A stretch of DNA of 64,000 bases, taken from Nitrospirota bacterium. GTDB taxonomy: Bacteria; Nitrospirota; Thermodesulfovibrionia; UBA6902. How positions within the stretch are numbered: position 1 is the first letter of the stretch; each line of letters opens with the position of its first letter. Shown piece by piece: positions 1-64,000 of the stretch. The DNA lies in assembly GCA_016207885.1 (NCBI GenBank), contig JACQZE010000027.1, forward strand, positions 11,944-75,943. The letters are read 5' to 3'. The translations under genes were made by a program, and so were the position numbers. Below the pieces are notes generated by a model. The model searched no databases and was not told the DNA's origin. It saw only the letters and a program-made list of their open reading frames with translations.

Positions 1-3000
1 CTGATAATCAATCCCCGTCCGCAATACAGGCATGGATAGATGCTGATGACAGCGGCACATACGAGCCGGACGAAAAATACGCCATGTCTGCAGTTAACGG
101 CTCTGACAGCACTTACAGTGACGGTAAGCTTTACAATAAGACACTTACCCTCTCTTATGTCGGCGACGGGGTCTACAATTACCGTTTTTACGCGAGTGAC
201 GGGAGCGCGGACGCAACAGGCAGCCCGGCGTCAAACAGCACTGTAACCGTACTCTCATCGGCAAACAATCCTCCTGTTCTTGAATGGATTGCGGCATCAT
301 GCCTGACAGATGGCGTAAAACCTGCGACAGGCCCGAACAACGGGGATTTTGAATTTATAATTAAATACACTGATCCGGACAATCAGTGTCCTCCAGCTGC
401 GAGCGATATCCAGGCGTGGGTGGATATAAATGACAACAGTTCTTATGAGCCGGGCGAGAAGTATAATCTGACAGAGGCCGATGTTTCAGACACCATATGC
501 TCTGACGGCAAGCTCTATAACGTAACACGTACGCTTTCACTTGCAGGCGACAATGTGTTGAATTACCGGTTCTATGCTACCGATGGGACTGATACGGCTA
601 TCGGTGACCCGATATCAAACAGCGCTGTTACGGTTGTTGACGCGCTTAAGGTCAGAACATCAGGCGGCACAGGCTGGTACAGTTCCATACAATCGGCCAT
701 AGATGCTATTGACGGCGCCCATACGGTGCTGGTCTATGAAGGGACGTACAACGAGAATCTTATCTTCAACGGGGCGCTTGACGGCTCCACCACGGTCCGG
801 TCGGTCTGCGGCGCTGACAGCACAATTATCAGCTCCACAGGGAATGTTGTTCTTACCCAGAATAACACCGGCAATGTGATTGACGGATTCAGTATTACCG
901 GCGGGACGATCGGTTTATATATAAATGCGGCAACTGCTACTGTCACAAACAGCAAGATATACGGAAACATAAACAGTGCAGCCGCAGGCGGCGGTGTCTA
1001 TGTCACTAATGCGGCATCAACTCTTACCATATCTAATTCTGAGATTTATTCTAATTCTGCCGCGAGCGGCGGCGGTATCTTTTATAACAGCGGGACAAAT
1101 CATGTGATCAGCAATTCAATTATCCGGGACAACACCGCAACCGGAAGCGGCGGCGGCATTTATCCGCAGAATGCTACATTGACCATAACCAACTCAACGG
1201 TCAGGGATAACAGCGCTGTAAGTCATGGCGGAGGGTTCTACAATAATGCTTCAAGCGTTGACTTCTCCAAGTGTAAGATCACCGGCAATACATCATCTGC
1301 TCTGGGCGGAGCTATGTATCTGGCGAATGCCTCAGCATCAGCGGATCTCGAAAACTGTATTGTAACAAGTAATCAGGGGACTCAGGGCGGCATGATCTAC
1401 ACTAATGGCGGCACGGCAAACATCATTAACTCTACCGTTGCAGCCAATCAGGCAACTACCGGCAGCGGCGGCGCTTTCCGCACATCAACGACAAGCGCCA
1501 TAACAGTAAGAAACAGCATACTCTGGAACAATATGGCTGCTACCGACGGACACCTCGCCTACTTCAACGGCGGCACATTAAATATAAATGATTCCGTTAT
1601 CGCAAGCGGCGGAGACGGTGTCTATACTGATGCTCCTTATATGGAAGGCACAATGACGCTGAATATCAGCGGTTATACGTCTGAACATGATCCTTTATTT
1701 GCGGATGCGTCAAACGGTGATTACCATGTTCAGGCTTCTTCGGACGCCATAGACAATGCCAATGCGACGTATGCTCCTGCTGATGACATTGACGGCGAGA
1801 GCAGGCCCCAGGGCAGCGCTGACGACATTGGCGCTGATGAATATACTTCTGACTGGAGCGCTCCGGTGCTGTCGTGGACAGGCGAGACGAATTACGCAAG
1901 TGACGGGGTAAATCCGAATAACGCGGCAAGCGGGAGCAGTTTTGAATTCCGGGTCAATTATACTGACGCAGACAATGAAGCTCCGTCAGCGATACAGGTA
2001 TGGGTAGATGAAGACGACAGCGGCACATATGAGTCAGATGAAAAATACAATATGACGGCAGTTGGCATTGATAATATATACAATGACGGTAAGCTGTATA
2101 CAAAGACACTTACACTCAGTCATGCCGGAGACGATGCCTTTAATTATCGTTTCTACGCATCTGACGGTGCGGCAGACGCAACAGGTTCTCCGACGTCAAA
2201 CGGCGTGGTTTCGGTAACAAATAATTATCCTGTATTGTCATGGACCGGCGAGGCTGATTACGCAAGTGACGGCGTGGATCCGAACATTAATGTGACCAGC
2301 GGCAGTTACGAGTTCAGGATCGATTATACCGACGAGGAAAATACAGCTCCTTCATTTATGGAAGTATGGGTGGATGAAGACGACAGCGGCACATATGAGC
2401 CCGGTGAAAAATACGTAATGACCGCAACTGACGGCGGAGATATTGATTACACTGACGGCAAGCGTTATGCGAAAACCTTGTCAATCAGTTACACGGGAGA
2501 CGGCATACTCAATTACCGTTTCTATGCCTCAGACGGGACTGATGACGCAACCGGCGCTCCTGCGTCCAATAGCACTCTCACTGTCGCAAACGTCCCGCTG
2601 CTTTCATGGACCGGCGAGGCAAATTATATAAGCGACGGCGTAAATCCGAACAGCGCTGTAAGCGGCAGCAGCTTTGAATTCCGTGTGAGTTACACTGACG
2701 CGGAAAATGACGCGCCTACGTCAATCCAAGCATGGGTGGACGAGGACGATAGCGGCACATATACGGCAGGTGAAAAATATGACATGACCGCTGTGGATGG
2801 CGGAGATACAGATTACACCGACGGCAAACTCTATACAAAGACATTGCCAATAACCAAGGCCGGAGATAATACGTTGAATTACAGGTTCTACGCGGCTGAC
2901 GGATCAGGAGAGGCTGCGGGCGATCCAACATCAAATAACACTTTAACTGTTACCAATAATATCCCCGCGCTTTCATGGACAGGGGAAACTAATTATGTGA

Positions 3001-5078
3001 CAGACGGAGTTGATCCGAACAGCGGAGGAAACGGCGCTGATTATATCTTCAGGGCAAAATACACCGATGCTGATGATGAAGCTCCAGGCCCGATTGAGGT
3101 ATGGGTTGATGAAGACGACAGCGGCACATATACAGCAGGTGAAAAATATTCAATGACGGTTTCCGGCGGGAACGGCGATTATACTGACGGTGAAGTATAT
3201 ACAAAGACGCTCGCGCTCTCTTACGCCGGAGACGGCGTTCTCAATTACAGGTTCTACGCCTCAGACGGGACAGACGCGGCAACAGGCGATCCGGTCTCTG
3301 ATAATACAGTTACAGTGTCCTTATCAGCTAACAGCGCGCCTGCTCTTGAATGGTATGCCGGGTCATGCCGGACTGAGGGAGTGAGGCCGTCCACAGGGGC
3401 AGGCGGCGCGGACTTTGAGTTCTGGGTTGAGTACACGGACGGTGAAAACGATTGTCCGCCGACCGCAAACGACATACAGGTCTGGATAGATGAGAATGAT
3501 AATACTTCATATGACGCTGGTGAGAAATATGATCTTACAGAGGATGATGCCGGTGATACGAACTGCGCGGACGGCAAGATATATAAAGTGACACGGGCGA
3601 TATCATTTGCAGGAGACGGATCTCTTAATCACAGATTTTATGCCTCTGACGGGACAGACCCTGCAACAGGCACGCCGACTTCTGACAGCACAGTAAACGT
3701 TGTGAATACGGCCTATAAAGTCAGGCCGTCAGGCGGCACAGGATGGTACAGCACGATAGCGAATGCCCTTACAGCTTCTCCTGCTTCAAGCACGGTACTG
3801 GTTTACCCGAATGCAGATTTTACGGCAGCCACCTATGCCGGCGGCCTCTCCAATATTAATAAGACAAACCGTACTCTTCAGTCTGTCTGCGGCGCGGATC
3901 TGACGGTCATTTCCGGCGGAGGCACTGTTTATAACCTCCAGGGCAATGACGGCGCGGTCATTGACGGGTTCACAATAACCGGCGGGACTACATACGGCAT
4001 TTACTCAAACAGCGATTCATTGACCGTCAAAAACAGCAAGATACATACGAATCCTACCGGCATACATCTGAACAATGGCTGTAATCCGGCAACTATACAG
4101 AACACATCCATTTACAGCAATACATCCTATGGCATAAATTCGCCAAGTGCTCTCAACCTCGTCAGCGTTACAAACAGCAATATATACAACAACGGCGGCG
4201 GCATCACCAACGGCCCGGGCATTAATCTGAATGGCGGTGCAGGAACACATATTATTACCAACGTATCGTTAACAGGCAATACGACTACCGGAAACGGCGG
4301 CGCGATTTACTGCGTCAACTGTGTTGTAACAATTGATAACAGCACCATAAATGACAACACAGCAGGCTCAGGCGGCGCACTCTACTTCCTGAATCCCAGC
4401 GTTAATGCAACCATTACTGATACCTTTATTCAGGGAAATGAAGCGACAGGCACGCTCGGCGGTGCGATCTACATGGGCAATGGCGCTGAGAGTCTGACAA
4501 ACGTCATGTTAACAGGCAACAAGGCCAACACTAACGGCGGCGCCATATATATTAATGGCGGGACGTCCAATTGTCTGTTCTGTACCCTTAGCGGCAACTA
4601 TGCCGGAGGTTACGGCGGCGCTCTTTATCAAAACAGCTCCACGCAGACTAATATCTGGAATAGTATCGTCTATAACAACGACGCTCTCAATGGGGGCAAC
4701 TATAAACAGATTTTTGCGACCAGCCCCAGGTACACATATGTTGATGTCTATAACACATTGATCGATCAGATACCGGGCGCTAATATCAGCGGCCCGCCTG
4801 ATCAGAGATCCAGCTATGAGAATATGGGCGGCAACCTGCATGAAGGAACAGACACTAATGAATTGCCGTATTTTGTGAACGGCCTGAATCCGGCTTCCGC
4901 ACCTGCCACCGGCGGCGACTACCGCATCTGCGGAGGAGTTGACGATCCGGCAGGCTGCACCGCCGCCTCATATTGCATAGACGCAGGCAGTGGAAGTTAT
5001 ACGTCTGACCATGACATCTACGGCAGCTCAAGGCCTCTTGGAGCAGGATATGACATGGGAGCGCATGAGAAAGAGTAA
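1..5078 (+). CDS. Giant secreted repeat protein, 5'-truncated at the window edge; two right-handed parallel beta-helix (pectin-lyase-fold) modules plus tandem ~120-aa repeat domains
   Basis: The reading frame is open from nt 3, so the listed ORF 84..5078 is only the C-terminal 1664 aa. Translation of nt 3-83 (…APSAIQAWIDADDSGTYEPDEKY) matches the internal repeat consensus. There are at least 8 copies of a ~120-aa unit (SWTGExNYxSDGVxPN…FEFRxxYTDxxNxAPSxIQVWVDEDDSGTYExGEKYxMT…DGKxYTKTL…NYRFYASDGxDxATGxP), and they are also near-identical at the DNA level. Two regions have NSxIxxN / GGGIY parallel beta-helix repeats, each ending in a DIDGxxRP…DIGAxEY-type motif. The protein ends …GAGYDMGAHEKE with no C-terminal TM segment. 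Confidence 0.8.
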   Translation, partial: DNQSPSAIQAWIDADDSGTYEPDEKYAMSAVNGSDSTYSDGKLYNKTLTLSYVGDGVYNYRFYASDGSADATGSPASNSTVTVLSSANNPPVLEWIAASCLTDGVKPATGPNNGDFEFIIKYTDPDNQCPPAASDIQAWVDINDNSSYEPGEKYNLTEADVSDTICSDGKLYNVTRTLSLAGDNVLNYRFYATDGTDTAIGDPISNSAVTVVDALKVRTSGGTGWYSSIQSAIDAIDGAHTVLVYEGTYNENLIFNGALDGSTTVRSVCGADSTIISSTGNVVLTQNNTGNVIDGFSITGGTIGLYINAATATVTNSKIYGNINSAAAGGGVYVTNAASTLTISNSEIYSNSAASGGGIFYNSGTNHVISNSIIRDNTATGSGGGIYPQNATLTITNSTVRDNSAVSHGGGFYNNASSVDFSKCKITGNTSSALGGAMYLANASASADLENCIVTSNQGTQGGMIYTNGGTANIINSTVAANQATTGSGGAFRTSTTSAITVRNSILWNNMAATDGHLAYFNGGTLNINDSVIASGGDGVYTDAPYMEGTMTLNISGYTSEHDPLFADASNGDYHVQASSDAIDNANATYAPADDIDGESRPQGSADDIGADEYTSDWSAPVLSWTGETNYASDGVNPNNAASGSSFEFRVNYTDADNEAPSAIQVWVDEDDSGTYESDEKYNMTAVGIDNIYNDGKLYTKTLTLSHAGDDAFNYRFYASDGAADATGSPTSNGVVSVTNNYPVLSWTGEADYASDGVDPNINVTSGSYEFRIDYTDEENTAPSFMEVWVDEDDSGTYEPGEKYVMTATDGGDIDYTDGKRYAKTLSISYTGDGILNYRFYASDGTDDATGAPASNSTLTVANVPLLSWTGEANYISDGVNPNSAVSGSSFEFRVSYTDAENDAPTSIQAWVDEDDSGTYTAGEKYDMTAVDGGDTDYTDGKLYTKTLPITKAGDNTLNYRFYAADGSGEAAGDPTSNNTLTVTNNIPALSWTGETNYVTDGVDPNSGGNGADYIFRAKYTDADDEAPGPIEVWVDEDDSGTYTAGEKYSMTVSGGNGDYTDGEVYTKTLALSYAGDGVLNYRFYASDGTDAATGDPVSDNTVTVSLSANSAPALEWYAGSCRTEGVRPSTGAGGADFEFWVEYTDGENDCPPTANDIQVWIDENDNTSYDAGEKYDLTEDDAGDTNCADGKIYKVTRAISFAGDGSLNHRFYASDGTDPATGTPTSDSTVNVVNTAYKVRPSGGTGWYSTIANALTASPASSTVLVYPNADFTAATYAGGLSNINKTNRTLQSVCGADLTVISGGGTVYNLQGNDGAVIDGFTITGGTTYGIYSNSDSLTVKNSKIHTNPTGIHLNNGCNPATIQNTSIYSNTSYGINSPSALNLVSVTNSNIYNNGGGITNGPGINLNGGAGTHIITNVSLTGNTTTGNGGAIYCVNCVVTIDNSTINDNTAGSGGALYFLNPSVNATITDTFIQGNEATGTLGGAIYMGNGAESLTNVMLTGNKANTNGGAIYINGGTSNCLFCTLSGNYAGGYGGALYQNSSTQTNIWNSIVYNNDALNGGNYKQIFATSPRYTYVDVYNTLIDQIPGANISGPPDQRSSYENMGGNLHEGTDTNELPYFVNGLNPASAPATGGDYRICGGVDDPAGCTAASYCIDAGSGSYTSDHDIYGSSRPLGAGYDMGAHEKE

Positions 5079-5306
5079 GATGTCAGTCTGCTGATTACAC
5101 AATAGAATAATTTAAGAATAAGTGAAGTTACCTTCCAGTGTCAGCACTGTTATTGCTACGCATTTTAACGTCCCGGTTAACTTTATAATTTTCCTGGTAA
5201 GCGATTTCCCTCATTAAATTGGGTCATATCAAATAGCTTTAATTGGCTAAGGCAATTACCCCCAGATAATCAGGTAATCACCTGATATGGTTTTTACCAT
5301 TATTTC

Positions 5307-5315
5307 TGCTATAAT
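5307..5315 (+). promoter_or_regulatory. Candidate extended -10 promoter element (TGcTATAAT) upstream of the multiheme cytochrome gene
   Basis: The exact TGnTATAAT motif tgcTATAAT lies at 5307-5315 in an AT-rich intergenic region, 124 nt upstream of the ATG at 5439. No good -35 is present, which fits an extended -10 promoter. Confidence 0.25.
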
Positions 5316-5408
5316 GTTGTAATTATTTTTATTATTATAACTTATTGTAATCTAAGGGAAAAGTGTATAAAAACACTCTTGAGTTTTGCAAATATGATGT
5401 ATACATTT

Positions 5409-5424
5409 TGGCAGAGTATTTGCT
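5409..5424 (+). promoter_or_regulatory. Candidate sigma-54 (-24/-12) promoter for the multiheme cytochrome gene
   Basis: The sequence tGGcag-agtat-tTGCt (5409-5424) fits TGGCAC-N5-TTGCW at all but one position. The predicted transcription start is about 5435-5437, only a few nt before the ATG at 5439, and no Shine-Dalgarno is visible, so the transcript would be near-leaderless. A sigma-54 activator gene is present in this window at 47067. Confidence 0.35.
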
Positions 5425-5438
5425 TGTAACATTATAAT

Positions 5439-8400
5439 ATGCGTAATTACAATAAGATAAAGCTCACCGTTATCGCATCAGGGTTACTACTGATGATTGC
5501 CATAACCGCTTATGCTCTTGATTATCCTCATTCTCCTGCGAATTATTATGATTGTACAACCTGTCATGATTTTTACAGCACTAATCCATATCTCATGACT
5601 GACTGGACAGGTGATTATGTTATGCAGGATGATGATGACACACCGGTAAACCATTTATGCCGGAGCTGCCATTACGGCGGCGGGCCTGCAGCAGCACATA
5701 ATGTTCACTCATATCTTGGAGTTGGATATGCAACATCTGCCTCCAGTCCTTATGGGGGGTGGCAGGTGCAATGTTCGACCTGTCACAACCCTCATTATCA
5801 GGAGCAGTTCAGCAAGTACCGGACAACAGCGGATCAGTACTGGGTAGTGAAGCTGCTTGTTGATACAGTGACGGTATCTGCCACATCCTCGACACTAAAG
5901 GCACAGGGAACGCCGAACTGGACAAATGACGCATATAAGGACATGAAGGTTTTCCCCAACATAAACGCGAAGTATCCTGTTGCGTATAAAATAACCGGAA
6001 ACACGTCAGACACATTGACAATAAAAGGCCAGGTTACAGGGGCTTCAAGCGGCAATACGTTTGCAATTATATACGGCAGGCTTATTCGCGGCCAGATATC
6101 TCTTGGCAGGATAATAAATCCTTTGAACGCAAAGAGCGGATTTAAGGCTGTCAAGTTCTTCAGAGACTCAGACAATAATTCCTTCTCGGACGGCAACGGT
6201 GTTTATGACGGAGTCTGCGAAGTATGCCACACAGAGACACAGCACTTTCAGAATGACGGAAGCTCCCCCAATCAGAATCATACAAATATAGGAGCGGTTG
6301 CGGGAACCGACTGTACCATGGCCTGTCATACGGCCGAAGCCGGGTTCAGGCCTTCATGTAATGTCTGCCACGGCTATCCGCCTGTTGTCAATACTGCAAC
6401 CGGTGCGCCGGACGGTTTGGCAAATAACCCGGCTGTCACCGGGTCAATCACCGCGGGCGCGCATAATAAACACGTAAACATAAAATCATTTTCATGCAAG
6501 GTCTGCCACAATGGAAGTGCCGGCAGCGGCTCGACACATGTTAATAATAATGTAACGATAGGATTTTCACTTTTTGACGGCGCATATCCAGGAGGTTCAT
6601 ATGATGGCCAGACAACAGTGGATTATGACAGCAGCTCTGTAAATACGTCGGTATCGAATTCCGGCAGTAAGACCTGCAGCAATATCTACTGTCATGGCAG
6701 GCTTCCTGATGGAACAATTTGGGGCGGAGGGGCCGGCACAACTCCGCAATGGGACGGTTCGGCAGCCTGCGCCTCCTGTCACGACACCGGCGGCTCCCAG
6801 AGCGCGCTAAGCGGCAAACACCGCAAACATACTGACGAATCCACGTATGCTTTTGCATGTGAAAAATGTCATTACGAGACTGCGTCTGGCAGCTCATCAA
6901 TAAGGAATGAGGCTTACCACGCCAACAATACAAAAGACCTTGTTTTTGCAAAGGGCGGTTCATTTGACAGCGGGATTAAATCGTGCACGAGCACATATTG
7001 TCACAGCAACGCAGGTGGAGGACCGCCAAATGTATCTGTTAAATGGACTGACGCCGCAAGCATGCAATGCGACTCATGCCATAACGGCAGGACGGGAGTA
7101 GAGACGCTTGAGATGATCTCTAACGGGCATGCGCGCCTTGTCAGCAGTCAATGGGTGAGACGATTTCCGTGTTATTACTGCCATGACAATACAGTTGACA
7201 CTTCAGACAATTTAAAAGACTACAGCAGGCATCTTAACGAAACCAAAGATATCGCCATCGCTTCAAACTGGAACATCACCGGAAAGCCTGCTCCAAGCTA
7301 CAATGCGGACACAAAGGTCTGCGACAATATTTACTGCCATAGCGACGGCACAACTGTTGATCCGCAGGTCAGGCCTTTCCCCTGGACTCAGGGGCATGCC
7401 AAATGCAACACATGTCACGGGCATGAACAGGGCACCTGCTCCACCTGCCACAATGACGGCAGAACCGGCTGGCCTGCGGGGCAGGAATGGAAATCCGCAA
7501 TGCCGATGTATACAAACACCGGGGCAGGCACTGAGAATGCTAACACGCACAAACGGCATCTGCTGACGGATTTTAATTGTGATAACTGCCATGCCAATAC
7601 TATCGCAAACGGCACCTGTACAACATGCCACAACGGCGGTACTCCCCAAGGCAGCATGGATGAGGTCAATCACATCAATCCGGCTTATCACGTAAATAAG
7701 GTCAAGGATGTCGTCTTCAAAAACGGAGGCACCTACAACCAGGTTAACAAGACATGTTCCAACACAGCCTGCCATACCGGTTCTGATCCACAGTGGGGCG
7801 ATTCGGTTAATAATCTTGTGCTTTGTTTTACTTGCCACGGCGTTTCAGGTGCGGACGTGGACGATTTCACCAAGTTCAACAGCACACGCGCCAAGATCAA
7901 TCTGACCGAATGGGAAACCACCGGACATGGACGGCCGTCATCCGCAGGCAATTACACTTCAGGAAATCCCCCGGCAAATTTCCCCGGGAATCCATGCTGG
8001 TACTGTCATGACAATAATGTGCTTCACAATGATTCTTCAAACCCGTTTCGGCTGAAGCAGCACCAGCAGTTTGCAAGCCGTTTTGAAAAAGAATGCATTT
8101 ACTGCCATATGGAAGGACAGGACGCTGAATGCCTGAACTGTCATAACGCGTCTAATTCCCTCGCCCCGCAGCTTTCGACCATTACAGATCCTCCTTTTTC
8201 ACAGGATCATTCGGAGTATACAAACGGGCAGACGTCTTGTGTCGCTGTTTGTCATGCAACCGACGAACAGAGGCATAAGACTGGAGCAGGCCTGTGGACT
8301 GCCGAACAGAAGGTGGACATAAAAAACCAGTACGTGATGATGGGCGTATGTCTTAAGTGCCATGATGACGACAGTAATGGGAAATGCAACCAGTGTCATA

Positions 8401-10724
8401 CAGGAGAGCAATATCAGCTCGGTTATGATCCGGGAACTGGCTTTATAAAGGCAAATGTTTCAAAGGCAACGTCAATACATTTCGGTTACAAACATTATGC
8501 CGCCTACCAGAATAACGGAGTGTGGAAAGGAGGCAAGTTCTGCTGGGACTGTCACGACCCGCACGGAGACAGCAATATATACATGATACAGAGCAAGGTT
8601 GCCACAGAGACGGACGGCACTTTCGGAATTCCCGTCACAAGGCGTGACGTCTCGTTCACAAGAAAACAGAGCGGCCTTGATTATGCAAAAACGTCTGCTC
8701 CGTACAACGGTATTTGCAATGTATGTCATTCAGAGACAGGGCAGCATTACCGCTTTGATTATGGAGACGGACATAATGCAGGCAGGATCTGTACGACGTG
8801 CCATGAACACAGGTTCACTGATAGCCATGCGTCAGGCAAAGCATGCAATACCTGTCATCTGAATAAACCGGTTCCAAGGCACACGGCTTTCGGCCTGCCA
8901 AGAGATTGCACAAAATGCCATAACGGTACTATCAGCGGCCGCATGGATATTATGGGGCAATTCAGGGCGAATTCGCATCATGTGCAGGGTGATAAAGTTA
9001 CTAACAAACATTGCTACGCCTGTCATTGGGAGGCTACGGAGCTTGGGCTTATAAACATGGATTATCATTCTGGCTATAATTATAAAACACATGAACGTGC
9101 TTCCGGCAGAGAGGTGAACCTCGTAATTTGGGGCTCTGGACAGAGGCCCACAACATACACTGAAGGAACTACTGCGGCAACATTCACGGCAAACAAGGTT
9201 GGTACGGTTGACGAGAGGGCGGAGGTGTCAAAGGTAACACAGGCTTGTCTGGGCTGTCACAGTGATCAGAACAAGACAATACAGCCCTTTAATATTGTGG
9301 ATCCTGACAACGGCGACTGCAAGACACCGATACAATATGCGTGGGACAGGCAGAGCATTGCTGCAAGATATTCTCAGACAGGCACAGCTACATGGGGCAA
9401 ATACACATCTATGGCAAATGCCGCAAAGAAAAACATAACCAAGGCATATTCCGCACACGGCAATGCGGTCAATAACCAGGGCGGATGGGATGCGGCAACA
9501 GGTCTGGACGATACGATCCCGAATACAAGGAATGGAAGCCAAAATGTCCAATGTTTTGACTGTCACAGTTCTCACGGCTCAAAGGTCTCGGGAGTTACAT
9601 CAAGTTACAAGACATTCAACGGCACTAATAACGGGGCAAACCTGAAAGAGACGCAGGCAGGCAAGGGCGGCTACAGCATGACCTATAAAGCTCAGGCAAA
9701 TACCTCGGGTGTGAACCCGTACAATGCAGGAGCAGGACAATGCTTTGACTGTCATGAGACGCAGACATCAGGCGCAAAACCCTGGGGCTACGGATCAACC
9801 TTCGGGGCAACCGCGCCTATTCTTGGATATAAGGATACGCCACGTTTCGGACAGGGCACAAAAGGTTCCACTGCAAGATATACATACAGAGCGAACAAGA
9901 CGACCATTGTAGGCGGACACTTTAAGGCGTCTTCTGAATTAACCAGCCCGGCGATGGGCACGATCAACGGGTTATGCACTCCATGCCATGACCCACACGG
10001 AGTAAGCCCGACCATAGGAACCAACCAGCAATACGCATTGCCCATGCTTAAAGGCACATGGCTTACATCGCCATACAGGGAAGACGTTACGCCGATGGAC
10101 AAGAACGGATATAGCGGCAAGAGCGGTTTCTATAATTACTACAATTCATGGAGCGGGTCTTATCCAAGGCCGTATGGTCAGCAATCCGATCCGCAGCCAC
10201 TCGGTTCATGGAATACCGACAGGAATACTTTCAATACTGTTGACTTGAGCAATAAGGGAAATGTCCCTGACAGTACATATGGCAGGATAAGCGAAGATGA
10301 AAGCAAGTTCGCCGGGCTGTGCCTGATATGCCATTCGAAATCCAATCTGACCGACGGTATTAACAAGAATACCGCGTTCAGGACCAAAGACAGGATACAC
10401 GAATCTGTCAAGGGATGGGGATCCAACGGCGAGCATTCGTATCCATGCTCAAAGTGTCACCAGCCGCACAGCTCCGGCCTGCCGAGACTGCTTCAGACGA
10501 ACTGTCTCGATTATAAGCACAGGGGCAGGGTAGCCTCCGGAGGGCTTCCTTATGCATACGATGTTTCATGGTCTTACGAAAACGAGTATGGCAGATTCCC
10601 TTACGGCTGGTGGGATGACGGATATAGCACATACAGTACAGCCATATGTCATGGCGCTGCAACCGCCAACGGTTCAGCCGGGTGGCCTGACAACCAGAAG
10701 TGGAACAATGTAACGCCATGGTGA
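5439..10724 (+). CDS. Giant multiheme c-type cytochrome (about 38 heme-binding motifs), secreted or outer-surface
   Basis: 1761 aa with an N-terminal signal/anchor (MRNYNKIKLTVIASGLLLMIAITAYA). I count about 32 CxxCH motifs (CTTCH, CRSCH, CSTCH, CEVCH, CNVCH, CKVCH, CASCH, CEKCH, CDSCH, CYYCH, CNTCH, CDNCH, CTTCH, CFTCH, CWYCH, CIYCH, CLNCH, CLKCH, CNQCH, CWDCH, CNVCH, CTTCH, CNTCH, CTKCH, CYACH, CLGCH, CFDCH x2, CTPCH, CLICH, CSKCH and others). There are two CxxxCH motifs (CTMACH, CVAVCH) and four CxxxxCH motifs, each followed about 25-30 aa later by a CxxCH (CSNIYCH…CASCH; CTSTYCH…CDSCH; CDNIYCH…CNTCH; CSNTACH…CFTCH). This is the Geobacter-type GSu_C4xC__C2xCH domain pattern. Confidence 0.92.
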   Translation: MRNYNKIKLTVIASGLLLMIAITAYALDYPHSPANYYDCTTCHDFYSTNPYLMTDWTGDYVMQDDDDTPVNHLCRSCHYGGGPAAAHNVHSYLGVGYATSASSPYGGWQVQCSTCHNPHYQEQFSKYRTTADQYWVVKLLVDTVTVSATSSTLKAQGTPNWTNDAYKDMKVFPNINAKYPVAYKITGNTSDTLTIKGQVTGASSGNTFAIIYGRLIRGQISLGRIINPLNAKSGFKAVKFFRDSDNNSFSDGNGVYDGVCEVCHTETQHFQNDGSSPNQNHTNIGAVAGTDCTMACHTAEAGFRPSCNVCHGYPPVVNTATGAPDGLANNPAVTGSITAGAHNKHVNIKSFSCKVCHNGSAGSGSTHVNNNVTIGFSLFDGAYPGGSYDGQTTVDYDSSSVNTSVSNSGSKTCSNIYCHGRLPDGTIWGGGAGTTPQWDGSAACASCHDTGGSQSALSGKHRKHTDESTYAFACEKCHYETASGSSSIRNEAYHANNTKDLVFAKGGSFDSGIKSCTSTYCHSNAGGGPPNVSVKWTDAASMQCDSCHNGRTGVETLEMISNGHARLVSSQWVRRFPCYYCHDNTVDTSDNLKDYSRHLNETKDIAIASNWNITGKPAPSYNADTKVCDNIYCHSDGTTVDPQVRPFPWTQGHAKCNTCHGHEQGTCSTCHNDGRTGWPAGQEWKSAMPMYTNTGAGTENANTHKRHLLTDFNCDNCHANTIANGTCTTCHNGGTPQGSMDEVNHINPAYHVNKVKDVVFKNGGTYNQVNKTCSNTACHTGSDPQWGDSVNNLVLCFTCHGVSGADVDDFTKFNSTRAKINLTEWETTGHGRPSSAGNYTSGNPPANFPGNPCWYCHDNNVLHNDSSNPFRLKQHQQFASRFEKECIYCHMEGQDAECLNCHNASNSLAPQLSTITDPPFSQDHSEYTNGQTSCVAVCHATDEQRHKTGAGLWTAEQKVDIKNQYVMMGVCLKCHDDDSNGKCNQCHTGEQYQLGYDPGTGFIKANVSKATSIHFGYKHYAAYQNNGVWKGGKFCWDCHDPHGDSNIYMIQSKVATETDGTFGIPVTRRDVSFTRKQSGLDYAKTSAPYNGICNVCHSETGQHYRFDYGDGHNAGRICTTCHEHRFTDSHASGKACNTCHLNKPVPRHTAFGLPRDCTKCHNGTISGRMDIMGQFRANSHHVQGDKVTNKHCYACHWEATELGLINMDYHSGYNYKTHERASGREVNLVIWGSGQRPTTYTEGTTAATFTANKVGTVDERAEVSKVTQACLGCHSDQNKTIQPFNIVDPDNGDCKTPIQYAWDRQSIAARYSQTGTATWGKYTSMANAAKKNITKAYSAHGNAVNNQGGWDAATGLDDTIPNTRNGSQNVQCFDCHSSHGSKVSGVTSSYKTFNGTNNGANLKETQAGKGGYSMTYKAQANTSGVNPYNAGAGQCFDCHETQTSGAKPWGYGSTFGATAPILGYKDTPRFGQGTKGSTARYTYRANKTTIVGGHFKASSELTSPAMGTINGLCTPCHDPHGVSPTIGTNQQYALPMLKGTWLTSPYREDVTPMDKNGYSGKSGFYNYYNSWSGSYPRPYGQQSDPQPLGSWNTDRNTFNTVDLSNKGNVPDSTYGRISEDESKFAGLCLICHSKSNLTDGINKNTAFRTKDRIHESVKGWGSNGEHSYPCSKCHQPHSSGLPRLLQTNCLDYKHRGRVASGGLPYAYDVSWSYENEYGRFPYGWWDDGYSTYSTAICHGAATANGSAGWPDNQKWNNVTPW

Positions 10725-10792
10725 TGAAAACAGGGGTTGGTGAAATGAAAAAAATCAGAGAAGAAGTGAAGAAGACATGGAGTGAGGGAGTG

Positions 10793-13700
10793 ATGAAATA
10801 CCGTCATTCCTGCAGTCTGTTGAGCGGGAATCCAGTAGCATCCTATCTTTTCACTTTAATTGTATTTGTGATCATTTCAACGCTTGTTCTGCCATATTAT
10901 GCCCACGCTGCAGGCGGAGACGTTATCTGGCAGTACGGGGATACGCCGCAGGCTGGGAAGCAGGAAGCCGGGGCGATGATAGTGGACTCAGCAGGCAACA
11001 CTATCATAACAGGGGCGTCGAATCAGTCGGGAAATGATGATTATTACACGGTAATGATCAAGGCTGACGGCACCGGAGTATTATGGAGCAAAGTATATGA
11101 CAAGGCATCCGGAGACGACCATGCTACTGCAATAACGGTTGATTCGGATAGCAACGTAATAGTGACAGGATATGTATGGAACGGGTCAAACTATGATTAT
11201 CACACTATCAAATACAAAGGCAGTGACGGCACAGTTTTGTGGCAGCACACGTTTAACGCGGCAGTAAACGGTAACGATTATGCGACATCGGTAACGGTGG
11301 ACAGCCTGAACAATGTCTATGTCGGCGGTAATTCTCAGGGAAGCAACGGGGCAGATAACTGCATGATAGTCAAATATGGCTCAGGCGGGCCCAATCCCGA
11401 CAGCACGCCGATATGGCAGAAGAGCTATAACGGTGCGGCAAACGGTCACGACCGAATCTCATCAATAGTTGCAGGGACAAACGGCATAGCAGTAACCGGA
11501 ACCTCCCAGAACAGTACGCTGGACTTTGACATACTGACGGTCAAATACGGATTTGACAGCACATTAACTTGGGAGAAGAGGAAATCCGTATCAGGAGATG
11601 ACAGGGGCGTTTCGGTGAGTATGGACAGTTTGGGCAATGTGATCATGACCGGTTATGTATACAATGGGGCGAACAAAGACATATACACGGCAAAATACAA
11701 TTCCTCCAATGGGAATATACTGTGGGAGACGACCTACAGCGGTGGGTATGATGAAGAGCCTGAGGACCTGTGGGTTGATTCTTCAGGCAATGCATACGTA
11801 GCGGGCAATACATTTACCATAGGAGGGACAAACGATATTTACACAGCAGGATATGCTTCAGGCGACGGCACACAGCTATGGGATGAAATTTTCAATTCCG
11901 ACAACAGCAACAGCGATAAGGCAGTATGCATATCAGGAGACAATGCCGGGAGCATATTTGTGACAGGTGACACTTATAATGAAGTCTCAGCCAATTATGA
12001 TTATCAGACACTAAAGTACACGGCCGGCGGCGGAACTCTCCTGTGGCAGAAGAGCTTTAATGGCACAGCTGACAAGAGCGACCGTGTAGCTGGCGTAGGG
12101 TTGACAGCGGCAGGAGCATCCATAGTCGGCGGCTGGACAGACAAGTGGACGAGCGGTGCTACGGACTATGACTATTACGCAATCAAATACGCCCCCGGGC
12201 TTATAAACCCGCCTACCGAAATGGCAGTGACAACTGTATCGAATTCAGAGATTGCCCTTGCATGGACTGACAACTCATCAAACGAGGACGGGTTCAAGAT
12301 AGAGCGGAAGATAGGAGAGTTGGGGACTTATTCACAGATAGCCACAGTAGGGGCAAGCGTTACGACATACAATAATACAGCCCTGACTGCAGATACGAAA
12401 TACTACTACAGGGTTAAGGCATACAATGCGGCCAATGGGGACTCACAGTACAGCAACGAAGATTACGCGGTAACAACGGTTTATTCGTACACCTATCCTG
12501 TCTGGAGTTACATATACAACGGGGCAGACAACGGCGACGATTTCATCAATGCAACGGCAGCCGGTTCTGACAACCACCCGGCAGTAACAGGATACAGTTA
12601 TTCAACTGCGGGGCAATTTGATTATTACACCGTAAAGCTCAACAGGCAGGACAATAGCCTGATATGGGATGTAAGGTATGACAGCGACCAGAACGATCTT
12701 GACGTGGCAAAAACGATTGCAGTGGATAACAATAACAATGTTATCGTATCGGGTTATTCATATCTTTACAGCGCGCAGTCTGGCGAAAACACCAATGATA
12801 TCTACACCATCAAATATCCGTCAACCGGCAGTCCTGAAGACTGGGCTGATCAATACAACGGCCCTGCCGGTGATGATGACCGATCAAGTGTGGTGGACGT
12901 ATCAACCGACGGGAATAATAATTATGCGGTAGTCGGGTACGGCAAGAACGCATCATCGAATGATGACATATATGTAATCAAATATCTTAACAACGGAACA
13001 CGCGCATGGGCGGCAGCCCCTTATGACGGAGGCGGCAATGACTATCCTTCTGCTGTTTCATTTGACTCAGCAGGCAATATATTCATGACCGGTTACAGAT
13101 TCAACGGTGCCAACTATGACTACTTTGCCGCGAAATACAACGGCAGCACTGGAACTATAATATGGTCGGATATATACAACGGGGCCGGGAATGGTAATGA
13201 CTTCACCCGTTCATTAGCGGTCGACTCATCAGGCAACTTCTATGTCACGGGTATTGCGGTAACTGGTTCCGGCAATGAAGATTTTGTAACCATCAAATAC
13301 AATGGAGCAACCGGTGAGCAAATGTGGGTACGCACAATGAACGGGCCTGCAAACGGTGTTGACGAGGCGATAAGCGTAAAGGTTGATCCTGTGAACGGTC
13401 AGGCAGCGGTAGCAGGAACAGTTCTTACCGCCACTGGCAATAACGACTTCCATATAATCAGGTACGACGCGGATGGCAACGTGTTCTGGGAGAGAACGGT
13501 TGACAGGCCGGCAAGCGATGATTTCGTGACAGCAGCGGCAATGGATCGTTCAGGCAATTTACATGTAACGGGCTATTCAAACAACGGGGCCAACACTGAC
13601 ATCCTCTCTGTTTGGTACAACACTGAAGGCGCATTCAACGGAGGCACGACATACAACGGAGCATCAAACGGAAACGATGAAGCGTCATCAATCGCAGTAA

Positions 13701-16700
13701 ACAACATGGGTGAACCCTTCATCGGTGGATATACGACAAATGCAGGCGGCAATGCAGATTATATAGTATTAAAAGTGACAGGCTATCAGCTGCAGCCGCC
13801 TGTGCCGCTTAACGCCGTGCCTTCATATACGACAGTTGACATCACATGGACTGACAACTCGCTTATTGAAGACGGCTATTATCTTGAGAGAAAGGTCGGG
13901 GGATGTGATTCAGAGAACCCGTGGGCGCTGATATATACTGCAGCCGCAAACGCCGTTTCATATTCCGATACGCTACTGAACACAGGCAGCCAGTACTGTT
14001 ACAGGGTGCAGGCGTACAGGAACAACGGGGAGTCATCAGTGTGGACAGAGAAGGCCACGACCACACTGACCCCTTCAGCGCCGGGCGGGCTTTCCGCAAC
14101 AGCGGTAAACTCCACGCAGATTGATCTTGCATGGACCGATAACACCAATGCAGAGGACGGTTTCAGGATAGAGAGGTGCAGCGGAGCAGGGTGCAGCAAT
14201 TTCATAGAACTGACTACGGTATCGGCAAACACCATAACATATCAGGACATTTCGGTATGCAAGGCAACTGCATACAGTTACCGGGTAGTTGCATACAAGA
14301 CAGGAGAGTGGGAAAGCGTATACAGCGGTACAGCATCAGCAACAACGGCAAATCCGTCAGCGCCCGGAAGCTTTGCGGCAATGAGGAATTCAGAGGTGCA
14401 GATCAACCTCTCATGGACTGACACAACATCCGATGAGACGGGCTTCAAAATAGACAGATGCACAGGGGCGGGATGTTCAGATTTTGCAGAGCTGACTTCT
14501 GTCGCAGCTGGCACGACGACCTATAACAACGCAGGACTTGATTATGGGACAACGTATACATACAGAGTCAGGGCATATAAGACAGCGGCATGCACATGGG
14601 AGACTACGAGCGGGACGGCTGCGGCAACGACAAGCATTTCAGCGCCGTCAGGCCTGACATCAAGCTCTCCAAACTCAACACAGATCAATCTGAACTGGAC
14701 GGACAACACTGCAAGCGAGACTGGTTTTAAGATCGAAAGATGTTCGGGAGCCGGATGCAGTGACTTTGTGGAGATAACAACTGTAGCAGCAGACACAGTT
14801 GCCTACCTGGACACAACAGTATGTGATTCGACGAGCTATAGTTACAGAGTGAGGGCGTACAAGACGAGTGAATGGGATTCAGGCTACAGCGGCACAATAT
14901 CAAGAGCAACCGGGACGCCTTCGGCTCCTGGCGGCCTTGGAACCTCCAGCGCGACAGAGGTAAAGCTGACTCTTGGATGGACAGATAACACTTCAGATGA
15001 GACCGGCTTCAGGATAGAACGTTGCACAGGGGCCGGATGCAGCGACTTTGCAGAGATTACCTCTGTTGCGGCAAACACTACAACATATAACAATACCGGA
15101 CTTGCTCCGTCAACGACATATAGTTACCGTATTAGAGCTTACAAAGACGCAACATGCAATGGCGGCTGGAATACGGCTTACAGCAGCACTGCCACGGGGA
15201 TCACAACAACTGTTCCGCCTCCAAGCGGATTGACTGCAACCGCAGCCAACACAACACAGGTGAATCTTGCATGGACTGACAACACAGGTTCAGAGACAGG
15301 ATTCAAGGTGGAAAAATGCACAGGCGCGGGATGCAGTGATTTTGCAGAGCTGGCAAAAACAGCCCAGAACACAGCCGCGTACTCTGACACATCTGCCTGC
15401 TCCGAAACTTCATACAGGTACAGAGTGAGGGCGATTAAAGAGCTGTTCACCAGTCCTGGCGGCAGTTGCTGGAGCAAGCGCGCCCCTATGACAATTACAA
15501 ACTTTCAGGCCGATTATCAGATACCAATCACAGTGACATATGACGCTGATATGCAGCCTGATTTTGACGACATACGCTTCTACGACGCGACTTCCTTTAC
15601 GGAGCTTCCTTACTGGATAGAAAGTAAGACAGACAGCGTGAACGCTACTGCCTGGATAAAGACCGGGGCCAATAACAACATCTATATGTACTACGGCAAT
15701 CCTAACGCTGCAAGCTCAAGCAACGGAAGCAATGTCTTTGAGTTCTTTGATAATTTTACAGGCTCGGTAATTGACACAAACAAGTGGGCCGAGATTGACC
15801 CGAACAATTCTATCTCACAGAACAACGACCTCATACTTAACGACGTGAGCGATGCATGGGACAAGGCGCTTATATCGAAACAGACCTTTGCCAGGGCTGC
15901 AACCAAAAAGATTTACGCAAAGCTTTATATACCGGTTGACACAGCGGGCAATAACCATTTCATGGTGGGATGGGAGTTGAATCAGACCTCTAACGCGAGC
16001 TACAACCAATTAGTGCATGGATTTTACTGGAATAATTATATGTTGAATACTTATGAGAAAGGCGGTCAAACCGGGCCGAATACACAGGCATATACGGCGA
16101 GTACGGAATATGAGATGAAAGTTGAACTCAAGGCAACCGGCGCCAAGTATTATATCAAAGGCGGGGCCTACGGCAGTTGGACGCTGGTGAAAGATACCTC
16201 GGCGTATTCGGATGCAACGCTGAGGATTGCCTTTACACAATATTCGCATCAGGCAAATATTCATTTCATCACAGTGCAGAAATATGCGGCGACTGATCCT
16301 TCATTATCCTTTGGCGCAGAGGAAGGCTCCGGCTGTTATGTGTTTGACAATACATGGGAGACTTTGCCGAGCAATGAAGCTGCGGTATCCACAGCCTCTG
16401 TCTCTGCCCCGGTGCTCTCAACAACAAGCGTGGGAGATGTATTTGTAAATCTCTCATGGACGGACACGACAACTGACGAGACAGGCTTTGTGCTTGAAAG
16501 ATGCGCCGGAGCAGGGTGCAGCGACTTTGCGCAGATTGCCGTGCCAGGCGCTGATGTAACTGTTTACAGCGATACTGGGCGGACTCTTGGCGAAACTTAC
16601 AGCTACCGCATTAAAGCATACAAGACGGCAACATGCGGCTGGGACACGGCATACAGCAACGTCAGAACAGAGACGACGATTGTTGTGCCTCCCTCAGGGC

Positions 16701-18118
16701 TGACGGCAACAACGGCAAGTACAACACAGTTAAACCTTGAATGGTCTGACAATACCGGCTCTGAGACAGGTTTTAAGGTGGAAAGATGCAGCGGCACGGG
16801 ATGCAGCGATTTTGCAGAGATAGCTTCTGTTGCGGCAAATACAGTTACATATCAGGACACCTCGGTGTGCAATACAACAAGCTACAGCTATAGGGTGAAG
16901 GCGTACAAGGCAGCCGCATGGGATTCAGGCTACAGCAGCACAGCGTCAGCCTCAACTTCTGTTCCCGGGGCTCCTGTGCTTTCAGCGGCACGGATATCCG
17001 AGACACAGATAAACCTTTCATGGACGGACAATACAGCCGATGAGACCGGCTTCAAGGTCGAAAAATGCGCAGGCTCAGGCTGCACTGACTTTGTGGAAAT
17101 AGCGTCTCTTGCCGCAAATGCAGTCACATATAACAACACAGGAATTAACCCTGCTACAACATATGTTTATCGTGTGAGTGCCTACAAGACAGCAGCGTGT
17201 TCATGGTCGGCTGCAAGCAATACGCCTTCTGCGACAACGAGTATCTCTGCGCCTTCAGGCCTGACAGCTTCTGCAGTAAATTCAACACAGGCAAATCTCG
17301 GGTGGACTGACAATACGGCAAGCGAAACAGGATTTAAAATAGAAAGATGCAGCGGCGCAGGCTGCTCTGACTTTACAGAGATAGCATCAGTTGCGGCAAA
17401 CGCAGTTGCATATCAGGACACATCCGTATGCAATTCAACGAACTACAGCTACAGGGTGAAGGCCTACAAGACAGGATTATGGGATTCGAGCTACAGCAGT
17501 TCCTCATCTGCGGCAACAGCAGCTATTGCCGCGCCGGGCAGCTTTGAGGCTGTAGCAGCCACTGATACAAGCGCAGGCCTGACGTGGGCTGATAACACAA
17601 CTGACGAGACAGGTTTCAGAATCGAAAGGTGCGAGGGCGCCGGGTGTGGCAGCTTTACTGAGATAACCACCGTAACCGTTAACACGACCTCCTACAGCGA
17701 TACAGGCCTGACGCCGTCAATGAACTATTGCTACCGTGTAAGCGCGTATAAGGCGGCAACATGCAGCTGGAATACGGCATACAGCAGTGAATCATGCGAT
17801 CTGACCTTCTCGGCAAAACCGACAAGCCTGACTGCGACAGCCCTTAATTCCATGAAGGTGAAATTGGACTGGGTTGACAACTCAGATGATGAAGACGGCT
17901 TTGAAGTGGAAGTAAAGATATGGAACGGCGTATTTGTAAATATCGCAATGCTTGCTCCCAATGTAATCACCTATACGGATAACAGGAGCATAGAACCCGA
18001 TAAATCATATACATTCAGGATAAGGGCCTACAGGGGCGAGGACAAGTCGTCTTACAGCAATGAGGCATCAGCAATAACCCCTGCATATCAGCAGGGAGAT
18101 GAGACGTGCAATGAATAA
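10793..18118 (+). CDS. Giant secreted multidomain surface protein: N-terminal SBBP beta-propeller repeats, about 13 FN3 domains, and a central DUF2341 plus LamG (concanavalin-A-like) module
   Basis: The ORF is open from 10700, with in-frame ATGs at 10724 (overlapping the cytochrome stop as TGATG), 10745 and 10793. The 10793 ATG (MKYRHS…YLFTLIVFVIISTLVLPYYAHA, signal-peptide-like) has a GGGAG Shine-Dalgarno. About 1000 aa of DxxGNxYVTGYxxxxxxxDYxTIKYxxxGxxxW repeats are typical of the SBBP beta-propeller repeat. FN3-like units of about 95 aa repeat (LxWTDNxxxExGFxIERCxGAGCSDFxEI…YxYRVxAYK). A central segment (…ADYQIPITVTYDADMQPDFDDIRFYD…ELPYWIE…ATAWIKTGANNNIYMYYGN) matches DUF2341 and is followed by a LamG-like region. 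The FN3 units are highly similar at the DNA level. Confidence 0.85.
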   Translation: MKYRHSCSLLSGNPVASYLFTLIVFVIISTLVLPYYAHAAGGDVIWQYGDTPQAGKQEAGAMIVDSAGNTIITGASNQSGNDDYYTVMIKADGTGVLWSKVYDKASGDDHATAITVDSDSNVIVTGYVWNGSNYDYHTIKYKGSDGTVLWQHTFNAAVNGNDYATSVTVDSLNNVYVGGNSQGSNGADNCMIVKYGSGGPNPDSTPIWQKSYNGAANGHDRISSIVAGTNGIAVTGTSQNSTLDFDILTVKYGFDSTLTWEKRKSVSGDDRGVSVSMDSLGNVIMTGYVYNGANKDIYTAKYNSSNGNILWETTYSGGYDEEPEDLWVDSSGNAYVAGNTFTIGGTNDIYTAGYASGDGTQLWDEIFNSDNSNSDKAVCISGDNAGSIFVTGDTYNEVSANYDYQTLKYTAGGGTLLWQKSFNGTADKSDRVAGVGLTAAGASIVGGWTDKWTSGATDYDYYAIKYAPGLINPPTEMAVTTVSNSEIALAWTDNSSNEDGFKIERKIGELGTYSQIATVGASVTTYNNTALTADTKYYYRVKAYNAANGDSQYSNEDYAVTTVYSYTYPVWSYIYNGADNGDDFINATAAGSDNHPAVTGYSYSTAGQFDYYTVKLNRQDNSLIWDVRYDSDQNDLDVAKTIAVDNNNNVIVSGYSYLYSAQSGENTNDIYTIKYPSTGSPEDWADQYNGPAGDDDRSSVVDVSTDGNNNYAVVGYGKNASSNDDIYVIKYLNNGTRAWAAAPYDGGGNDYPSAVSFDSAGNIFMTGYRFNGANYDYFAAKYNGSTGTIIWSDIYNGAGNGNDFTRSLAVDSSGNFYVTGIAVTGSGNEDFVTIKYNGATGEQMWVRTMNGPANGVDEAISVKVDPVNGQAAVAGTVLTATGNNDFHIIRYDADGNVFWERTVDRPASDDFVTAAAMDRSGNLHVTGYSNNGANTDILSVWYNTEGAFNGGTTYNGASNGNDEASSIAVNNMGEPFIGGYTTNAGGNADYIVLKVTGYQLQPPVPLNAVPSYTTVDITWTDNSLIEDGYYLERKVGGCDSENPWALIYTAAANAVSYSDTLLNTGSQYCYRVQAYRNNGESSVWTEKATTTLTPSAPGGLSATAVNSTQIDLAWTDNTNAEDGFRIERCSGAGCSNFIELTTVSANTITYQDISVCKATAYSYRVVAYKTGEWESVYSGTASATTANPSAPGSFAAMRNSEVQINLSWTDTTSDETGFKIDRCTGAGCSDFAELTSVAAGTTTYNNAGLDYGTTYTYRVRAYKTAACTWETTSGTAAATTSISAPSGLTSSSPNSTQINLNWTDNTASETGFKIERCSGAGCSDFVEITTVAADTVAYLDTTVCDSTSYSYRVRAYKTSEWDSGYSGTISRATGTPSAPGGLGTSSATEVKLTLGWTDNTSDETGFRIERCTGAGCSDFAEITSVAANTTTYNNTGLAPSTTYSYRIRAYKDATCNGGWNTAYSSTATGITTTVPPPSGLTATAANTTQVNLAWTDNTGSETGFKVEKCTGAGCSDFAELAKTAQNTAAYSDTSACSETSYRYRVRAIKELFTSPGGSCWSKRAPMTITNFQADYQIPITVTYDADMQPDFDDIRFYDATSFTELPYWIESKTDSVNATAWIKTGANNNIYMYYGNPNAASSSNGSNVFEFFDNFTGSVIDTNKWAEIDPNNSISQNNDLILNDVSDAWDKALISKQTFARAATKKIYAKLYIPVDTAGNNHFMVGWELNQTSNASYNQLVHGFYWNNYMLNTYEKGGQTGPNTQAYTASTEYEMKVELKATGAKYYIKGGAYGSWTLVKDTSAYSDATLRIAFTQYSHQANIHFITVQKYAATDPSLSFGAEEGSGCYVFDNTWETLPSNEAAVSTASVSAPVLSTTSVGDVFVNLSWTDTTTDETGFVLERCAGAGCSDFAQIAVPGADVTVYSDTGRTLGETYSYRIKAYKTATCGWDTAYSNVRTETTIVVPPSGLTATTASTTQLNLEWSDNTGSETGFKVERCSGTGCSDFAEIASVAANTVTYQDTSVCNTTSYSYRVKAYKAAAWDSGYSSTASASTSVPGAPVLSAARISETQINLSWTDNTADETGFKVEKCAGSGCTDFVEIASLAANAVTYNNTGINPATTYVYRVSAYKTAACSWSAASNTPSATTSISAPSGLTASAVNSTQANLGWTDNTASETGFKIERCSGAGCSDFTEIASVAANAVAYQDTSVCNSTNYSYRVKAYKTGLWDSSYSSSSSAATAAIAAPGSFEAVAATDTSAGLTWADNTTDETGFRIERCEGAGCGSFTEITTVTVNTTSYSDTGLTPSMNYCYRVSAYKAATCSWNTAYSSESCDLTFSAKPTSLTATALNSMKVKLDWVDNSDDEDGFEVEVKIWNGVFVNIAMLAPNVITYTDNRSIEPDKSYTFRIRAYRGEDKSSYSNEASAITPAYQQGDETCNE

Positions 18119-18164
18119 ATCTGGAATTTCTGATAATTCTTGATCAAATAAAAGGAGGTGTGAA

Positions 18165-18227
18165 ATGAAAAAAATAAAATATATCGCGCCGAAGATTGTC
18201 GGCAGTGCGGTTGTTCATCCCTGCTAA
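18165..18227 (+). CDS. Conserved 20-aa small ORF (peptide A: MKKIKYIAPKIVGSAVVHPC); novel small peptide or leader peptide
   Basis: A strong Shine-Dalgarno (aAAGGAGGtgtgaa) lies 6 nt before the ATG at 18165, and the ORF ends with TAA at 18225-18227. A paralogous copy at 21257 differs mostly at synonymous codon positions. A hairpin plus T-run follows at 18249-18289. Confidence 0.55.
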   Translation: MKKIKYIAPKIVGSAVVHPC

Positions 18228-18248
18228 AGGTGAAGCTGGGTATTGAGA

Positions 18249-18289
18249 CAGGATATCTTCAGCTCTTCATGGAGATATCCTGATTTTTT
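18249..18289 (+). terminator. Rho-independent terminator or attenuator hairpin immediately downstream of sORF A
   Basis: CAGGATATCTtc(agctcttcat)ggAGATATCCTG forms a stem of about 10-12 bp and is followed by ATTTTTT at 18283-18289. It ends only 8 nt before the ATG of the downstream gene at 18298 and abuts that gene's AGGA ribosome-binding site. Confidence 0.5.
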
Positions 18290-18297
18290 CAGGATAC

Positions 18298-20340
18298 ATG
18301 GTAAAATCTTTTGTGTTTATGAAACGTTTAATCCTATTAAACGCCTTTTTGATTCTAATTCTGGCGCCTCTGAAATCTTTCTCTGCTGTTATTGAAGGAG
18401 TTGTGCTTTTCGAAAACGGCCCTGTTGAAGACTCATGCGTATCTGCATACAGCAGCTTCAGGGATATTGAAAAGGGGACCCCGTCATTCGTCTCCGCTAC
18501 AGGAGAGAAAAAAGGATTCTACAAACTTGACCTGCCTCCGGGAACTTATTTCCTGATCGCATCCGGACAGTCTTATGGTAAAAAATATTTCTCCTATCAC
18601 GGCGCAAACCCGATCAAGATAGAGTACAAAAACCTGTGGATACCTTTTATGGCTGTTTCTGAAACAGCAGTGAGTTTGAAAGAATCATCTTCCACGAAGC
18701 TTTCAGGCAAAGTCCTCTTTAAAAACAACCCTGTCAAAAACGCACATGTGTCGATATATCCTCTGGCAGCGGGAAGTTTCAGGGGCATGGGCTTTCTTAC
18801 AAGCACAACTGATGACAACGGGATTTTCAGCATGGGCATTGAGCCCGGGGAATATGTTGTTATAGCGCGAAAGAGGACCGGCAACAGCGGTATGACGCCT
18901 CTCGAAAAAGGCGACCTCTTCTGCTATCCAGCAGCCAATCCAGTGAATATCGCGGAGTTGAAAGAAATACAGGTGGAGATCCCATGTTATCCTAAAGACG
19001 ACCTCAAGGCCTTTCTAAATGAGGATGCTTATCCGGCGCTTCTGGTAAAAAAATCTGACGTGAACAGTATGAGATTCAGAGAGAATACAATTAATGAGGC
19101 GCGGGATCTATTCAGGATAAAAGGAAGAGCAACTGACTTAATGGGTAATCCGGTGAAAGACCTCTACGTTATGGCTTACAAGGGAAAGCCTTCGGATATG
19201 TTTCAGATGCATTATGTCAGGACCATGCCGGATTATATGGTCAGGGCCGATGAGAAAGGGAATTACTCGATCGACGCGGCAGCAGGCGCATATTACCTTG
19301 TTGCCCGGCAGCTTGTCGGAGAGGCTCCGGTCAAAGGCGAGTACTATGGGCTTTATGAAGCTAACGCAAACCACCTGTTTATAATTAATGACAAATCGCA
19401 TGATGCTGTAAATATTTTTGTAAACAGGGTGATGGCGGAAGAACAGCAGAGGGATAAAAGCATAGATCCTGAATCCGTAATCCGCAATTATGAATACAAA
19501 GGGGATATTGTTATTGATAAAAATACGGAATGGAGTGGAAAGATAACAATCAATGGGATCATTCATGTAGCCCGCGGTGCCATACTGACCATTGATCCGG
19601 GAACGACTGTCAGATTTAAGAAAGTTGACCGGACAAGGGACGGAGTTGGAGACGCAATGATAAAAGTAAGCGGCAGGCTTGAGGCGCTGGGCTCTGCGAT
19701 AAGACCCATCAGATTTACTTCCGCTGAGACAACGCCGGATAAGGCAGACTGGTCTTACCTCCTGTTTTTTGTGTCAGGAGATGAGAGCATTATAAGCCAC
19801 TGTATATTTGAATATGCTTTTTCCGGTGTTCAGGCGCATTTCTCGAAAGTGGTAATTAAAGACTCAGTCTTCAGGGATAATTATGAAGGCATAAGGTTCG
19901 GCAGGGCTGATCTTCGCATTGACCATAATGACATTTTTGATAATACTTACGGCGTCAGGCATACAAGGGTTGAAGAGCCTGTCGAAATCACACACAACAA
20001 CATCAGAAATAACGGGGTCGGCATTTTCCTTGTGCCGTCGAATCAGAATATAGTGGATTTTTCAGACACATTCGACAAAAAGGACGCCATTGCACGCAAA
20101 CAGTTTATTGTCACTTACAATAATATTGCTTATAATACGGAATATAATTACAGAATGGGTGAAAGGCAGGGATATGATATTATGATTAAAGAAAATTGGT
20201 GGGGCATGGAGCAGGAAAAGCAGATAATTGATACCATATTTGATGAGAATGAGGACAGCTCTTTGGGAAGTGTAATTTATAAACCATATCTTGTTTCTCC
20301 TGCAAAAGACGCAGGCGCGATAAGGGGGGGAGTATTATGA
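18298..20340 (+). CDS. Secreted protein with three N-terminal carboxypeptidase-regulatory-like (CarbopepD_reg) domains fused to a C-terminal right-handed parallel beta-helix (NosD/CASH-like) domain
   Basis: Signal peptide (MKRLILLNAFLILILAPLKSFSA). There are three GxVxxxxxPVxxAxV…DxxGxYxxxxxxGxYxxxA units (…FYKLDLPPGTYFLIASG; …IFSMGIEPGEYVVIARK; …NYSIDAAAGAYYLVARQ). The C-terminal beta-helix repeats include FRDNYEGIRF, DNTYGVRH, IRNNGVGIFL, and the protein has a terminal NWWG motif (KENWWGMEQEK). Confidence 0.8.
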   Translation: MVKSFVFMKRLILLNAFLILILAPLKSFSAVIEGVVLFENGPVEDSCVSAYSSFRDIEKGTPSFVSATGEKKGFYKLDLPPGTYFLIASGQSYGKKYFSYHGANPIKIEYKNLWIPFMAVSETAVSLKESSSTKLSGKVLFKNNPVKNAHVSIYPLAAGSFRGMGFLTSTTDDNGIFSMGIEPGEYVVIARKRTGNSGMTPLEKGDLFCYPAANPVNIAELKEIQVEIPCYPKDDLKAFLNEDAYPALLVKKSDVNSMRFRENTINEARDLFRIKGRATDLMGNPVKDLYVMAYKGKPSDMFQMHYVRTMPDYMVRADEKGNYSIDAAAGAYYLVARQLVGEAPVKGEYYGLYEANANHLFIINDKSHDAVNIFVNRVMAEEQQRDKSIDPESVIRNYEYKGDIVIDKNTEWSGKITINGIIHVARGAILTIDPGTTVRFKKVDRTRDGVGDAMIKVSGRLEALGSAIRPIRFTSAETTPDKADWSYLLFFVSGDESIISHCIFEYAFSGVQAHFSKVVIKDSVFRDNYEGIRFGRADLRIDHNDIFDNTYGVRHTRVEEPVEITHNNIRNNGVGIFLVPSNQNIVDFSDTFDKKDAIARKQFIVTYNNIAYNTEYNYRMGERQGYDIMIKENWWGMEQEKQIIDTIFDENEDSSLGSVIYKPYLVSPAKDAGAIRGGVL

Positions 20341-21203
20341 TTAAAAAAGCCGCGTTACTTTTTGTTCTGATTCTAATGTTATCAGTAACTGTAATCCATG
20401 CGGAAATTGAGACAGGCTGGATATCGGGCCGGATAATGATCAAGGACAACGGGCCATTAGCTGATGCCATGATAGTTTTCTTTGATACTCAATCAGGGCC
20501 TCCTCCATCTATCGATAAATACTTCAGGGTTCCGGACGGAATTGACGAAGTTGATGCTGAAGGCGGGTTTCGCGTATCGCTTCCTGTCGGCAAGTATTAC
20601 ATCGGAGCGATTAAAAGGGTATCTGCCGAAAAAGCCGGTCCGCCCCTGGATGGTGATTATTTCTTTATCAGTGAAGATAAAGATGGCAAACCTATACAGC
20701 ACATTATTGAGAACGGTAAGGAAGTGAAGCTTGGCACTCTCACAGATGCTGTCCCTTTTAAACGTTCGCTCCCTGAAGGAGTCACAGGGATATCAGGCAC
20801 TATCCTCGATATGGCAGATATCCCTGTTGAAGGGGCAATATTATTTGCATACTATACTGAGACACTAACTGGGATTCCGACCTTTACTTCCTATAAAACC
20901 GGAAAGGATGGCAAATATATTATCACAGTAGACACTGGAGGAGTTTATTACTTAAGGGTAAGAGACGTGTACGGAGGCGGTCCGCCTGTCCCAGGGGCTA
21001 TCATGGGAGGTTACGGGGAAGAAAAGCCTACAGCGATAGTCGCTAAAACAGGCGAGATATCTGGCGGCGTAGATATAAAAGTGATAAGGCATCTTGAAAT
21101 GGGGCCCAAACATCAGCCGGATGCAACGAACGAGAATTTCATGGAAGAGCAAATGAGAAAAATTAAACAGGAAATGGAGAATACGATTGAAAAGAAGCAA
21201 TAG
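20337..21203 (+). CDS. Secreted protein with two carboxypeptidase-regulatory-like domains (paralog of the N-terminus of the 18298 gene)
   Basis: The start overlaps the upstream stop as ATGA. Signal peptide (MIKKAALLFVLILMLSVTVIHA). CarbopepD_reg-type units are present (GRIMIKDNGPLADAMIVFF…GFRVSLPVGKYYIGA; ISGTILDMADIPVEGAILFAYY…TGKDGKYIITVDTGGVYYLRV). Confidence 0.75.
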   Translation: MIKKAALLFVLILMLSVTVIHAEIETGWISGRIMIKDNGPLADAMIVFFDTQSGPPPSIDKYFRVPDGIDEVDAEGGFRVSLPVGKYYIGAIKRVSAEKAGPPLDGDYFFISEDKDGKPIQHIIENGKEVKLGTLTDAVPFKRSLPEGVTGISGTILDMADIPVEGAILFAYYTETLTGIPTFTSYKTGKDGKYIITVDTGGVYYLRVRDVYGGGPPVPGAIMGGYGEEKPTAIVAKTGEISGGVDIKVIRHLEMGPKHQPDATNENFMEEQMRKIKQEMENTIEKKQ

Positions 21204-21256
21204 CAGATCATCAAGCCTGCTATTATACTGCGTCACGGCGTGGAAGGAGGTATAGC

Positions 21257-21319
21257 GTGAAAAAGATCAAATATGTTCCGCCCGGAATAGTCGGGAGCGC
21301 AGCTGTTCACCCTTGCTGA
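21257..21319 (+). CDS. Conserved 20-aa small ORF (peptide B: (M/V)KKIKYVPPGIVGSAAVHPC), paralog of sORF A
   Basis: A GGAGG Shine-Dalgarno (tggAAGGAGGtatagc) lies 6 nt before the GTG at 21257, and the stop is TGA at 21317-21319. Of 20 codons, 16 encode the same amino acid as sORF A; there are 9 synonymous codon changes and 4 amino-acid replacements (I>V, A>P, K>G, V>A). The sORF sits in the same position, upstream of a beta-helix gene, as sORF A. Confidence 0.5.
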   Translation: MKKIKYVPPGIVGSAAVHPC

Positions 21320-21366
21320 AATGAATGAGATATGAATGACCGGGATTTGTTGTCTTAAAATAACTT

Positions 21367-23874
21367 ATGAAATTTCTTGAAACGACATTCCTGCTTCTCA
21401 TCATTTTTATTTTATTTCCTTTTTCAGCCTCCGGAATAACCATCACAAGAGATACCGTGTGGAAAGGCGAAATAACTCTTTCAGAAGATATTGTCGTACC
21501 TGAAGGCGTTACGCTCACTATTCTATCCGGCACAGTGGTAAACATCATTCCTTCCGACAGGACAAAGAGTGAAGCCGAATATCTTTTATTCATGACCGAG
21601 ATGACAATCCGGGGCAGGCTGGAGGTTGAGGGAACCGGGGAAGCGCCAGTTGTATTCCAGGTAAAAGAGGATAAGCCTTACAGATGGGCAGGAATAATTA
21701 TTGACGGGGGGGAGGCAAATATAAAAGCGTGCAGGATTTATGATGCTGAAACAGGCCTTCTTGTAATGAACGGTTCACTTGGATTAACAGACTCGGTCCT
21801 TGAGGATAACCGGTACGGCATTGTTGCGCAGGGCGCGCAGACTTTTGTGAATATGAAAAACACGTATGTCCAAAAAAATGATCACGGCGTTTTTTCATTT
21901 GCCGGCGCAAATGTTGATTTCAGGGACAGCGTTATTGAGCATAACATGAAAAATGATCTCTACATGCCTAAGCCCGATAGTGAGAGTTTGACTGTAAAAC
22001 GCCCGGTCTTGTGTAACAGGAATAGTTATGATTTTGCGAAGGAGTTTGAAGTTCATGGTAAAGAAACAAGCAGAGAATACGGCGATGAAGTTTTGCCTGG
22101 AGATACGGTCTGGCGGGGAAGGATAGCGATTAACGGGCTGCTTAGAGTTCCTGTGAATTTCAGATTGATAATTGCTCCCGGCACGGTTGTTGAATTTAAA
22201 AAGAAGGATACAAACGGTGACGGTATCGGAGAGAACGGAATCCTGATGCAGGGAGTTCTGATTGCGAAAGGCACAAAAGATGAGCCGATCATCTTCAGGT
22301 CTGCGGAGAAACAAAAAAGACCCGGAGACTGGGATGCGATCAACATTATGAACAGTGACGGAGCACAGAATCTTGTGGAGTTCTGTCAGATAGAAAATGC
22401 ATACAGAGGGCTGCATTTCCACTTCTCAAACGTTATGGTGAGTGAATCAATTCTGAGAAATAATTATATAGGCATACAGTTTCAGGAATCAGCAGCGGAA
22501 ATAAGAGGGAGCCACATATACGGCAATAAAAACGGGATCAAAGGCAGGGATTCAGACATGAACTTTACCGGCAATTATGTCTTTGATAACATTAACGGAG
22601 TGAATCTTTTTCGTGTGAGCATGAACGCAAATGATAATACTGTGTTATACAACATGAATGACGGATTTAAGATCAGGGAAGGCATAACCGCGTTAGAGAG
22701 GAATTTTGTCGGCTGCAATAGATCCGGGCTCATGGTGAATGATGCGTTTCATGGCAGGCTCAGCAATAATGCCATTGTGAACAACTATGAGTCAGGTATG
22801 TCGTTAAAGGGTGTTGATAATCTGGATATCAGCGGTAATTTCATCCAGGGCAATGGAGTTAACGGCATCAATCTGCAAAATGCAGGAGCCGTGATCAAGG
22901 GTAATTATATTTCTGAAAACGGCGAAAGAGGCATCGGCATTCAATCGTTTACAGGAACGATAACGGAAAACAACATTGCCGGGAACGGCCTTTATGCCGT
23001 TGAGAACGAAAGCGGCAGCGATATTTCCGCTCCATCGAACTGGTGGGGAAATAAAGATGCGGCCTCAGTAATTTACGATAATAAGGATAGACATGAAAGA
23101 GGGGAGGTCTTATATTCACCTGAAATAGAAACGCCTTTAGTATTTTCATGGCCGTTAAAAAGTATTTATGCGGATGTTACATGGCCCTCGGGTATTTATT
23201 TAAATGAGCCTGTAACTGTTTATGGTTCAACCCTTGAAATCGCTCCCGGTGCGAATATTATATTTTCAAAAGGCGCGGGTTTGAAGGTTTCAGGCGGAAA
23301 GATGCTTGCACCTGGAACAAGTGATAAAAGGATAGTATTTACTTCCTCTGATAAAAATGAAGCCAGCCTGTGGGATGAAATACTTTTTGAACATGCTGAT
23401 GGGAGCGAATTCTCTTTCTGTGATTTTGAATATGCAACATGGGCTATTCACAGCCATTTTACCAGTCTGAAAATCTCAAACAGCCGATTTTTACATAATG
23501 AGGGGGGCATAAGATTCAGGAGCGGGCCAGTTGAAATCAACCGTTCGTTATTTCGGGAGAATAAGGTCGGGATAAGGTCATACTTTGGGAATGCATTGAT
23601 AGAGGAAAATGTTATATTAAATAACGATGTTGGTATATTTGTGAGAGAAAAAGGGAGTGGCCTAACCATAAAGAGTAACAATATTTATTCAAACAAGGCT
23701 TACAATGTCAGGGTTGGGGATTTTAATACTGAAGACATTGACGCGCGGAAAAACTGGTGGGGAGTCGATGACCCCGCCGTGACGATCTTTGATGCAAGAT
23801 GTGAGCCAGGTATCGGGGAAGTCATTTATGAACCGTATTTGACAGAGCCGGTGAAGCTGAATGGCGTAAATTAA
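21367..23874 (+). CDS. Secreted right-handed parallel beta-helix repeat protein (NosD/CASH-like) with NWWG motifs
   Basis: 835 aa with signal peptide MKFLETTFLLLIIFILFPFSASG. It has many beta-helix repeats (NRYGIVA, NYIGIQF, NKNGIKG, NINGVNL, NRSGLMV, NESGMSL, NGVNGINL, GERGIGI…). The motifs SNWWGNKD and KNWWGVDD resemble the KENWWG of the 18298 gene, of whose C-terminal half this protein is a paralog. Confidence 0.8.
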   Translation: MKFLETTFLLLIIFILFPFSASGITITRDTVWKGEITLSEDIVVPEGVTLTILSGTVVNIIPSDRTKSEAEYLLFMTEMTIRGRLEVEGTGEAPVVFQVKEDKPYRWAGIIIDGGEANIKACRIYDAETGLLVMNGSLGLTDSVLEDNRYGIVAQGAQTFVNMKNTYVQKNDHGVFSFAGANVDFRDSVIEHNMKNDLYMPKPDSESLTVKRPVLCNRNSYDFAKEFEVHGKETSREYGDEVLPGDTVWRGRIAINGLLRVPVNFRLIIAPGTVVEFKKKDTNGDGIGENGILMQGVLIAKGTKDEPIIFRSAEKQKRPGDWDAINIMNSDGAQNLVEFCQIENAYRGLHFHFSNVMVSESILRNNYIGIQFQESAAEIRGSHIYGNKNGIKGRDSDMNFTGNYVFDNINGVNLFRVSMNANDNTVLYNMNDGFKIREGITALERNFVGCNRSGLMVNDAFHGRLSNNAIVNNYESGMSLKGVDNLDISGNFIQGNGVNGINLQNAGAVIKGNYISENGERGIGIQSFTGTITENNIAGNGLYAVENESGSDISAPSNWWGNKDAASVIYDNKDRHERGEVLYSPEIETPLVFSWPLKSIYADVTWPSGIYLNEPVTVYGSTLEIAPGANIIFSKGAGLKVSGGKMLAPGTSDKRIVFTSSDKNEASLWDEILFEHADGSEFSFCDFEYATWAIHSHFTSLKISNSRFLHNEGGIRFRSGPVEINRSLFRENKVGIRSYFGNALIEENVILNNDVGIFVREKGSGLTIKSNNIYSNKAYNVRVGDFNTEDIDARKNWWGVDDPAVTIFDARCEPGIGEVIYEPYLTEPVKLNGVN

Positions 23875-23919
23875 CTATGACAGTTTGACATCCAGAAGCA
23901 GCTGAATTTATACAGCATT

Positions 23920-24615
23920 ATGCTTGAAAATATATTTAAAATTGTCGCTATTCTAATTGTAATATCCCTGTTTTTTGGGATTGGTAAAGCCACTGCCGTT
24001 GAGACAACTATCTTCAAAGGACACGTTTTTGACGTGGAAGGCGACGTCGTTAAAGGGACGGAGATATTTATTTACAATTCTCCAGATACCAGGAGGCCTG
24101 CTGATTTCATATCAGGTCGCACGGAAGAGGATGGATATTTTAGTATTACGCTGCCGTTCGGGAAGTATTGGGCTGTGGCGAGATTGAGGAAAGACGACAA
24201 ATATGGCCCGCTTTTGATTGGAGATAAGCATTCAGGAGAACCTGTTGAGATAGAGGTTGAAGCCGGTAAAGAACTTGTTATGAATTTTACAGTAGTGGAT
24301 ATCAGGGACGCCGGGCGTCTATCAAAAAAGACGGGAGAAGATTATTTAAGGATTAGCGGGCGTATTATTGCTGCGGACGGAAAACCGGTCAAACAGGTTT
24401 ATGCTGTGGCAAACAGGACTAATCCGGCTCCTGATATACCCGACTTCTTGTCTGCATGGACGGATATGTATGGGCGATATACCCTTTATTTACCAAAAGG
24501 CAAATATTACATTGGATATGATGATGAATTCCCAATGCATAGTTATAGAGTTTACAAGGAATTGATTATGGAATCGGACAAGGATAATTTTGATATTGTA
24601 GTTGAAAGCAAGTGA
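23920..24615 (+). CDS. Secreted protein with two carboxypeptidase-regulatory-like domains (paralog of the 20337 gene)
   Basis: Signal/anchor MLENIFKIVAILIVISLFFGIGKATA. Units FKGHVFDVEGDVVKGTEIFIY…GYFSITLPFGKYWAVARL and ISGRIIAADGKPVKQVYAVANRT…GRYTLYLPKGKYYIGYD. Confidence 0.75.
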   Translation: MLENIFKIVAILIVISLFFGIGKATAVETTIFKGHVFDVEGDVVKGTEIFIYNSPDTRRPADFISGRTEEDGYFSITLPFGKYWAVARLRKDDKYGPLLIGDKHSGEPVEIEVEAGKELVMNFTVVDIRDAGRLSKKTGEDYLRISGRIIAADGKPVKQVYAVANRTNPAPDIPDFLSAWTDMYGRYTLYLPKGKYYIGYDDEFPMHSYRVYKELIMESDKDNFDIVVESK

Positions 24616-25202
24616 CGCACATGAAGAAAATATTATCTGGTCTTCTAGTAACAGTTTTGCTTTTCACCTCCGCCGCGGAAGCCTGTGTAGGCAAGATACT
24701 CAATATAGGCATCTTGAATTCGGTTGAAGAAAATCTTCTTGCCGAATTGATCTCGGTGATGGTAAATGAGAGAACAGGCACGACTGTTAATATCAAGGTT
24801 TACAAAGATTCAAAAGAGATTTACAACGCAGTGAAGAACGAGGAAATAAGTATAGTAATTGAAAACACTGAACGCGCATTAAAGATACTGGGTCTCTCTG
24901 GAAATGAGAGTGATGCAAAGGCATATGATGTTTCCAGGGATGAGTTCAGGAGCAGATTGAACCTCATATGGCTGAAACCATTTGGAATTGTGAACATGGA
25001 AGATGACGGAGGACAATATTATTATGCTCCTGTGATCACCGAAGATGTGCTGATCAATTTCCCGGCGCTTCCGAGGCTCATAAACAAGCTTTCGGATATT
25101 ACATTGGATAAGAATTATAGAGGTATGATTATCTCTATCAAGCGCGGAGAAAAAGCCAGGAAAGCGGCAAAAGAATTTTTGAAGAAAAAGAAACTGGTAT
25201 AA
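24612..25202 (+). CDS. Hypothetical secreted/periplasmic protein
   Basis: 196-aa ORF; the ATG at 24621 gives MKKILSGLLVTVLLFTSAAEAC, a signal peptide. There are no recognisable catalytic motifs. A lysine-rich C-terminus overlaps the downstream gene start. Confidence 0.5.
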   Translation: MTHMKKILSGLLVTVLLFTSAAEACVGKILNIGILNSVEENLLAELISVMVNERTGTTVNIKVYKDSKEIYNAVKNEEISIVIENTERALKILGLSGNESDAKAYDVSRDEFRSRLNLIWLKPFGIVNMEDDGGQYYYAPVITEDVLINFPALPRLINKLSDITLDKNYRGMIISIKRGEKARKAAKEFLKKKKLV

Positions 25203-25203
25203 C

Positions 25204-26121
25204 GTGCTGCGATTGCCGAAGAATAGAAATGGAAGGATTTACGGCTACCTTTCATCGAAAGAATTAACAATAATACTTTTTACGGTCATCTGTCCTATAT
25301 TGGCAGTTGCATCTTTTTCTGAATCAATATTTCCTTTTGTTTGGTATATGATCAAGGCGCTGCTTGCACTGATAATTCTAAACCTTTTTTTTTGCACGCT
25401 TCAAAGGATAAAAACACTTTCAAGACCTGTTCTGATCATTCACCTTGGTGTGATCATTGTTTTTATTGGAGGAGGGATCAGTTCTTTCGGTTATGTCGCT
25501 ACAGTCAATATATACGAAGGAAGCACCGTTGATAAGGTCTACAGGTGGGATGTGAAACAGGACGTTTCTCCGGGAATAGAAATTACCGTAACTAAGCTGC
25601 ACGAAGAATATTATCCGGCGCCTTTAAAAGTCGGAGTACTCAGAGGCGGCGATAAGTTCGGGCTTTTTACACTGACAATCGGCGAGAGCTTTAGAGCCGG
25701 GAATTACAGGATACAGGCAGACACCCTTGATGTAACATCGCAAAAACTGAGACTAAGCGTTTTTAACGCAGACAGCTACATTGGATATGCCGATACAACA
25801 GGTGTTATGGAATTGCCTGCCGATTTTCCTTTTGATTTTAAGCTCGTGGCATACATGAATCCTGTCATTAAAAAGACATGGGTGGACCTGGTTCTTTCAA
25901 GAAATGGTGAAGTAGTCGCTGAAGGCAGTACAGGAGTGAACAGTCCTTTTACATGGCAGGGGCTGAAATTCTTTCATACCGCGACAAATAGGGATCCGGA
26001 CAGAAATCCTTTTGTAGGCATTCAAATTACAAGAGATCCCGGGATCCCGATTGTTTATGCAGGATTCTGTATTGTATTTATCGGCGGGACAGCATATTTA
26101 TTAAGAAGGATATTTTTATGA
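25204..26121 (+). CDS. Short ResB/CcsB-like membrane protein (putative cytochrome c biogenesis accessory)
   Basis: GTG start. N-terminal TM helices include an in-membrane His (LIIHLGVIIVFIGGGISSFG), a roughly 200-aa soluble loop follows, and a C-terminal TM (IPIVYAGFCIVFIGGTAYLL) closes the protein. This topology resembles the short ResB-like proteins that accompany multiheme cytochromes in Desulfobacterota. Confidence 0.4.
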   Translation: MLRLPKNRNGRIYGYLSSKELTIILFTVICPILAVASFSESIFPFVWYMIKALLALIILNLFFCTLQRIKTLSRPVLIIHLGVIIVFIGGGISSFGYVATVNIYEGSTVDKVYRWDVKQDVSPGIEITVTKLHEEYYPAPLKVGVLRGGDKFGLFTLTIGESFRAGNYRIQADTLDVTSQKLRLSVFNADSYIGYADTTGVMELPADFPFDFKLVAYMNPVIKKTWVDLVLSRNGEVVAEGSTGVNSPFTWQGLKFFHTATNRDPDRNPFVGIQITRDPGIPIVYAGFCIVFIGGTAYLLRRIFL

Positions 26122-26139
26122 CAGAAAAGGGGAAAATAG

Positions 26140-27039
26140 ATGAGATTTATTAAACTGTTGCTCTTTATTAATCTGATTATTATTTTTGCCTCATGCAGGC
26201 AGTCACCTTCCGTTAAAAATGAAAAGGCCTACAGGATAGGCTACATGATCTGCAACAGTGAAGAAGAAACGCTTTACAGATTCAGGCCGCTGACAGCTTA
26301 TTTAGGTAAAAAACTCGGCGTAAAAACAGAGGCTGTGGCGATTGATACAACCAACTTTACAAAAGAGGTTGACAGCCTGGATTTTACTCATACGAATTCG
26401 CTTCTCTACATAATATTAAACCGCTATCACGGCGTCAGGGCATTGACAGCGGACAAACAGGGAGCGCTCGGATTTAGATCGAACGGGGCGATCGTCACAA
26501 GAAAGGACAGCGGGATAAATACGATAAAAGATTTGAAAGGGAAGAGCATGGCCTTCGGCCCCATGCTCGCGCCGACCGGATACTTACAGCAATACGACCT
26601 GATGATCCAAAGCGGTATAGATCCTGAAGATGACCTGTCGTTTTACACGATACCGGCAGGCACGTATAAACATGAAAAGGTGATCTACGGAGTTCTGTAC
26701 GGCATGTATGACGCCGGCGCGTTTCAGATGCTCGATTTTGAACGGATGGTTGAAGAGGGAAAGATCGACCGTGGTGATTTCAGGATAATCGCTGAGGGCG
26801 GATCGATCCCGTACTGCACCTTCGGCTCTGCGCAAAAGATCGACGAACCGCTCGCAAATGCCTTAAAGAAGGCATTGCTCGAATTAAAAAAGGAAGACAC
26901 GGTGGAAATAGACGGAGAGACTGTGAAGGTGCTTGCAAGGGCAAGGCTTGACGGTTTTCAGGATGTAAAAGATGAGGATTACGATGTTGTGAGAGACATC
27001 GCAAAGCGCACCAATATGCCGCCGTATCAAAAATATTAA
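26140..27039 (+). CDS. PhnD/SsuA-like periplasmic substrate-binding protein (phosphonate-binding family)
   Basis: Lipoprotein-like signal (…IIIFASC). The pattern YRIGYMI…ETLYRFRPLTAYLGKKLGVKTEAVAIDTTNFTKEVDSLDF…GAIVTRKDSGINTIKDLKGKSMAFGPMLAPTGYL…DAGAF is typical of the Phosphonate-bd (PhnD-like) fold. Confidence 0.65.
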   Translation: MRFIKLLLFINLIIIFASCRQSPSVKNEKAYRIGYMICNSEEETLYRFRPLTAYLGKKLGVKTEAVAIDTTNFTKEVDSLDFTHTNSLLYIILNRYHGVRALTADKQGALGFRSNGAIVTRKDSGINTIKDLKGKSMAFGPMLAPTGYLQQYDLMIQSGIDPEDDLSFYTIPAGTYKHEKVIYGVLYGMYDAGAFQMLDFERMVEEGKIDRGDFRIIAEGGSIPYCTFGSAQKIDEPLANALKKALLELKKEDTVEIDGETVKVLARARLDGFQDVKDEDYDVVRDIAKRTNMPPYQKY

Positions 27040-27109
27040 AATAGAAGCATGAGATCGTGACCTGTGTATGCCGTTTTTTACTATCGGCAATCGCAGGTGA
27101 AAAGACGAA

Positions 27110-27634
27110 ATGGATAAACTGGATAAAATCTCCATACTTTTTGCCCTTATATTTATCGCAGCTATTGCGGTTGTCAGCGCTGAATACCGCAGTGAATCAG
27201 GATTCCATATCAATCGTTCAGTTACTTACGCAGACAATACGGCGATCGCTGGCGGGATGGCCGCCGATCAGATCAAAACGATCAATAACCTGTTGGAGAG
27301 CGATAATTTTCTTAAGGCGGAAATGCTGCTTAATGAATTAATCAACAGGTATCCGTATGAAGGAGAGCTTCATATGCTGATGGGCGATATGATGATGAGG
27401 AAGCAGGATGCTGTCGGAGCGATCTTTAAGTACAGGGAAGCGGTTGACCTGAATCCCGATTATCTGGATAAGAAAGCGCCTCTCTTTCAGGGATATAAAA
27501 TTAAGGTTGCCGTTGAGGAGGCAAAGGTCAGGATTAATGAAACGCTCTCAAAACGGCATGATGATCAGGATGTGAAGGCGGCAAAAAAAAACATGTATTA
27601 TCTTTTAAAAAAACTGGCAGGATCCTGTGGGTAA
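27110..27634 (+). CDS. TPR-like repeat protein, secreted/anchored
   Basis: N-terminal hydrophobic segment (ISILFALIFIAAIAVVSA) followed by helical TPR-like repeats (FLKAEMLLNELINRYPYEGELHMLMGDMMMRKQDAVGAIFKYREAVDLNPDY). Confidence 0.55.
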   Translation: MDKLDKISILFALIFIAAIAVVSAEYRSESGFHINRSVTYADNTAIAGGMAADQIKTINNLLESDNFLKAEMLLNELINRYPYEGELHMLMGDMMMRKQDAVGAIFKYREAVDLNPDYLDKKAPLFQGYKIKVAVEEAKVRINETLSKRHDDQDVKAAKKNMYYLLKKLAGSCG

Positions 27635-28733
27635 GCTGAAATTCATATCAACAGGCATTTTACTCGGAGCCGGAGCGGTTCTGCTTTCTTATTTCGGCAA
27701 TCCGGCAAATACAGGCATATGCGTCTCCTGTTTTATGAGGAATATCGCAGGCGCCGTCGGAATGCACAACGATATAAGGATGCAGTATATCAGGCCGGAG
27801 ATCATAGCATTTGTTCTGGGCTCTTTTTTCGCGTCTCTTGCAGCGAGGGAATTCAAAGCGACTTCAGGAAGCTCGCCGCTTCTAAGGTTCTTTGTCGGCG
27901 TCTTTCTGATTTTCGGGTGTTCTGTATTCATCGGCTGTCCGATAAAACTGATCCTGCGCATATCTGCCGGAGATTTCACAGCTATTATCGGTGCAATTGG
28001 CCTTGCTGCAGGAGTCTGGACAGGTTTGCAATTTCTTGAAGGAGGTTTCAGGCTCGGAAGGCCTTCTGAGACACAGCGCGCGAACGGCTTTATCATTCCC
28101 GGCTTAATGCTGGCGCTTTTCATTCTCTTTATTGTTCAGGCGCCATTTATAAATTTCAGTACAAAGGGTTCTGCGGCACAACATGCGCCCGTGTGGGTAT
28201 CGTTGTTTTTCGGACTTCTTATCGGGGCCTTTGCTCAGATATCCGGCTTCTGCATTACCGGCGGCCTGGCAAGATTGTTTTTATGGGGGCCGAAAGAAGT
28301 CTACGGATGCCCGAAGTCAACAGGCCTTTTGATGGCAATAGGAGCATTCTTCCTGACCGCGCTGTCTGCAAATTTGCTCACTGGACAATTCTCTCCTGAT
28401 CTAACGACGCAGGCTGTAGTATCTGATACTTATTTGTGGGACGCGCTCGGTATGGGGCTTGTGGGATTTGGTTCTGTCCTGATTAAAGGATGCCCGTTCA
28501 GACAATTGATACTTTCAGGACAGGGCGATACCGATGCCGGAGTAACGGTAATGGGAATGCTTGTCGGCGGAGCGCTTGTGCAGAATTGGGGAATTGCTGC
28601 CGCCTCTACCGAGGTTCCGCTATGGGGAAAGATCGCTGTATTAGCCGGATTTGTTTTCCTGCTTATAATAGGCCTGCTCTATCGTGAAAGGGATAAAGGG
28701 CTTGCGCCTGAATACCAGACGGGATTGGATTGA
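27627..28733 (+). CDS. YeeE/YedE family sulfur-compound (thiosulfate-type) transporter, full-length two-repeat form
   Basis: 368-aa polytopic membrane protein with conserved cysteines in the hallmark positions (NTGICVSCF, IFGCSVFIGCPIKL, ISGFCITGG, IKGCPFRQL) of the Sulf_transp family. Confidence 0.75.
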   Translation: MGKLKFISTGILLGAGAVLLSYFGNPANTGICVSCFMRNIAGAVGMHNDIRMQYIRPEIIAFVLGSFFASLAAREFKATSGSSPLLRFFVGVFLIFGCSVFIGCPIKLILRISAGDFTAIIGAIGLAAGVWTGLQFLEGGFRLGRPSETQRANGFIIPGLMLALFILFIVQAPFINFSTKGSAAQHAPVWVSLFFGLLIGAFAQISGFCITGGLARLFLWGPKEVYGCPKSTGLLMAIGAFFLTALSANLLTGQFSPDLTTQAVVSDTYLWDALGMGLVGFGSVLIKGCPFRQLILSGQGDTDAGVTVMGMLVGGALVQNWGIAAASTEVPLWGKIAVLAGFVFLLIIGLLYRERDKGLAPEYQTGLD

Positions 28734-30664
28734 TCCAGGCGCTTAACAAAATCCTTAAAATGAAAAAACATAACAATAATGAATGCCGGATACACGGGAC
28801 ATCTCATAAGGGAGCTAACAGGACGCTCCTCTTCATGGTATTTGCATCTTTATTGCTTATTGTCTGGCATGTGTGGGTTTACGGCCCGACCGGCCACGCG
28901 GCAAGGCCTGAGTTATCACAAAAACCTTTTTTAGTGATCCTTGGGAATGAGATATGGGATATGCTCTTCAGCGGACACGGGATGCTTGCCGAGTTAAAAG
29001 ATATCTTCCCGTACTTTATCTTCGGGATACTTCTGGCCGGCCTCATACGCACATACAAGCTCACGATAAAACTTCGAAGCACTCTCAATCGTTACGGTTT
29101 CCTCAGTATTTTCTTGGCGTCGCTGATAGGGATATTAACACCTCTGTGCGCCTGCGGCACTCTTACGACTGCGGTCAGCCTGCTGTTTGCCGGGCTGCCG
29201 TTAGCTCCGGTTATGTCTCTTCTTGTGACTTCTCCGCTCATGAGCCCCTCAACTTACCTGCTCACGCTAAACGATCTGGGGCCGGAATGGACGGCCATCA
29301 GAACGATTGCCGCATTTCTGATGGGCATCTTTGCCGGGGTACTGACCCATCTCATCAGGAACAAAGGTTTTCATGCAGAGGCCATTTTCATTGAAGGCGC
29401 GATCCCAAGGGGTGATTTCCATGATGAGAATTATCCTGACGCCCGCCTGAGATGCAATTGCAAGGAGAAATTCGGAAACAGGGTAGCTGCCAGGACGAAT
29501 AATATGTTTATTGTCTTTCTTGCAAAGTCATCTGAGATGCTCTGGCTTGTCGGGAAATACGTTCTCATCGGAGTTGCAACAGGCAGCATCGTTCAGAGGT
29601 ATATGCCTTACGACTGGATCTATGAATTTTTCGGGCAGGAAGACAAGCTTAGCATAGTATGGATCACGCTCGGGTCGGTTCCGATATTTCTGCATCAGAT
29701 AAGCGCCTCAAGCATTCTATACCATATCAGGAGCACGCTTGACGGCACCATGAATGGAGGGGCGGGACTGGCTTTCCTTATCGGAGGGCCGGTAACGGCA
29801 ATTCCAACCATGGTAATGTTCTGGACGGTCTTTAAAAAGAGGGTGTTTTTCCTGTACCTGTTTGTCTGTGTTGCTGGAACAATTATGATCTCTTATGCTT
29901 TTCAATATTTCGTATTTACTCCATATGTTGACGCGGGCAATCCTGTTTTACGGGGCGTAAGTTCCATATCAGGAGGAAGTTCGGCAGTTATAACGAAAAT
30001 GCAAAATGGCAAACATGTGAGTATTGTCATGGATCCCGGCGGCAAAGGCATCATCGCTGCATTCAATAATTCAGCTGAAGGATACGGAGGCGTTGTCTTT
30101 GATTCCGGCGGCGAGAGATTCATGGAAGGTTCGGCAGATAAGTATGATAACCGGAGATATATAGAAAATATCGCGGCATGGCTGGAAGATAACAATGTAT
30201 CGGGAAACACGAGAAATATATTAATTTATAATACAGCCAGCGGATCAGGAACGGATAAGAATGCCTTCAGCCGAAGCGTAGTTGAGGGCCTTGAAAAAAA
30301 GGACGGATTTGAAATAAAGCTAACGGACAGAGAAGAGACTCCTCAAATAACCCGGGCATCGCTTGAAGAATACAGCCAGCTCTGGATAATTTTTGGAGAA
30401 GCAGATCCGGCATGTTGTTTCTCAGGCGCTGAGCTAAATACAATTACCGGATTTTCGCAAGATGGGAAAGGCCTGCTGATTGTTGACGGAAAACATCATG
30501 AAGGAACTGAAGGCCCGGCTGTCAACAGGCTGGCTTCCATTTTTGGCGTCGCCTTCTCCGGCTCTGTTGAAAATACGGAAGAGATCCGGGTAGCTAAGTC
30601 ATTCTATTTTTTCAACAGCATGTCTGAGATACTTGAAAGGTTTTACAAAAGGATGAGATACTGA
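28730..30664 (+). CDS. Permease of the DUF318/ArsP_1 family (TPLCxC motif) fused to a roughly 250-aa C-terminal soluble domain of unknown function
   Basis: The N-terminal half has about 8 TM helices and the ILTPLCACGT motif characteristic of ArsP_1/UPF0718 permeases. The C-terminal half (GGSSAVITKMQNGKHVSIVMDPGG…) has no recognisable motif. The start codon is uncertain: TTG at 28730 overlaps the upstream stop, and ATG at 28760 gives MKKHNNNE. Confidence 0.6.
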   Translation: MIQALNKILKMKKHNNNECRIHGTSHKGANRTLLFMVFASLLLIVWHVWVYGPTGHAARPELSQKPFLVILGNEIWDMLFSGHGMLAELKDIFPYFIFGILLAGLIRTYKLTIKLRSTLNRYGFLSIFLASLIGILTPLCACGTLTTAVSLLFAGLPLAPVMSLLVTSPLMSPSTYLLTLNDLGPEWTAIRTIAAFLMGIFAGVLTHLIRNKGFHAEAIFIEGAIPRGDFHDENYPDARLRCNCKEKFGNRVAARTNNMFIVFLAKSSEMLWLVGKYVLIGVATGSIVQRYMPYDWIYEFFGQEDKLSIVWITLGSVPIFLHQISASSILYHIRSTLDGTMNGGAGLAFLIGGPVTAIPTMVMFWTVFKKRVFFLYLFVCVAGTIMISYAFQYFVFTPYVDAGNPVLRGVSSISGGSSAVITKMQNGKHVSIVMDPGGKGIIAAFNNSAEGYGGVVFDSGGERFMEGSADKYDNRRYIENIAAWLEDNNVSGNTRNILIYNTASGSGTDKNAFSRSVVEGLEKKDGFEIKLTDREETPQITRASLEEYSQLWIIFGEADPACCFSGAELNTITGFSQDGKGLLIVDGKHHEGTEGPAVNRLASIFGVAFSGSVENTEEIRVAKSFYFFNSMSEILERFYKRMRY

Positions 30665-30734
30665 TTCAGGTGTAGCTTTTGCAGAGAGGGCTTATATTTT
30701 TGAATTGCTGTAAATAACATTTCCGGAGGGAATT

Positions 30735-31061
30735 ATGAAGAACAAGAGTGTTGTGCTGGACATCGCGAAGCTTAAAAAATTCAGTGAAGAAAAGAGGCAC
30801 CATGAAACAATATGGTCGGACAAACATTCAAAGATAAACCTCATATGCATGAAACCCGGGCAGGAAATTATAACCCATACGCATCATGGAAACCATATCT
30901 GGGTAGTTATGGAGGGCAAGGGGGAATTTATGACAGCAGGCGAGACACAGGCCATTGATATCGGCAAGATAGTGATCGTACCCGCTCTTGTAGACCACGG
31001 GATTCGCAATGCTTCAGATGAAGATCTTGTTATTGCGTCCCTGACGGCTCAGGGTGACTGA
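30735..31061 (+). CDS. Cupin domain protein
   Basis: 108 aa with …GQEIITHTHHGNHIWVVMEGKGEFMTAGE…IVIVPALVDHGIRN, the two-His cupin motifs. The stop overlaps the next start as ATGA. Confidence 0.75.
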   Translation: MKNKSVVLDIAKLKKFSEEKRHHETIWSDKHSKINLICMKPGQEIITHTHHGNHIWVVMEGKGEFMTAGETQAIDIGKIVIVPALVDHGIRNASDEDLVIASLTAQGD

Positions 31062-31386
31062 TAAGGCGGAATGGAAAATGAAAATATTCAGGAATGCTGA
31101 CGTAATGTGGCGGGAAGAGGACGAATACAGGGCGCAGGCTTATGAAAGGCTTGAAAAAGGAGAAGATGCCGAAAGGATCGGCACATCCGTTTTATTCCAC
31201 AATGGAATGATGCTGTCGCTTAACCTGCTTGGGACAGAGATATGGAAAAGGTGCGAGGGCGGGACGATCGATGAAATAGTATCTGAACTTACCGGGATAT
31301 TTGATGTTGAGCCTGAAGTCCTGAAAAAGGATGCGGAGGCATTTATCTCCGAGCTGAAAGAAAAGGGGTATCTCAGATATGAATGA
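31054..31386 (+). CDS. PqqD-family protein (RiPP recognition element-like chaperone)
   Basis: 110 aa; …VLFHNGMMLSLNLLGTEIWKRCEGGTIDEIVSELTGIFDVEPEVLKKDAEAFISELKEKGYL fits the PqqD/RRE pattern. It is translationally coupled to the downstream radical SAM gene. Confidence 0.7.
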   Translation: MTDKAEWKMKIFRNADVMWREEDEYRAQAYERLEKGEDAERIGTSVLFHNGMMLSLNLLGTEIWKRCEGGTIDEIVSELTGIFDVEPEVLKKDAEAFISELKEKGYLRYE

Positions 31387-32383
31387 CTTTCTTCCGGGCT
31401 CGCCGCTGACGATCAACTGGGCTGTTACGAACAAATGCAATTTTAAATGCAGCCACTGCTACAGCCGGAATGACCCCTCCGGTGAACTTGATATGAACCT
31501 GCTTTTTCAATGCGTTGAGAGAGTCGCAAAGGCAGGCGTACTTTCGATCAACTTTGGAGGCGGGGAGCCTCTGTTAAGGAGCGGCCTGATGGAAATAGCA
31601 CGGTTTGCTTCACAAAACGGCCTGCGGGTTTCCATGAACAGCAACGGTTTTTTAATAGACAACCGGAAGGCGGTTGACCTGAAAGTCAGCGGATTTTCAA
31701 AAGTCGGGATAAGCATTGACAGCCACCTGTCTGAGATCCACGATGAGTTCAGAGGCGCAATTGGCAGTCATGAAAGGGCGGTGAGGGCGCTTGACTGCCT
31801 GAATAAAGCAGGGATTGAGACATCCATATCAACCGTGATCTGCAGGATCAATCACAAGGATATTGACGCATTGGTTGAGTTTGCGGCCCGGAACAAAGTG
31901 AAACATCTCAATTTTCACAACTTCAAATGCTCAGGACTCGGATATTCAAATAAGGACAAGCTGGATCTATGCGGTGATGAATGGAAGGAATTTTATATCA
32001 AGGCGCTTGACGCAAAAAATAAAACTAAAGACCTGGATATATCGCTTGATGATCCTGTGATAGCTCTGCTGGGGGCTAATAAAAATGGATCGATGGTCAG
32101 GGGAAGCATCTGCGGGAAGCTTTCATTGAATATTAAATCAAACGGGGATATAACCCCATGCGGATTTATCCCGATCGTGATAGGCAATATCACAAAAGAC
32201 GATTTAAAAGACATATGGAAAAACTCTCCGGCGCTGATCAGGATGAGAAACAAAACACCAAAAGGCAAGTGCGTAACATGCGGCCATTATGCGGATTGTC
32301 TCGGCGGCTGTACAGCGCGCGCCATCGCGCTGACAGGCGACATGAACAACCCTGATCCGCATTGCTGGTATCATGAATCCTGA
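31379..32383 (+). CDS. Radical SAM enzyme with C-terminal SPASM domain
   Basis: The motif CNFKCSHCYS (Cx3Cx2C) lies at residues about 20-30, followed by GGGEPLL. The C-terminal auxiliary-cluster motifs are CGKLSLNIKSNGDITPCG…CVTCGHYADCLGGCTARA, i.e. a SPASM domain. Confidence 0.85.
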   Translation: MNDFLPGSPLTINWAVTNKCNFKCSHCYSRNDPSGELDMNLLFQCVERVAKAGVLSINFGGGEPLLRSGLMEIARFASQNGLRVSMNSNGFLIDNRKAVDLKVSGFSKVGISIDSHLSEIHDEFRGAIGSHERAVRALDCLNKAGIETSISTVICRINHKDIDALVEFAARNKVKHLNFHNFKCSGLGYSNKDKLDLCGDEWKEFYIKALDAKNKTKDLDISLDDPVIALLGANKNGSMVRGSICGKLSLNIKSNGDITPCGFIPIVIGNITKDDLKDIWKNSPALIRMRNKTPKGKCVTCGHYADCLGGCTARAIALTGDMNNPDPHCWYHES

Positions 32384-33239
32384 TAACTTGATAGATCCGT
32401 TCATCGTTTACTGGGACCTGAGGCCGTCGGGATACAGTGAAGAGACGATCTTAAATGTTTGCGATGAACTGATAAAGAGCAAAATATTTGTCCTTAATCT
32501 AAGAGATATTTCACATCCTCTAAGCGCCGCCTCGATCGGTATTCTCGAAAAACTGGGTGAAACGAATATTAAGATCAGGCTGACTGTGAAGCACGATGCC
32601 GTTGAACGGCCGATGATGGAGATATTACAGAAACGCAGGGTCTCTATTTTCACAGAGACGGATTCCATAGTAAAACTCCGATCCACTGATGCTGCCGTTA
32701 CGGGCAGTGTTTCATTTTTATTAAACAAAAATAACTTCCATGATATTCCTGACGTTATTTGCTTCTGCTTAAAGAGCCAGGTAACTGAACTTGAATTTCC
32801 GATACAGAGGGCTGAAGACAAAGATATATTTTATCCTGACTTCGAAAATATTGGCCGGCTTCATGATGAACTGAAATCAATGTCATTTGAAAAGCTGAAG
32901 GTAACGGTTCATGATCCTTTTCTCTGGAAGGCCTTTCATGACAAAGAACAGCATGAAGGAACGGGCTGTAACGGCGCAAACACGATGATCTATATCTCGC
33001 CGGATCTTGACGTTACTCCATGCCCTTTACTGCCTTTAAATATGGGGCATCTTGGCACTGATACTTTAAATGAAATCTTTTCTTCAGCCAAAAGACGGCA
33101 AATAAGAAAAACGCTTCTTGCTCCGCCTTATGAATGCCGGAAATGCGCCATGGTTGATAATTGCATAGGCGGCTGCAGGGGAAGGGCCTATGTTTTAGAT
33201 GATACCTTTGATAAGAAAGACCCGGCATGCCGGTTTTAG
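32373..33239 (+). CDS. SPASM-domain protein lacking the radical SAM Cx3Cx2C motif (degenerate radical-SAM-like partner)
   Basis: 288 aa with no Cx3Cx2C. The C-terminus (GCNGANTMIYISPDLDVTPCPLLP…YECRKCAMVDNCIGGCRGRA) is SPASM/twitch-like. The gene overlaps the upstream radical SAM gene by 11 nt. Confidence 0.6.
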   Translation: MNPDNLIDPFIVYWDLRPSGYSEETILNVCDELIKSKIFVLNLRDISHPLSAASIGILEKLGETNIKIRLTVKHDAVERPMMEILQKRRVSIFTETDSIVKLRSTDAAVTGSVSFLLNKNNFHDIPDVICFCLKSQVTELEFPIQRAEDKDIFYPDFENIGRLHDELKSMSFEKLKVTVHDPFLWKAFHDKEQHEGTGCNGANTMIYISPDLDVTPCPLLPLNMGHLGTDTLNEIFSSAKRRQIRKTLLAPPYECRKCAMVDNCIGGCRGRAYVLDDTFDKKDPACRF

Positions 33240-33330
33240 TGGTTTTGCATTCTGTTAAGGCTGCGGCTTTTGCAAAATACCATTTTCTGTTAGCCAAATT
33301 CATCATAAATATGTACAATAATGTACTATT

Positions 33331-33885
33331 GTGAACAGGAGATATGAAATGAAAAATTTGAAGTCAATGGTCTTTACAATTTTAGTTATTGTTTTTTTCG
33401 GGCTGACCGTTTTTTGCGGTCATTCAAATGCCGAAGATATGATGCCGTGGAAGCTTGACAGGGTGATAGGTTCACAGGCAACTGATTTTAAAATAAAGGA
33501 CCTGAAGGGCAATGATGTCACGCTCTCGTCTTTTAAAGGCAAGCCTGTACTGCTGAACATCTGGGCCACATGGTGCCCTTACTGCAGGAAAGAGAGGGCT
33601 GAGCTGAATGAACTGTATAAAGTGTATAACGCTAAAGGGCTGGTAATAATCTCGGTAGCTAATGACAGAGATATTGAAAAGGTAAAGCAGTATATCAAAA
33701 GCAATCCTGCCAGCTACATGGTTCTTTCAGATGAGGACGGCATTGTAACAGATGCCTACAGTGTTTACGGCTTGCCGACCAACTTCCTTATTGACCGCAA
33801 TGGTGTAATAAAAAACAAGTTCACGGGTTTTCGAAGCTGGACAGACCCTGAGTCAATAAAGATCCTGGACGACTTTATCAAGTAG
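33331..33885 (+). CDS. TlpA/ResA-family thiol:disulfide oxidoreductase (thioredoxin fold), membrane-anchored
   Basis: The WATWCPYC active site sits in the typical TlpA context (KGKPVLLNIWATWCPYCRKE), behind an N-terminal anchor (MVFTILVIVFFGLTVFCG). The more likely start is the ATG at 33349 (MKNLK…), which has an AGGAGA ribosome-binding site. Confidence 0.8.
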   Translation: MNRRYEMKNLKSMVFTILVIVFFGLTVFCGHSNAEDMMPWKLDRVIGSQATDFKIKDLKGNDVTLSSFKGKPVLLNIWATWCPYCRKERAELNELYKVYNAKGLVIISVANDRDIEKVKQYIKSNPASYMVLSDEDGIVTDAYSVYGLPTNFLIDRNGVIKNKFTGFRSWTDPESIKILDDFIK

Positions 33886-33895
33886 ATTTTATTTC

Positions 33896-33925
33896 TTGAC
33901 AAATAAAATCTCCAATGATTAGAAT
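33896..33925 (+). promoter_or_regulatory. Candidate sigma-70 promoter for gcvH-lpd (TTGACA-18 nt-TAGAAT)
   Basis: TTGACA (33896-33901), an 18-nt spacer, then TAGAAT (33920-33925). gcvH has a strong AAGGAGG ribosome-binding site at 33976-33982. Confidence 0.4.
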
Positions 33926-33989
33926 TTCTCTCATATCCAATGTTATATAGTTTTAATATTTAATAAACAATTTAATAAGGAGGAATATT

Positions 33990-34382
33990 ATGAATCCCGA
34001 AGACGTTAAATATCACAAGGAGCACACCTGGGTAAAAGTTGAGGACAAGAAGGCTACGGTCGGCATCACTGACTATGCCCAGGAATCCCTTGGAGACATC
34101 GTTTATATTGATGCTCCTGAACTTGACGGGGAAGTAGATGCGGGGACAGAGCTCACTCAGATCGAGTCTACCAAGGCCACTTCTTCCGTGATAAGCCCCG
34201 TGACAGGTACCATTGTAAAGATAAACGAGGACCTTTCCGACTCTCCTGAGATCATCAATGAGGATCCCTACGGCAAGGGCTGGATAGCTGTCCTTGATAT
34301 TGATGACGAGGGCCAGCTTAACGGCCTTATGGATCTGGAGGCTTATGAGAAATATCTTGAGGAAGAGGTGAAGCTTAAATAA
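33990..34382 (+). CDS. gcvH: Glycine cleavage system H protein (lipoyl carrier)
   Basis: 130 aa; the ESTKA lipoyl-lysine motif lies in a typical GcvH context (GTELTQIESTKATSSVISPVTG). Confidence 0.9.
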   Translation: MNPEDVKYHKEHTWVKVEDKKATVGITDYAQESLGDIVYIDAPELDGEVDAGTELTQIESTKATSSVISPVTGTIVKINEDLSDSPEIINEDPYGKGWIAVLDIDDEGQLNGLMDLEAYEKYLEEEVKLK

Positions 34383-35767
34383 TGAAGATAACGATTCTTG
34401 GCGCGGGCCCCGGCGGGTATGTAGCAGCATTAAGGGCGGCACAACTGGGAGCTGATGTAACGGTTATTGAAGACGGAGAGGTAGGCGGCACATGCCTTAA
34501 CTGGGGATGTATTCCTACAAAGACACTTATCGCGTCTGCCGAAGTTCTTCACAAGGCGAGAAACGCAAAGGATTACGGGCTGGATTTTGAAGGCTCCATA
34601 TCTCCCAATATAGCGAAGATAGTTGAGCGAAAGAACAAGGTGGTTGTCACACAGGTCAAGGGCATACGCGGGCTCTTCAAGTCGTGGGGGGTCAACCTGA
34701 TAGAAGGCAGGGGCATTATTGCCGGGCCGAAAAAAATAAAGGTCACGCTGAAGGACGGTTCTGTTTCAGATATTGATACTGACAAAATAATTATCGCCAC
34801 AGGTTCAAGGCCTGCGCAGATCCCGGTATTTCCTTTTGACGGGAAGCGGATACTCTCAAGCGACCACGCGATAAATCCGGATTCCATTCCCAAAAGCCTC
34901 CTCATTGTAGGGGCGGGCGTCATAGGGTGCGAGTTTGCATTTATATACAAGGAATTTGGTTCTGAAGTGACTATGGTCGAGATGATGCCTAATGCTGTTT
35001 CAACAGAGGATGAGGAGATTTCTCAGATACTTGAGAGAGAGCTTAAGAAGAACAAGATAAAGCTTCTGACCAATACTGGCGTTAATAAGGTTGACGTAAG
35101 AGATGACGGCATAACCGCAACACTCACCGATGGAAAGACGATTGAGGCAGAGAAGGTGCTCGTATCAATCGGAAGGGCTGTCAACAGTGCGAATATCGGG
35201 CTTGAGGGTTTAAGTATAGCGCAGGGTAAACGCGGAGAGATAATAGTTGACAGCAGCCTGCAGACCAATATTGAAGGCATCTACGCCATCGGTGATGTCA
35301 CAGGTGGGATAATGCTTGCGCACCTCGCATCAAAAGAAGGTATTGTCGCCGCTGAGAATGCCATGGGCGGCAGCAGTAAAGTTAACTATGACGTTATTCC
35401 TGCCGCGATATTTACAAGCCCGGAGATAGGATCAGTAGGCCTCAGGGAGAAGCAGGCTGTTGCAGCCGGGATCAAATACAAGGTAGGAAGGTTCCAGTTC
35501 AGGGCGCTCGGCAAGGCGCATGCGATGGGAGAGATCTCAGGCATGTTTAAGATGATAACTGAAGATGCGACAGACAGGATAATCGGCGCGCACATTATCG
35601 GCGCTCATGCTTCTGACCTGATACATGAGGTTGCTCTTGCAATGGAGAAGGGCCTGACCGCAAAAGATATTGCAGATACGATCCACGCCCATCCGACACT
35701 TGCCGAGGGTATTATGGAGTGTTCTGAGGATGTCCATGACAGGGCGATACATTCACCGAAGAAGTAG
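34382..35767 (+). CDS. lpdA: Dihydrolipoyl dehydrogenase (E3 / L-protein)
   Basis: GAGPGGY FAD-binding motif, redox-active disulfide GGTCLNWGCIPTK, NAD-binding VGAGVIGCEFA, and a C-terminal HAHPTLAEG dimerisation motif. The start overlaps the gcvH stop as TAATG. Confidence 0.9.
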   Translation: MKITILGAGPGGYVAALRAAQLGADVTVIEDGEVGGTCLNWGCIPTKTLIASAEVLHKARNAKDYGLDFEGSISPNIAKIVERKNKVVVTQVKGIRGLFKSWGVNLIEGRGIIAGPKKIKVTLKDGSVSDIDTDKIIIATGSRPAQIPVFPFDGKRILSSDHAINPDSIPKSLLIVGAGVIGCEFAFIYKEFGSEVTMVEMMPNAVSTEDEEISQILERELKKNKIKLLTNTGVNKVDVRDDGITATLTDGKTIEAEKVLVSIGRAVNSANIGLEGLSIAQGKRGEIIVDSSLQTNIEGIYAIGDVTGGIMLAHLASKEGIVAAENAMGGSSKVNYDVIPAAIFTSPEIGSVGLREKQAVAAGIKYKVGRFQFRALGKAHAMGEISGMFKMITEDATDRIIGAHIIGAHASDLIHEVALAMEKGLTAKDIADTIHAHPTLAEGIMECSEDVHDRAIHSPKK

Positions 35768-35896
35768 ACAGGCTTTAAGTTTTAGCGGATAAAATACATC
35801 ATGTCTTGCCGGTTAACATATTGAAATTATTGCTATTAATCCAGGTTATGGTCAGGCTTTCTGCCTGGCCATATAATTTTTATCAGGTAAATATAA

Positions 35897-36724
35897 ATGA
35901 AGACCAATGAAGTAAAAATAGGAAATGTATCTATAGGAAAAGATAATCCACTTGCCTTTATCGCAGGCCCTTGCGTGATCGAGTCTGAAGCATCAACTCT
36001 TAAGGCTGCCGTCAGGCTTGCTGAAATCTCTCAGCGGCTGAATATACCGATCATTTTTAAGAGTTCATATGACAAGGCGAACAGAACATCTGTCACTTCT
36101 TTTAGGGGGCCTGGTATTGATGCCGGGCTAACTATTTTAGATAAGGCGAGAAAAGAGACAGGGCTTTCTATTATCTCTGATGTCCATTCAGTTGAAGAGG
36201 CAAAGAAGGCTGCTGAAGTGCTGGACTGCCTTCAGATACCCGCATTTTTATGCAGGCAGACCGACCTTATAATTGAAGCCTCTAAGACCGGCAAGCCTGT
36301 CAATGTAAAGAAGGGACAATTCCTTGCGCCGGGTGACGTAAAGAATATTATTAATAAAATGATTTCAACCGGAAATGAAAATATTCTGATCACAGAGCGC
36401 GGAGTTTCATTCGGCTACAATAATCTTGTTGTTGACATGCGCTCTATCCCGATAATTCAGGGCTTTGGTTATCCTGTGGTTTATGATGCCACTCACAGCG
36501 TGCAGCTTCCCGGCGGAATGGGGAGTTCATCAGGAGGCGAGAGGCAGTTCATATCGCCGCTTACGAGAGCCGCTGTTGCCGCAGGGTGTGATGCAGTATT
36601 CTTAGAGGTGCATGAATGCCCGGAAAAAGCTCTCTGTGACGGCCCCAATATGGTAGCGCTGGATTCGCTGCCGGAATTACTGCGGAAGCTGGTTCAGATA
36701 AATGAACTTATAAGGAAGATATAA
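35897..36724 (+). CDS. kdsA: 3-deoxy-8-phosphooctulonate (KDO-8-P) synthase
   Basis: 275 aa; the segment …FIAGPCVIESEASTLKAAVRLAEISQRLNIPIIFKSSYDKANRTS… and the overall length match KdsA. Confidence 0.85.
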   Translation: MKTNEVKIGNVSIGKDNPLAFIAGPCVIESEASTLKAAVRLAEISQRLNIPIIFKSSYDKANRTSVTSFRGPGIDAGLTILDKARKETGLSIISDVHSVEEAKKAAEVLDCLQIPAFLCRQTDLIIEASKTGKPVNVKKGQFLAPGDVKNIINKMISTGNENILITERGVSFGYNNLVVDMRSIPIIQGFGYPVVYDATHSVQLPGGMGSSSGGERQFISPLTRAAVAAGCDAVFLEVHECPEKALCDGPNMVALDSLPELLRKLVQINELIRKI

Positions 36725-36732
36725 AAGAAGTT

Positions 36733-37701
36733 ATGGACAAGTATATTGAACAGGCAAAAAAGGTTTTAAGGATCGAGGCGGATGCTATAGAGTCTCTGAT
36801 CGAAAGGGTCAATGAGACGATCATAGAGGCTATTGATATTCTGTATCAATGCAAAGGGAAGGTTGTGGTCACCGGGATGGGAAAGTCCGGGCTTATCGGC
36901 AAGAAGATAGCCGCGACACTTTCATCAACAGGAACCTCAGCATTCTATCTTAATCCTGCGGAAGGAAGCCACGGCGATATCGGCATGGTGACAAAAGATG
37001 ATGTTGTCATTGCAATATCGAACAGCGGCGAAACTGACGAGATAATTAATATCCTTCCGGTGCTTAAGAGGCTTGATGTAAAGATAATCGCCATGACAGG
37101 GAACCTTTCATCTTCACTTGCCAAAAAGTCTGATGTCGTGCTTGATATATCAGTTAAGGAAGAGGCATGTCCTATGGGGCTTGCTCCGACCGCCTCGACC
37201 ACAGCAACGCTTGCGATGGGCGATGTCCTTGCCGTAACATTATTAAGCAAAAAGGGCTTTACCGAAGAGGATTTCGCTTTCTGCCATCCCGGAGGCAATA
37301 TAGGCAGGAGGCTGCTTACAAATGTCGAAGACCTGATGCACAAAGGAAGCGATGTGCCTGTTGTCGGAGTTGATACAGACATGAAGGTTGCCATACTTGA
37401 GATATCATCCAAGCGGCTCGGCATAACAACGGTAGCTGACGCGGAAGGAATGTTCAAAGGCGTGATCTCTGACGGAGACCTCAGGAGAGGCCTTGAAAAA
37501 TGGGGCGAGGGCTTTATCAATCTTAAGGCAGGTGATGTCATGTCAGCAAATCCCAAGACTATAATGCGCGACGCTCTTGCGACAAAGGCTGTTTCCATAA
37601 TGGAAAAGAACTCAATCACCTCTCTTGTCGTTCTTGATCAGTCAGGGAAGGCCGAGGGCATAATTCATCTGCATGACCTGCTTAAGGCAGGGATAGTATG
37701 A
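36733..37701 (+). CDS. kdsD: Arabinose-5-phosphate isomerase (SIS plus tandem CBS domains)
   Basis: SIS-domain motifs (VVVTGMGKSGLIGKKIAATLSSTG; AISNSGETDEI) followed by two CBS domains, matching the KpsF/GutQ family. Confidence 0.85.
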   Translation: MDKYIEQAKKVLRIEADAIESLIERVNETIIEAIDILYQCKGKVVVTGMGKSGLIGKKIAATLSSTGTSAFYLNPAEGSHGDIGMVTKDDVVIAISNSGETDEIINILPVLKRLDVKIIAMTGNLSSSLAKKSDVVLDISVKEEACPMGLAPTASTTATLAMGDVLAVTLLSKKGFTEEDFAFCHPGGNIGRRLLTNVEDLMHKGSDVPVVGVDTDMKVAILEISSKRLGITTVADAEGMFKGVISDGDLRRGLEKWGEGFINLKAGDVMSANPKTIMRDALATKAVSIMEKNSITSLVVLDQSGKAEGIIHLHDLLKAGIV

Positions 37702-38264
37702 AAAAAAGCATTCAGCATTCAGCATTCAGCATTCAGAAGAAAAAGAATATAAAAGCACAAGCAAAAAAGATAAGGCTTCTTATACTGGATGTTGACGGCG
37801 TTATGACTGACGGCAGCATAATGCTTGATAATAACGGGAACGAATACAAGAGATTTCACGTCAGGGACGGCCATGGGATAAAGATGCTCGAGAAGGCCGG
37901 CATAAAGACAGCCATCATTACAGGAAGAAGGTCAAAGGTTGTGGACAGAAGGGCGCAAGAGCTCGGCATCACTGATGTTCATCAGGGTGTGTTTAAGAAG
38001 TCAGAGGTCTATGAAGGGCTTCTCAGTAAATACAGGCTCAAAGATGAGAATGTCGCATTTATGGGTGATGATACAGTTGATATCGAACTTTTTAAAAGGG
38101 CAGGCATGACCGCAGCCCCGGCAGATGCTGAGGATGAGGTACGAAAGATTGCCGGCTTCATATCAGGCAGAAACGGCGGAAGAGGGGCTGTAAGAGAATT
38201 TATCAACTTAATATTGAAGTCTTCCGGCCTCTGGGAAAATGTCTCAGGCGAGTCCATTGATTAA
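37698..38264 (+). CDS. kdsC: KDO-8-phosphate phosphatase (HAD superfamily, subfamily IIIA)
   Basis: LLILDVDGVMTDG…FHVRDGHGIKML…AFMGDDTVD motifs. The start overlaps the kdsD stop as ATGA. The N-terminal extension contains a heptanucleotide tandem repeat. Confidence 0.8.
   Translation: MKKSIQHSAFSIQKKKNIKAQAKKIRLLILDVDGVMTDGSIMLDNNGNEYKRFHVRDGHGIKMLEKAGIKTAIITGRRSKVVDRRAQELGITDVHQGVFKKSEVYEGLLSKYRLKDENVAFMGDDTVDIELFKRAGMTAAPADAEDEVRKIAGFISGRNGGRGAVREFINLILKSSGLWENVSGESID
37708..37735 (+). repeat. Heptanucleotide tandem repeat (GCATTCA x4) inside the 5' end of kdsC
   Basis: gcattca gcattca gcattca gcattca at 37708-37735 encodes SIQHSAFSIQ. The unit length is not a multiple of 3. Confidence 0.8.
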
Positions 38265-38805
38265 CATACCCACTCTCATCACATTAAGCAGAATCTTCGT
38301 GATCCCGCTCTTTGTCTTTATTGCGGCCAAAGACCCTTTTACCGGAGCCCTGATATTTTCACTTGCAGCTATTACGGATTTTTTCGACGGATATATTGCA
38401 CGAAGGTCAAAACAGGTAACCAAGCTCGGGATACTGCTTGACCCGATAGCGGATAAACTTCTTGTTATATCAGCGCTCATCGTTCTTGTGGACATGGCGC
38501 TTGTGCCCGCATGGATAGCCATAGTCATCGTTGCCAGGGAATTTCTCGTGACCGGGCTGAGGGTGGTTGCATTGACAAAAGACCTGGTGATACCTGCCGA
38601 GACCGGAGGAAAGATAAAGGTCGGCGCACAGATCGCTTCGATCATAATACTTCTGCTTGACAGGTCGTTGATCAGCTATGATTTTTTCGGGCCGATCGAG
38701 TTTCTCGTTGAATACAGCGTCGGTATCACGCTCCTTTGGGCAGCAATGATAATAGGCCTGGTCTCCGGAGTACAATATTTTCAGGCATTCTGGAAGAAGC
38801 TGTAA
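38239..38805 (+). CDS. pgsA: CDP-diacylglycerol--glycerol-3-phosphate 3-phosphatidyltransferase
   Basis: CDP-alcohol phosphatidyltransferase motif (AAITDFFDGYIARR…LGILLDPIADKLLV) in a 188-aa membrane protein. Confidence 0.8.
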   Translation: MSQASPLINIPTLITLSRIFVIPLFVFIAAKDPFTGALIFSLAAITDFFDGYIARRSKQVTKLGILLDPIADKLLVISALIVLVDMALVPAWIAIVIVAREFLVTGLRVVALTKDLVIPAETGGKIKVGAQIASIIILLLDRSLISYDFFGPIEFLVEYSVGITLLWAAMIIGLVSGVQYFQAFWKKL

Positions 38806-39425
38806 TGGATCCCGGAAGTTATCTTTACCTTCTTATACCGTTCTCTTACATTATCGGCTCCATTCCTTTCGGCGTTATCATAAGCAGGGCAAAAGGCATA
38901 GATATAAGGAGTACGGGCAGCGGCAATATAGGCGCGACCAATGTCCTGCGAGGCGTTGGAAAACTACCCGCGTTTCTTACGCTTGTATGTGACATTCTTA
39001 AGGGAGCAGCGCCTTTATTTTTGTTATATCTCATACTTGGCGAACGGGGTTCTTCTTCATTTGATCTATGGGGCGGGATGGCGGCTCTGGCAGTTGTGCT
39101 CGGGCATCTCTTTCCGGCCTTTCTTTCCTTTAAGGGTGGAAAGGGCGTTGCAACAGGGCTCGGGGTTATGCTTTTTTACAGTCCGGCGACCCTGGCAGTT
39201 ATGGTCATTATATGGCTGGTGACAGCTGCTTTTAGCAGATACTCATCTCTTTCTGCCATAAATGCATATATTGCCATGCCGATCATACTTGCGCTGTCTG
39301 GCGCTTCATATGTAAAGATCGCAATTGGTTTAATACTTGCTGTGATGATCGTCTTAAAACATGCTTCAAATATAAAGAGGCTTTGCAGCGGCACAGAAAC
39401 TAAAATAGGCGGCAGTAAGGGATGA
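38805..39425 (+). CDS. plsY: Glycerol-3-phosphate acyltransferase PlsY
   Basis: The ORF is open from 38736, but the PlsY-like sequence begins at the ATG at 38805, which overlaps the pgsA stop as TAATG ([28 protein letters not shown]…[12 protein letters not shown]). Confidence 0.8.
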
Positions 39426-40174
39426 GAGGGACAGGTAAAGGGAAACGGGCTGTAGTTCTTTTGAGCGGCGGCATTGATTCTACGACAACATTGTATATTG
39501 CAAAGGCCCTTGGGTTTGACCTTTATGCCATGACATTTGATTACGGCCAGCGGCACAGCATAGAACTTCGTATGGCCCGTTTATCCGCCGAGAAGCTGGA
39601 AGTCAAAAAACATCTTGTCCTTGATATCGACCTTAGGCAGATAGGCGGGTCAGCCCTTACGTCTGAAATGGAAGTGCCGAAGAGAGTTCAGGGTGAAGTC
39701 TTTAAAGAAGATTCGGGATCAAATTGCAAATTCCCAACTCCTGATTCCTCAAATATCCCTGTTACTTATGTTCCCGCAAGAAATACGATATTTTTATCAT
39801 TAGCGCTTGCCTGGGCCGAAGTTACAGGTTCCGCAGATATTTTTATAGGCGCCAATGCAATTGATTATAGCGGATATCCTGACTGCAGGCCGGAGTTTCT
39901 CCATGCTTTTGAGAAGATGGCAAACCTTGCTACCAAGGCTTCAGTTGAGGGAAATATGAAATTTAAAATTCATGCTCCGCTTATAGATATGACTAAAGCT
40001 GGGATCATAAGAAAAGGCGCTGAACTTGGCGTGGATCATTCTCTTGCATGGAGCTGTTATGACCCTGAAATAAAGAACGGTAAATATTTGCCGTGTTTGA
40101 GATGCGACAGCTGTGTCCTGAGAATTAAGGGTTTTAAAGATGCTGGAATAAGTGATCCTTTATCAGATGCCTGA
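39422..40174 (+). CDS. queC: 7-cyano-7-deazaguanine synthase
   Basis: [14 protein letters not shown]-loop motif and a C-terminal zinc-binding CxxC…CxxC pattern ([10 protein letters not shown]). Confidence 0.85.
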
Positions 40175-40179
40175 AGATC

Positions 40180-40473
40180 TTAAAAATCGCTGTTGAACTT
40201 GTAGCCGAATCCCGCTCTGCAGATCCCGTTGATATGTTCCGTCCATTGGGCAAGCCCGAATTTCGGAATATCGTCGTGACTTTCTGCTTTGATCGTGATT
40301 ACCTGGCCCTTTTCAAGAGGGTAATGGGTGACCAGGCTGAAGCCGAGATCTGAGATATCTACTATCTTTCCCCTTGAAAGGATCTTTGTGCTTTGCCTGA
40401 ACTGTATCTCAGTGACCTTGAACTCAATATCAATGTCGGTTGTTCTTCTGAATGACTTCCGTCTTTCTTTCAT
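40180..40473 (-). CDS. PilZ domain protein (c-di-GMP-binding)
   Basis: 97 aa with RRKSFRR (RxxxR) and DISDLG (DxSxxG) PilZ signatures. Confidence 0.7.
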   Translation of the reverse strand: MKERRKSFRRTTDIDIEFKVTEIQFRQSTKILSRGKIVDISDLGFSLVTHYPLEKGQVITIKAESHDDIPKFGLAQWTEHINGICRAGFGYKFNSDF

Positions 40474-40609
40474 TGTTTTAACCTTGCAGTGCTTCTAAGT
40501 AAATCTTATCAATTAGGATTAACTAAGTCAAGGAAGAGTTAATTATTCTCCTTTATCCTGAAGTAAGTTATATTTATATTTAGATTTAAATGAAGTAAAA
40601 TGAATAAGT

Positions 40610-41554
40610 ATGAAAGCGCTGGTCTATAATGAACATCTTGTTTTGAGAACGGACTACCCCCGGCCTGCAAGCGATGAAGCGCTGATCCGGGTCACTTACG
40701 CCGGCATCTGCAATACTGACATTGAGATCACTAAAGGTTATATGGGATTCAGCGGTGTGTTAGGCCATGAGTTTGCAGGGGTTGTCGAAGAGACAGATGA
40801 CAAAGAACTTATAAACAAAAGGGTGGTAGGCGAGATAAACCTTAACTGCGGACGATGTTCATATTGTTTGAACGGCATGCAGAGCCATTGCCCGAACCGC
40901 TCAGTGCTCGGCATACTCAACAGGGATGGTGTATTTGCCGGGTATGTAACATTACCGCTAAAGAACATACATGTTATCCCTGATAATGTGCCTGACGAAG
41001 AAGCGGTCTTTGTTGAGCCGCTTGCGGCAGCATTTGAAATAACCAGGCAGGTTAAGATCAGGCAGAGTGATAATGTATGTATTCTCGGTGACGGGAAGCT
41101 CGGGCTTCTTACGGCTCAGGTTATCTCTCTTTCAGGCTGCAACCTTACTGTTGTCGGAAAGCATGACAATAAACTTGCCATACTCGGCGGCATGGGGATA
41201 GAGACATTGATTTTGTCTGAATTTGATAAAAAGGGTTTTGATATAGTTATTGACGCCACCGGCTCTCCATCAGGCCTCAAGACAGCATTGGATATCGTCA
41301 GGCCAGGGGGTATGATTGTGTTGAAGACAACCACAGCTGAAGCATGCAGTTTAAATATTAACAGCATTGTGGTCAATGAGGTCACGCTTGTCGGGTCAAG
41401 GTGCGGGCCGTTTGATAAGGCGATCTGGGCGCTTGCTTCAAAAAAAATAAATGTCCTACCGCTCATCAGCAGGGTTTTTTCATTAGATGACGGCATTGAG
41501 GCTTTTGAGTATGCTTCAGGCAGGGATGCGCTAAAGGTGATACTTAAGATATGA
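40610..41554 (+). CDS. Zinc-dependent alcohol/threonine dehydrogenase family (MDR) oxidoreductase
   Basis: Catalytic Zn ligands (GHEFAGVVEE), a structural Zn cysteine cluster (CGRCSYCLNGMQSHC), and a Rossmann motif (ILGDGKLGLL). Confidence 0.8.
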   Translation: MKALVYNEHLVLRTDYPRPASDEALIRVTYAGICNTDIEITKGYMGFSGVLGHEFAGVVEETDDKELINKRVVGEINLNCGRCSYCLNGMQSHCPNRSVLGILNRDGVFAGYVTLPLKNIHVIPDNVPDEEAVFVEPLAAAFEITRQVKIRQSDNVCILGDGKLGLLTAQVISLSGCNLTVVGKHDNKLAILGGMGIETLILSEFDKKGFDIVIDATGSPSGLKTALDIVRPGGMIVLKTTTAEACSLNINSIVVNEVTLVGSRCGPFDKAIWALASKKINVLPLISRVFSLDDGIEAFEYASGRDALKVILKI

Positions 41555-42288
41555 ATGATAACGGCATAAATACAGCAGGTATTATCATTATCGGCAATGA
41601 GATACTCTCCGGCAAGGTGCAGGATGTAAATTCTTACTATCTTACCGCTGAACTCAGGGCCTTAGGCGTTGATGTCAGGCGCATATCAGTAATACCCGAT
41701 GAACTTGATGCCATAGGAAAGGAGGCAAGGGATTTCTCCGCTGCATTCGACTTTGTATTCACAACCGGCGGAGTCGGCCCCACGCATGACGATATCACAA
41801 TGGAAGGTATTGCGCAGGGTTTTGGTGTCAAGCTCGTGTGCAGCCCCTTGATCAGCAATATCTTATCATCGTTGTATGACTCCATGAACGATGCAGTGCT
41901 GAAGATGGCCTATATACCTGACGGCTCTGAGATCTTATTTAATGAGAAGATGAGGTTTCCCGTAGTTAATTTCAAGAACATATATATCTTTCCCGGGATC
42001 CCGGGCTATCTGAAAAACAAGTTTCCCCTTATCAAAGAGAGGTTCTCATCATCATCCATATACCTGAAAAAAATATTTTTAAAGACACGCGAGTCTGATG
42101 TCGCCGCAGTTTTGAGCGAATTCGATTCTCCGGTTAAGGGCATCAGCATAGGCTCTTACCCTATACTTGAACGCGATGATTTTAATCTTATTGTTACAGT
42201 CGAATCCAGGTCCATGGAATCACTGGAACGCACAATGAGAAAACTTATTGAAGGACTGCCTGCGATGAGCATTATAAGAATAGAATGA
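41551..42288 (+). CDS. CinA-like / MoCF-biosynthesis (MogA/MoaB-fold) domain protein
   Basis: AGIIIIGNEILSGKVQDVNSYYLTAELRALG…FVFTTGGVGPTHDDITMEGIA matches the molybdopterin-binding fold of the CinA N-terminal domain. Confidence 0.65.
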   Translation: MNDNGINTAGIIIIGNEILSGKVQDVNSYYLTAELRALGVDVRRISVIPDELDAIGKEARDFSAAFDFVFTTGGVGPTHDDITMEGIAQGFGVKLVCSPLISNILSSLYDSMNDAVLKMAYIPDGSEILFNEKMRFPVVNFKNIYIFPGIPGYLKNKFPLIKERFSSSSIYLKKIFLKTRESDVAAVLSEFDSPVKGISIGSYPILERDDFNLIVTVESRSMESLERTMRKLIEGLPAMSIIRIE

Positions 42289-42289
42289 T

Positions 42290-42904
42290 ATGGATGAGCT
42301 TTCAAAAGAATATGTGATCTCATTTTACTGCAACTCACTCCGGATGCACGGTGACACACCGGCAGCTGTAAAATGGACCGGCCCCGGCCAGCGCCTCCGT
42401 TTTGAATCCCTTCTCCATCTCAATGCTGATATATGCGGCAGAAAGATACTTGATTACGGGTGCGGCAAAGGAGACTTTTACCAATTTCTTAAGGAGAAGG
42501 GGATAGCTGTTGATTATGCCGGATTTGATATTAATGATGAGATGGTCTCTTTAGCCAGAAGAAAGTTTCCTCAATGCAGGTTCGAGGTTTTTGATATAGA
42601 GCGGGATTCACTGAATGAGGATTTTGATTATATTTTTCTGTGCGGTGTCTTTAACCTGAAGTTGGAAGGCATTTATGATACTGTAAAGAATGTGCTGTCA
42701 AAGCTTTTTAAACACTGCCGTCGCGCCCTGATCTTCAACGCGCTTTCTTCGCATGAACCGAGAAAGGACTTCGAGCTTCACTATATCTCGCCGGAGGATA
42801 TTTATGATTTTGCGGCAGTTAATATCTCGCCTCACGTCGCTCTCCGACATAATAAGGGCTTGTATGACTTTAACCTTTTTATCTATAAGCAGGATAAGCA
42901 TTAA
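42290..42904 (+). CDS. Class I SAM-dependent methyltransferase
   Basis: ILDYGCGKGDF motif I and a downstream acidic motif (YAGFDINDEM). Confidence 0.65.
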   Translation: MDELSKEYVISFYCNSLRMHGDTPAAVKWTGPGQRLRFESLLHLNADICGRKILDYGCGKGDFYQFLKEKGIAVDYAGFDINDEMVSLARRKFPQCRFEVFDIERDSLNEDFDYIFLCGVFNLKLEGIYDTVKNVLSKLFKHCRRALIFNALSSHEPRKDFELHYISPEDIYDFAAVNISPHVALRHNKGLYDFNLFIYKQDKH

Positions 42905-42996
42905 AGCGTAAGGCTGTTTTTTCTTGGTTTAAGCAATATGTATAATATATTTAACGGGTAATGTTCTGAATCCTTGCCTTAGCCTTCAATGACCAT

Positions 42997-45900
42997 ATGA
43001 GAGCCAATAAATTTCTTGTTTACATTATGTTGTTATCAATAGTGGCTGTAGTATCTTTGCCGATATTTACTGAACTTTACGTCTATCCTGCTTTTTCCAG
43101 ATATCAGATGAAGGAAACAGAGGAGCATGCGTTACACATCTCAAATCACATTGCAGGGATGTTCGGTATTGATAATTTGCCCATTGACTATGCTTCATCT
43201 GATTTTGTCAATGAGATAAATAATGCCAGGAAGAATTTCAACCTTTTTAAAATAAAAGTCTTTACCCCCGACGGCAGGCTTGTATACTCCACTGAAAATG
43301 GCGAGATAGGCGATATCAATGAACACCCATACTTTTACGATATCGTTCTTAAAGGCAATATTTATTCAAAAGAGGCGGAGAAAGACACAAAATCCCTTGA
43401 CGGCAATATCATACCTATCGATGTTTTTGAAACTTATATTCCTGTAATTAAAGATGGAAAGGTTGCGATCATTTTTGAGACCTATCTTGATAATTCCGCA
43501 AGCAAGGCAGCCTTTAACAAGATCATATCAGATATATCGAAAGCCATGTCAATTGTGTCATTGCTTCTTTTTGGCGCAGTAATGTTCAGTTCTTTCAAGG
43601 CAAGAAGGAGCATGAAAGAACGTGAGAGCGCGGTAAAAGAGCTTATGAAATACCGTGACAATCTTGAGATTGAGGTGAAAGAGCGAACAGCAAAGCTTGA
43701 GGATGAAAAGGCCAAGACAGAAGGTATTCTCGCCGGAATGGGTGAAGCTGTAAGCATGCAGAACCTTGATTTCAAGGTATTGTACCAGAACAAGGCGCAT
43801 ATTGATCTTGTCGGTTACCATTTCGGCGAATATTGTTACAAGGCATATCAGAAGAAGGATAAGGTCTGTGAAACCTGCCATCTCGCAATGGCTTTTAAGG
43901 ACGGCAGGATCCATACTGCGAAACAATCCAGAGTAACCGATAACGGTGAGATACACTATGAAATAGTGGCATCTCCATTGAAGGATTCATCCGGGAAAAT
44001 AATAGCAGGCATTGAGATGGTCAGAGAGGTCACTGAAAATGTTCAGAGAGAAAGGATGCTTTCAGAACAGGCCTCAATCGCGCTGTTGCGGGCGGATATC
44101 GGAATTGCCCTTACTTATGGAGGCACTCTTAAGGAGATTCTTCAGAGATGCTGCGAATCAGCAGCTACCCGCCTGGATGTGGCTTTTGCCAGGATATGGT
44201 CTCTTAACAGGGAGGATAATCTCCTTGAACTTCAGGCAAGCGCCGGGATGTACACACATCTTGACGGAGAACACAGCCGAATCCCTGTCGGTAAATTTAA
44301 GATCGGCATGATAGCTAAGGAGAAATTACCGCATATAACCAATAATGTTATCGGGGACTCCGGTCTCAATGACCAGAAATGGGCAAAGCGTGAGGGCATA
44401 AGAGCCTTTGCAGGCTATCCGCTTATTGTTGGTGAAGATGTGGTCGGGGTTCTGGGAGTTTTTTCGCGTAACATGATCTCTGACACCGTTGTTGAAGCGC
44501 TTGGATCCATATCAAGCAAGATAGCTTTAGGCATTGACCGCAAGCTGGCAGTTTTAGAATTGACCAGATCTGAAAATGATCTCAGAAACCTGTTTGAATC
44601 TGTCAATGACGCCGTCTTTGTACTTGATATGAATGGGAACTTCATTGATGCCAATACAGCCGCATATAAGCGGCTGGGTTATACCAAGGATGAGATGCTT
44701 TCGATGCATATCTCAGAACTTGACACGCCCGAGTTTGCCGCGAAGGTGCCGGAACGGTTTGAGCAGATCGCTAAACATGGCAAGGCCATATTTGAGTCTG
44801 CCCACCTGAGAAAGGACGGCACAGTTATGCCTGTTGAGGTGAATTCGGTACTGACCATTTTTAAAGGCAGAGAGGTATTGCTTAGCACTATCCGTGACAT
44901 AACTCAAAGAAAACAGATTGAGAATGAACTGTTTCGGTCAAGAGTGGAGTGGGAGGAGACTTTCAATAACATAACCGACATGATCACTATCCATGACCAT
45001 GATTTTAATATAATCCAGGCGAACAAGGCTGCGCTTGATATGCTGAATTTGCCGGATTCAGTACCGGGTAAACAGCTTAAATGTTATCAATATTATCATG
45101 GCACATCATTTCCGCCTGAAAAATGCGTGAGCTGTGAATGTCTCACTACCGGCAAACCTGCTACTTTTGAGATGTATGAGCCGGCTTTTGATAAGCATGT
45201 TGAGGTCAGGGCTATGCCCAGGTTTGACCTTAAAGGAGAGATTATCGGGGTTTCTCATATTGTCAGGGATATTTCTTACCGTAAGTCTGCCGAGAAAGCG
45301 CTTGAAAATGCGCATGATCTGCTGGAAGAGAGGGTCAGTGAAAGGACCAGGGCGCTTCAGAGAACCAACGAGCAGTTATTGAGCGAGATAAGCGAGCGCC
45401 TGCAGCTTCAGCGTAAACTTCAGGAGAGCGAAAGGCGCTACAGGAGGTTTTTTGAGGATTCACCGACATCTCTTTGGGAAATAGATTTTTCCGGAATAAA
45501 AACATATATTGAAAAATTAAAGGAGGCCGGTGTAACTGATTTCAGGAATTACTTTTACAACCGCCCCGATGAGGTCATGCGCTGCGCGGCGTTGATCAAG
45601 GTTACTGATGTAAACATAACAACGCTTGAAATTTATAAAGCAAGAAGCAAAAAAGACTTCCTGGCAAATCTGGACAAGGTTTTCTGTGAGGAAACATTTG
45701 ATCTTTTCAGGCATGAATTTATCGCTGTTGCTGAAGAGAACTTTGAACTTGAGACTGAAGGGATAACGCGGAATTTAAACGGCGAGAAGATCCATATATC
45801 GATTAAGTGGTCTGTGCAGTCAGGCGCTGAAAAGACGCTTTCCAAGATTCTCGTATCAGTTGTTGACATAACAGAAAGGAAAAAGGCTGAAGAGGCGCTT

Positions 45901-47070
45901 ATCGAGAATGAAAAACGGCTGCGCGCAATTACAGATTCAACAACAGACCTGATATGGGAAGGAGATACAAGATATAATGTATTGAACTGGTTCGGCAATA
46001 TCGATGCCATTCTGGGATATGACCCGGGAGAGTTTCCGCGCACTATTTCAGGACATATGGAGAGCATCCATCCAAAAGACCGCGACAAGGTTGCCGAATC
46101 AATTGAAACAGCAATAAGAACACAGAAAGACATTTTTGCCCAATACAGCATCAAATGCAAGGATGGGACTTATCGTGTCTGGGAAGAGAGAGGCAGGGCT
46201 GTTGGTTTTGAAGACGGCAAGGCTGTTAAATGGGTCGGTTCAATAACCGATATTACCGAAAAAGTCCGTATGGAAGAGCAGCAAAAATTTATGCAGGCGA
46301 AACTGCTTCATACCAACAAGATGACCGCGCTCGGCACGCTTGTTTCCGGAGTTGCTCATGAGATAAATAATCCTAACGCCTTTATAATGACAAATGCTGA
46401 ACTGCTGTCCATGATCTGGAAAGATGTCAACAGCCTGCTTTCTGTACATTATAAAAAAGACAAAGACCTCTCTCTTGGAGGCCTTCCTTATTCCGAGCTT
46501 CGAAATGCGATGCCTCAGCTGCTTAAAGGCATCAGTGAGGGATCCGGCAGGATAAAGTCGATAATTGACAACCTTAAAAACTTTTCAAGGCCTGATAAAA
46601 CAAATCTTGATGAAGATGTCGATATAAATGAGGCTATCAGAAACTCGTTATTGATACTCGGCCAGCAGATAACGAAATATACCATTCATTTCAGCACACA
46701 CTACATGAAAAATCTACCGTTGATAAAGGGCAACAGGCAGAATTTTGAACAGGTGATTATAAACCTTCTCTCCAACGCCCTCCAGGCTTTACCGGACAAG
46801 GAATGCGGTGTGCGCGTATCCACGCTTCATAATAAAAAGGATAATTTGATCGTCGTAACGATAAAGGACGAGGGCGCAGGCATACCGGCTGAAATAATGG
46901 ACCGTATCACTGAACCGTTCTTCACAACAAAGATCGACACCGGCGGCACCGGGCTCGGCCTGTATATTTCGTATGCTATTATTAATGATCATAAAGGAAG
47001 CATGAAGTTTGAATCCGTCGAAGGGAAGGGGACGACTGTCAGCATTTATCTCCCTACAAGCCACTTATGA
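42997..47070 (+). CDS. Large hybrid-architecture sensor histidine kinase: periplasmic sensor domain, multiple PAS domains, a GAF domain, HisKA and HATPase_c
   Basis: 1357 aa. TM1 (LVYIMLLSIVAVVSLPIF), a periplasmic region of about 160 aa, then TM2 (AMSIVSLLLFGAVMFSSF). There are at least 4 PAS-like blocks, a GAF-like block (…AFARIWSLNREDNLLELQASAGMY…) and coiled coils. The H-box is VAHEINNPNAFI and the G-boxes are DEGAGIP…GTGLGLYIS. Confidence 0.85.
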   Translation: MRANKFLVYIMLLSIVAVVSLPIFTELYVYPAFSRYQMKETEEHALHISNHIAGMFGIDNLPIDYASSDFVNEINNARKNFNLFKIKVFTPDGRLVYSTENGEIGDINEHPYFYDIVLKGNIYSKEAEKDTKSLDGNIIPIDVFETYIPVIKDGKVAIIFETYLDNSASKAAFNKIISDISKAMSIVSLLLFGAVMFSSFKARRSMKERESAVKELMKYRDNLEIEVKERTAKLEDEKAKTEGILAGMGEAVSMQNLDFKVLYQNKAHIDLVGYHFGEYCYKAYQKKDKVCETCHLAMAFKDGRIHTAKQSRVTDNGEIHYEIVASPLKDSSGKIIAGIEMVREVTENVQRERMLSEQASIALLRADIGIALTYGGTLKEILQRCCESAATRLDVAFARIWSLNREDNLLELQASAGMYTHLDGEHSRIPVGKFKIGMIAKEKLPHITNNVIGDSGLNDQKWAKREGIRAFAGYPLIVGEDVVGVLGVFSRNMISDTVVEALGSISSKIALGIDRKLAVLELTRSENDLRNLFESVNDAVFVLDMNGNFIDANTAAYKRLGYTKDEMLSMHISELDTPEFAAKVPERFEQIAKHGKAIFESAHLRKDGTVMPVEVNSVLTIFKGREVLLSTIRDITQRKQIENELFRSRVEWEETFNNITDMITIHDHDFNIIQANKAALDMLNLPDSVPGKQLKCYQYYHGTSFPPEKCVSCECLTTGKPATFEMYEPAFDKHVEVRAMPRFDLKGEIIGVSHIVRDISYRKSAEKALENAHDLLEERVSERTRALQRTNEQLLSEISERLQLQRKLQESERRYRRFFEDSPTSLWEIDFSGIKTYIEKLKEAGVTDFRNYFYNRPDEVMRCAALIKVTDVNITTLEIYKARSKKDFLANLDKVFCEETFDLFRHEFIAVAEENFELETEGITRNLNGEKIHISIKWSVQSGAEKTLSKILVSVVDITERKKAEEALIENEKRLRAITDSTTDLIWEGDTRYNVLNWFGNIDAILGYDPGEFPRTISGHMESIHPKDRDKVAESIETAIRTQKDIFAQYSIKCKDGTYRVWEERGRAVGFEDGKAVKWVGSITDITEKVRMEEQQKFMQAKLLHTNKMTALGTLVSGVAHEINNPNAFIMTNAELLSMIWKDVNSLLSVHYKKDKDLSLGGLPYSELRNAMPQLLKGISEGSGRIKSIIDNLKNFSRPDKTNLDEDVDINEAIRNSLLILGQQITKYTIHFSTHYMKNLPLIKGNRQNFEQVIINLLSNALQALPDKECGVRVSTLHNKKDNLIVVTIKDEGAGIPAEIMDRITEPFFTTKIDTGGTGLGLYISYAIINDHKGSMKFESVEGKGTTVSIYLPTSHL

Positions 47071-48479
47071 ATACAGAAAAACCTAAAGTACTTTTGGTGG
47101 ACGATGAGCCGCAGATACTTCTGAGCCACAGCCTTTTGCTGCGCACAGCCGGCATTGAAACTGTTACTCTCAAGGACAGCCGGGAGGTTATGCCCATGCT
47201 TGAAAAAGAGAAAATATCTGTTATAGTGCTCGACCTTTCGATGCCGCATTTATCCGGCACGGAGCTGCTGTCCAGGATCAGATATGATTTTCCTCATATC
47301 TCCGTTATCATTATGACCGCGACCAATGAGATTGAAAAGGCGGTTGAGTGTATACGATTAGGCGCGATGGATTATCTTGTGAAGCCTGTTGAAAAGAGCC
47401 GTTTCTTCTCGAGCATCAACAGGGCTGTTGAACTATACAATCTGCGCAATGAGATATCTTCTCTGAGCAAGCGCGTGCTGACGGATGAACTTGAAGATGA
47501 GGATGCTTTTTCCGGGATCATCACAAAGAACAAAAAAATGAGATCGATCTTTAATTACATTGAAGCCATTGCCAGATCCAGAAAAGCCGTATGTATAGCA
47601 GGTGAGACCGGAGTTGGAAAAGAACTGTTTGCAATGGCTGTACATAATGTCAGCAGGGTTAAAGGCCCTTTTATCGCAGTGAATGTCGCCGGGCTTGATG
47701 ATACGATGTTTTCCGATACGTTGTTCGGACACAAAAAAGGAGCATACACCGGCGCTGACAAAGAAAGAAAAGGGCTTATCGTCAAGGCCTCAGACGGGAC
47801 GATACTGCTTGATGAAATAGGCGATCTCAACGAACTGTCGCAGGTAAAGCTCCTGCGCCTTCTTGAAGAGGGTACATATTATCCTCTCGGTTCTGATATT
47901 CCCGAGAAAAGCAACGCGCGCATTATTGCATCTACAAACAAGGACATCGGACATGAAACCGTCAGCGGAAAGTTCCGCAAAGATCTTTATTACAGGCTAA
48001 GCGCTCACCTTATACATATCCCGCCGCTCCGTGAGCGCATTGAAGATATACCGATGCTGCTCGGCCATTTTTTAAGGGATGCCTCAGAATCTTTGCACAA
48101 GAAGGTGCCTTCAGTCCCGACAGAGCTTGTTTCTCTGCTGTCAAATTATTATTATCCCGGCAATATACGAGAGCTGCAGGCCATGGTCTTTGACGCTGTG
48201 TCGCAGCATGGGACCGGAAAACTCTTTATGGACAGTTTTAGGGATCACCTGAAGAACAATGCCGAGCTTTCAAGAAATGAATTATCTATCCCGTTAGACA
48301 TATCCAAATCCGCAATTGAAATATCCGGGCCTTTCCCGACCCTCCAGGATGTAAATGATTTTCTTGTCTCAGAGGCGCTGAAACGCTCAAGCGGGAATCA
48401 GGGAGTCGCCGCGTCTCTTCTGGGCATAACCCGTCAGGCACTTAATAAACGCCTTATCAGAAAGAAAAAGCCGTCATGA
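47067..48479 (+). CDS. Sigma-54-dependent response regulator (NtrC family: REC, AAA+ sigma-54 activator and HTH domains)
   Basis: REC domain (VLLVDDE…VLDLSMP). Sigma-54 interaction domain with Walker A (GETGVGKE), a GAFTGA-type loop (GAYTGA), and ESELFGH-like (DTLFGHKKGAYTGA). C-terminal Fis-type HTH. It is translationally coupled to the kinase (ATGA). Confidence 0.9.
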   Translation: MNTEKPKVLLVDDEPQILLSHSLLLRTAGIETVTLKDSREVMPMLEKEKISVIVLDLSMPHLSGTELLSRIRYDFPHISVIIMTATNEIEKAVECIRLGAMDYLVKPVEKSRFFSSINRAVELYNLRNEISSLSKRVLTDELEDEDAFSGIITKNKKMRSIFNYIEAIARSRKAVCIAGETGVGKELFAMAVHNVSRVKGPFIAVNVAGLDDTMFSDTLFGHKKGAYTGADKERKGLIVKASDGTILLDEIGDLNELSQVKLLRLLEEGTYYPLGSDIPEKSNARIIASTNKDIGHETVSGKFRKDLYYRLSAHLIHIPPLRERIEDIPMLLGHFLRDASESLHKKVPSVPTELVSLLSNYYYPGNIRELQAMVFDAVSQHGTGKLFMDSFRDHLKNNAELSRNELSIPLDISKSAIEISGPFPTLQDVNDFLVSEALKRSSGNQGVAASLLGITRQALNKRLIRKKKPS

Positions 48480-48665
48480 TAATGCTTGTAGACATTTTTT
48501 GCTCCTGATACATTATTTGCGATTAAAAGAATCTCTTTGTTTTCAATAAGATAACCCTCAATATTACAAATAAACCATTATCTGTATCAACTGCTGTCTC
48601 TTTCCGCGCTGTTAGATAACTATTCTAACTCATTGATATTTCAACATAAATCAATAATATTATGC

Positions 48666-48681
48666 GGGCACCCTTCTTGCT
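48666..48681 (+). promoter_or_regulatory. Sigma-54 (-24/-12) promoter: GGGCAC-N5-TTGCT
   Basis: GGGCAC ccttc TTGCT (48666-48681) is a near-consensus match to TGGCAC-N5-TTGCW. It sits about 95 nt upstream of the ATG at 48777 and about 190 nt downstream of the sigma-54 activator gene. Confidence 0.6.
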
Positions 48682-48776
48682 TATATATAGTATTCTGATT
48701 CGAACTAATTGAATTCTGAAGAATATTTCAAACCTGTTGTTCCTTATCAGATGCAATAGGTTCAGAGGAGGGGCAG

Positions 48777-49016
48777 ATGCAGATCAAAGTCAGTGAGGAT
48801 GTCTTGAAAGATACAAGCAATTGTAAAATGGGTTTTTCATGTTTATCAGGCAAAGGTGATTGCCTTTGTGAGGTTGAGGATAGCGCTAACGGCATGGTTC
48901 TTTTTATTAAGCCTGCGTGCAAAGCAGGCTTCTGTTATTACAGGCTCTCATTCGGATGTTCCTATATATGTAACTGCCCTGTCAGAAAAGAGATATTTAA
49001 CCGTTATAACACATAA
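48777..49016 (+). CDS. Small cysteine-rich protein (79 aa, 9 Cys), function unknown; candidate sigma-54-dependent gene
   Basis: Strong ribosome-binding site GAGGAGGGG 7 nt before the ATG. Protein sequence MQIKVSEDVLKDTSNCKMGFSCLSGKGDCLCEVEDSANGMVLFIKPACKAGFCYYRLSFGCSYICNCPVRKEIFNRYNT. There is no signal peptide and there are no CxxC pairs (the spacing is Cx4C…CxC…Cx4C…Cx3CxC). Confidence 0.55.
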   Translation: MQIKVSEDVLKDTSNCKMGFSCLSGKGDCLCEVEDSANGMVLFIKPACKAGFCYYRLSFGCSYICNCPVRKEIFNRYNT

Positions 49017-49053
49017 TTTAAAAATATAATTATTTATTTCAGGAGGATTGATC

Positions 49054-50562
49054 ATGGGAAATCAGTTTGGGGAACTCGATGTTATTGAGGGTGAGTATGA
49101 TGATGTCGTTGAGAACGATAATGACGCGGATCTCTTTTTTGAAGAACCTAAAGAGATCATAACCAGGGATGAACAGACAACAGACAATCCGATCGAGATA
49201 TACCTTAAAGAGATGGGCGCTTTCCCTTTACTTACAAGGAAGGGTGAGGTTGATGTTGCAAAGAGAGCTGAGGCCGGAAAGGAGAAGATATTTAAGGTGA
49301 TATTCGCAACACCCTTTGCGGCCGGAAGGGTCTTGGCCTCTGCCAAGGAACTCAAAAAGAACGATATATTGATCACTGATATACTTGCCGGCTGTGAAGA
49401 CCTCCCGAAGTCAAAAGAGAAGATGGCTGTCGAACTTTTCCTTAAAAATGTAAGGTCTATCGAAAGGCTTAACAGCAGAAGAATTATTCTTTTCAATGAA
49501 CTTCATAATAAAAAGACTAAATCGGTTGAGACCAGATTAATAAGATCTAAACTTGACGAGTCAAAAAACACAATAATAAGAAAATTGTCAGAGCTGAACT
49601 TTAATAATACCTTTACTGAAAAGATAGTTCAGGATTTCAGGGCATTTGCAGAGAGGTATAATGAGATATCCGGCAAGGAGAAGGCTGATAAAGATGATAA
49701 GAAAAAGCTTCTTGAAATCGAGTTCAGTCTTGGAATGAATAAGGCCGGGATCATGAACGCCCTTATTTCCATAGACGAGGGGGAGGCTGAGGTCAGTAAG
49801 GCAAACAACATTCTGGTTGAGGCAAATTTGAGGCTTGTTGTAAGCATAGCCAAAAAATATATCTGTAAGGGGCTCAATCTTTCCGACCTGATGCAGGAAG
49901 GGAACATTGGACTGATGAAGGCTGTAACCAGGTTCGACTATAAGAGAGGCTATAAGTTCAGCACATATGCCACCTGGTGGATCAGGCAGGCTATAACAAG
50001 GGCGCTCGCTGATCAGTCAAGGACTATCAGAATCCCCGTACATATGATAGAGTCCATGAACAAACTCTCAAGGGTTTCAAAAAACCTTGTGCAGGAACTC
50101 GGCAGGGAGCCGCATGCTGAAGAGCTTGCCAAGGCAATGGACCTTCCTCTGGGCAAAATAAGGACGATATTAAAGATCTGCAAGGAACCTGTTTCACTTG
50201 AAACGCCGATGGGCAAGGAAGAAGACAGCCTTTTAGGTGATTTTATAGAAGATAAGGCATCCCACTCACCTCTGGAGCTGGTGCTTAATGATGAGTTGAA
50301 AGTTCAGATGAGAAAGGCCCTTAATACACTTTCCTTCAGAGAGGCAGAGATACTCAAGAAGCGTTTCGGATTGGAAAGCGATGGTTCATTAACCCTTGAG
50401 GAAGTTGGAGAGGCATTTAATGTTACACGGGAACGGATAAGACAGATCGAGGTATCAGCCTTGAAAAAGCTCAGGCATCCTGGCAGAAACAAATATCTCA
50501 GCGGTTTTATCAATGAGGTATTCACTGAAAGATTCAATCAAATGGAAGGAAGCATGATATAG
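49054..50562 (+). CDS. rpoD: RNA polymerase primary-type sigma factor (sigma-70 family)
   Basis: AGGAGG lies 7 nt before the ATG at 49054; the ORF is open from TTG 49048. Acidic N-terminal region 1.1 ([20 protein letters not shown]). Region 1.2 ([31 protein letters not shown]). Region 2 ([60 protein letters not shown]). Region 3 ([16 protein letters not shown]). Region 4 (…[26 protein letters not shown]). Confidence 0.85.
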
Positions 50563-50591
50563 GCATTAAAATATATACTGATTCATTGTAA

Positions 50592-50628
50592 GGGCCGGGT
50601 AATATAGAAATTATCCGGCCCTTTTTTT
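50592..50628. terminator. Bidirectional rho-independent terminator between convergent rpoD and the ABC-2 permease gene
   Basis: GGGCCGG (50592-98), a loop, then CCGGCCC (50615-21), followed by TTTTTTT (50622-28). An A-rich tract lies on the other side, so it can serve the minus strand. Confidence 0.6.
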
Positions 50629-50658
50629 GTATGAAATATCCACCCTCAACGAAAAATC

Positions 50659-51414
50659 TTATTTAATTATCCTCTTGCGCAAAAGCCTGAAAGGGTAGGG
50701 CAGAAGTATCAATGCAAGGGCAGTAAGCCACGCCATATCAAGAATGGCCGGAGATATCTCGCCTGATGAAAAAGATCGGCATATGTTTACCAGATGATAT
50801 AACGGCGAAAAGAATGCAACCTTCGAGACAAATGCAGGCATGTTGTCTATGGGGAAGAATATCCCTGAGAAGAGAAACATCGGCGTCATAAACAGAGTGT
50901 TGAAATAATTGAATGAATCTATGCCCGGCACGATAGATGTAACTATTATAGCTATCTCCGCGAATATCAGGCTGCTGATAAAGATGGCCGGAATAGTTGT
51001 TACTATCAATGCTGAGCCGAGCAGGCCCATGAAAGAGAGTACAGTCATTATGATGATGCCGTAGAATGTTCCTTTTGCAGCTCCCCATAAGAGTTCGCCC
51101 AGGACAAGGTCAGCGATATTTACAGGCGTCACAAGTATGGCGTCAAATGTTTTTTGAAAGGTCATCCTGATATATGTGCCGTATGTGCATTCGAATGTAG
51201 CGGCGAACATTGATGACGATGCTATCAGGCCGGGGGCAAGGTAGTTTATATAGGGGACTCCCTTTATCTCATTGACATAAGCGCCAAGCCCTAATCCCAG
51301 TGCCGCAAGATAGATGATGGGCTCAAAGAAATTAAGCACTAGGCTGGATTTGTACCGCTTTGTATAGACAGTGAAGTTCCTCTGAAATACCCTGTATGCC
51401 CTTTTTATATTCAT
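50659..51414 (-). CDS. ABC-2 type transporter permease
   Basis: 251 aa with 6 predicted TM helices and ABC-2 family topology. It is translationally coupled (ATGA) to the upstream ATPase gene. Confidence 0.75.
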   Translation of the reverse strand: MNIKRAYRVFQRNFTVYTKRYKSSLVLNFFEPIIYLAALGLGLGAYVNEIKGVPYINYLAPGLIASSSMFAATFECTYGTYIRMTFQKTFDAILVTPVNIADLVLGELLWGAAKGTFYGIIIMTVLSFMGLLGSALIVTTIPAIFISSLIFAEIAIIVTSIVPGIDSFNYFNTLFMTPMFLFSGIFFPIDNMPAFVSKVAFFSPLYHLVNICRSFSSGEISPAILDMAWLTALALILLPYPFRLLRKRIIK

Positions 51415-52151
51415 GTGACCTGATCTTTTAGATGTTTCCCGGTCAGTTGCAGATACGCATTTTCCAGATTTCCGCCGTGGATATTCATAAGGCTGGAAGG
51501 CGTATCGATCGTGATTATCTTTCCTTCATCCATGATGGCAACCCTGTCGCAGAGGCTCTCAGCCTCTTCCATATAGTGTGTCGTCAGTATCAGTGTAGTA
51601 TCCTTTGACTTCATGTGCCTTAGCTTGTCCCAGACATAATGCCTTGTATGCGGATCAAGCCCGGTGGTGGGTTCATCGAGTATCAGCATTTCAGGGGTAT
51701 TTATCAGAGACCTTGCCAAAACAAGCTTGCGCTTCATTCCGCCTGAAAGGTTCCTGATATTAACATCTGCCTTCTCCTTCAGCTCCATAAAATCAAGAAG
51801 CTCCCACGCAAGCCTTGATGCCTCTTTCCTGATGATATCGAAATACCTTGCATAGACGATCAGATTTTCATACACCGAAAGCTCAAGGTCGAGGTTGTCT
51901 TCCTGCGGCATCACGCCTATCTTTGATTTGATCAGGCTGGGGTCTTTAGTTGTGTTGACACCAAAGACCTCAAGTTCGCCGGATGTCGGCGGCATGAAGC
52001 AGCATATCATGCTCATGGCGGTCGTCTTGCCTGCGCCGTTAGGCCCGAGAAATCCGAAGCACTCTCCCTTGCTGATAGTGAAGTCTATATTATCCACCGC
52101 TCTCAGAGAGTTGTAATCCTTTGTGAGCCCTTTAGCAGTTACAATGTTCAT
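51411..52151 (-). CDS. ABC transporter ATP-binding protein
   Basis: Walker A (GPNGAGKTT), signature (LSGGMKRKL), Walker B (ILDEPTTGLD) and H-loop. Confidence 0.9.
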   Translation of the reverse strand: MNIVTAKGLTKDYNSLRAVDNIDFTISKGECFGFLGPNGAGKTTAMSMICCFMPPTSGELEVFGVNTTKDPSLIKSKIGVMPQEDNLDLELSVYENLIVYARYFDIIRKEASRLAWELLDFMELKEKADVNIRNLSGGMKRKLVLARSLINTPEMLILDEPTTGLDPHTRHYVWDKLRHMKSKDTTLILTTHYMEEAESLCDRVAIMDEGKIITIDTPSSLMNIHGGNLENAYLQLTGKHLKDQVT

Positions 52152-52233
52152 GGGAATTATTATAGCATCATCAAATCAGAAGGGGCAGTCTGCCGTGGTT
52201 CCTCCTCTTAGTTTAAGGGGAGGGCAGGAGGGG

Positions 52234-52626
52234 TTATAATCTGTTTATATAAATAACACCGGATGAGACCTTCTTATCGATCATCCGTCTTGCTATCTTC
52301 TTTATCAGGTTTCTTGAAAATGGTATGACCATCAGCAGTCCTATCGTATCAGTAAAAAATCCCGGGACAATAAACAGCACACCGGCAATCAATAACATCA
52401 TCCCGTTGACCATCTCCTCTGCCGGGGATACGCCTTCATTCATATTCTGCTGCATCCTGCGCATCACCCCAAGCCCCACCAGCTTTACCATGTAAATGCC
52501 GATAAGAGCAGTCAGCAATAAGACAACTATCGTATTTGCAGTTCCAATTCTTGAGCCTACCTCGATCAAGAGAGAGATCTCAATGATCGGTACGATTATG
52601 AATATAAAAAATAGTGGAAAGAACAT
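52234..52626 (-). CDS. fxsA: FxsA family cytoplasmic membrane protein
   Basis: 130 aa; MFFPLFFIFIIVPIIEISLLIEVGSRIG…LLIAGVLFIVPGFFTDTIGLLMVIPFSR matches the FxsA topology and motifs. Confidence 0.7.
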   Translation of the reverse strand: MFFPLFFIFIIVPIIEISLLIEVGSRIGTANTIVVLLLTALIGIYMVKLVGLGVMRRMQQNMNEGVSPAEEMVNGMMLLIAGVLFIVPGFFTDTIGLLMVIPFSRNLIKKIARRMIDKKVSSGVIYINRL

Positions 52627-52747
52627 GCAGGAATTATATCTGAATTAAGGATGATTTTTCCAAACATCACTGTGCTCCTGATTGTTTTGACAGAAGGGTA
52701 GGTATATGGTAAATTAAGCTAAGATTCAAAAAGGAGGCAGCGCAATA

Positions 52748-52987
52748 ATGTCTAAGGTAATAGATGCTGTTTTCGAAAACGGTGTTTTTAAGCCCCTTGA
52801 AGCAGTAGAGGTAAAGGAGCACGAAAAGGTCTCAATAAAGATAGTCTCGCTTGACGAATGGCAGAATCGCTTTAATAGGATCATCGATAAAATACACAAA
52901 AAAGCCTCTCAATACACTTCTGAAGAAATTGAAAATGATATTTCCCTGACCGTAAAAGAGATAAGAGAAGAAAAGCGTGCCAGTTAA
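52748..52987 (+). CDS. DUF104/AF2212-like antitoxin (partner of a PIN-domain toxin)
   Basis: 79 aa; MSKVIDAVFENGVFKPLEAVEVKEHEKVSIKIV is the characteristic N-terminus of this antitoxin family. It overlaps the downstream PIN gene start by 11 nt. Confidence 0.65.
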   Translation: MSKVIDAVFENGVFKPLEAVEVKEHEKVSIKIVSLDEWQNRFNRIIDKIHKKASQYTSEEIENDISLTVKEIREEKRAS

Positions 52988-53420
52988 AGCTGTCATTGAT
53001 ACCAATATCTGGGTATCCTCTTTGCTCAATCCATTCGGCTTTCCTGCCAAATTACGTAACGCCTTTGAAAAAGGCACATTCCATGTCCTTATATCATAAC
53101 CCATGCTTGCAGAACTTGCCGATGTCCTCAGCCGTCCGAGAATAAAGGACAAGTACGGCATAACTGATGCCGACATTGAAGAACTTTTGACCCTGATAGA
53201 GGAACGGGCAGAGCATGTCATGGTTTTAGATGATGTTGCCGTTTGCAGAGACCCTGACGATAACCTCGTTATTGAAACAGCGATCAAGGGCAAGGCAGCG
53301 TATCTTGTAACAAGAGATGATGATATCAAGTTTGACAAGGATGTTTCAGTATTCCTGTTGCAATATGGCGTCGCTGTCGTTTCCATCGCAAAATTCTTAG
53401 CGCTCATAAATAAGTCTTAA
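52977..53420 (+). pseudogene. PIN-domain (VapC-like) toxin gene interrupted by an in-frame TAA stop
   Basis: From the GTG at 52977, VPVKAVIDTNIWVSSLLNPFGFPAKLRNAFEKGTFHVLIS is followed by TAA (53097-99). It continues in the same frame as PMLAELADVLSRPRIKDKYG…DDNLVIETAIKGKAAYLVTRDDD (ORF 53103..53420). The two pieces together make a complete PIN-domain protein. Confidence 0.6.
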
Positions 53421-53522
53421 GTTTTTTCAATGCCTTCAGATAACCTTAAGCTGTAACAAATTTATATTATTATGTCCCGCCAAAATGATTGTGCCTGAAA
53501 ATAACTGCATATAAATAATCTT

Positions 53523-54338
53523 CTATTTATCAATCACACCTTTAAACACACTTTTAACTTCCTTCAACAATTCCTTATGAACAGCAGGAGGCCCGGCGAC
53601 TATGTTTCCGGTTGTAAGATAATCTAAACCTCCGCTGAAATCTGTGACAATACCTCCGGCCTCTTTTATCAGCAGCGTGCCTGCCGCGATGTCCCACGGG
53701 CTCAGGCCTATCTCGAAAAAGCCGTCGCATCTTCCTGCGGCAAGATATGAGAGGTCGATTGCTGCTGAACCGGCTCTTCTTATGTCGCTTACTTTACTGA
53801 TGATATTTTTAAATAACTTCAGATAATTATCCATATGCTCTCTTTGTTTAAAAGGAAAGCCTGTTGAGATAAGTGAGCGGCTCAAATCAGTTGTCTCCAA
53901 CTGCTTGAGCGGCGTGCAGTTCAGATAAGCGCCATAACCTTTTAACGCAGTGAAACTCTCTTTTCTCAATGGGTCATAAACCACGCCTGCGATCATCTCT
54001 CCTTTATGCTCAAGGGCTATTGAGACGGAAAAGACAGGGAATCCGTGAATGAAATTTGTCGTGCCGTCAAGAGGGTCGATGATCCAGCGGTATTCTGAAG
54101 ATGAAGTTTCATTGATGGATTCTTCAGCAAGAATTCCATGGTTAGGATAGCTTTGCTTAATGATCTTTATAATTAAATCTTCAGACTTTTTATCAACATA
54201 GGTAACAAAGTCAGATCTTTGCTTGGTATCTATGTCACCTGCGGAAAGCTTCCCGATATTCTGCAATATAAATACACCTGCGATCCTGGATGCCTTTACC
54301 GCTGTCTCAAGATAATCGCTGTCATTATAAATATTCAT
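53523..54338 (-). CDS. Inositol monophosphatase family protein (SuhB-like)
   Basis: WIIDPLDGTTNFIHG and HRRAGSAAIDLSYLAAGRCD-type (…IRRAGSAAIDLSYLAAGR…) motifs of the IMPase family. Confidence 0.85.
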   Translation of the reverse strand: MNIYNDSDYLETAVKASRIAGVFILQNIGKLSAGDIDTKQRSDFVTYVDKKSEDLIIKIIKQSYPNHGILAEESINETSSSEYRWIIDPLDGTTNFIHGFPVFSVSIALEHKGEMIAGVVYDPLRKESFTALKGYGAYLNCTPLKQLETTDLSRSLISTGFPFKQREHMDNYLKLFKNIISKVSDIRRAGSAAIDLSYLAAGRCDGFFEIGLSPWDIAAGTLLIKEAGGIVTDFSGGLDYLTTGNIVAGPPAVHKELLKEVKSVFKGVIDK

Positions 54339-54432
54339 GAGAGATAATATAACATTTCATCAAGGTACAGTATAATAATATCATCAAATCAGAGCCAGGC
54401 AATAAACTTAACTATAGTAAAAGAGGAGAATC

Positions 54433-54723
54433 ATGAAAAGATTTTTAATTGCATTGTTCGCAGTCTTTATCCTTGCCTTAGGAACAGGTATTGCCTTCAG
54501 CAATGAAAACAAGAGTAAACATAATGAAAATTCTAATAACAAGGTAAGCCAGGAGCTTTCAGCAAAGCATCCTGATAACTGGGTTGATGAAGAACTTCAT
54601 GGTGAATACGTTGAAGAGTATGGCGATTCCAAATGTCAGGAGTGTCACGGTGCAGATTTGAAAGGCGGCAAGGATGCCCCGTCATGCAAAGAATGCCACG
54701 ATAAGCATGAAGAAAATGACTGA
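54433..54723 (+). CDS. Small secreted diheme c-type cytochrome
   Basis: Signal peptide (MKRFLIALFAVFILALGTGIAFS) plus two CxxCH motifs (CQECHG, CKECHD) within 96 aa. Confidence 0.65.
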   Translation: MKRFLIALFAVFILALGTGIAFSNENKSKHNENSNNKVSQELSAKHPDNWVDEELHGEYVEEYGDSKCQECHGADLKGGKDAPSCKECHDKHEEND

Positions 54724-54734
54724 CGGTATTTTTT

Positions 54735-55460
54735 TTAAATCCTTCCCCAAATAATTACATGGCGGTCTGAAACGGTCTCAACTGTAAGCGCATCTAAGCC
54801 GTTCTGTTTTAACTGGCTCTTTATCTCATCAGGTGTATACGCGGCAAGGAGAGAATTAAAAAAATCCTTCTGCAGTATCGGTGAGGCCTCTGCCGCGTGC
54901 TGTCTTACGAGTGATTCAGCAATCTCAGCAGAGGCGGGACGGAAGAGGTCCATAATAAATACAGGCGCGTTCTTTTTTGCGCACTCTCTTACCGTCTCCC
55001 ACAATACATGAGGATCGGCAAGATGGTGCAGTATGCTGTTTGATATGACAGCATCGAATTTGTACTTGAACAGGGTAGGGTCAGGCAGCAGGCAGTTTGA
55101 CAGTTTGATACGTTCTGTATAGCCGCACTTATGAATTTCACGCCGGGCTATTTCAAGCATCTCTCCCGCACCGTCAACACCGTTTATCTGTATGTCAGGC
55201 AATGCCTTTGCAAACCTGATGATCACATCGCCTGTGCCGCAGCCGATATCCAGCACTTTACCTGATGTGAAGTCCGGAAAACGTTCTTTAAAGTAGGAGA
55301 CAAAGGCTTCATGAGGTTCAGAGAAATCTGTTTCAGCATATGCCCTTGCCTGTTCTGCGTCATTCATCAACTCTTTTTCAGGAATGCGTTCCATACTTTT
55401 TGTCATTCTGGCTTGTCCGGAATCTATTTGTAATCTTATTATTCCTCTTTCCACTGGCAT
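54735..55460 (-). CDS. Class I SAM-dependent methyltransferase
   Basis: VLDIGCGTGDVII motif I. The true start may be the downstream ATG at 55406 or 55394 (MERIPEKEL…), which would leave the repeat at 55401-55424 intergenic. Confidence 0.7.
   Translation of the reverse strand: MPVERGIIRLQIDSGQARMTKSMERIPEKELMNDAEQARAYAETDFSEPHEAFVSYFKERFPDFTSGKVLDIGCGTGDVIIRFAKALPDIQINGVDGAGEMLEIARREIHKCGYTERIKLSNCLLPDPTLFKYKFDAVISNSILHHLADPHVLWETVRECAKKNAPVFIMDLFRPASAEIAESLVRQHAAEASPILQKDFFNSLLAAYTPDEIKSQLKQNGLDALTVETVSDRHVIIWGRI
55401..55424. repeat. REP-like palindromic unit (TGTCATTCtGGCTTGTCCGGAATC), third copy of the 56490-56551 element
   Basis: 23 of 24 positions match the arms of the palindrome at 56490-56551. 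There is an internal inverted repeat ATTCyGG…CCGGAAT. A T-run precedes it, as in the other copies. Confidence 0.6.
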
Positions 55461-56470
55461 TGAATGTCATATGTGCCGTGCGGCCTGAACTTTCTCTTGA
55501 GAAGGTCAAGGCTGTCGCCGAGAAGTCCGTCCAATGAGTAGTCACCCATATTCTCTTTCTGAAGATAATAAAGGTAGCCTATATCCTCTGGTTCAAAACC
55601 TATCAAACGCGCTCCGATGCCGTCTGCCTTTAAAGCGTCGGCTGATGCTATCGCTGTCATCATCTTCACAGCAGTTCCGTCAACAGGGCCGTCGCCTTCC
55701 ATACATACATATCCGTCAAGCACAACGAGGTCAGGCCATACCTTCTTTGCCATCTCAGCGATGTTGTGATGTATCATCTTTACGCTCTTGCGGTAACCGG
55801 GATAACTTGAGAAGAGAAAATTGATCAGCCAGTTGGGCAGGGTCCTTCGTGCCTTTGATACGGTGCCGGCAGGAAGCTTGTCAAGAAAGGTCTTGGGAGC
55901 GTCAACTTCTACGCCCCCCTTCATGCCGTGCAGCATCGCCATGTCCTGCCTCATGACGAGACCTGCCATATTCTTTATGCCGAATGTCCCTATGGCGAAG
56001 TTATGCGTCTTGGGGATGGCAAGGGATATCTTGTAATCATAATCATCTGCCCGTTTTGTTATCCTTAAGTGTGTGTCGCCTACAATGGAATGGATAGTGC
56101 TGTGGATGAATTCTTTGTCATTGTCAAAATCAGTAAGAATTATATTTTTGTATTTATCCGGCAGTCGATTGTAATCAAAATCTTTAAACACCTCTTTAGT
56201 CGGGATGCCGTTGTAGAAAGCAGAGGCAGATGCCTCGCCTACAGTGATGGGTGTCTCAGGAACGATCTCTCTTATAAACTCTATAACAGCCTCTATCGTC
56301 TCGACATGTGTGTTTGCAAAATCAGGTTTGAGCGCGACAAGGTTGGGCTTGATAAGAATATTCCTGGCTTCACTTATGGGCATCAGGTCTTCATGGATCA
56401 ATGTCAGGCATCTTTTGATATTCTCTTTCCTGTTCTCACCCTTGATGATCGCTGCTTTTTTCCCTGCCAT
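55439..56470 (-). CDS. DUF362 domain protein
   Basis: 343 aa; …ILIKPNLVALKPDFANTHVETIEAVIEFI… and the overall length fit DUF362. No catalytic motif is assignable. Confidence 0.5.
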   Translation of the reverse strand: MAGKKAAIIKGENRKENIKRCLTLIHEDLMPISEARNILIKPNLVALKPDFANTHVETIEAVIEFIREIVPETPITVGEASASAFYNGIPTKEVFKDFDYNRLPDKYKNIILTDFDNDKEFIHSTIHSIVGDTHLRITKRADDYDYKISLAIPKTHNFAIGTFGIKNMAGLVMRQDMAMLHGMKGGVEVDAPKTFLDKLPAGTVSKARRTLPNWLINFLFSSYPGYRKSVKMIHHNIAEMAKKVWPDLVVLDGYVCMEGDGPVDGTAVKMMTAIASADALKADGIGARLIGFEPEDIGYLYYLQKENMGDYSLDGLLGDSLDLLKRKFRPHGTYDIQCQWKEE

Positions 56471-56489
56471 AACACCCCCAGTTGTTTTT

Positions 56490-56551
56490 TGTCATTCCGG
56501 CTTGTCCGGAATCCTTTTATGAGTAACGATTCCGGACAAGCCGGAATGACA
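56490..56551. repeat. Perfect 24-bp-arm palindrome (two inverted REP-like units) in an intergenic region
   Basis: TGTCATTCCGGCTTGTCCGGAATC at 56490-56513 and its exact reverse complement GATTCCGGACAAGCCGGAATGACA at 56528-56551 are separated by 14 nt. No T-run follows on either strand, so this is not a canonical terminator. Confidence 0.75.
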
Positions 56552-56587
56552 CATAATAGAGTAATTGCAATATATTTGAAATGGATA

Positions 56588-59500
56588 TTAAAAGCTCGAT
56601 ATATTCATCAGATGCTCAAATGATCCGTCATTCATCCACCTGTCCAGGTCTGAAGGCTCTTTAAGCTGCTGGCCGCGGTATCTTGAAACCGCGACATATG
56701 AAGCGCTTAACCCATTCATGCCTGTTATATCTCCCCAGAGTTTTTCAAATTGAGCAACAGGATAGACATCTTCCTGCCCATTTCCCCAGAGATATTTTAC
56801 ATTTTTGATAGTTACATAAGCAGGCGTTCTCATCTCAACATCATGGATCGCTTCTATGACCTGATCATATTTAGTCTTGTCATTTTCTGATCGCAGTATT
56901 ATCTCTCTGTCAAGCCCGAAGAACGCCAGAAGTGAATCTATCGTTATCCAGTTTGTGAGCGTACTGTAATAACTGAGGCTGAACTCATCATCCTCTCCCG
57001 GCAGGGCAAGCCCCTCGATCAGCTGTATCCTGCCGTTCACCTTGGCGAGCCCGCCGCCCTTATCCTCAATATATCTGGGTATTACCTCAAATGTGACGCA
57101 GGCTTTATTTGAGATATGAAGCCCTAATAATTCCGGTGAAGCATTAACCCCTAACGTATCGATATTAGAGGATAAAATATATTTTAAGGCTGGGCGCTCC
57201 TTCAATATGGCAGCCATTGTGCCGTTCTTTAACATGTTGGGTATCTCATACCAGTGCCCGGGCGGGTTGAACCTTAAAATGGGTTTATTCTCTGAGTAGT
57301 CTTTTCCTTCACCTTTAGACTTAGTCCATTCAATGAGGGCTGTATGCTGCGCATGTCCGGCCTTAAGGTTTTCATCATCCGTGCTTTGCCCGTGCTTTTT
57401 CTCCCAAATGAACTGAAGGTCTCTCACCATTGGATAGACCCTCCTTGCTATGCTTTTCCCGGGAGAGAGATAAATATCTTTTTCGCAGCCGAAATGATCG
57501 AACCTCTTTAAATATTTCTCTATTGCGTCATGGGTCAAATAACTTGTTGTAAATATATGAGGGATATTCTTTCCAAACAACTCAGCTGTCTTCCTGCTTT
57601 TTGCCAGGTGCGCCTCAATAAAGGTTCTGTACCTGTCTCCTGCTTTAAGAAAAGGGTTTATTGGTTTTGCCACTGCCGCGCCATGGCTCCAGCGGCTGCC
57701 CATACCTGCGGCAAAGGTCACAACCGCAACCTCACCGTTGCTCAATGATTTAGTGCCGATATCATAAAATGACTTATTCTTTAACGCATCTTCTTCATGG
57801 AATAATTCATCACGGCCCACATCTTCAACAATTGTTGTTATTGGAAGCCTGTTCTTTTCGAGGCTGATATCACCCCTTATAAGGAGGGAGCGGATATGTT
57901 CATGCGATGTTTTATCAAAACCGTATCTATCCATGATCTCAGCTTCTCCAGGCTTCTGATCATCAGATGAATCCATATCATCATTTGTCCGCTTCGGTAT
58001 CTCCGGTATCTTTGCATCTTTGCCCTGCAGGAGTTTCGCTATTATGCCTTTATGATTGAAATTGAAATCATAGACTATAGGGTCAATGACAAATGGATAT
58101 GATGAACTGTATATATCTTTGAGTTCACGCATAATGACTTTTATCCTTTTCTTGAATTGCGAATTGATCTCAGGGTTCACAATAAAAGCCATGCCGCCGC
58201 CTGACATTCCTCCAAGCATGAGAAATCCCCAGTAGTCATCTTTGAACTCTTCTTTCATTCGTTTGATCAGGTCATCGGTAAATGCGTTGTTAACGCCGGG
58301 AATGATCGGTTGTATCGCCTCTTCCCAATCCAGGGACGTAAGCCTTCCAAGCTCTTTCATGTTGCCTGACCGCAAGGCATCCGTTATCCTGTCAAAGAGC
58401 ATAATTCCTTTTTCACGTGCAGCCCGCTCTTCGTCATGTTTAAGCAGATACTTTTCAGTGACCATCTCAAGGATCGAACCTACATCCTGTGATATCCCGC
58501 CGTGAACAAGTACCATGGACTTTAATATCCTGTCTTCCACATCCGTGGATATCTCCTCCTTTGTAAAGAGCGTATAGTCAGGAAGCAGGCAGCCTCTGCT
58601 GATTCCAAATTCAGCGCTTCCAGACTCAGCAAGCCTTCCTGTAATCACCTTTATTCCCGGCCATAATCCTCCTGAATCCTGCCAGCCTCCGCCGGAACCT
58701 CCCAGCCATTCGCCAAGTATAGCCCTTGAAGCAACTATCCGTCTGTCCTCATCAGAGAGAGGGCCTGTAAGGTTTTTTATCTGGCCGCTGAACCTCATGA
58801 GCTGTGTTATGATCGCTGCAAGCAGGGTAGTGCTGACAGCAAGGCGGGAACCTTTAGGGATGTTGTTAACGCTTGTTACAATTTCTATTCCGCCATCCTT
58901 GCCGAGAAGCTTTGCAAGAATATCCGGAAGAGATATTTCACTCTTCTCAAAACACGGCGGCACAATGCCTGATGCGACAACACCGGCTTTTAGCAGTGAG
59001 AGGTAATCATTGCTGAAATTAAAAAGCTCCTTCAGGGTTGAGATATCTTTTGTTTCTCTCAGGTCGATCGATGAAAGGCGTATGGCCGGCTTTTCGATAT
59101 AACGGCAATAACACTCACATGGCGGCAGGATCGGACTATTGCTACCATGAACCCTAAGGTCAACTGAGATATTAACTACTCTGGCGCCTTCTGGAAAGTC
59201 CATGCCGAGAAAGAATATATCTGACCACCCGCTGTGTGAAGGGTCGATCCTTACAGGAGATGCGTCGACGCCTACGGGATAATTATCTGTAATAGTATCA
59301 GACAACGTAAGCACAGGCGGGACAAGGTATGGATAATCATCCAAACCGTTAATATTATAAAGGTGGTAATTTTCACTGCATCGGCTTATCGAAAGCTTGA
59401 CCTGGCCAAAGAGATATTGAAATGATAATTTGTGATATGACTCCGCGATCGCGCTGTAAAGGTTTACGTTACGGCCGCCTGCCTTGCCGGCTTCCTCCAG

Positions 59501-59800
59501 AAAAACACTTATTGCTCTCTCAAAATCTTTTTTACCAGCAGCCTTTATCCCGTCAAGAGGGGCCTTCCCGCTGTGTGAGAGATCAGGGTCTGCAAGGAGA
59601 CGGAACCTGTATATGAAGAACAGAAACAGTGAAGCCCTGACTTTATGGTAAAGGTTATCAGAGCTTTTTCTGAATGACTCAAGCTCCATTGCAAGCTTAA
59701 ACAGTCTCTCCATGCTGTGGCCCTGCAATATGGAATCGATCGAGCGGTTGCGCACAGAAGGTGTATCGCTCAATATTGCTTGAATTAGAAAATTAGTCAT
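56588..59800 (-). CDS. Large two-domain protein: C-terminal UDPGP-family sugar-1-phosphate nucleotidylyltransferase-like domain with an N-terminal glycine-rich domain of unknown function (possible sugar kinase)
   Basis: 1070 aa. The C-terminal half has GEVAVVTFAAGMGSRWS…KP (the nucleotide-binding loop of UDP-sugar pyrophosphorylases, cf. LxGGxGTRLG) and …SSNIDTLG… (cf. the NIDNLG motif). The N-terminal half has a Gly-rich loop LGGSGGGWQDSGGLWPG, and I cannot place it in a known family. Confidence 0.45.
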   Translation of the reverse strand: MTNFLIQAILSDTPSVRNRSIDSILQGHSMERLFKLAMELESFRKSSDNLYHKVRASLFLFFIYRFRLLADPDLSHSGKAPLDGIKAAGKKDFERAISVFLEEAGKAGGRNVNLYSAIAESYHKLSFQYLFGQVKLSISRCSENYHLYNINGLDDYPYLVPPVLTLSDTITDNYPVGVDASPVRIDPSHSGWSDIFFLGMDFPEGARVVNISVDLRVHGSNSPILPPCECYCRYIEKPAIRLSSIDLRETKDISTLKELFNFSNDYLSLLKAGVVASGIVPPCFEKSEISLPDILAKLLGKDGGIEIVTSVNNIPKGSRLAVSTTLLAAIITQLMRFSGQIKNLTGPLSDEDRRIVASRAILGEWLGGSGGGWQDSGGLWPGIKVITGRLAESGSAEFGISRGCLLPDYTLFTKEEISTDVEDRILKSMVLVHGGISQDVGSILEMVTEKYLLKHDEERAAREKGIMLFDRITDALRSGNMKELGRLTSLDWEEAIQPIIPGVNNAFTDDLIKRMKEEFKDDYWGFLMLGGMSGGGMAFIVNPEINSQFKKRIKVIMRELKDIYSSSYPFVIDPIVYDFNFNHKGIIAKLLQGKDAKIPEIPKRTNDDMDSSDDQKPGEAEIMDRYGFDKTSHEHIRSLLIRGDISLEKNRLPITTIVEDVGRDELFHEEDALKNKSFYDIGTKSLSNGEVAVVTFAAGMGSRWSHGAAVAKPINPFLKAGDRYRTFIEAHLAKSRKTAELFGKNIPHIFTTSYLTHDAIEKYLKRFDHFGCEKDIYLSPGKSIARRVYPMVRDLQFIWEKKHGQSTDDENLKAGHAQHTALIEWTKSKGEGKDYSENKPILRFNPPGHWYEIPNMLKNGTMAAILKERPALKYILSSNIDTLGVNASPELLGLHISNKACVTFEVIPRYIEDKGGGLAKVNGRIQLIEGLALPGEDDEFSLSYYSTLTNWITIDSLLAFFGLDREIILRSENDKTKYDQVIEAIHDVEMRTPAYVTIKNVKYLWGNGQEDVYPVAQFEKLWGDITGMNGLSASYVAVSRYRGQQLKEPSDLDRWMNDGSFEHLMNISSF

Positions 59801-59900
59801 ATCAGAGAGATTATTTTAACATACTCATATTAAAGGCCATTTCTTTATTACATATAATAAAGGTGATATAATAAAAAATGCATTTAAAGGAGGTGTCTTA

Positions 59901-60419
59901 ATGAAAACAGAAGATAAGGGATGGAGCCCATATTTGGCAGGTGTGTTGAGCGGGCTGGTGATCATCGCTTCTGCATGGATCGCAAACAATTTTTTCGGGG
60001 CTTCAACATGTTTTGTCAGGACAGCAGGGTTAATTGAGAGGCTTTTTGATCCTGAACGCGTTCTTACAATGGATTACTTTGTCAGGTATATACCTGAAGT
60101 GGATTGGCAGATGATGATGGTTATCGGCATATTATTAGGGGCTTTTATCTCATCAGTCACCTCAGGCAGCTTTAAGATAAAAGCTGTGCCTGATATGTGG
60201 GAAAAACATTTTGGCCCAAGCAGGCTGAAGAGAGGCCTTACTGCTTTTGCCGGCGGTGTGATACTTATGTTCGGCGCCAGGCTTGCAGGCGGATGCCCGA
60301 GCGGTTATGGCCTGGGAGCTCTTGTACAACTTGCGGTTAGCGGCCTCGTGGTTATAATGTGTTTCTTTATCGGAGGCATTGTTGTAGCCCAGCTTTTGTA
60401 TCATGGGGGTGACAAATGA
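59901..60419 (+). CDS. YeeE/YedE family (DUF395) sulfur-transport membrane protein, half-size subunit 1
   Basis: 172 aa with 4 TM helices and the conserved GGCPSGYG motif. Confidence 0.7.
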   Translation: MKTEDKGWSPYLAGVLSGLVIIASAWIANNFFGASTCFVRTAGLIERLFDPERVLTMDYFVRYIPEVDWQMMMVIGILLGAFISSVTSGSFKIKAVPDMWEKHFGPSRLKRGLTAFAGGVILMFGARLAGGCPSGYGLGALVQLAVSGLVVIMCFFIGGIVVAQLLYHGGDK

Positions 60420-60943
60420 GTACTCTTATTAATGGATTGATAACAGGCATATTATTCGGTTTCTTTCTTCAAAAGGGAAGGGTGCTCCGCTATGACAGGC
60501 AGATAGGCGCTCTCCGGCTCACTGATATGACGATCGTGAAGTTCATGTTTTCAGCGATCCTGACAGGCATGATAGGCGTCCACATACTTTTCATGCTCGG
60601 GTTTGCCAAGCCGCTTATACTGCCGACAAACCTTGTGTCCAATATCCTCGGCGGCCTTATCTTTGGTTTTGGCTGGGGGCTGCTCGGATATTGTCCAGGG
60701 ACATCTCTTGGCGCGCTTGGCGAAGGAAGGGTGGACGCTTTCTGGGGGATGCTCGGGATGCTGGCCGGCGCCGGAATATTTGCTGAACTATATCCGGTTA
60801 TAAGCGATACGATCCTTAGCTGGGGAAGTGAGGGATTTATCACCCTCTCCTCAATTATCGGCGTAAACGATTGGGTCGTTATTGCAGTCTTCGTAGTTGG
60901 AGGGTTGTTTCTCTTCAGATGGCTGGAAAAGGCCGGGCTGTAA
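60416..60943 (+). CDS. YeeE/YedE family (DUF395) sulfur-transport membrane protein, half-size subunit 2
   Basis: 175 aa with the conserved GYCPGTSLG motif. It is translationally coupled to subunit 1 (ATGA). Together the two genes reconstitute the two-repeat YeeE fold. Confidence 0.7.
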   Translation: MSTLINGLITGILFGFFLQKGRVLRYDRQIGALRLTDMTIVKFMFSAILTGMIGVHILFMLGFAKPLILPTNLVSNILGGLIFGFGWGLLGYCPGTSLGALGEGRVDAFWGMLGMLAGAGIFAELYPVISDTILSWGSEGFITLSSIIGVNDWVVIAVFVVGGLFLFRWLEKAGL

Positions 60944-60977
60944 CAAGAAGAGCCTATTTATTTTTCCTGGAGGCTAA

Positions 60978-61709
60978 TTGGCAAAAAATTCAATGTATCT
61001 TTACGGCAAGAATTCTGTGCTTGAACGGCTGCGGTACAACCCTTCAAGCATTAAGCGGATCTACCTTCAGGACAATTTCAGATCAAAAGATATAATAGAT
61101 GCCATAGCTGCCGGGCAGATACCTGTCAGTCGTGTATCAGAGAAAGAACTTTTACGAATAAAGAATGCTGACCGGATCCAGGGTATTGTCGCAGAGGCTG
61201 AAAAATTCAGATACATAGAATTCAAGGAGCTTCTTCGCCCCCGAAATGGGAAAACACTGTCGCTTGTTTTTCTGGACAACTTAAGCGACCCGCATAACCT
61301 CGGCAGTATCATCCGCATAGCCGCATGTTTTGATGGTTTTGCCATTGTTATTCCCGAACGTAATTCCTGTGATATTAATGAGACCGTTCTTCATGTTGCA
61401 TCCGGAGGGGAGAATTATGTGCCGGTGTCAATGATCGGCAATATGTCACAGGCTTTGACAGAGGCGAAAGAAGCAGGCTACTGGGCTGTCGGGACTGTTG
61501 TGGAAGACGGGGCTGACATAAATAAGGTCTCTCTGCCTTTTCCTCTTTGTCTTGTGCTGGGGTCGGAAGGAAAGGGCATAAGGCACGGTATCGATAAACA
61601 TCTTGACATGAAGGTCACTCTTCCGATGAAAGGCGCTCAGCTTTCTTTTAATGTTGCCATGTCATATGCGATATTTGCCCATGAGATAGCAAAACAGCGA
61701 AAGACATGA
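60978..61709 (+). CDS. rlmB: SpoU/TrmH-family RNA 2'-O-methyltransferase (RlmB-like)
   Basis: An N-terminal substrate-binding domain (LYGKNSVLERL) plus a C-terminal SPOUT motif (LVLGSEGKGIRHGI…TLPMKGAQLSFNVAMSYAIF). Confidence 0.65.
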   Translation: MAKNSMYLYGKNSVLERLRYNPSSIKRIYLQDNFRSKDIIDAIAAGQIPVSRVSEKELLRIKNADRIQGIVAEAEKFRYIEFKELLRPRNGKTLSLVFLDNLSDPHNLGSIIRIAACFDGFAIVIPERNSCDINETVLHVASGGENYVPVSMIGNMSQALTEAKEAGYWAVGTVVEDGADINKVSLPFPLCLVLGSEGKGIRHGIDKHLDMKVTLPMKGAQLSFNVAMSYAIFAHEIAKQRKT

Positions 61710-61722
61710 TATATTTCTAACT

Positions 61723-62172
61723 ATGGAGGGTAAAATGATAATTATTATTGTTGATCTGGGACACTTCAAAGCATACAGGGTGGTCAAAAACACACTTGAG
61801 AGCACAAAGATAGAACCGCTCAAAGCATATGATAATGTTGATGCCCATGGAAAACTCAGTGACAAGGTGAGTGATGGTTCCGGGAAGTTTGCACTAAACG
61901 GCGGCAAGCAGGGCAGGAAAGGTACAGGCGAGGCGCATAATGTTGAGTCTGAGAAAAAGAGAAGGGTAATTAAATTGATCACCGGGGACATTGAAGCGCT
62001 AATAAAAAAAGAAGGATCTAAAAAATGGTTTTTGGCCGCGGAAAAAAGCATTAATAACCAGATACTGGAAAATCTTTCTTCCGATGCGATTAACAAGATG
62101 GAAAAAAACATTATTGCGGATCTTACCGGAACAGACAAGGCAAAACTTCTTGACAGATTCGGTATTTCATAA
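61723..62172 (+). CDS. Hypothetical protein (weak resemblance to the host-attachment / baeRF-like family)
   Basis: 149 aa, soluble, with no clear motif. The N-terminus (IIIVDLGHFKAYRV) resembles the start of Host_attach family proteins. Confidence 0.3.
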   Translation: MEGKMIIIIVDLGHFKAYRVVKNTLESTKIEPLKAYDNVDAHGKLSDKVSDGSGKFALNGGKQGRKGTGEAHNVESEKKRRVIKLITGDIEALIKKEGSKKWFLAAEKSINNQILENLSSDAINKMEKNIIADLTGTDKAKLLDRFGIS

Positions 62173-62232
62173 TATTTATATTATCCTTGCGAGGTCATTC
62201 ATTATTATATTTTCTATTCGAATAATGCTGCC

Positions 62233-62916
62233 ATGCCGAACGAAAAGATACTCATTATAGAAGATGATGCTGATATTGTAGAGATGATCACATACAACCT
62301 TGAAAAGGAAGGTTTTAAGGTTGTATCTTCATCAAACGGAGAAGACGCGCTTGAACTGTTAAAAACAGAACATCTGAACCTGGTTATTCTTGACCTGATG
62401 CTGCCCGGACTGGATGGTTTTGAGGTTTGCAGCTCCATCAGGAATAATGAGGACACTTCTCATCTGCCTATTATCATGCTTACTGCAAAATCGCAGGAGG
62501 CAGATAAGATAGTCGGTTTTGAAATTGGCGCTGACGATTATGTTACTAAACCATTCAGCCCTAAGGAACTTATTGCAAGGATAAGGGCTGTGCTCAGAAG
62601 GTTGAAATCTCCCATGCTTAAGAAAATTAAAACCCGGGATATAGCTATTGACACCTTGAAACACAAGGCAACTGTTTTGGGCAATCCGGTACATCTGACC
62701 TATACAGAATTTAAACTTCTTGCTTATATGACACAAAGGCCCGGCGTCGTATTAACCAGAGACAAAATAGTTGCTGATGTTTTTAATTACAGTTCAGACA
62801 GCTATGACAGGTCGGTCGACAACCATATAAAGACCTTAAGAAAAAAACTCGGGACAGCCAGAGATTATATTGAAACCGTACGAGGTTTGGGATACAGCTT
62901 TAAGGATAATTTATAG
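62233..62916 (+). CDS. OmpR/PhoB-family response regulator (REC plus winged-helix)
   Basis: ILIIEDDADIVEM…ILDLMLPGLDGFEV…LTAKSQEADKIVGFEIGADDYVTKPF, then a C-terminal winged helix (LTYTEFKLLAYM…GYSF). Confidence 0.9.
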   Translation: MPNEKILIIEDDADIVEMITYNLEKEGFKVVSSSNGEDALELLKTEHLNLVILDLMLPGLDGFEVCSSIRNNEDTSHLPIIMLTAKSQEADKIVGFEIGADDYVTKPFSPKELIARIRAVLRRLKSPMLKKIKTRDIAIDTLKHKATVLGNPVHLTYTEFKLLAYMTQRPGVVLTRDKIVADVFNYSSDSYDRSVDNHIKTLRKKLGTARDYIETVRGLGYSFKDNL

Positions 62917-62989
62917 TTTTTGGCATGTTATTTATAGATAAAACCTTACATCTCTCCAATTTTGCCTTAGAAACCTGCGTTAACCGGTA

Positions 62990-63781
62990 ATGAGCACTAA
63001 AAAAAAATCTTCTGAAGAAGAGCTTAAGAAGGCTCATGATGCATTAAATATTCTTGCACAGGAACTCGAAGCCAAAGTGTCGTATCTGAGCAAGATGGAT
63101 AAAATTAAATCTGATTTTATTGCAAATGTATCCCATGAGATCAAGACACCCCTGACATCAATACTTGGGTTTGTCGAAACCCTGCAGAACGGAGCTCTTA
63201 AAGACCCTGAAAAAGCCGATAGGTTTCTTTCTATCATCAAGAAGAACGCGGAGAGCTTATCTAACCTTACCAATGATCTCCTTAACCTTTCCGAACTGGA
63301 ACTCGGAACCAAGAAGATCGAGAAGAGCGAATTTGACTTGAAAGAACTTGCTGCTGAGGTTATAGCAGGCTTTACTGTGGCTTTTTCTGAGAAAGGAGGC
63401 ACCATAGAGCTTCATACAAAGGGGGAAGACTTCAGGATAAATGCTGACAGGTTCAAAATCAAGGTGGTTTTGCAGAACCTGCTGGATAATTCTATTAAGT
63501 ATGGCAAGAAAAATGGAACAGCCATACTCTTCCTTATTGAAAAAGAAAAAGAGATCATTATTGATATTGAGGATGACGGGATCGGCATATCGGAGGAATG
63601 TCTCTGGAGAGTTTTTGAGAGATTTTATATGGCTGATAAATCACGTTCCAGAAAAATCGGAGGCACCGGGCTCGGGCTGTCTATAGTCAAACAGATAGTT
63701 CTGCTGCACGGCGGTTATATAAGCATCAAGAGCAGGCTGAATGAAGACACAAAGATCGTTGTCTCACTTCCCAGGTCATAA
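62990..63781 (+). CDS. Cytoplasmic histidine kinase (HisKA plus HATPase_c), cognate of the 62233 regulator
   Basis: N-terminal coiled coil with no TM. H-box (SHEIKTPLTSILGF). N, D and G boxes (LLDNSIKYG, DDGIGI, GGTGLGLSIV). Confidence 0.85.
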   Translation: MSTKKKSSEEELKKAHDALNILAQELEAKVSYLSKMDKIKSDFIANVSHEIKTPLTSILGFVETLQNGALKDPEKADRFLSIIKKNAESLSNLTNDLLNLSELELGTKKIEKSEFDLKELAAEVIAGFTVAFSEKGGTIELHTKGEDFRINADRFKIKVVLQNLLDNSIKYGKKNGTAILFLIEKEKEIIIDIEDDGIGISEECLWRVFERFYMADKSRSRKIGGTGLGLSIVKQIVLLHGGYISIKSRLNEDTKIVVSLPRS

Positions 63782-63808
63782 ACTGTATCCGTCCTTCTTA
63801 ATTCAAAC

Positions 63809-64000
63809 ATGAATAGAAAGATAAAAAGAAAAAGCAGTTTTCATGTATATATCGTCACGTGTAAAAATGGCACTTATTATACCGGCTACACAAATAATTT
63901 GGAAAACCGGATCAAATTACATAACAAAGGTGACGGAGCAAAATATTTAAAAGGCAAATCACCTGTTACATTGGTTTATTCAAAAGAATATGTATATTTT
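63809..64000 (+). CDS. GIY-YIG nuclease family protein (UPF0213-like), 3'-truncated at the window end
   Basis: HVYIVTCKNGTYYTGYTNNLENRIKLHNKGDGAKY matches the GIY-YIG motif. The ORF runs off the window. Confidence 0.6.
   Translation, partial: MNRKIKRKSSFHVYIVTCKNGTYYTGYTNNLENRIKLHNKGDGAKYLKGKSPVTLVYSKEYVYF

Follow-up and report, generated by a model that had tools for sequence, protein, structure and literature searches.

A giant multiheme cytochrome gene with 38 heme-binding motifs and its conserved partner gene in a Nitrospirota genome

Analysis of a 64,000-nucleotide stretch of a Nitrospirota contig (the window) showed that the plus-strand ORF at positions 5439-10724 is a real and intact gene for a giant, predicted exported multiheme c-type cytochrome, whose sequence points to heme occupancy and bis-His ligation. 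Most likely the protein is a long conduit for electrons, placed at the outer membrane or outside it, that works together with a giant non-heme partner, a reading to which we give a probability of about 60%. A role in extracellular electron transfer is plausible, and we infer that the protein lies beyond the outer membrane, that it associates physically with the partner, and in which direction and with which substrate electrons flow. The cytochrome joins a known, coherent family spanning two phyla and adds no new principle. With giant multiheme cytochromes (MHCs), subsurface bacteria are presumed to respire minerals or to trade electrons with partner cells. To our knowledge, structural work on these has stopped at about 12 hemes per protein, and the members of this 35-heme family are all unstudied. 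The family is now defined by a conserved C-terminal module, 31-56 hemes and its presence in two phyla, and a near-invariable partner gene and a modular exchange of heads were revealed. The locus was also tied to a gene block that lies between cytochromes with extracellular electron-transfer phenotypes in the tractable Geobacter metallireducens, and true orthologues have cultured carriers (Geobacter sp. OR-1, G. hydrogenophilus and Geotalea toluenoxydans). Together these make the function of the "35-heme" class testable. The gene and the parts of its product were located as follows.

5439-10724, plus strand: giant multiheme c-type cytochrome gene; 1761 aa, ATG start, single unbroken ORF, 38 heme-binding motifs
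5439-5516, plus strand: predicted Sec-type signal peptide, aa 1-26, MRNYNKIKLTVIASGLLLMIAITAYA followed by LD (cleavage site read by eye)
5517-6218, plus strand: swappable N-terminal head, aa 27 to about 260 (about 230-260 aa), with hemes 1-3, a beta domain and the junction ...YDGVCEVCH
6339-7868, plus strand: TIGR01904 repeat region, aa 301-810, 15 heme motifs (PF09698, TIGR01904)
6675-6782, 6984-7082, 7320-7418 and 7755-7838, plus strand: four CxxxxCH...CxxCH doublets, each with 37.7-53.9 bits to TIGR01904
7869-8978, plus strand: heme-dense middle region, aa 811-1180, 11 motifs
8979-10724, plus strand: family-defining C-terminal module, aa 1181-1761, 7 CxxCH, about 83 aa per heme

The recount of heme-binding motifs gave 32 CxxCH, 2 CxxxCH (CTMACH at aa 292 and CVAVCH at aa 934) and 4 CxxxxCH (CSNIYCH at aa 413, CTSTYCH at aa 516, CDNIYCH at aa 628 and CSNTACH at aa 773), and the length of 1761 aa and the totals given by an earlier, sequence-only reading of this DNA were reproduced exactly. 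The CxxCH partners of the four CxxxxCH motifs were at aa 444, 544, 656 and 796, with start-to-start spacings of 31, 28, 28 and 23 aa; the 25-30 aa stated earlier was thus roughly right, with a found range of 23-31 aa. The chance expectation was a mean of 0.53 motifs with a maximum of 5 (2000 residue shuffles of the cytochrome sequence). All 38 motifs were kept in at least 19 of 20 full-length orthologues (44-72% identity), and the eight doublet motifs (413/444, 516/544, 628/656 and 773/796) in all 20. Besides the motifs, 43 more His were conserved in the orthologues, which makes bis-His ligation possible for every heme. The mature cytochrome of approximately 1735 aa has a computed mass of approximately 189 kDa without heme and 212 kDa with 38 hemes. 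The placing of the protein among the largest MHCs was overstated, since the family itself reaches 56 motifs, MHCs of Desulfuromonadia reach 87 (PMC11492766) and those in MAGs of groundwater Nitrospirae, from the same habitat and phylum, reach 49 CxxCH (Danczak et al. 2019, PMC6730927). The latter study only counted motifs and did not describe a family, a partner gene, an exchange of heads or an accessory block.

Profile searches showed that NCBIfam TIGR01904 matched the cytochrome with 100.8 bits in four stretches (cut-off 27). When scanned singly, the four doublet segments scored 49.0, 53.9, 37.7 and 42.2 bits, each above the cut-off, so the HMM check suggested with the sequence-only reading confirmed four true doublets. 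Pfam PF09698 scored 55.9-66.6 bits (cut-off 21.7), the 66.6 bits being obtained in four stretches on the TIGR01904 repeat region alone. The strongest single family match was Pfam Cytochrome_C7 with 86.7 bits, while PF22113 (MtrC/MtrF II/IV) matched at aa 32-126 with 58.5 bits (cut-off 30) and more weakly elsewhere. MccA, OTR, HAO and NrfA were absent among the Pfam, NCBIfam and PDB matches. The PDB search by single sequence gave nothing below E=0.19, and by family profile the best match was the c7-like subunit of ACIII (E=5e-4), with no nanowire subunit among the matches, so that no related solved structure could be detected. Self-BLAST showed no internal repeats at E<1e-3, which is read as the modules being too diverged. 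AlphaFold2 models had a mean pLDDT of 42.0 for aa 1-810 (35 aligned sequences) and 39.1 for aa 811-1761 (32 aligned sequences), only the signal helix and a small beta domain being confident. A linear heme chain in the cytochrome is an assumption and is not seen in the predicted models.

Export, as expected of a c-type cytochrome, was supported at the level of the sequence by the predicted signal peptide and by the hydrophobic 19-mer at aa 9-27, which was the only strongly hydrophobic segment in the protein. AlphaFold2 placed a confident helix at aa 2-27, and the paralogues P0048 and P0051 have equivalent N-termini. No lipobox cysteine was present in the signal peptide, and no outer-membrane translocation or sorting signal was found in the cytochrome sequence. 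P0048 and P0051 are two further giant heme proteins of the same contig that share the head of the cytochrome, at 67% and 73% identity, respectively. The nearest orthologues (L006 and L008), with 74-78% identity over the rest, carry an unrelated head, and most Geobacter members begin with a '..CYDCHGT..D.RP' head. The beta domain of the head (about 90-100 aa, aa ~130-228) matched no Pfam family, and its strands at aa 144-237 were the only fold modelled confidently apart from the signal helix. In addition, a repeat of the head unit, ...NGICNVCHSET..H...CTTCHEH, was found at aa 1069-1124 in the middle region.

The core of the family is the conserved C-terminal part of approximately 950 aa, and members were found in Nitrospirota and in many Geobacter and Desulfuromonadales genomes. 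Relatives are encoded at 276 loci in GTDB species representatives; among the best 80 of these, most span residues 1-951 of the C-terminal part or nearly so, with 48-85% identity. The C-terminal 951 aa were colinear end to end with Geobacter/Desulfuromonadales proteins at 49-63% identity, and the link to Geobacter-type cytochromes drawn earlier is therefore real. Named carriers were the MAGs JACRLN01 and JACRHD01 (NC_groundwater Nitrospirae), Geobacter sp. OR-1 (3 copies), G. hydrogenophilus DSM 13691 and Geotalea toluenoxydans, the identity over the colinear C-terminal 951 aa being 49-85% for this orthologous family. The module at aa 1181-1761 matched 209 representative clusters at E≤1e-30 and was found in all 85 related loci, with a variable number of hemes upstream. 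Members had 31-56 heme motifs with a median of 35 (73 complete loci), which fits the 'broad maximum at 35, solely predicted extracellular' reported for MHCs of Desulfuromonadia (PMC11492766).

Outside the C-terminal module the cytochrome has approximately 37 aa per heme. Within the module, Cys1689 (80 of 83 loci), His1694 (82 of 83) and Cys1737-His1738 (73 of 77) were conserved outside the canonical motifs, with a variable loop of 31-75 aa separating the conserved Cys/His sites, and ten non-motif His were conserved as well. Cys1689 is Gly in P0023 and in three loci. The halved heme density and the conserved unusual Cys and CH residues suggest that the module could be more than a wire. The module ends in WNNVTPW, which was considered as a sorting signal or an OMP beta-signal and rejected on inspection, as its hydrophobic residues do not alternate and as P0029 and P0019 carry it internally.

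The cytochrome gene was found among giant secreted adhesin-like proteins by Pfam, as the sequence-only reading had it, and the surrounding features were as follows.

1-5078, plus strand: C-terminal two-thirds of the 2550-aa beta-helix protein P0048 (Pfam Beta_helix; the first residues of the window match P0048 internally)
5079-5438, plus strand: AT-rich intergenic region upstream of the cytochrome gene
10793-18118, plus strand: partner gene for a giant secreted non-heme protein of about 2441 aa (Pfam, NCBIfam)
18298-24615, plus strand: four secreted accessory proteins, namely CarboxypepD_reg with beta-helix (680 aa), CarboxypepD_reg (288 aa), NosD-like beta-helix (835 aa) and CarboxypepD_reg (231 aa)
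24612-33239, plus strand: rest of the conserved accessory block, namely OpuAC-like (196 aa), ResB-like (305 aa), PhnD-like, TPR, YedE, ArsP-type permease (644 aa), cupin and the GeoRSP trio

The N-terminal part of P0048, which lies beyond the left edge of the window, contains the 13 heme motifs of that protein (aa 38-677). The partner protein has no heme motifs and comprises SBBP/delta-60 beta-propeller repeats, at least six fn3 domains, DUF2341 and an Ig-like domain. Its start is probably ATG 10793, with the Shine-Dalgarno-like GGAGTGAGGGAG upstream, and not the mechanically listed GTG 10700; its signal peptide ends in ...YYAHA, followed by AGG. No terminator was found between the cytochrome and partner genes in the window. 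A partner homologue was present in 81 of the 85 loci and lay directly downstream on the same strand in 80 of the 81, across two phyla, and the called genes in L001-L005 agreed with this placement. In the relatives P0029 and P0028 the C-terminal module is fused to LamG and fn3 domains. A Rosetta-stone argument from these fusions was rejected, as BLAST found no similarity between the partner and the LamG/fn3 extension at the C-terminus of P0029, the two having only domain types in common. The literature search found nothing relevant on DUF2341 with multiheme proteins.

The four secreted accessory proteins all have signal-peptide-like N-termini, and their genes recurred beside family members in 4-20 of the 85 loci, a count limited by the 10-kb flank. 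In the rest of the block, the OpuAC-like binding protein comes first, YedE is a selenium transporter and the GeoRSP trio (PqqD, radical SAM/SPASM and SPASM protein) comes last. The genes that separate Gmet_0558 from Gmet_0571 in G. metallireducens were orthologous to the 12-gene block, with identities of 24-70%, and the block genes were also found beside family members in L017, L036, L030, L020, L063, L062 and L075. For the GeoRSP genes (31054-33239), TIGR04302 PqqD scored 139.7 (cut-off 100), TIGR04303 radical SAM 568.9 (cut-off 400) and the TIGR04304 SPASM protein 211.3, under its cut-off of 300. Nothing relevant was found on GeoRSP in the literature, and a paper on the MccSep/ExtKL selenocytochrome proved unrelated to the cytochrome. 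The ResB-like protein (gene at 25204) matched Pfam ResB with 38.9 bits over model positions 154-221 of 486 only, with no stretch significant alone; it had no NCBIfam match, and CcsA (PF01578) was not found among the window ORFs scanned. Its homologues were present within 10 kb of family members in 5 of the 85 loci, a count again limited by the flank, and one with 48% identity was found in the interval from Gmet_0558 to Gmet_0571. G. metallireducens has true ResB (440 aa) and CcsA (278 aa) pairs as separate genes next to Gmet_0571. The role of dedicated maturation factor proposed for this gene was thus upheld in its linkage to TIGR01904 cytochromes (G. metallireducens and Geobacter MAGs) but not in its identity, as it is not a full ResB and the scanned window ORFs include no CcsA. 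The same role proposed for the TlpA-like gene (33331) was not supported, as neither the G. metallireducens block nor any of the 85 related loci has a homologue; this protein has a thioredoxin fold with ResA as best NCBIfam match (115.5 bits, under the cut-off of 170). No porin-cytochrome conduit, other heme protein or secretion-system gene was found among the ORFs scanned in the window. Finally, window ORFs with KdsA-type (DAHP_synth_1), SIS+CBS and HAD domains were read as KDO biosynthesis genes, which points to a diderm host.

Among known systems, Gmet_0571 (34 hemes, 1848 aa) and Gmet_0558 (27 hemes, OmcO-like) have the same doublet domain, giant size and signal peptide, and the 12-gene accessory block adjoins them as well. 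Fe(III) oxide reduction and DIET with G. sulfurreducens both depend on Gmet_0558, optimal DIET with Methanosarcina requires Gmet_0571, and TIGR01904 proteins of Geobacter are treated as outer-surface cytochromes (PMC10989804). However, both share only approximately 25% identity with the cytochrome, limited to the TIGR01904 repeat region, with no counterpart of the conserved C-terminal part of approximately 950 aa, and ResB and CcsA genes follow Gmet_0571 in place of a giant fn3/DUF2341 partner. Orthology with Gmet_0571 was therefore rejected, and the phenotypes of the two proteins serve as an analogy. A search with the N-terminal part of Gmet_0571 did not return Gmet_0571 itself, and the full gene was taken from L089.

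The Shewanella decahemes MtrC and OmcA have the same presumed role as a surface electron outlet and were matched at the domain level only, by PF22113 in the cytochrome head. The motif count of the cytochrome is almost four times their number of hemes; unlike them, the cytochrome has no lipobox and the window has no MtrAB-like porin or periplasmic partner, the DmsE/MtrA model TIGR03508 scored 20.3 bits (cut-off 192.2), and the PDB search gave no sequence match to them. The OmcS, OmcE and OmcZ nanowires serve the same goal, carrying electrons over tens of nanometres outside the cell, but are polymers of 4-8-heme subunits, whereas here a single polypeptide holds 38 motifs; the PDB search showed no sequence similarity to solved nanowire subunits. 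As at this locus, nanowire gene clusters are associated with beta-propeller proteins (10.1101/2025.10.22.684050).

The conduit reading would proceed as follows. The protein would be exported by Sec via a cleavable signal peptide and would carry 38 covalently bound hemes, possibly with a 39th. The swappable 3-heme head may act as a common docking and electron-entry module, reused on at least two other giant heme proteins, and would lead into a heme-dense 'wire' of approximately 900 aa with one heme per approximately 37 aa and the four TIGR01904 doublets, the chain ending in the conserved C-terminal module of approximately 580 aa with 7-8 hemes. The gene would be co-transcribed with that of the giant beta-propeller/fn3/DUF2341 surface protein, which may be a scaffold, anchor or contact protein, and the cell envelope would exchange respiratory electrons with insoluble minerals or with partner cells. 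A bolder view, which we regard as rather doubtful, is that the C-terminal module and the near-invariable partner define a distinct and undescribed two-protein cell-surface redox apparatus of Geobacterales and groundwater Nitrospirota, probably spread by horizontal transfer. Its interchangeable heme heads would connect different giant proteins to a single shared electron donor, Cys1689...Cys1737-His1738 might form a 39th, non-canonical heme site or a Cys-ligated one across the 31-75-residue loop, and the 12-gene block (NosD-like, ResB-like, ArsP-type permease, cupin, GeoRSP and YedE) would be dedicated to the maturation or assembly of TIGR01904 cytochromes.

The C-terminal module also raises the alternative that the protein is a terminal redox enzyme, in which this module of approximately 580 aa would be catalytic or substrate-binding (metal, metalloid, sulfur or selenium) and the upstream 31 hemes would feed it electrons. 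The module is the family core and is combined with variable upstream heme numbers, and its density of approximately 83 aa per heme, against 37 elsewhere, is in the range of octaheme enzymes. Its conserved Cys1689, His1694 and Cys1737-His1738 are reminiscent of atypical sites such as the CX15CH heme of MccA and Cys-ligated hemes, and the YedE selenium transporter, the PhnD-like binding protein and the ArsP-type permease are conserved neighbours. However, the module resembles no multiheme enzyme in Pfam, NCBIfam or the PDB, its ten conserved non-motif His could give all 7-8 hemes a bis-His ligation and thus offer no sign of an open coordination site, and Gly stands in place of Cys1689 in P0023 and three loci, which leaves an enzyme unlikely. 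A role in storing or relaying electrons inside the periplasm, comparable to that of the Geobacter poly-c7 dodecaheme cytochromes, would agree with the signal peptide without lipobox, the lack of a translocation or sorting signal in the cytochrome, the top match to Cytochrome_C7 and the lack of conduit or secretion genes among the window ORFs scanned. It is quite unlikely all the same, as the near-obligate 2441-aa beta-propeller/fn3/DUF2341 partner and the beta-helix and LamG giants nearby are typical of surface proteins. In addition, a 27-heme Geobacter MHC is predicted to be approximately 350 Angstrom long against a periplasm of approximately 170 Angstrom, so a 38-heme chain would be longer still, and the MHCs of about 35 hemes in Desulfuromonadia are all predicted extracellular (PMC11492766).

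The clustered giant secreted proteins, which carry beta-helix, fn3, LamG and beta-propeller modules and in two cases a fused heme head, and the relatives in which the cytochrome module is fused to LamG and fn3 domains would suit a mainly structural or adhesive matrix, a redox-active surface layer or sheath in which electron transfer to a substrate is secondary. This is improbable, since purifying selection on all 38 heme motifs and the 43 extra His indicates that electron transfer is the selected property, and the fusion argument is weak given that the P0029 extension has no similarity to the partner. Finally, the public record raised the question of the gene start. NCBI already holds the same protein as a "CxxxxCH/CxxCH domain-containing protein" of a Nitrospirae groundwater MAG, and its model for the identical sequence (P0001) has 1468 aa and begins at M294, thus lacking the signal peptide and five heme motifs. 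An annotation artefact or decaying gene, with the M294 model correct and the first 293 codons untranslated, would also agree with the lack of a clear Shine-Dalgarno upstream of ATG 5439, but is scarcely credible: the M294 start splits the CTMACH motif and leaves out the signal peptide required for a c-type cytochrome, aa 1-293 match the N-termini of P0048 and P0051 at 67-73% identity with signal peptides included, full-length orthologues span 100% of the ORF and the five heme motifs in aa 1-293 are kept in at least 19 of 20 of them. Overall, the extracellular conduit was preferred over these readings.

The NCBI models of other short relatives (P0004, P0005 and P0008) possibly also lack the signal peptide and the first heme motifs, and the truncated starts are flagged here as a systematic error in public annotations. 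The intergenic region at 5079-5438 had eight sigma-70-like matches (2.0 expected) and two terminator-like hairpins (5136-5149 and 5269-5286; 0.4 expected), all being consensus matches only, and is probably where the upstream gene terminates and where the cytochrome gene has a promoter of its own. The gene of the orthologue P0017 directly follows four further MHC genes, with 26, 16, 6 and 8 motifs, which lie upstream of it. A 657-aa gene without a Pfam match that had been considered as a porin upstream of P0017 was found to encode a 26-heme lipoprotein cytochrome instead.

A single unbroken ORF with an ATG start was found at 5439..10724 (+) in the window ORF listing, encoding a cytochrome of 1761 aa. 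A regular-expression recount produced 32 CxxCH, two CxxxCH (CTMACH at aa 292 and CVAVCH at aa 934) and four CxxxxCH motifs (CSNIYCH at aa 413, CTSTYCH at 516, CDNIYCH at 628 and CSNTACH at 773), and this total of 38 reproduced the approximate count and the motif classes claimed in the sequence-only reading. By chance, a mean of 0.53 and a maximum of 5 motifs would be expected (2000 residue shuffles). The protein has 86 His and 79 Cys, 76 of which were inside motifs. The HMM check of the claimed Geobacter-type doublets with TIGR01904 (NCBIfam, CxxxxCH/CxxCH domain c-type cytochrome, cut-off 27) showed a score of 100.8 bits over four separate stretches, and the doublet segments taken singly all scored above the cut-off with 49.0, 53.9, 37.7 and 42.2 bits. 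The gap between the CxxxxCH and the next CxxCH, claimed to be 25-30 aa, was 23-31 residues from start to start in the four doublets and roughly agreed. Pfam matches were found with Cytochrome_C7 (86.7 bits), MtrC/MtrF domain II/IV (58.5 bits, aa 32-126), GSu_C4xC__C2xCH (55.9 bits) and Cytochrom_c3_2 (53 bits). No sequence-related solved structure was found with the single protein or with the family profile, the top match being an ACIII c7-like subunit (E=5e-4).

The identical sequence is present in NCBI on a 96,877-bp contig, where the public model of the cytochrome (P0001) is only 1468 aa. This model opens with "MACHTAEAG..." at M294, midway in the CTMACH motif, and omits the signal peptide and five heme motifs. 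On comparison with its relatives, M294 cannot be right as the start, because the signal peptide required by a c-type cytochrome would be lost, two other proteins encoded on this contig share 67-73% identity with aa 1-293 over their own N-termini, including the signal peptides, full-length orthologues (P0002, P0003 and others) span 100% of the ORF, and each of the five motifs in aa 1-293 recurs in 19 or more of the 20 orthologues. The 1761-aa model of the sequence-only reading is therefore better than the public one. Three more NCBI-derived relatives were also short (P0004, 1455 aa; P0005, 1521 aa; P0008, 1407 aa). The sole strongly hydrophobic segment was aa 9-27, a confident helix in AF2, and the lipobox cysteine was absent from the predicted cleavage region ...ITAYA|LDYPH. 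The predicted mature protein was calculated as 1735 aa with 188.6 kDa without heme and approximately 212 kDa with 38 hemes. Promoter-like and terminator-like matches were found in the 360-bp region 5' of the gene.

Comparisons with related proteins divided the window cytochrome into four parts:
aa 1 to about 260 (window 5439-6218, + strand): head with signal peptide, hemes 1-3, a beta domain and the junction motif YDGVCEVCH
aa 301-810: TIGR01904 repeat region
aa 811-1180: heme-dense region
aa 1181-1761: C-terminal module with only seven CxxCH, one per 83 aa

The first three parts jointly have 31 motifs, one per approximately 37 aa. The head shared 73% identity with the head of P0051, a 1435-aa protein that has 16 heme motifs and a LamG-type body, and 67% with the head of P0048, which has 2550 aa, 13 heme motifs and a beta-helix body. 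Both are encoded on the same contig; by these identities, three different giant proteins of this genome use a single head type. The closest orthologues elsewhere, at loci L006 (78% identical from aa 229 onward) and L008 (74% from aa 259), bear a head unrelated to that of the window cytochrome, "..LLRRSPGDICEGCH.." (L006 7814-8300; L008 7796-8370), and a third type, "..CYDCHGT..D.RP..", opens most Geobacter members. The head comparisons therefore show exchange of heads as modules. The beta domain of the head (about 90-100 aa, aa ~130-228, window about 5826-6122) had no Pfam match and showed the pattern W-T-x-D-x-[WY] ... N-T-x-D-T-L-T-[IV] ... G-[DN]-x-[FY]-x-[IV]. AF2 modelled this domain alone of the cytochrome with some confidence, and the domain was an optional insertion in the orthologues P0007, P0011, P0015 and P0018-P0020, present once to several times and sometimes in tandem.

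A scan of one genome per GTDB species, with the alignment of aa 811-1761 as query, showed 276 loci encoding a relative. Most of the best 80 of these spanned all or nearly all 951 residues with 48-85% identity. The relatives formed one group of groundwater and deep-subsurface MAGs belonging to Nitrospirae and Thermodesulfovibrionia, and another of many Geobacter, Desulfuromonadales and Desulfobulbia genomes, including the cultured Geobacter sp. OR-1 (three copies), G. hydrogenophilus DSM 13691 and Geotalea toluenoxydans. For aa 1181-1761, 209 matches with E≤1e-30 were found among 1.84 billion cluster representatives; the module was usually at the C-terminus of proteins of 1400-2300 aa, sometimes with long non-heme extensions beyond it. 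The 73 complete ORFs of the related loci have 31-56 heme motifs with a median of 35. Multiheme cytochromes (MHCs) with up to 49 CxxCH were described earlier from groundwater Nitrospirae, and electron exchange with iron oxides was proposed for them (PMC6730927); up to 87 motifs per protein were found in a survey (PMC11492766). The window cytochrome had been placed among the largest multiheme cytochromes; however, 38 motifs are typical for the family and not a record.

In the alignment of 20 full-length orthologues (44-72% identity), each of the 38 motifs was retained in at least 19. Outside the motifs, 43 His were retained in at least 17 of the 20, which would be enough for bis-His ligation of all hemes, and three additional Cys were conserved (1294, 1689 and 1737). 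Two of these were in a near-invariant non-canonical stretch at window 10503-10724 (aa 1689-1761) with the arrangement TNC(1689)L..H(1694).G, a loop, xC(1737)H(1738) and W..N.WNxVTPW, the last of these elements being at the C-terminus of the protein. Across 85 related loci, Cys1689 was found in 80/83, His1694 in 82/83, Cys1737-His1738 in 73/77 and the terminal Trp residues of WNNVTPW in 78/78. The spacer from Cys1689 to xCH varied from 31 to 75 residues, and Gly replaced Cys1689 in the database protein P0023 and three loci. Cys1689 and Cys1737-His1738 could form a 39th non-canonical heme site (split or single-Cys) or provide a Cys ligand.

The gene directly downstream encodes a giant partner protein of about 2441 aa with no heme motifs. 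The mechanical listing started its ORF at GTG 10700, overlapping the 3' end of the cytochrome gene, while the most likely start is ATG 10793, with the Shine-Dalgarno-like GGAGTGAGGGAG before it and the codons of a signal peptide (end ...YYAHA|AGG) after it. At least six fn3 domains were found in the partner, together with SBBP and delta-60 beta-propeller repeats, DUF2341 and one Ig-like domain. No terminator-like site was found between the two genes. A partner homologue was present in 81 of the 85 related loci with long, colinear alignments (e.g., q22-1506 at 43% identity), and in 80 of these 81 it was directly downstream on the same strand; the called gene models in L001-L005 agreed. A literature search found no paper mentioning this pairing.

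Giant adhesin-like proteins had been claimed to flank the cytochrome. The upstream ORF 84-5078 was merely the C-terminal two-thirds of P0048, whose 13-heme N-terminal part (first ~680 aa) is left of the window, so this adhesin-like protein is itself a cytochrome fusion. The three giants of the contig (window cytochrome, P0048 and P0051) have 67 heme motifs together. The genes 3' of the partner were as follows:
CarboxypepD_reg and beta-helix proteins, then a NosD-like beta-helix protein (835 aa)
OpuAC-like binding protein, 305-aa ResB-like protein, PhnD-like binding protein, TPR protein and YedE
further members: 644-aa ArsP-type permease, cupin and the GeoRSP trio (PqqD TIGR04302, 139.7 against a cut-off of 100; rSAM/SPASM TIGR04303, 568.9 against 400; SPASM protein TIGR04304, 211, under the cut-off of 300)

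Twelve of these genes, from NosD-like to YedE (window 21367-33239), were orthologous with 24-70% identity to a contiguous block of G. metallireducens GS-15 (L086 6189-18354; CP000148.1, about 601-613 kb). The block contains NosD-like, CarboxypepD_reg, OpuAC-like SBP, ResB-like, ArsP-type permease, cupin, GeoRSP PqqD/rSAM/SPASM, PhnD-like, TPR and YedE genes, with the cupin best conserved (58-70% identity). It is flanked by TIGR01904 cytochromes of 1036 aa and 1848 aa, which were equated with Gmet_0558 and Gmet_0571 from the order and size of the genes rather than from locus tags. Gmet_0558 (27 hemes) is required for Fe(III) oxide reduction and for electron exchange between species (DIET) with G. 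sulfurreducens, and Gmet_0571 (34 hemes) for optimal DIET with Methanosarcina (PMC10989804). Both were ruled out as orthologues of the window cytochrome, with approximately 25% identity in the repeats only and no C-terminal module. Block genes were also beside family members in Geobacter MAGs (loci L017, L036, L030, L020, L063, L062 and L075) in varying orientation, and the linkage therefore survives rearrangement. In addition, four MHC genes with 26 (lipoprotein), 16, 6 and 8 motifs and a monoheme gene were directly 5' of the orthologue P0017 (L002 3196-9290); the 26-heme protein had no precomputed Pfam hit.

Overall, the best-supported reading of the window cytochrome is a putative secreted heme wire made of a single polypeptide, through which electrons would pass between the envelope and a solid or partner outside the cell; the head would serve for docking and electron entry as a shared module, and the partner protein as a scaffold or contact protein. 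The main rival explanation is a catalytic role for the C-terminal module, for which its lower heme density compared to the rest and its unusual conserved Cys and CH leave room. The heme-wire reading is favoured by the selection on every heme motif and on sufficient His for bis-His ligation, by the export signal, by a partner and neighbours of surface type, and by the clustering of further MHCs in orthologous loci. Further support comes from the behaviour of the related Geobacter cytochromes and from a size that would exceed the periplasm width, by analogy with a 27-heme relative of 350 Angstrom predicted length (PMC11492766). The window ORFs that were scanned included no secretion or porin genes. 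The earlier interpretation of the locus as one for extracellular electron transfer or mineral/partner contact was supported in part, with the observation itself confirmed. The cytochrome is already annotated in public databases as a member of a known cytochrome kind; what the analysis adds is a corrected gene model, a definition of the family and its conserved partner, the exchange of heads, and a link to the gene block of G. metallireducens.

Two neighbouring genes had been suggested as dedicated maturation factors. For the ResB-like gene, the linkage to TIGR01904 cytochromes held while its identity as a ResB synthase was rejected, as the Pfam match of the 305-aa protein covered only model positions 154-221 of 486. 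This protein had no NCBIfam hit, and the window ORFs that were scanned included no CcsA. Full ResB (440 aa) and CcsA (278 aa) pairs in G. metallireducens are separate genes right after Gmet_0571, and an earlier proposal was that these pairs serve cytochromes encoded nearby (PMC2700814). The suggestion was not upheld for the TlpA gene at 33331, which encodes a ResA-like thioredoxin-fold protein (115.5 bits against a cut-off of 170) and had no counterpart in any related locus or in the G. metallireducens block.

ORFs with KdsA-type (DAHP_synth_1), SIS+CBS and HAD domains were found at window 35897-40174, along with lipid-synthesis genes (CDP-alcohol phosphatidyltransferase and PlsY-type) and QueC. 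The former are read as putative KDO biosynthesis genes, so that the organism would have an outer membrane, and by gene content this region would indicate a diderm organism with LPS. For a 1070-aa protein encoded at 56588-59800 (-), the only match was to UDPGP (nucleotidyltransferase), weak and limited to aa 838-968, with the rest unannotated. Finally, the genes at 42997-50562, downstream of the cytochrome locus, encode a GAF/multi-PAS histidine kinase of 1357 aa that has a single CxxCH, a response regulator of the sigma-54-dependent type and an RpoD-like sigma-70 factor.

Follow-up and report, generated by a model that had tools for sequence, protein, structure and literature searches.

The 64,000-nucleotide stretch of Nitrospirota DNA analysed here (GCA_016207885.1 JACQZE010000027.1:11944-75943, hereafter the window) contains two very short open reading frames, sORF A and sORF B, which raises the question of whether they are genes and, if so, what their products do. 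Both are present with strong Shine-Dalgarno sites (Table 1), where a first-pass annotation had placed them. Its comparison of the two copies stands in part. The encoded peptides are identical at 16 of 20 residues (80%), as it had stated, and synonymous changes are in excess; our pairwise count, however, gives 18 rather than 19 nucleotide differences over 63 positions, with about 11 synonymous and about 5 non-synonymous codon steps in place of the nine and four that had been claimed. The similarity between the two DNA copies is confined to the Shine-Dalgarno site and the open reading frame, the flanks being unrelated, and the paralogous proteins encoded downstream of sORFs A and B are only 30-34% identical, compared with 80% for the peptides.

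To place the pair in a wider context, we scanned 185,579 species genomes with one degenerate DNA pattern. At least 120 loci matched, where chance alone would give about 4, and the family numbers at least 121 copies, distributed over at least 73 Geobacterales, Desulfuromonadales, and Nitrospirota genomes. Nearly all open reading frames among the matches listed encode 17-21 amino acids, with the consensus MKKxxYxxP[KR][IV]VG[ST]AxVHPC-stop. Several conserved residues were not enforced by the pattern: Tyr(-15) and Pro(-12) are invariant (117 of 117 copies among the matches listed), position -11 is Lys or Arg in 108 of these 117, and the N-terminal KK is conserved. A strict Shine-Dalgarno site (GGAG or GAGG) precedes 106 of the 117 listed copies. 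Because the family recurs so often and its unenforced residues are conserved, the sORF pair lies far beyond chance.

One could still suppose that the sORFs are chance reading frames, or an accidentally open stretch of some conserved RNA or DNA element, given that they are only 20 codons long and that no gene caller has ever reported them. However, among the matches listed, 115 distinct DNA sequences encode 96 distinct peptides, and the family divergence is pS = 0.87, i.e., synonymous sites are saturated, versus pN = 0.27, with pN = 0 at the Tyr and Pro. All four codons of Pro, Gly, Val, and Ala are in use at the invariant residues, whereas reading frame, start codon, Shine-Dalgarno site, and stop codon are preserved. 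The lack of any Rfam match speaks against an RNA element. With synonymous sites saturated and frame and signals preserved, the supposition is effectively refuted, and we give it next to no credence. The substitutions are non-neutral and the conservation extends beyond the window, which upholds the earlier proposal that the peptide, and not an RNA, is under purifying selection. The proposal of an undescribed family also holds, since neither Pfam nor NCBIfam models match the peptide; ten exact family peptides were all absent from a collection of 15 billion proteins. Judging from these substitution patterns and translation signals, we conclude that both sORFs are translated and belong to a widespread family of 17-21-residue peptides that has gone unannotated.

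Table 1. The two sORFs and surrounding features, with positions counted from the first nucleotide of the window
Feature	Position	Strand	Basis and remarks
Giant beta-helix protein, 1664 aa	84-5078	+	Pfam Beta_helix, 3 stretches; first gene of co-directional cluster
Giant multiheme cytochrome c, 1761 aa, 32 CXXCH	5439-10724	+	Pfam Cytochrome_C7, MtrC/MtrF, GSu_C4xC__C2xCH; C-terminus AICHGAATANGSAGWPDNQKWNNVTPW
Giant fn3/DUF2341/SBBP protein, 2472 aa	10700-18118	+	Pfam; C-terminus PAYQQGDETCNE
Shine-Dalgarno site of sORF A, AGGAGG	18153-18158	+	Sequence reading
sORF A	18165-18227	+	ATG start, TAA stop; encodes MKKIKYIAPKIVGSAVVHPC; matches family consensus
Terminator-like hairpin and U-tract after sORF A	18249-18289	+	Folding; intrinsic type
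Secreted CarboxypepD_reg + beta-helix (NosD-like) protein, 680 aa	18298-20340	+	Pfam
CarboxypepD_reg protein, 288 aa	20337-21203	+	Pfam
Shine-Dalgarno site of sORF B, AAGGAGG	21244-21250	+	Sequence reading
sORF B	21257-21319	+	GTG start, TGA stop; encodes (M/V)KKIKYVPPGIVGSAAVHPC
Beta-helix/NosD-like protein, 835 aa (beta-helix835)	21367-23874	+	Pfam; synteny in ~30 loci; opens conserved block ending in GeoRSP
CarboxypepD_reg (231 aa), OpuAC-like (196 aa), and ResB-like (305 aa) genes of conserved block	23920-26121	+	Pfam, synteny; CarboxypepD_reg gene at 23920-24615
Phosphonate-type binding protein, TPR protein, YedE-family transporter	26140-28733	+	Module of conserved block, variably placed
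ArsP_1-family permease (644 aa) and small cupin (108 aa)	28730-31061	+	Directly 5' of the PqqD gene in the majority of examined long GeoRSP loci
PqqD-family peptide chaperone of GeoRSP, putative recognition partner of the peptides	31054-31386	+	TIGR04302
GeoRSP radical SAM/SPASM enzyme	31379-32383	+	TIGR04303
GeoRSP SPASM-only protein	32373-33239	+	TIGR04304, below cutoff

The gene neighbourhood offers the next clue. Pfam domains confirm the beta-helix and CarboxypepD_reg neighbours that had been described for both sORFs. On the 5' side, the stop codon of the fn3 giant lies 47 nt from sORF A, and that of the 288-aa CarboxypepD_reg gene 53 nt from sORF B. A syntenic orthologue of sORF A in locus L085 encodes MKRIKYVPPKIIGSAVIHPC, and a family peptide likewise stands in the position of sORF B, directly 5' of the beta-helix835 gene, in L122/L123, L158, L182, and L157 and in many genome loci. 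We then assessed the upstream gene for the 100 copies with upstream sequence available among the matches listed. In 61 of these, the peptide lies on the same strand behind a gene for a giant multiheme cytochrome or fn3 protein (with a gap of 28-145 nt in 60 and of 321 nt in one), and in 20 it lies behind a CarboxypepD_reg gene. Homologues of the giant cytochrome of the window stand directly 5' of the peptide in 56/120 of the matches listed, and fn3 giants homologous to the one at 10700-18118, ending in Cys-x(0-3), precede it in other genomes. The gene on the 3' side varies, lying on the opposite strand in 23/95 listed cases. The peptides had been described as heading beta-helix cassettes; this is true in the window and in 24/120 listed loci, where the beta-helix835 gene follows, but mostly they trail giant or CarboxypepD_reg genes.

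A terminator-like hairpin follows the peptide in 72/114 (63%) of the matches listed, compared with 5-6 in controls. In the window, the hairpin and U-tract reported after sORF A are borne out by a 13-pair stem (18249-18282) followed by ATTTTTT, with a fold z-score of -3.3, and this hairpin abuts the ribosome-binding site of the next gene; a terminator of the same kind was sought after sORF B and not found. Such hairpins, together with a near-fixed length, a conserved stretch of 15 C-terminal residues, and a Pro-Cys-stop ending, all three of which would be compatible with an exit-tunnel arrest sequence, could point to a cis-acting leader or arrest peptide, in which stalling at Pro-Cys-stop controls the terminator and hence read-through into the downstream gene. 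However, that gene is not conserved, and hairpins are as common before opposite-strand genes (14/23) as before co-directional ones (46/72) in the listed loci. They start at a median of ~20 nt past the stop codon among the matches listed, outside the footprint of a terminating ribosome, and the upstream gap is too short to hold a dedicated promoter. The absent terminator of copy B, the use of all three stop codons, and the conservation of the N-terminal MKK and of the recognition motif also argue against stalling. With a variable downstream gene and orientation-independent hairpins, the family does not behave as attenuation leaders or arrest peptides do, and we regard this explanation, which the first-pass annotation had entertained, as quite improbable.

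The same terminators can be read differently: a terminator 3' of the peptide implies that the peptide closes the transcription unit of the giant gene. The peptide might then be a small protein in its own right that acts together with the co-transcribed giant extracellular proteins directly, without modification by the GeoRSP system encoded downstream, whether as a stoichiometric subunit, as a cap, or as a His/Cys ligand or cross-linker for their C-termini, which are conserved and contain Cys. In that case, GeoRSP would be linked to the peptide only indirectly, because all the genes share one extracellular electron-transfer neighbourhood. The frequent position close behind same-strand giants and the variability of the downstream genes are consistent with such a role. 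In addition, the cytochrome giants share a conserved C-terminus, a lone CH and then ...WNxK[T/S]PW, the fn3 giants end in the conserved Cys-x(0-3), and the peptide subtype follows the upstream class, with N or D at -5 in 24 of the 37 listed copies behind WNxKxPW cytochromes. On the other hand, the peptide has no signal peptide, though its proposed partners are secreted; 20% of the listed copies lie behind small CarboxypepD_reg genes, and some are solitary (L080, L077, L021). Such a stand-alone role also leaves unexplained the perfectly conserved YxxPx[I/V] and why the peptide is enriched where the GeoRSP block begins. Overall, we consider it a possible but unlikely account.

What, then, is the GeoRSP connection? 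The PqqD and radical SAM/SPASM genes that had been noticed downstream of the sORFs are indeed present (31054-33239) and correspond to the NCBIfam "GeoRSP system". The matches to TIGR04302 (PqqD family, 139.7 bits) and TIGR04303 (radical SAM/SPASM, 568.9 bits) exceed their cutoffs of 100 and 400, respectively. The third protein scores 211.3 bits against TIGR04304, below the cutoff of 300, with TIGR04304 being its best-scoring family and its position being the right one; its homologue in L100 passes with 320.9 bits. As curated, GeoRSP consists of three proteins and no substrate: no precursor is recorded, no NCBIfam model matches the peptide, and we found nothing on GeoRSP in the searchable literature. 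Upstream of GeoRSP, a conserved block in ~30 long loci from two phyla comprises beta-helix835, the 231-aa CarboxypepD_reg gene, OpuAC, and usually the ResB-like gene, followed by an optional PhnD-TPR-YedE module and then, in most loci, ArsP and cupin. A family peptide heads this block in the window and in 5 of ~18 other distinct loci with a visible block start, where the chance expectation is ~1% per locus; ~13 GeoRSP loci have no peptide before the beta-helix gene or within 10 kb. Peptide and GeoRSP share one contig in L022, L023, L042, L046, L090, L095, and L100, and in the window the PqqD and radical SAM genes belong to the co-directional cluster of the sORFs, 10-13 kb away. The taxonomic range common to both is an unusual one, taking in metal-respiring Geobacter relatives (Geobacterales/Desulfuromonadales) and Nitrospirota.

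The peptide sequence points in the same direction. Discrete recognition proteins of lasso and LPP pathways bind a [Y/W]xxPx[L/V/I/F/A] leader motif (PMC13381572; PMC10368454). The YxxPx[I/V] of the family, present in all 117 copies among the matches listed, is an instance of this motif, and we therefore count it as support for PqqD-type recognition; it is this likeness, rather than the previously suggested resemblance to the MbnA and PqqA N-termini, that is informative. Among solved structures, the GeoRSP PqqD protein best matches TbiB1, a recognition protein of the lasso pathway, albeit weakly (E = 0.095), and the radical SAM/SPASM enzyme has its best solved relatives in the peptide-modifying enzymes PqqE, SkfB, and SuiB. 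Motif, block synteny, and TbiB1 match thus lend support to the initial idea of a RiPP precursor linked to the distant radical SAM and PqqD genes. We put at about an even chance the explanation we favour, namely that the sORF peptides are the so-far missing precursors of GeoRSP, which would be bound by its PqqD protein and modified by its radical SAM enzyme. In the candidate mechanism, the PqqD protein (31054-31386) would bind YxxPx[I/V] in the N-terminal half, clamped as a beta-strand, and would thereby present the C-terminal core VG[ST]AxVHPC to the radical SAM/SPASM enzyme (31379-32383), with modification probably at the invariant His-Pro-Cys. The putative precursor genes are scattered over the genome in several copies. 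A copy typically forms the last cistron after a gene for a giant extracellular multiheme cytochrome, an fn3 protein, or a CarboxypepD_reg protein and is followed by a terminator, and one copy often heads the beta-helix block. In RiPP loci, short precursor genes are commonly followed by a terminator.

A short ribosomal peptide with its own translation signals and the leader motif are both features of RiPP precursors recognised by discrete PqqD-type proteins, and the family shows both. As in PQQ biosynthesis (PqqA/PqqD/PqqE), the precursor is very short (~20-24 aa) with the residues to be modified near its C-terminus, and the gene for a discrete chaperone of the PqqD family adjoins that for a radical SAM/SPASM enzyme; the window enzyme has its best solved-structure relative in PqqE. 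PQQ precursor genes also occur in several copies in some genomes. Unlike PqqA, however, the family peptide lacks Glu and hence the Glu-x-x-x-Tyr pair; the window proteins score below the PqqE and PqqD model cutoffs; PqqB, PqqC, and PqqF were not detected among the cluster genes; the peptide genes lie kilobases away or dispersed behind giant protein genes; and the GeoRSP neighbourhood has an extra SPASM-only protein, cupin, and ArsP-type permease. The missing Glu, the low scores, and the absence of PqqB and PqqC from the cluster genes place the peptides outside the PQQ pathway. In mycofactocin (MftA/MftB/MftC), too, the precursor is short, and a radical SAM/SPASM enzyme with a PqqD-like protein as its guide acts on residues at the precursor's C-terminus, but MftA ends in GVY rather than HPC, no MftD, MftE, or MftF homologues were seen, and the window enzyme matches the MftC model (1.9e-45, 155.6 bits) below its cutoff of 265. 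With the lasso and LPP recognition proteins (TbiB1, FusB1, LppB) the family shares an identical leader motif, but its partner enzyme is a radical SAM/SPASM protein, and only 14 residues follow the Tyr, whereas a lasso core begins 17 residues after it. The lasso leader protease (B2) and Asn-synthetase-like cyclase (C) are absent from the Pfam/NCBIfam hits of open reading frames at 18-36 kb, which does not fit a lasso pathway. In quinohemoprotein amine dehydrogenase, the small subunit QhpC is cross-linked by the radical SAM/SPASM enzyme QhpD and then joined to the heme subunit. The shared concept is a small ribosomal peptide that is modified at Cys by such an enzyme and works with a cytochrome c; QhpC itself, at 80-110 aa with several Cys residues, is unlike the family peptide. 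The likeness is conceptual, no sequence relationship being expected, and the association of peptide and cytochrome is here a purely genomic one.

Several observations weigh against the GeoRSP precursor explanation. Where the peptide is linked to the maturase genes at all, it does not lie close to them but 7-10 kb off; its commonest and strongest linkage is to giant extracellular protein genes; its core would have only ~9 residues and a single Cys; and no leader protease is evident in the conserved GeoRSP block. A partner-specific role is hinted at by the correspondence between peptide subtype and the type of giant upstream.

Altogether, the peptides and the ~10-gene block fused upstream of the GeoRSP cassette are what this analysis adds to the system. 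No better candidate than these peptides has so far emerged for the missing substrate of this orphan radical SAM peptide-modifying system, and their product may have a role alongside the giant extracellular proteins.

The two short ORFs of the window, sORF A and sORF B, lie exactly where the first-pass annotation had put them, behind AGGAGG and AAGGAGG, and the hairpin and U-tract reported after copy A is present as a 13-pair stem, while no hairpin plus U-tract follows the stop codon of copy B. Copies A and B are separated by 18 base differences over 63 positions (~11 synonymous and ~5 non-synonymous steps), and a DNA alignment of both regions shows that their likeness is restricted to the ribosome-binding site and the ORF. 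At the protein level, the peptides are 80% identical, compared with 30-34% for the downstream paralogous proteins. The neighbouring genes bear CarboxypepD_reg and beta-helix/NosD domains, as had been claimed.

Features of the window, with matches to the NCBIfam GeoRSP models
Feature	Position	Strand	Detail	Score (bits)	Cutoff (bits)	Basis
Giant beta-helix gene	84-5078		first ORF; at least 1664 aa; zero heme motifs			
Giant cytochrome gene	5439-10724		32 hemes			
Conserved end of cytochrome	10560-10724		AICHGAATANGSAGWPDNQKWNNVTPW; AICH...WNNVTPW			
Giant fn3 gene	10700-18118					
End of fn3 giant	18080-18118		PAYQQGDETCNE; DETCNE			
Shine-Dalgarno of sORF A	18153-18158	+	AGGAGG			sequence
sORF A	18165-18227	+	MKKIKYIAPKIVGSAVVHPC; TAA stop			sequence
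Hairpin and U-tract 3' of copy A	18249-18289	+	13-pair			fold/sequence
CarboxypepD_reg gene	20337-21203					
Shine-Dalgarno of sORF B	21244-21250	+	AAGGAGG			sequence
sORF B	21257-21319	+	KKIKYVPPGIVGSAAVHPC after start residue; GTG start, TGA stop			sequence
Block ending in GeoRSP	21367-33239					
YedE-family and ArsP_1 genes	27627-30664					
GeoRSP cluster	31054-33239					NCBIfam models
GeoRSP PqqD-family peptide chaperone			TIGR04302	139.7	100	
GeoRSP radical SAM/SPASM protein			TIGR04303	568.9	400	
GeoRSP SPASM-only protein	32373-33239		TIGR04304; cutoff not reached	211	300	

One genome per species, for 185,579 species, was scanned with a degenerate DNA pattern for [IVM]VG[ST..]Ax[IVM]HPC-stop. 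With an information content of 38 bits, the pattern is expected to match ~4 times by chance over 1.2e12 positions; it returned at least 120 loci. Among the matches listed, all except one (L062; L-numbers denote individual peptide or GeoRSP loci from assemblies and metagenomes) are 17-21-codon ORFs of one form; they comprise at least 121 copies in at least 73 genomes, and the number per genome reaches at least five. These matches come from Geobacteraceae/Desulfuromonadales (~73 loci), Nitrospirota/Thermodesulfovibrionia (34), unclassified "Deltaproteobacteria" MAGs (9), and contigs that are probably mis-binned (3). Counting back from the C-terminus, Tyr(-15) and Pro(-12) each occur in 117/117 copies and Lys/Arg(-11) in 108/117, and Lys-Lys following the start codon is conserved, none of which is enforced by the pattern. 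A strict GGAG/GAGG Shine-Dalgarno sequence precedes 106 of the 117 copies, which start with ATG (104), GTG (11), or TTG (2).

At the N-terminal codons that the pattern left free, synonymous differences have reached saturation (pS 0.87), compared with a pN of 0.27, which falls to 0 at Tyr and Pro, and all four codons are in use for each of the invariant Pro, Gly, Val, and Ala residues. Therefore, selection acts on the translated peptide, which bears out the purifying selection proposed earlier from the two window copies; the same conservation and substitution pattern exclude a non-coding or chance origin of the sORFs. Since three stop codons are used (TGA 77, TAA 36, TAG 9), the stop is genuine, and selenocysteine read-through of TGA is ruled out by the TAA or TAG found in 45/122 copies. 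A lipoprotein signal peptide (MKK...C) is likewise ruled out from the sequence, as there is no hydrophobic core and the chain ends at the Cys. The peptide has zero matches in Pfam and NCBIfam at E up to 1 and zero in Rfam, and ten exact family sequences, both window copies included, are absent among ~15 billion predicted proteins. By these exact-sequence look-ups and HMM libraries, the family is undescribed, as first suspected, and we are almost certain that it is real, conserved, and never annotated.

Sequence variants were also seen: KIIGSAVIHPC in the syntenic orthologue of copy A (L085, oriented ~3283-3345), VVQPC replacing VVHPC (L157, 2389-2436), and VVGKSIVHPC (L180, 1025-1072). Consequently, the pattern scan misses part of the family, and His18 is not fixed in every member. 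The twin layout of the window recurs in L101 and L085.

To place the peptide genes in their surroundings, we turned all loci to the orientation of the peptide and grouped their ORFs into clusters. Upstream sequence of 900 bp or more is available for 100 copies. Of these, 61 come after a same-strand gene for a giant extracellular protein, all from a single cluster, at gaps of 28-145 nt in 60 cases and 321 nt in one; another 20 lie behind a CarboxypepD_reg gene. The giants are of two sorts: multiheme cytochromes measuring ~1000-2500 aa, with as many as 36 CXXCH motifs, and fn3/DUF2341 proteins free of heme. In the window, a pair made up of the 32-heme cytochrome and the fn3 giant precedes copy A, and a CarboxypepD_reg gene precedes copy B; as the first window ORF is a giant beta-helix gene, three giant genes in a row open the cluster before sORF A. 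Genes 3' of the peptide vary between loci and include beta-helix or CarboxypepD_reg genes (an 835-aa beta-helix homologue in 24 loci), TPR, ankyrin, and Sel1 proteins, a PMT_2 glycosyltransferase, an OmcZ-like cytochrome with subtilase and PPIase, and NikR with CbiMNQO; in 23/95 cases, the 3' gene is on the opposite strand. A terminator-like hairpin with a T-run follows 72/114 copies, mostly 40-70 nt past the stop codon, compared with 6 in shuffled sequence and 5/105 within upstream genes, and it is equally frequent before co-directional (46/72) and convergent (14/23) genes. Given the upstream giants and the terminator, the peptide usually closes the transcription unit of a giant gene as its last cistron, rather than heading a beta-helix cassette. 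The first-pass description of the sORFs as heading such cassettes thus holds for the window, whereas across the family it is a minority arrangement. Dispersed copies trailing the giant cytochrome or fn3 genes of extracellular-electron-transfer bacteria are an unusual arrangement.

Peptide subtypes track the class of the upstream protein, and the giants have conserved C-termini of their own. Cytochrome giants end in GPWFFG, a lone Cys-His outside CXXCH, AGG..Y, and a final WNxK[T/S]PW, as read in the window, L004, L006, L009, L012, L033, L070, L078, and others; behind the WNxK[T/S]PW cytochromes, 24/37 peptide copies carry Asn/Asp at position -5. A different end (...CHYRTSPIWS..) is found in the L184 and L191 cytochromes, which precede a beta-helix gene without a peptide. 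Many heme-free fn3 giants (read in the window, L025, L037, L049, L050, L057, L074, L085, and L097) have a ...YRVR..SPYS... ending and a Cys that is followed by at most three residues.

Other neighbours deserve mention. Nickel/cobalt uptake genes adjoin the peptide in several loci: NikR with CbiM/N/Q/O in L017 and L032 (Nitrospirota), the same gene clusters minus NikR in L003 (Nitrospirota), CbiQ in L051 (Geobacteraceae), and CbiO-like-cluster ATPases in L008, L041 (Geobacteraceae), and L051. Such neighbours are suggestive for a peptide ending in His-Pro-Cys; they may also merely reflect where giant cytochrome genes are located. In L065, L082 (Pelotalea chapellei), and L086, the peptide lies at least 35 nt 5' of genes for an OmcZ-like cytochrome (~475 aa, TIG domain), a subtilase, and a PPIase, a trio which we take to resemble the OmcZ nanowire gene set.

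Downstream in the window lies GeoRSP, a PqqD-family protein, a radical SAM/SPASM enzyme, and a SPASM-only protein recognised by NCBIfam models. Since the SPASM-only protein scores under its cutoff, automatic annotation of this Nitrospirota lineage would miss the third component. A protein identical to the window radical SAM enzyme is recorded from a Nitrospirae MAG, and homologues at 61-100% identity occur in Nitrospirae, Ca. Sulfobium, Geobacteraceae, Desulfuromonadales, Geotalea uraniireducens, and Geobacter pickeringii. GeoRSP and the peptide thus have one unusual two-phylum range in common.

The curated definition of GeoRSP seems too narrow, as the cassette nearly always ends a larger conserved block (window, L122, L133, L140-L142, L157-L159, L164, L166, L168, L173, L181-L184, L187, L191, and L206). 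Among ~35 GeoRSP loci with long flanks, drawn from assemblies and metagenomes, ~30 have co-directional beta-helix (835), CarboxypepD_reg (231), and OpuAC-like genes before the cassette. These are followed usually by a ResB-like gene, in most loci by genes for an ArsP_1 permease plus cupin, and finally by PqqD; a PhnD-TPR-YedE module lies within the block or directly after it. The peptide stands directly 5' of the block in the window (copy B), L122/L123, L158, L182, and L157, and one gene further upstream in L180; ~13 other distinct GeoRSP loci lack it at the block head. With ~5 copies per 4-Mb genome, a peptide would fall in a given 10-kb stretch in ~1% of cases, so that its presence in the window and 5 of ~18 other loci amounts to a strong, non-obligate enrichment. 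In addition, peptide and GeoRSP were matched to one contig in L022, L023, L042, L046, and L095, and both were seen directly in L090 and L100.

In the block of the window, the YedE-family putative selenium transporter adjoins the ArsP_1 permease. In NCBIfam, the permease comes closest to the SO_0444 Cu/Zn efflux transporter and to SaoE, both times under cutoff, and the adjacent binding protein shows weak similarity to a putative selenate-binding family. In L206 (14556-21035, Geotalea uraniireducens-type), the block is followed by a full-length ResB and CcsA pair and then by a cytochrome of >1451 aa. This cytochrome c maturation pair points to dedicated heme-attachment machinery in the neighbourhood.

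GeoRSP has no recorded substrate, and our literature search found no paper mentioning it. We see an even chance that the peptides are its missing precursor. Every family member carries Y-x-x-P-x-[I/V], always equally far from the C-terminus; this is the [Y/W]xxPx[L/V/I/F/A] motif bound by discrete PqqD-type recognition proteins in lasso and LPP pathways, where binding depends on YxxP as an essential part (PMC13381572, PMC10368454). The best solved-structure match of the window PqqD protein is, weakly (E 0.095), the lasso recognition protein TbiB1 (5V1U and 5V1V leader complexes), and the best solved relatives of the radical SAM enzyme are the peptide-modifying PqqE, SkfB, and SuiB. Modelling the PqqD protein from a single sequence gave a mean pLDDT of 60.6 and an implausible all-helix fold, and the model was discarded. 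The architecture is like that of PQQ and mycofactocin, in which a ~20-residue precursor with a C-terminal core is paired with a discrete PqqD protein and a radical SAM/SPASM enzyme. A short precursor gene followed directly by a terminator is a common RiPP layout. In kind, the peptides would most likely fall among the precursors that a PqqD-type protein recognises and a radical SAM/SPASM enzyme, their presumed maturase, modifies. The terminal His-Pro-Cys, invariant among the scanned copies, would be the obvious site of chemistry, candidate reactions being thioether formation from Cys20 and oxidation at the C-terminus.

Other radical SAM or SPASM neighbours of the peptide proved incidental or uninformative. 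An AhbD-like radical SAM/SPASM gene 165 nt 3' of the peptide in L080, which resembled a second maturase, is an incidental neighbour: its family is a highly conserved gene beside uroporphyrinogen decarboxylase (hemE), and no peptide lies upstream in two other genomes. A GeoRSP_SPASM-like protein after the L093 peptide is weak (93 bits) and uninformative, the next genes being housekeeping (cysteine desulfurase, PhoH, TsaD, RsmA). B12-binding radical SAM genes lie near the peptide in 7 loci, none above a specific family cutoff, and so support no conclusion.

Against the precursor reading, the peptide gene is separate from its presumed maturase, many GeoRSP loci have no nearby copy, and the commonest genomic partner is the gene of a giant extracellular protein and not GeoRSP. 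This partnership, together with subtypes that follow the upstream class (including the Asn/Asp preference at -5) and the conserved giant C-termini (lone Cys-His with WNxK[T/S]PW; fn3 Cys-x(0-3)), makes a direct role of the peptide with the giants, without GeoRSP, a serious rival. We judge it unlikely; it leaves unexplained both the recognition motif and the lack of a signal peptide. Action as a cis leader or arrest peptide, although consistent with the hairpin, is very improbable: the genes downstream are variable or convergent, the hairpin is wrongly positioned, starting at a median of ~20 nt past the stop codon, and copy B has none.

The precursor reading can be extended to the giants. GeoRSP and the beta-helix/CarboxypepD_reg/ResB-like/ArsP block could turn the peptides into a small cofactor of peptide origin or into a cap that binds heme or metal, which would be exported and then used by or attached to the giants, with their lone Cys-His or C-terminal Cys as attachment or ligation partners. 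We regard this extension as quite improbable; if true, PQQ and mycofactocin would be joined by a third cofactor system built on a peptide, this one serving extracellular electron transfer specifically.

For GeoRSP, a curated orphan radical SAM/SPASM and PqqD system, the peptides provide a concrete candidate substrate. Cultured strains carry the peptide (Geobacter sp. AOG1, Geobacter sp. OR-1, Pelotalea chapellei, Geobacter hydrogenophilus, Geomobilimonas luticola, and Geotalea toluenoxydans) or GeoRSP (Geotalea uraniireducens and Geobacter pickeringii). Standard annotation is blind to the peptides, even though they are conserved across two phyla. A RiPP-type precursor may, on this genomic evidence, scatter behind unrelated giant genes, away from its maturase; with the precursor dispersed and not beside the enzyme, genome-mining tools that search next to the enzyme would miss such a layout. 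The peptide genes are tied to the largest multiheme cytochromes of mineral-respiring or -oxidising organisms, and if what they encode serves the giants as cofactor, ligand, or cap, extracellular electron transfer would gain a previously unknown component.

Follow-up and report, generated by a model that had tools for sequence, protein, structure and literature searches.

Two short open reading frames (sORFs) of 20 codons each are found in the window, which is the whole stretch of 64,000 nucleotides of Nitrospirota DNA analysed here. Each of them precedes a gene for a secreted β-helix protein and a gene for a CarboxypepD_reg protein. This arrangement raises the question of what the tiny genes encode and with which other genes their products work. 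The answer that we favour, with slightly more than even confidence, is that the sORFs encode ribosomal precursor peptides, similar to PqqA and MftA, of an orphan GeoRSP cassette. If this is true, the sORF peptides would be the missing substrates of the orphan GeoRSP enzymes.

The two sORFs and their neighbouring genes

The region that contains the sORFs comprises the following features.

84-18118, + strand: upstream surface-protein genes, encoding a 1664-aa β-helix protein, a 1761-aa multihaem cytochrome and a 2472-aa adhesin
18152-18159, + strand: Shine-Dalgarno site of sORF A, AAGGAGGT, read directly from the sequence
18165-18227, + strand: sORF A, 20 codons, MKKIKYIAPKIVGSAVVHPC, stop TAA; candidate GeoRSP precursor peptide
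18249-18289, + strand: intrinsic-terminator-like hairpin between sORF A and helixA, with a 13-bp stem and an 8-nt loop, followed by ATTTTTT
18298-20340, + strand: helixA, 680 aa; CarboxypepD_reg (51.9 bits), NosD and Beta_helix (Pfam)
20337-21203, + strand: carbA, 288 aa; two CarboxypepD_reg-like domains; 4-nt overlap with the 3' end of helixA
21244-21251, + strand: Shine-Dalgarno site of sORF B, AAGGAGGT, read directly from the sequence
21257-21319, + strand: sORF B, 20 codons, GTG start, MKKIKYVPPGIVGSAAVHPC, stop TGA
21367-23874, + strand: helixB, 835 aa; Beta_helix (115 bits) and NosD (84.5 bits) (Pfam)
23920-24615, + strand: carbB, 231 aa; two CarboxypepD_reg-like domains; CarboxypepD_reg 37.1 bits

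In both sORFs, the site AAGGAGGT is separated from the start codon by 5-6 nt. The two peptides have 16 of 20 residues in common, and their codons differ by nine synonymous and four non-synonymous changes, while the flanks of sORF A gave no match when aligned with those of sORF B. Against the profile of the family described below, sORF A scores 50.3 bits and sORF B 43.0 bits, with noise below 9 bits. The pair is far beyond chance, and on these sequence features sORF A and sORF B are judged to be genuine, strongly translated mini-genes. The 80 nt downstream of sORF A fold with a z score of -4.1; no strong terminator was found between sORF B and helixB (downstream fold z = -0.19).

A preliminary description of this DNA had proposed a duplicated module of sORF, β-helix gene and CarboxypepD_reg gene, located just 3' of a cytochrome and a giant adhesin. 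Both copies of the module are present in the sequence, and the location is correct. The cytochrome carries CxxxxCH motifs and the adhesin has an fn3/SBBP/DUF2341 composition. The large genes are diverged paralogs, as had been suggested, with sequence identities of 34% for helixA and helixB (E = 7e-29) and of 30% for carbA and carbB (E = 1e-10). The N-termini of all four proteins resemble Sec signal peptides when judged by eye, in line with the earlier reading.

HelixA can be described as three CarboxypepD_reg-like domains fused to one NosD/CASH-type β-helix unit with a terminal NWWG motif, and its orthologs are found in the same position in loci L006, L208, L209, L023, L107 and L153. HelixB is made of three right-handed β-helix units, with two NWWG caps, N558 W559 W560 G561 and N796 W797 W798 G799, and conserved DWD and HxHF[ST] motifs. 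The single and the paired NWWG motifs thus agree with the preliminary description. In an alignment of 30 homologs, the N-W of both helixB sites is invariant and the following W-G is at least 90% conserved. Among 8000 candidates scored, 672 were homologs of helixB, with identities of 49-85% among the 120 matches listed. The AF2 model of helixB has a pLDDT of 88.7 and its fold matches are to generic β-helices only.

The proposed count of three, two and two CarboxypepD_reg domains in helixA, carbA and carbB is weakly supported. When the seven segments were scanned singly, PF13620 was the best match in six, and in the second segment of helixA it was a close second (26.3 bits) to DUF4198 (26.6 bits). 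The E values lie between 1e-5 and 0.035, and each segment alone falls below the gathering score for PF13620. The CarboxypepD_reg score of carbA, 31.5 bits, is slightly below the cut-off of 32.3.

The helix proteins resemble NosD of the NosDFY system for nitrous-oxide-reductase maturation, as both are secreted right-handed β-helix proteins and Pfam NosD matches at 84.5 and 28.2 bits exceed the gathering score of 23.6. However, the NCBIfam NosD family model matches neither helixA nor helixB, and the cluster lacks genes for NosF, NosY, NosZ and NosL. The top fold matches are alginate lyases/epimerases and phage tailspikes, with NosD not in the top 50, and the helix proteins consist of several units and carry NWWG, DWD and HxHF motifs specific to their family.

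A family of tiny peptides

The sORFs belong to a widespread, so far unannotated family of tiny peptides in Geobacter-like and Nitrospirota bacteria, of which we collected 141 unique instances. The peptides are 19-20 residues long, with the consensus MKKxKYVxP[KR][IV]VGSAxVHPC-stop and a near-invariant C-terminal His-Pro-Cys. They are conserved over their full length, N-terminus included, in two phyla, and have no signal sequence. When every stop-to-stop ORF in 86 loci was scored, true matches to the family profile reached 38-55 bits, and noise stayed below 9 bits. A DNA pattern that constrained residues 6-20 only gave at least 120 matches in metagenomes, and the residues before the Tyr were M-K-K-like in every one of them, though the pattern left these positions free. 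The same pattern had no match in 2.9 million viral contigs.

Entropy at the three codon positions is 0.52, 0.59 and 1.51, with the highest variation at the third, and the 30 nt 3' of the sORFs are unconserved (entropy 1.82). This pattern argues that the family is coding and under purifying selection. A strong, near-perfect Shine-Dalgarno sequence of GGAAAGGAGGTG type lies about 8-19 nt 5' of the start in most of the 130 members with enough upstream sequence. Hairpin-like folds follow the sORFs (z below -2 in 100 of 136 members), with a strict stem and T-run in 74 of the 136; in most copies the hairpin starts about 10-30 nt past the stop codon. A single contig carries at most three copies (L107). 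None of ten sORF peptides, both of those in the window included, was present in a collection of 15 billion proteins. Furthermore, the peptides matched no NCBIfam or Pfam family at E values up to 0.01, and therefore no PqqA model.

The conserved cluster and its GeoRSP cassette

The genes from sORF A to carbB make up the 5' half of a same-strand, conserved cluster of about 16 kb, which extends from 18.1 to 33.9 kb. The three-gene units of the preliminary description are thus real, but the module had been ended too early, at 24615, ahead of the GeoRSP cassette. The 3' half of the cluster comprises the following genes.

24612-26121, + strand: OpuAC-like 196-aa protein and ResB-like 305-aa membrane protein (Pfam)
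26140-28733, + strand: PhnD-like binding protein, 174-aa TPR protein and YedE-family transporter (Pfam; TIGR04112, 388 bits, cut-off 200)
28730-31061, + strand: ArsP_1-family permease (644 aa) and 108-aa cupin
31054-31386, + strand: GeoRSP PqqD-family peptide chaperone (TIGR04302, 139.7 bits, cut-off 100; Pfam PqqD, 63 bits)
31379-32383, + strand: GeoRSP radical SAM/SPASM enzyme (TIGR04303, 568.9 bits, cut-off 400)
32373-33239, + strand: SPASM-only paralog (best match TIGR04304, 211 bits, below the cut-off of 300)
33331-33885, + strand: ResA/TlpA-like thiol-disulfide oxidoreductase

The GeoRSP cassette, segment 31054-33239, is the core around which the cluster is built. The closest solved relatives of its radical SAM (rSAM) enzyme include three SPASM enzymes that modify peptides, namely PqqE (6c8v, E = 6e-20), SkfB (6efn_A) and 5v1q_A, which we take to be SuiB, the chain itself being titled only 'Radical SAM'. 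Its nearest NCBIfam neighbours are the tetrapyrrole enzymes AhbD and NirJ2, not peptide maturases. In translation, the N-terminus of the SPASM-only paralog lacks the radical SAM motif CxxxCxxC. The ResA/TlpA-like gene is probably the final cluster gene in this genome, and is followed by the housekeeping genes GcvH, Lpd and DAHP synthase.

Nitrospirota and Geobacterales have in common the gene order helixB, carbB, OpuAC, ResB and, further on, PqqD, rSAM and SPASM. Of the 61 loci that offer 9.5 kb of flank or more, 56 have helixB 5' of the rSAM gene, carbB follows helixB in almost all mapped loci, and the OpuAC-like and ResB-like genes keep their order in most of 80 rSAM-centred loci. The PhnD-like/TPR/YedE trio is conserved, and is 5' of the maturase genes in Nitrospirota and 3' of them in Geobacterales. 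In some Geobacter clusters, a NicO/RcnA-like exporter and a small β-helix protein replace the ArsP_1 permease and the cupin. The cluster has a metal flavour, given by ArsP (related to SO_0444 Cu/Zn efflux) or NicO/RcnA-like permeases, DUF4198, cupin and YedE. The cluster has no evident leader peptidase, and no further candidate small ORFs were found; an apparent Cys-rich ORF was rejected as an off-frame artefact of a DUF190 gene.

Within the 120 sORF-centred loci, carbA is the commonest cluster gene (40 loci), followed by helixA (29), helixB (25) and carbB (23). By ORF clustering, 64 of the 134 ORFs downstream of sORFs belong to the β-helix/CarboxypepD_reg group, and in 36 Geobacterales clusters the presence of a sORF tracks that of an upstream carbA (Fisher p = 0.006). 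A sORF precedes both helix genes in two relatives of 85% and 72% identity. The position of sORF B ahead of helixB is kept in L006, L208, L209 and Geobacter loci, distant genomes included. The β-helix and CarboxypepD_reg proteins are thus partners that are inherited together with the proposed GeoRSP/sORF system.

The gene order is not consistent, contrary to what had been claimed: where the region 5' of helixB is visible, only 11 of 36 clusters have a sORF in it. Of the 80 rSAM-centred loci, 18 have a sORF no more than 10 kb from the rSAM gene, and a sORF is absent from this range in 20 of 36 Geobacterales clusters in which the helixB upstream region is fully visible. In L207, one of these 20, the 10 kb 5' of helixB are likewise free of sORFs. 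An rSAM homolog is visible in 4 of the 120 sORF-centred loci, most of which are short, and PqqD is seen as well in only two: in L116 the sORF lies between the rSAM and SPASM genes, and in L131 it belongs to the same cluster as the rSAM gene, about 8.5 kb 5' of it. Fifteen sORF loci of at least 8 kb have no cluster gene of any kind. Other neighbours of sORFs are multihaem cytochromes, giant adhesins, PMT-type glycosyltransferases, ankyrin proteins, PhnD-like proteins and radical SAM genes. Surface genes like those upstream in the window also flank sORFs in L094, L200, L202, L125 and L093/L107.

Candidate precursors and alternative roles

As the GeoRSP cassette is part of the same cluster, it is an obvious candidate maturase for the sORF peptide. 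PqqA and MftA are peptides of comparably small size, which a PqqD-type chaperone presents for modification at the C-terminus or close to it; the sORF would stand to GeoRSP as PqqA does to PqqD/PqqE and MftA to MftB/MftC. The PqqD-like chaperone would bind the basic N-terminal half of the peptide, K-Y-x-x-P-[KR]-[IV]-V-G, and the radical SAM enzyme would modify the near-invariant C-terminal V-H-P-C. The terminal Cys could form a thioether or some other cross-link; oxidative decarboxylation of the last residue, as by MftC, is another candidate reaction. With a strong ribosome-binding site, a terminator hairpin of its own and multiple dispersed copies, the precursor would be made in large excess over the enzyme. 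The secreted proteins may use, bind or handle the GeoRSP product, perhaps in a periplasmic or extracellular process that involves metals.

Like the PQQ system, the proposed sORF/GeoRSP system combines a ribosomal peptide of very small size with a PqqD-family chaperone that stands alone and with a SPASM radical SAM enzyme, for which PqqE is the closest solved relative. Genes for PqqA are often multi-copy, with a 3' stem-loop and a strong ribosome-binding site, traits that the sORFs share. However, the sORF peptide has no Glu-x3-Tyr pair, genes for PqqB, PqqC and PqqF are absent, and GeoRSP has a second, SPASM-only protein and a cluster in which secreted β-helix/CarboxypepD_reg proteins and transporters predominate. 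With mycofactocin (MftA/MftB/MftC) it shares conserved residues at the extreme C-terminus of the peptide, a PqqD-type chaperone and a SPASM enzyme, and TIGR03962 is among the better secondary matches of the rSAM enzyme (156 bits, below the cut-off of 265). It differs in a C-terminus of VHPC instead of GVY, in the lack of MftD, MftE and MftF homologs, in the far higher score of the enzyme on its own family TIGR04303 (569 bits), and in its occurrence in Geobacterales and Nitrospirota instead of mycobacteria. Sactipeptide and ranthipeptide RiPPs (SCIFF, SkfA/SkfB, subtilosin) also pair a short Cys-containing precursor with a radical SAM/SPASM maturase, SkfB and 5v1q_A are among the solved relatives, and the N-terminal K-Y-x-x-P-x-[IV]-x-G-like motif resembles ranthipeptide leaders. 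Here, in contrast, the peptide has just 19-20 residues and a single Cys at the very C-terminus, a peptidase and an ABC exporter are absent, and curated maturase models match the rSAM enzyme far below their cut-offs.

An unmodified peptide that acts as ligand, small subunit or assembly factor of the β-helix/CarboxypepD_reg proteins, independently of the radical SAM cassette, is unlikely. These genes are the most frequent sORF neighbours, the correlation with carbA fits this role, and sORF-helix-carb units are kept in close relatives; the evolutionary association behind the earlier proposal that peptide and secreted proteins act together is real. However, the proposed partners are Sec-exported and the peptide has no signal sequence, and a direct surface complex would therefore need a putative export step. 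Furthermore, many helixB/carbB pairs have no nearby sORF, unrelated gene types are also flanked by sORFs, and the co-clustered PqqD chaperone would be left with no peptide. Nothing was found in support of the S-layer assembly role also suggested earlier.

Quite unlikely is a free-standing small protein that is not a GeoRSP substrate, such as a His/Cys metal-binding or metal-chaperone peptide, a haem-binding micro-subunit of the adjacent cytochromes or a small regulator. His-Pro-Cys could supply metal or haem ligands, the cluster genes are metal-flavoured, and sORFs lie beside multihaem cytochrome genes, immediately 3' of them in L200 and L202, and separated from them by a single 249-aa gene in L125. 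One His and one Cys in twenty residues nevertheless make a weak metal site, and the PqqD/rSAM cassette would be left unexplained.

We disfavour as very unlikely a cis-acting leader or arrest peptide, whose translation would control a downstream terminator (attenuation) of the secreted-protein genes as in trpL, TnaC and SpeFL: the tiny ORF mostly lies 40-200 nt 5' of a same-strand gene with a hairpin past its stop, and its Pro-Cys-stop end faintly resembles TnaC-type stalling, but the entire peptide is conserved across phyla, the genes 3' of it are very diverse, sORF B has no terminator ahead of helixB, the hairpin would be too distal to be covered by a ribosome at the stop codon, and in at least seven loci (L094, L173, L188, L200, L202, L125 and L060) the sORF closes its unit, with a hairpin and then a convergent gene 3' of it. 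In a Pfam scan, the convergent gene is a real one in L060, a CbiO-type ABC ATPase, while the GtrII match in L094 is below cut-off. In L060, NikR with CbiMNQO adjoins the cluster.

Gene cluster around the GeoRSP cassette

The region 18165-24615 had been described as a duplicated module, in which a short open reading frame (sORF) precedes a gene for a secreted beta-helix protein and a gene for a CarboxypepD_reg protein, with the suggestion that the peptide and the secreted proteins act together. The gene order is correct, each sORF being followed by a beta-helix gene and then by a CarboxypepD_reg gene, and the two sORFs, as read from the sequence, lie within the region first given and have 20 codons each. 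However, the module is not a self-contained unit. It is the 5' end of a larger conserved cluster and very probably belongs to that of the GeoRSP system, the cassette of which is located on the sORF strand, 10-13 kb 3' of the sORFs, and was absent from the preliminary description. Between 18165 and 33885 every gene is on the + strand, and the junctions are short or overlapping.

Features of the window that are discussed in the text
84-18118, upstream surface genes: 1761-aa multihaem cytochrome, 2472-aa fn3/SBBP/DUF2341 adhesin, and also a 1664-aa beta-helix protein
18165-18227, +, sORF A, peptide MKKIKYIAPKIVGSAVVHPC, stop TAA
18298-20340, +, helixA, 680 aa; Pfam CarboxypepD_reg, DUF4198, Beta_helix and NosD
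20337-21203, +, carbA, 288 aa, CarboxypepD_reg protein
21257-21319, +, sORF B, GTG start, peptide MKKIKYVPPGIVGSAAVHPC, stop TGA
21367-23874, +, helixB, 835 aa; strong Beta_helix and NosD matches
23920-24615, +, carbB, 231 aa, CarboxypepD_reg protein
3' of carbB, +, OpuAC-like protein and ResB-like membrane protein
next, +, PhnD-like binding protein, small TPR protein and YedE-family transporter (TIGR04112, 388 bits)
next, +, ArsP_1 permease and cupin
31054-31386, +, PqqD protein (TIGR04302, 139.7 bits against a cut-off of 100)
31379-32383, +, radical SAM/SPASM protein, here rSAM (TIGR04303, 568.9 bits against a cut-off of 400)
32373-33239, +, SPASM-only protein (best match TIGR04304, 211.3 bits, below the cut-off of 300)

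NCBIfam assigns the PqqD and rSAM proteins to the "GeoRSP system"; the SPASM-only protein, with its match below the cut-off, is the probable third member. The gene of this protein adjoins the rSAM gene, and the protein lacks a CxxxCxxC motif. A ResA-like thioredoxin is encoded 3' of the cassette and is followed by housekeeping genes. Upstream of the module, the cytochrome and giant-adhesin locus is present as reported earlier, and the 1761-aa cytochrome carries Geobacter-type CxxxxCH motifs.

The cluster, including the PqqD, rSAM and SPASM genes, recurs in Geobacter sp. AOG1, in an uncultured Geobacteraceae MAG and in another Nitrospirae MAG. Scanning an alignment of the rSAM enzyme against one genome per species gave 80 loci, nearly all from Nitrospirota/Thermodesulfovibrionia or Geobacterales/Desulfuromonadales, with a few unclassified. 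Mapping by tblastn revealed the order helixB-carbB-OpuAC-ResB-(PhnD-TPR-YedE)-ArsP-cupin-PqqD-rSAM-SPASM in nearly all of these loci. Of the 61 loci with 9.5 kb or more of sequence upstream of the rSAM gene, 56 contain helixB. This recurring order and the frequency of helixB indicate that the beta-helix and CarboxypepD_reg genes are core GeoRSP neighbours and not an independent module.

Several additional features of the cluster can be noticed in the comparison loci, which are centred either on the rSAM gene or on an sORF and are referred to by L-numbers. The gene for the YedE-family putative selenium transporter (27627-28733 in the window, and its homologs) always occurs with those for a TPR protein of about 175-180 aa and a PhnD-like protein; this trio is one moving unit, located 5' of the maturase genes in Nitrospirota and 3' in Geobacterales. 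NikR and a CbiM/N-CbiQ-CbiO uptake system adjoin the cluster in Geobacter sp. H7geo (L060, 15110-18521), and the N-terminus of the ORF that follows the sORF in L118 (from about 1780 onward) is CbiM-like by eye, matching CbiM of L060. Geobacter sp. AOG1 has a NicO/RcnA-like exporter in place of the ArsP permease (L003, 14735-15604). The DUF4198 matches within CarboxypepD_reg regions can be grouped with these nickel/cobalt links. Further radical SAM genes adjoin sORFs or the cluster: an AhbD-like rSAM/SPASM protein (L203, 11409-12431; 452 bits against a cut-off of 500), a BchE-like B12-binding radical SAM protein (L060, 18848-20362, - strand; 401 bits against a cut-off of 481) and another SPASM enzyme (L004, 7478-8599). 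In combination with the ResB-like and ResA-like genes, these are a hint of a link to tetrapyrroles or cytochromes.

Secreted beta-helix and CarboxypepD_reg proteins

The CarboxypepD_reg family, PF13620, has a Pfam gathering threshold of 32.3 bits; as whole proteins, helixA (51.9 bits) and carbB (37.1 bits) score above it and carbA (31.5 bits) just under it. Seven CarboxypepD_reg segments had been assigned in these proteins. When they were scanned singly, PF13620 was the top match in six of the seven, but all scored below the gathering threshold (14.9-26.3 bits); for the second segment of helixA, DUF4198 was the top match and PF13620 a close second. The duplication is old, as had been supposed, with 34% identity between the helix proteins (E = 7e-29) and 30% between the CarboxypepD_reg proteins (E = 1e-10). 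The NWWG motifs are present too, and in 30 homologs N-W is invariant and the next W-G is at least 90% conserved at both sites. All four N-termini, judged by eye, are Sec-like, in agreement with the signal peptides assigned to them earlier.

Each of two beta-helix units of helixB has a D-W-D motif and paired-histidine motifs (residues 321-323, 338-354 and 690-699), the latter of the form E..IE.AYRGLHFHF[ST] / ..EYATW..HSHFT. These motifs are invariant or at least 90% conserved in the 30 homologs and are a possible metal-binding or catalytic site. AF2 gave a confident model of helixB (pLDDT 88.7). Foldseek searches with this model returned generic right-handed beta-helix enzymes and tailspikes alone, with TM scores of up to 0.5, and thus the structure points to no specific function. 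The helix proteins share the Pfam NosD repeat region with NosD. However, they have no NCBIfam match, the window cluster has no ABC ATPase, NosY or NosZ, and NosD is outside the top fold matches of helixB, which argues that they are not NosD orthologs. Among 8000 candidates scored, 672 were homologs of helixB; the 120 among the matches listed are 49-85% identical, and those of named source come from Nitrospirota, Thermodesulfovibrionales, Geobacter and Desulfuromonadales.

A translated family of 19-20-residue peptides

The sORFs are almost certainly real, conserved genes. The peptides of sORF A and sORF B are identical at 16 of 20 residues, and their codons differ by nine synonymous and four non-synonymous changes. 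Both have AAGGAGGT 5-6 nt 5' of the start, and their flanks do not align beyond this ribosome-binding site. A terminator-type hairpin is located at 18249-18282, after sORF A, and no such hairpin is found 3' of the stop of sORF B. Both sORF positions are kept in close relatives of the window with 85% and 72% identity in helixB, and a 61% relative keeps the second only. The close window relatives L208 (5977-6714) and L209 (5895-6650) have an additional CarboxypepD_reg gene of about 250 aa in the interval between the giant adhesin and sORF A, where the window has none.

In the Geobacter and Nitrospirae loci named above, a tiny ORF of the same type lies in the gap ahead of helixB, with peptides such as MKRCKYVRPRVVGNAVVHPC, MKKQAYVKPRIVGSADVHPC and MKKIKYVPPKIVGRAAVHPC. 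A profile built from 22 such peptides and searched against every stop-to-stop ORF in 86 loci gave bimodal scores, with true matches at 38-55 bits and all else below 9 bits. A degenerate DNA pattern that fixed residues 6-20 only had at least 120 matches in JGI metagenomes and none in 2.9 million viral contigs; M-K-K-like residues 5' of the Tyr, which the pattern left unconstrained, are found in all 120 matches listed. Including these listed matches, the sample comprises 141 unique instances and 119 distinct peptides. Their consensus reads M-K-K-x-K-Y-V-x-P-[KR]-[IV]-V-G-S-A-x-V-H-P-C-stop; YPC or QPC ends are rare, and certain copies are 19-mers. In 23 sORFs collected without the DNA pattern, the entropy at codon positions 1, 2 and 3 is 0.52, 0.59 and 1.51, respectively, and that of the 30 nt 3' of the stop is 1.82. 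The codon-position entropies and the unconserved downstream sequence indicate that the sORF is translated and evolves under purifying selection. Most copies have a GGAAAGGAGGTG-like Shine-Dalgarno site ahead of them, which, with the third-position variation and the 141 instances, marks the short ORF as conserved at the level of the peptide. The result is a conserved, translated family of peptides of 19-20 residues. The two window peptides have no NCBIfam or Pfam match at E values up to 0.01, and neither they nor eight other family representatives (n = 10) have an exact match in a collection of 15 billion proteins; a 20-codon family with more than 140 unique instances can slip past all gene callers.

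The 80 nt 3' of the sORF stops are strongly structured (mean z -3.4; z < -2 in 100 of 136 copies), and a strict stem with a T-run, beginning about 10-30 nt past the stop, is found in 74 of 136. The arms GGTGAGGCC / GGCCTCACC or GAGGCAC / GTGCCTC recur in many of these terminator stems (for example L003 8729-8757, L154, L118 and L198) and are similar to Shine-Dalgarno and anti-Shine-Dalgarno strings. Pairing of the 5' arm with the His-Pro codons (TCACC) is conceivable, be this functional or the property of a common strong stem. The subfamily MKKRTYIKPRVVGSA[ND]VHPC has a small GCACG...CGTGC hairpin directly 5' of the ribosome-binding site (…GTGCGGAAAGGAG…), as in L060 (about 18700-18730, - strand), L181, L130, L199 and L100; its role may be to stabilise the 5' end or to serve as a site of processing.

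The layout of a tiny ORF, a terminator and a gene invites an attenuation model, in which the sORF is a leader peptide whose translation controls the downstream terminator. Such an attenuator should invariably have a co-directional gene downstream, but at least seven loci have the sORF as the final gene of its unit, with a hairpin and then a gene on the opposite strand behind it; sORF B, moreover, has no terminator. The terminal sORF follows a 2886-aa adhesin in L094, cytochromes directly in L200 and L202, and a BchE-like radical SAM gene in L060, where it is convergent with a CbiO ATPase gene; L125, L173 and L188 are the other cases. Among the convergent genes, Pfam confirmed the CbiO-type ATPase of L060, and the GtrII match in L094 is below the cut-off. 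From the terminal positions and convergent neighbours we infer that the sORF is a mini-gene in its own right, strongly expressed and equipped with a terminator, which is the typical arrangement of precursor-peptide genes.

Other origins were rejected. A repeat or mobile element does not agree with the three-base period of the variation or with hairpins whose sequence changes from copy to copy; in addition, the flanks of the window pair are unaligned except for the Shine-Dalgarno site, and the 30 nt past the stop are unconserved. Selenocysteine read-through, prompted by the TGA of sORF B and the YedE gene, does not agree with the 54 of 141 copies that end in TAA or TAG (stop usage TGA 87, TAA 46 and TAG 8), and the in-frame extension past TGA, of 0 to more than 20 codons, is not conserved. 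No Rfam match at the gathering score, which would point to a riboswitch or other known RNA, was found at the sORFs or 5' of helixB in the window and four loci, and a sigma-54 promoter lies 5' of the sORF in 1 of 130 cases only.

The peptide as a candidate GeoRSP precursor

An sORF lies within 10 kb of the rSAM gene in 18 of the 80 rSAM-centred loci, and sORF and cassette occur in one cluster in the window and many other loci; in L116, the sORF is inside the cassette, between the rSAM and SPASM genes. Co-clustering of the peptide family with the PqqD-family chaperone and with the SPASM radical SAM enzyme, for which no substrate is named, is conserved but not universal, and many sORF copies are located elsewhere. 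The family is also conservedly associated with secreted beta-helix and CarboxypepD_reg proteins. In the 120 metagenome loci among the matches listed, the sORF neighbours that could be recognised are most often carbA (40), helixA (29), helixB (25) and carbB (23). When the first downstream ORFs were clustered, 64 of 134 fell into the beta-helix/CarboxypepD_reg group and eight were multihaem cytochromes, the others including secreted ankyrin proteins, PMT_2 glycosyltransferases, PhnD-like proteins, an FGE-sulfatase-like protein, an NHL/FG-GAP propeller and an AhbD-like radical SAM/SPASM protein. An rSAM homolog is visible in 4 of the 120 listed loci, most of which are short; 15 listed loci of at least 8 kb have no cluster gene.

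The expected link between an upstream sORF and the secreted proteins holds in part: beta-helix and CarboxypepD_reg genes are the commonest sORF neighbours, but 20 of 36 clusters have no sORF within 10 kb of the rSAM gene. In these 36, for which the region ahead of helixB is visible, the sORF is immediately upstream in 11 and elsewhere in the locus in five. Widening the upstream view by 7.5 kb in one sORF-less cluster still revealed no sORF. Across the 36 clusters, sORF presence tracks an upstream carbA (table [[11,4],[5,16]], Fisher p = 0.006).

The GeoRSP and sORF system resembles the precursor/chaperone/rSAM triads of PQQ and mycofactocin. However, it belongs to neither, as the precursor models are unmatched, the accessory genes are missing and the enzyme forms a family of its own. 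The NCBIfam and Pfam libraries include models of PqqA, which carries E-x3-Y, and of MftA, which ends in GVY; neither feature is found in the sORF sequence. The closest solved relatives of the rSAM enzyme include PqqE, SkfB and 5v1q_A, which we take to be SuiB, all of them peptide-modifying SPASM enzymes. Beyond its own family, the curated families nearest to it are AhbD, NirJ2 and MftC. The GeoRSP models that were consulted name no substrate, and literature searches for GeoRSP, for the TIGR04302-4 models, for Geobacter radical SAM/PqqD systems and for pqqA transcripts found nothing relevant.

We lean towards the view that the sORF peptides are GeoRSP substrates. The peptide would then be the precursor, with its N-terminal half as the candidate chaperone-binding element and the near-invariant C-terminal VHPC as the candidate modification site. 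Based on the peptide-modifying solved relatives and on the nearest families, the reaction could form a cross-link centred on the Cys or be an oxidative decarboxylation of the MftC type. A more speculative and rather doubtful extension is that these HPC-terminal 20-mers, as the missing substrates, give rise to a new peptide-derived cofactor or metal-binding molecule that is used by, or loaded onto, the secreted proteins. If true, PQQ and mycofactocin would be joined by a third system, one whose precursor is the shortest known, and the users of its product would be the beta-helix, CarboxypepD_reg and multihaem-cytochrome proteins of metal-respiring Geobacterales and Thermodesulfovibrionia. It would also explain the scattered precursor copies beside secreted-protein genes, as with pqqA copies beside quinoprotein genes. 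What is new here is an unannotated precursor-like peptide family that accompanies an orphan maturase; the cluster around them is unusual and encodes many secreted proteins. GeoRSP is a curated yet uncharacterised radical SAM/PqqD system, which a conserved and readily synthesised 20-mer candidate makes directly testable. Its neighbours are secreted beta-helix and CarboxypepD_reg proteins, transporters and extracellular cytochromes, and its hosts, Geobacter relatives and Nitrospirota, are important in the cycling of metals and in extracellular electron transfer; if they do make a new cofactor or metallophore from a peptide, it would bear on this physiology.

Surface genes of the type found upstream in the window flank sORFs on other contigs too. 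In sORF-less Geobacter clusters, an apparent Cys-rich precursor ending in ITPRNCWICQP 5' of helixB was rejected, being an off-frame reading of a DUF190 gene after crcB. This fluoride-related crcB-DUF190 pair is located 5' of helixB in several such clusters (L026, L028, L065, L069 and L207), and in L207 crcB is immediately 5' of helixB.
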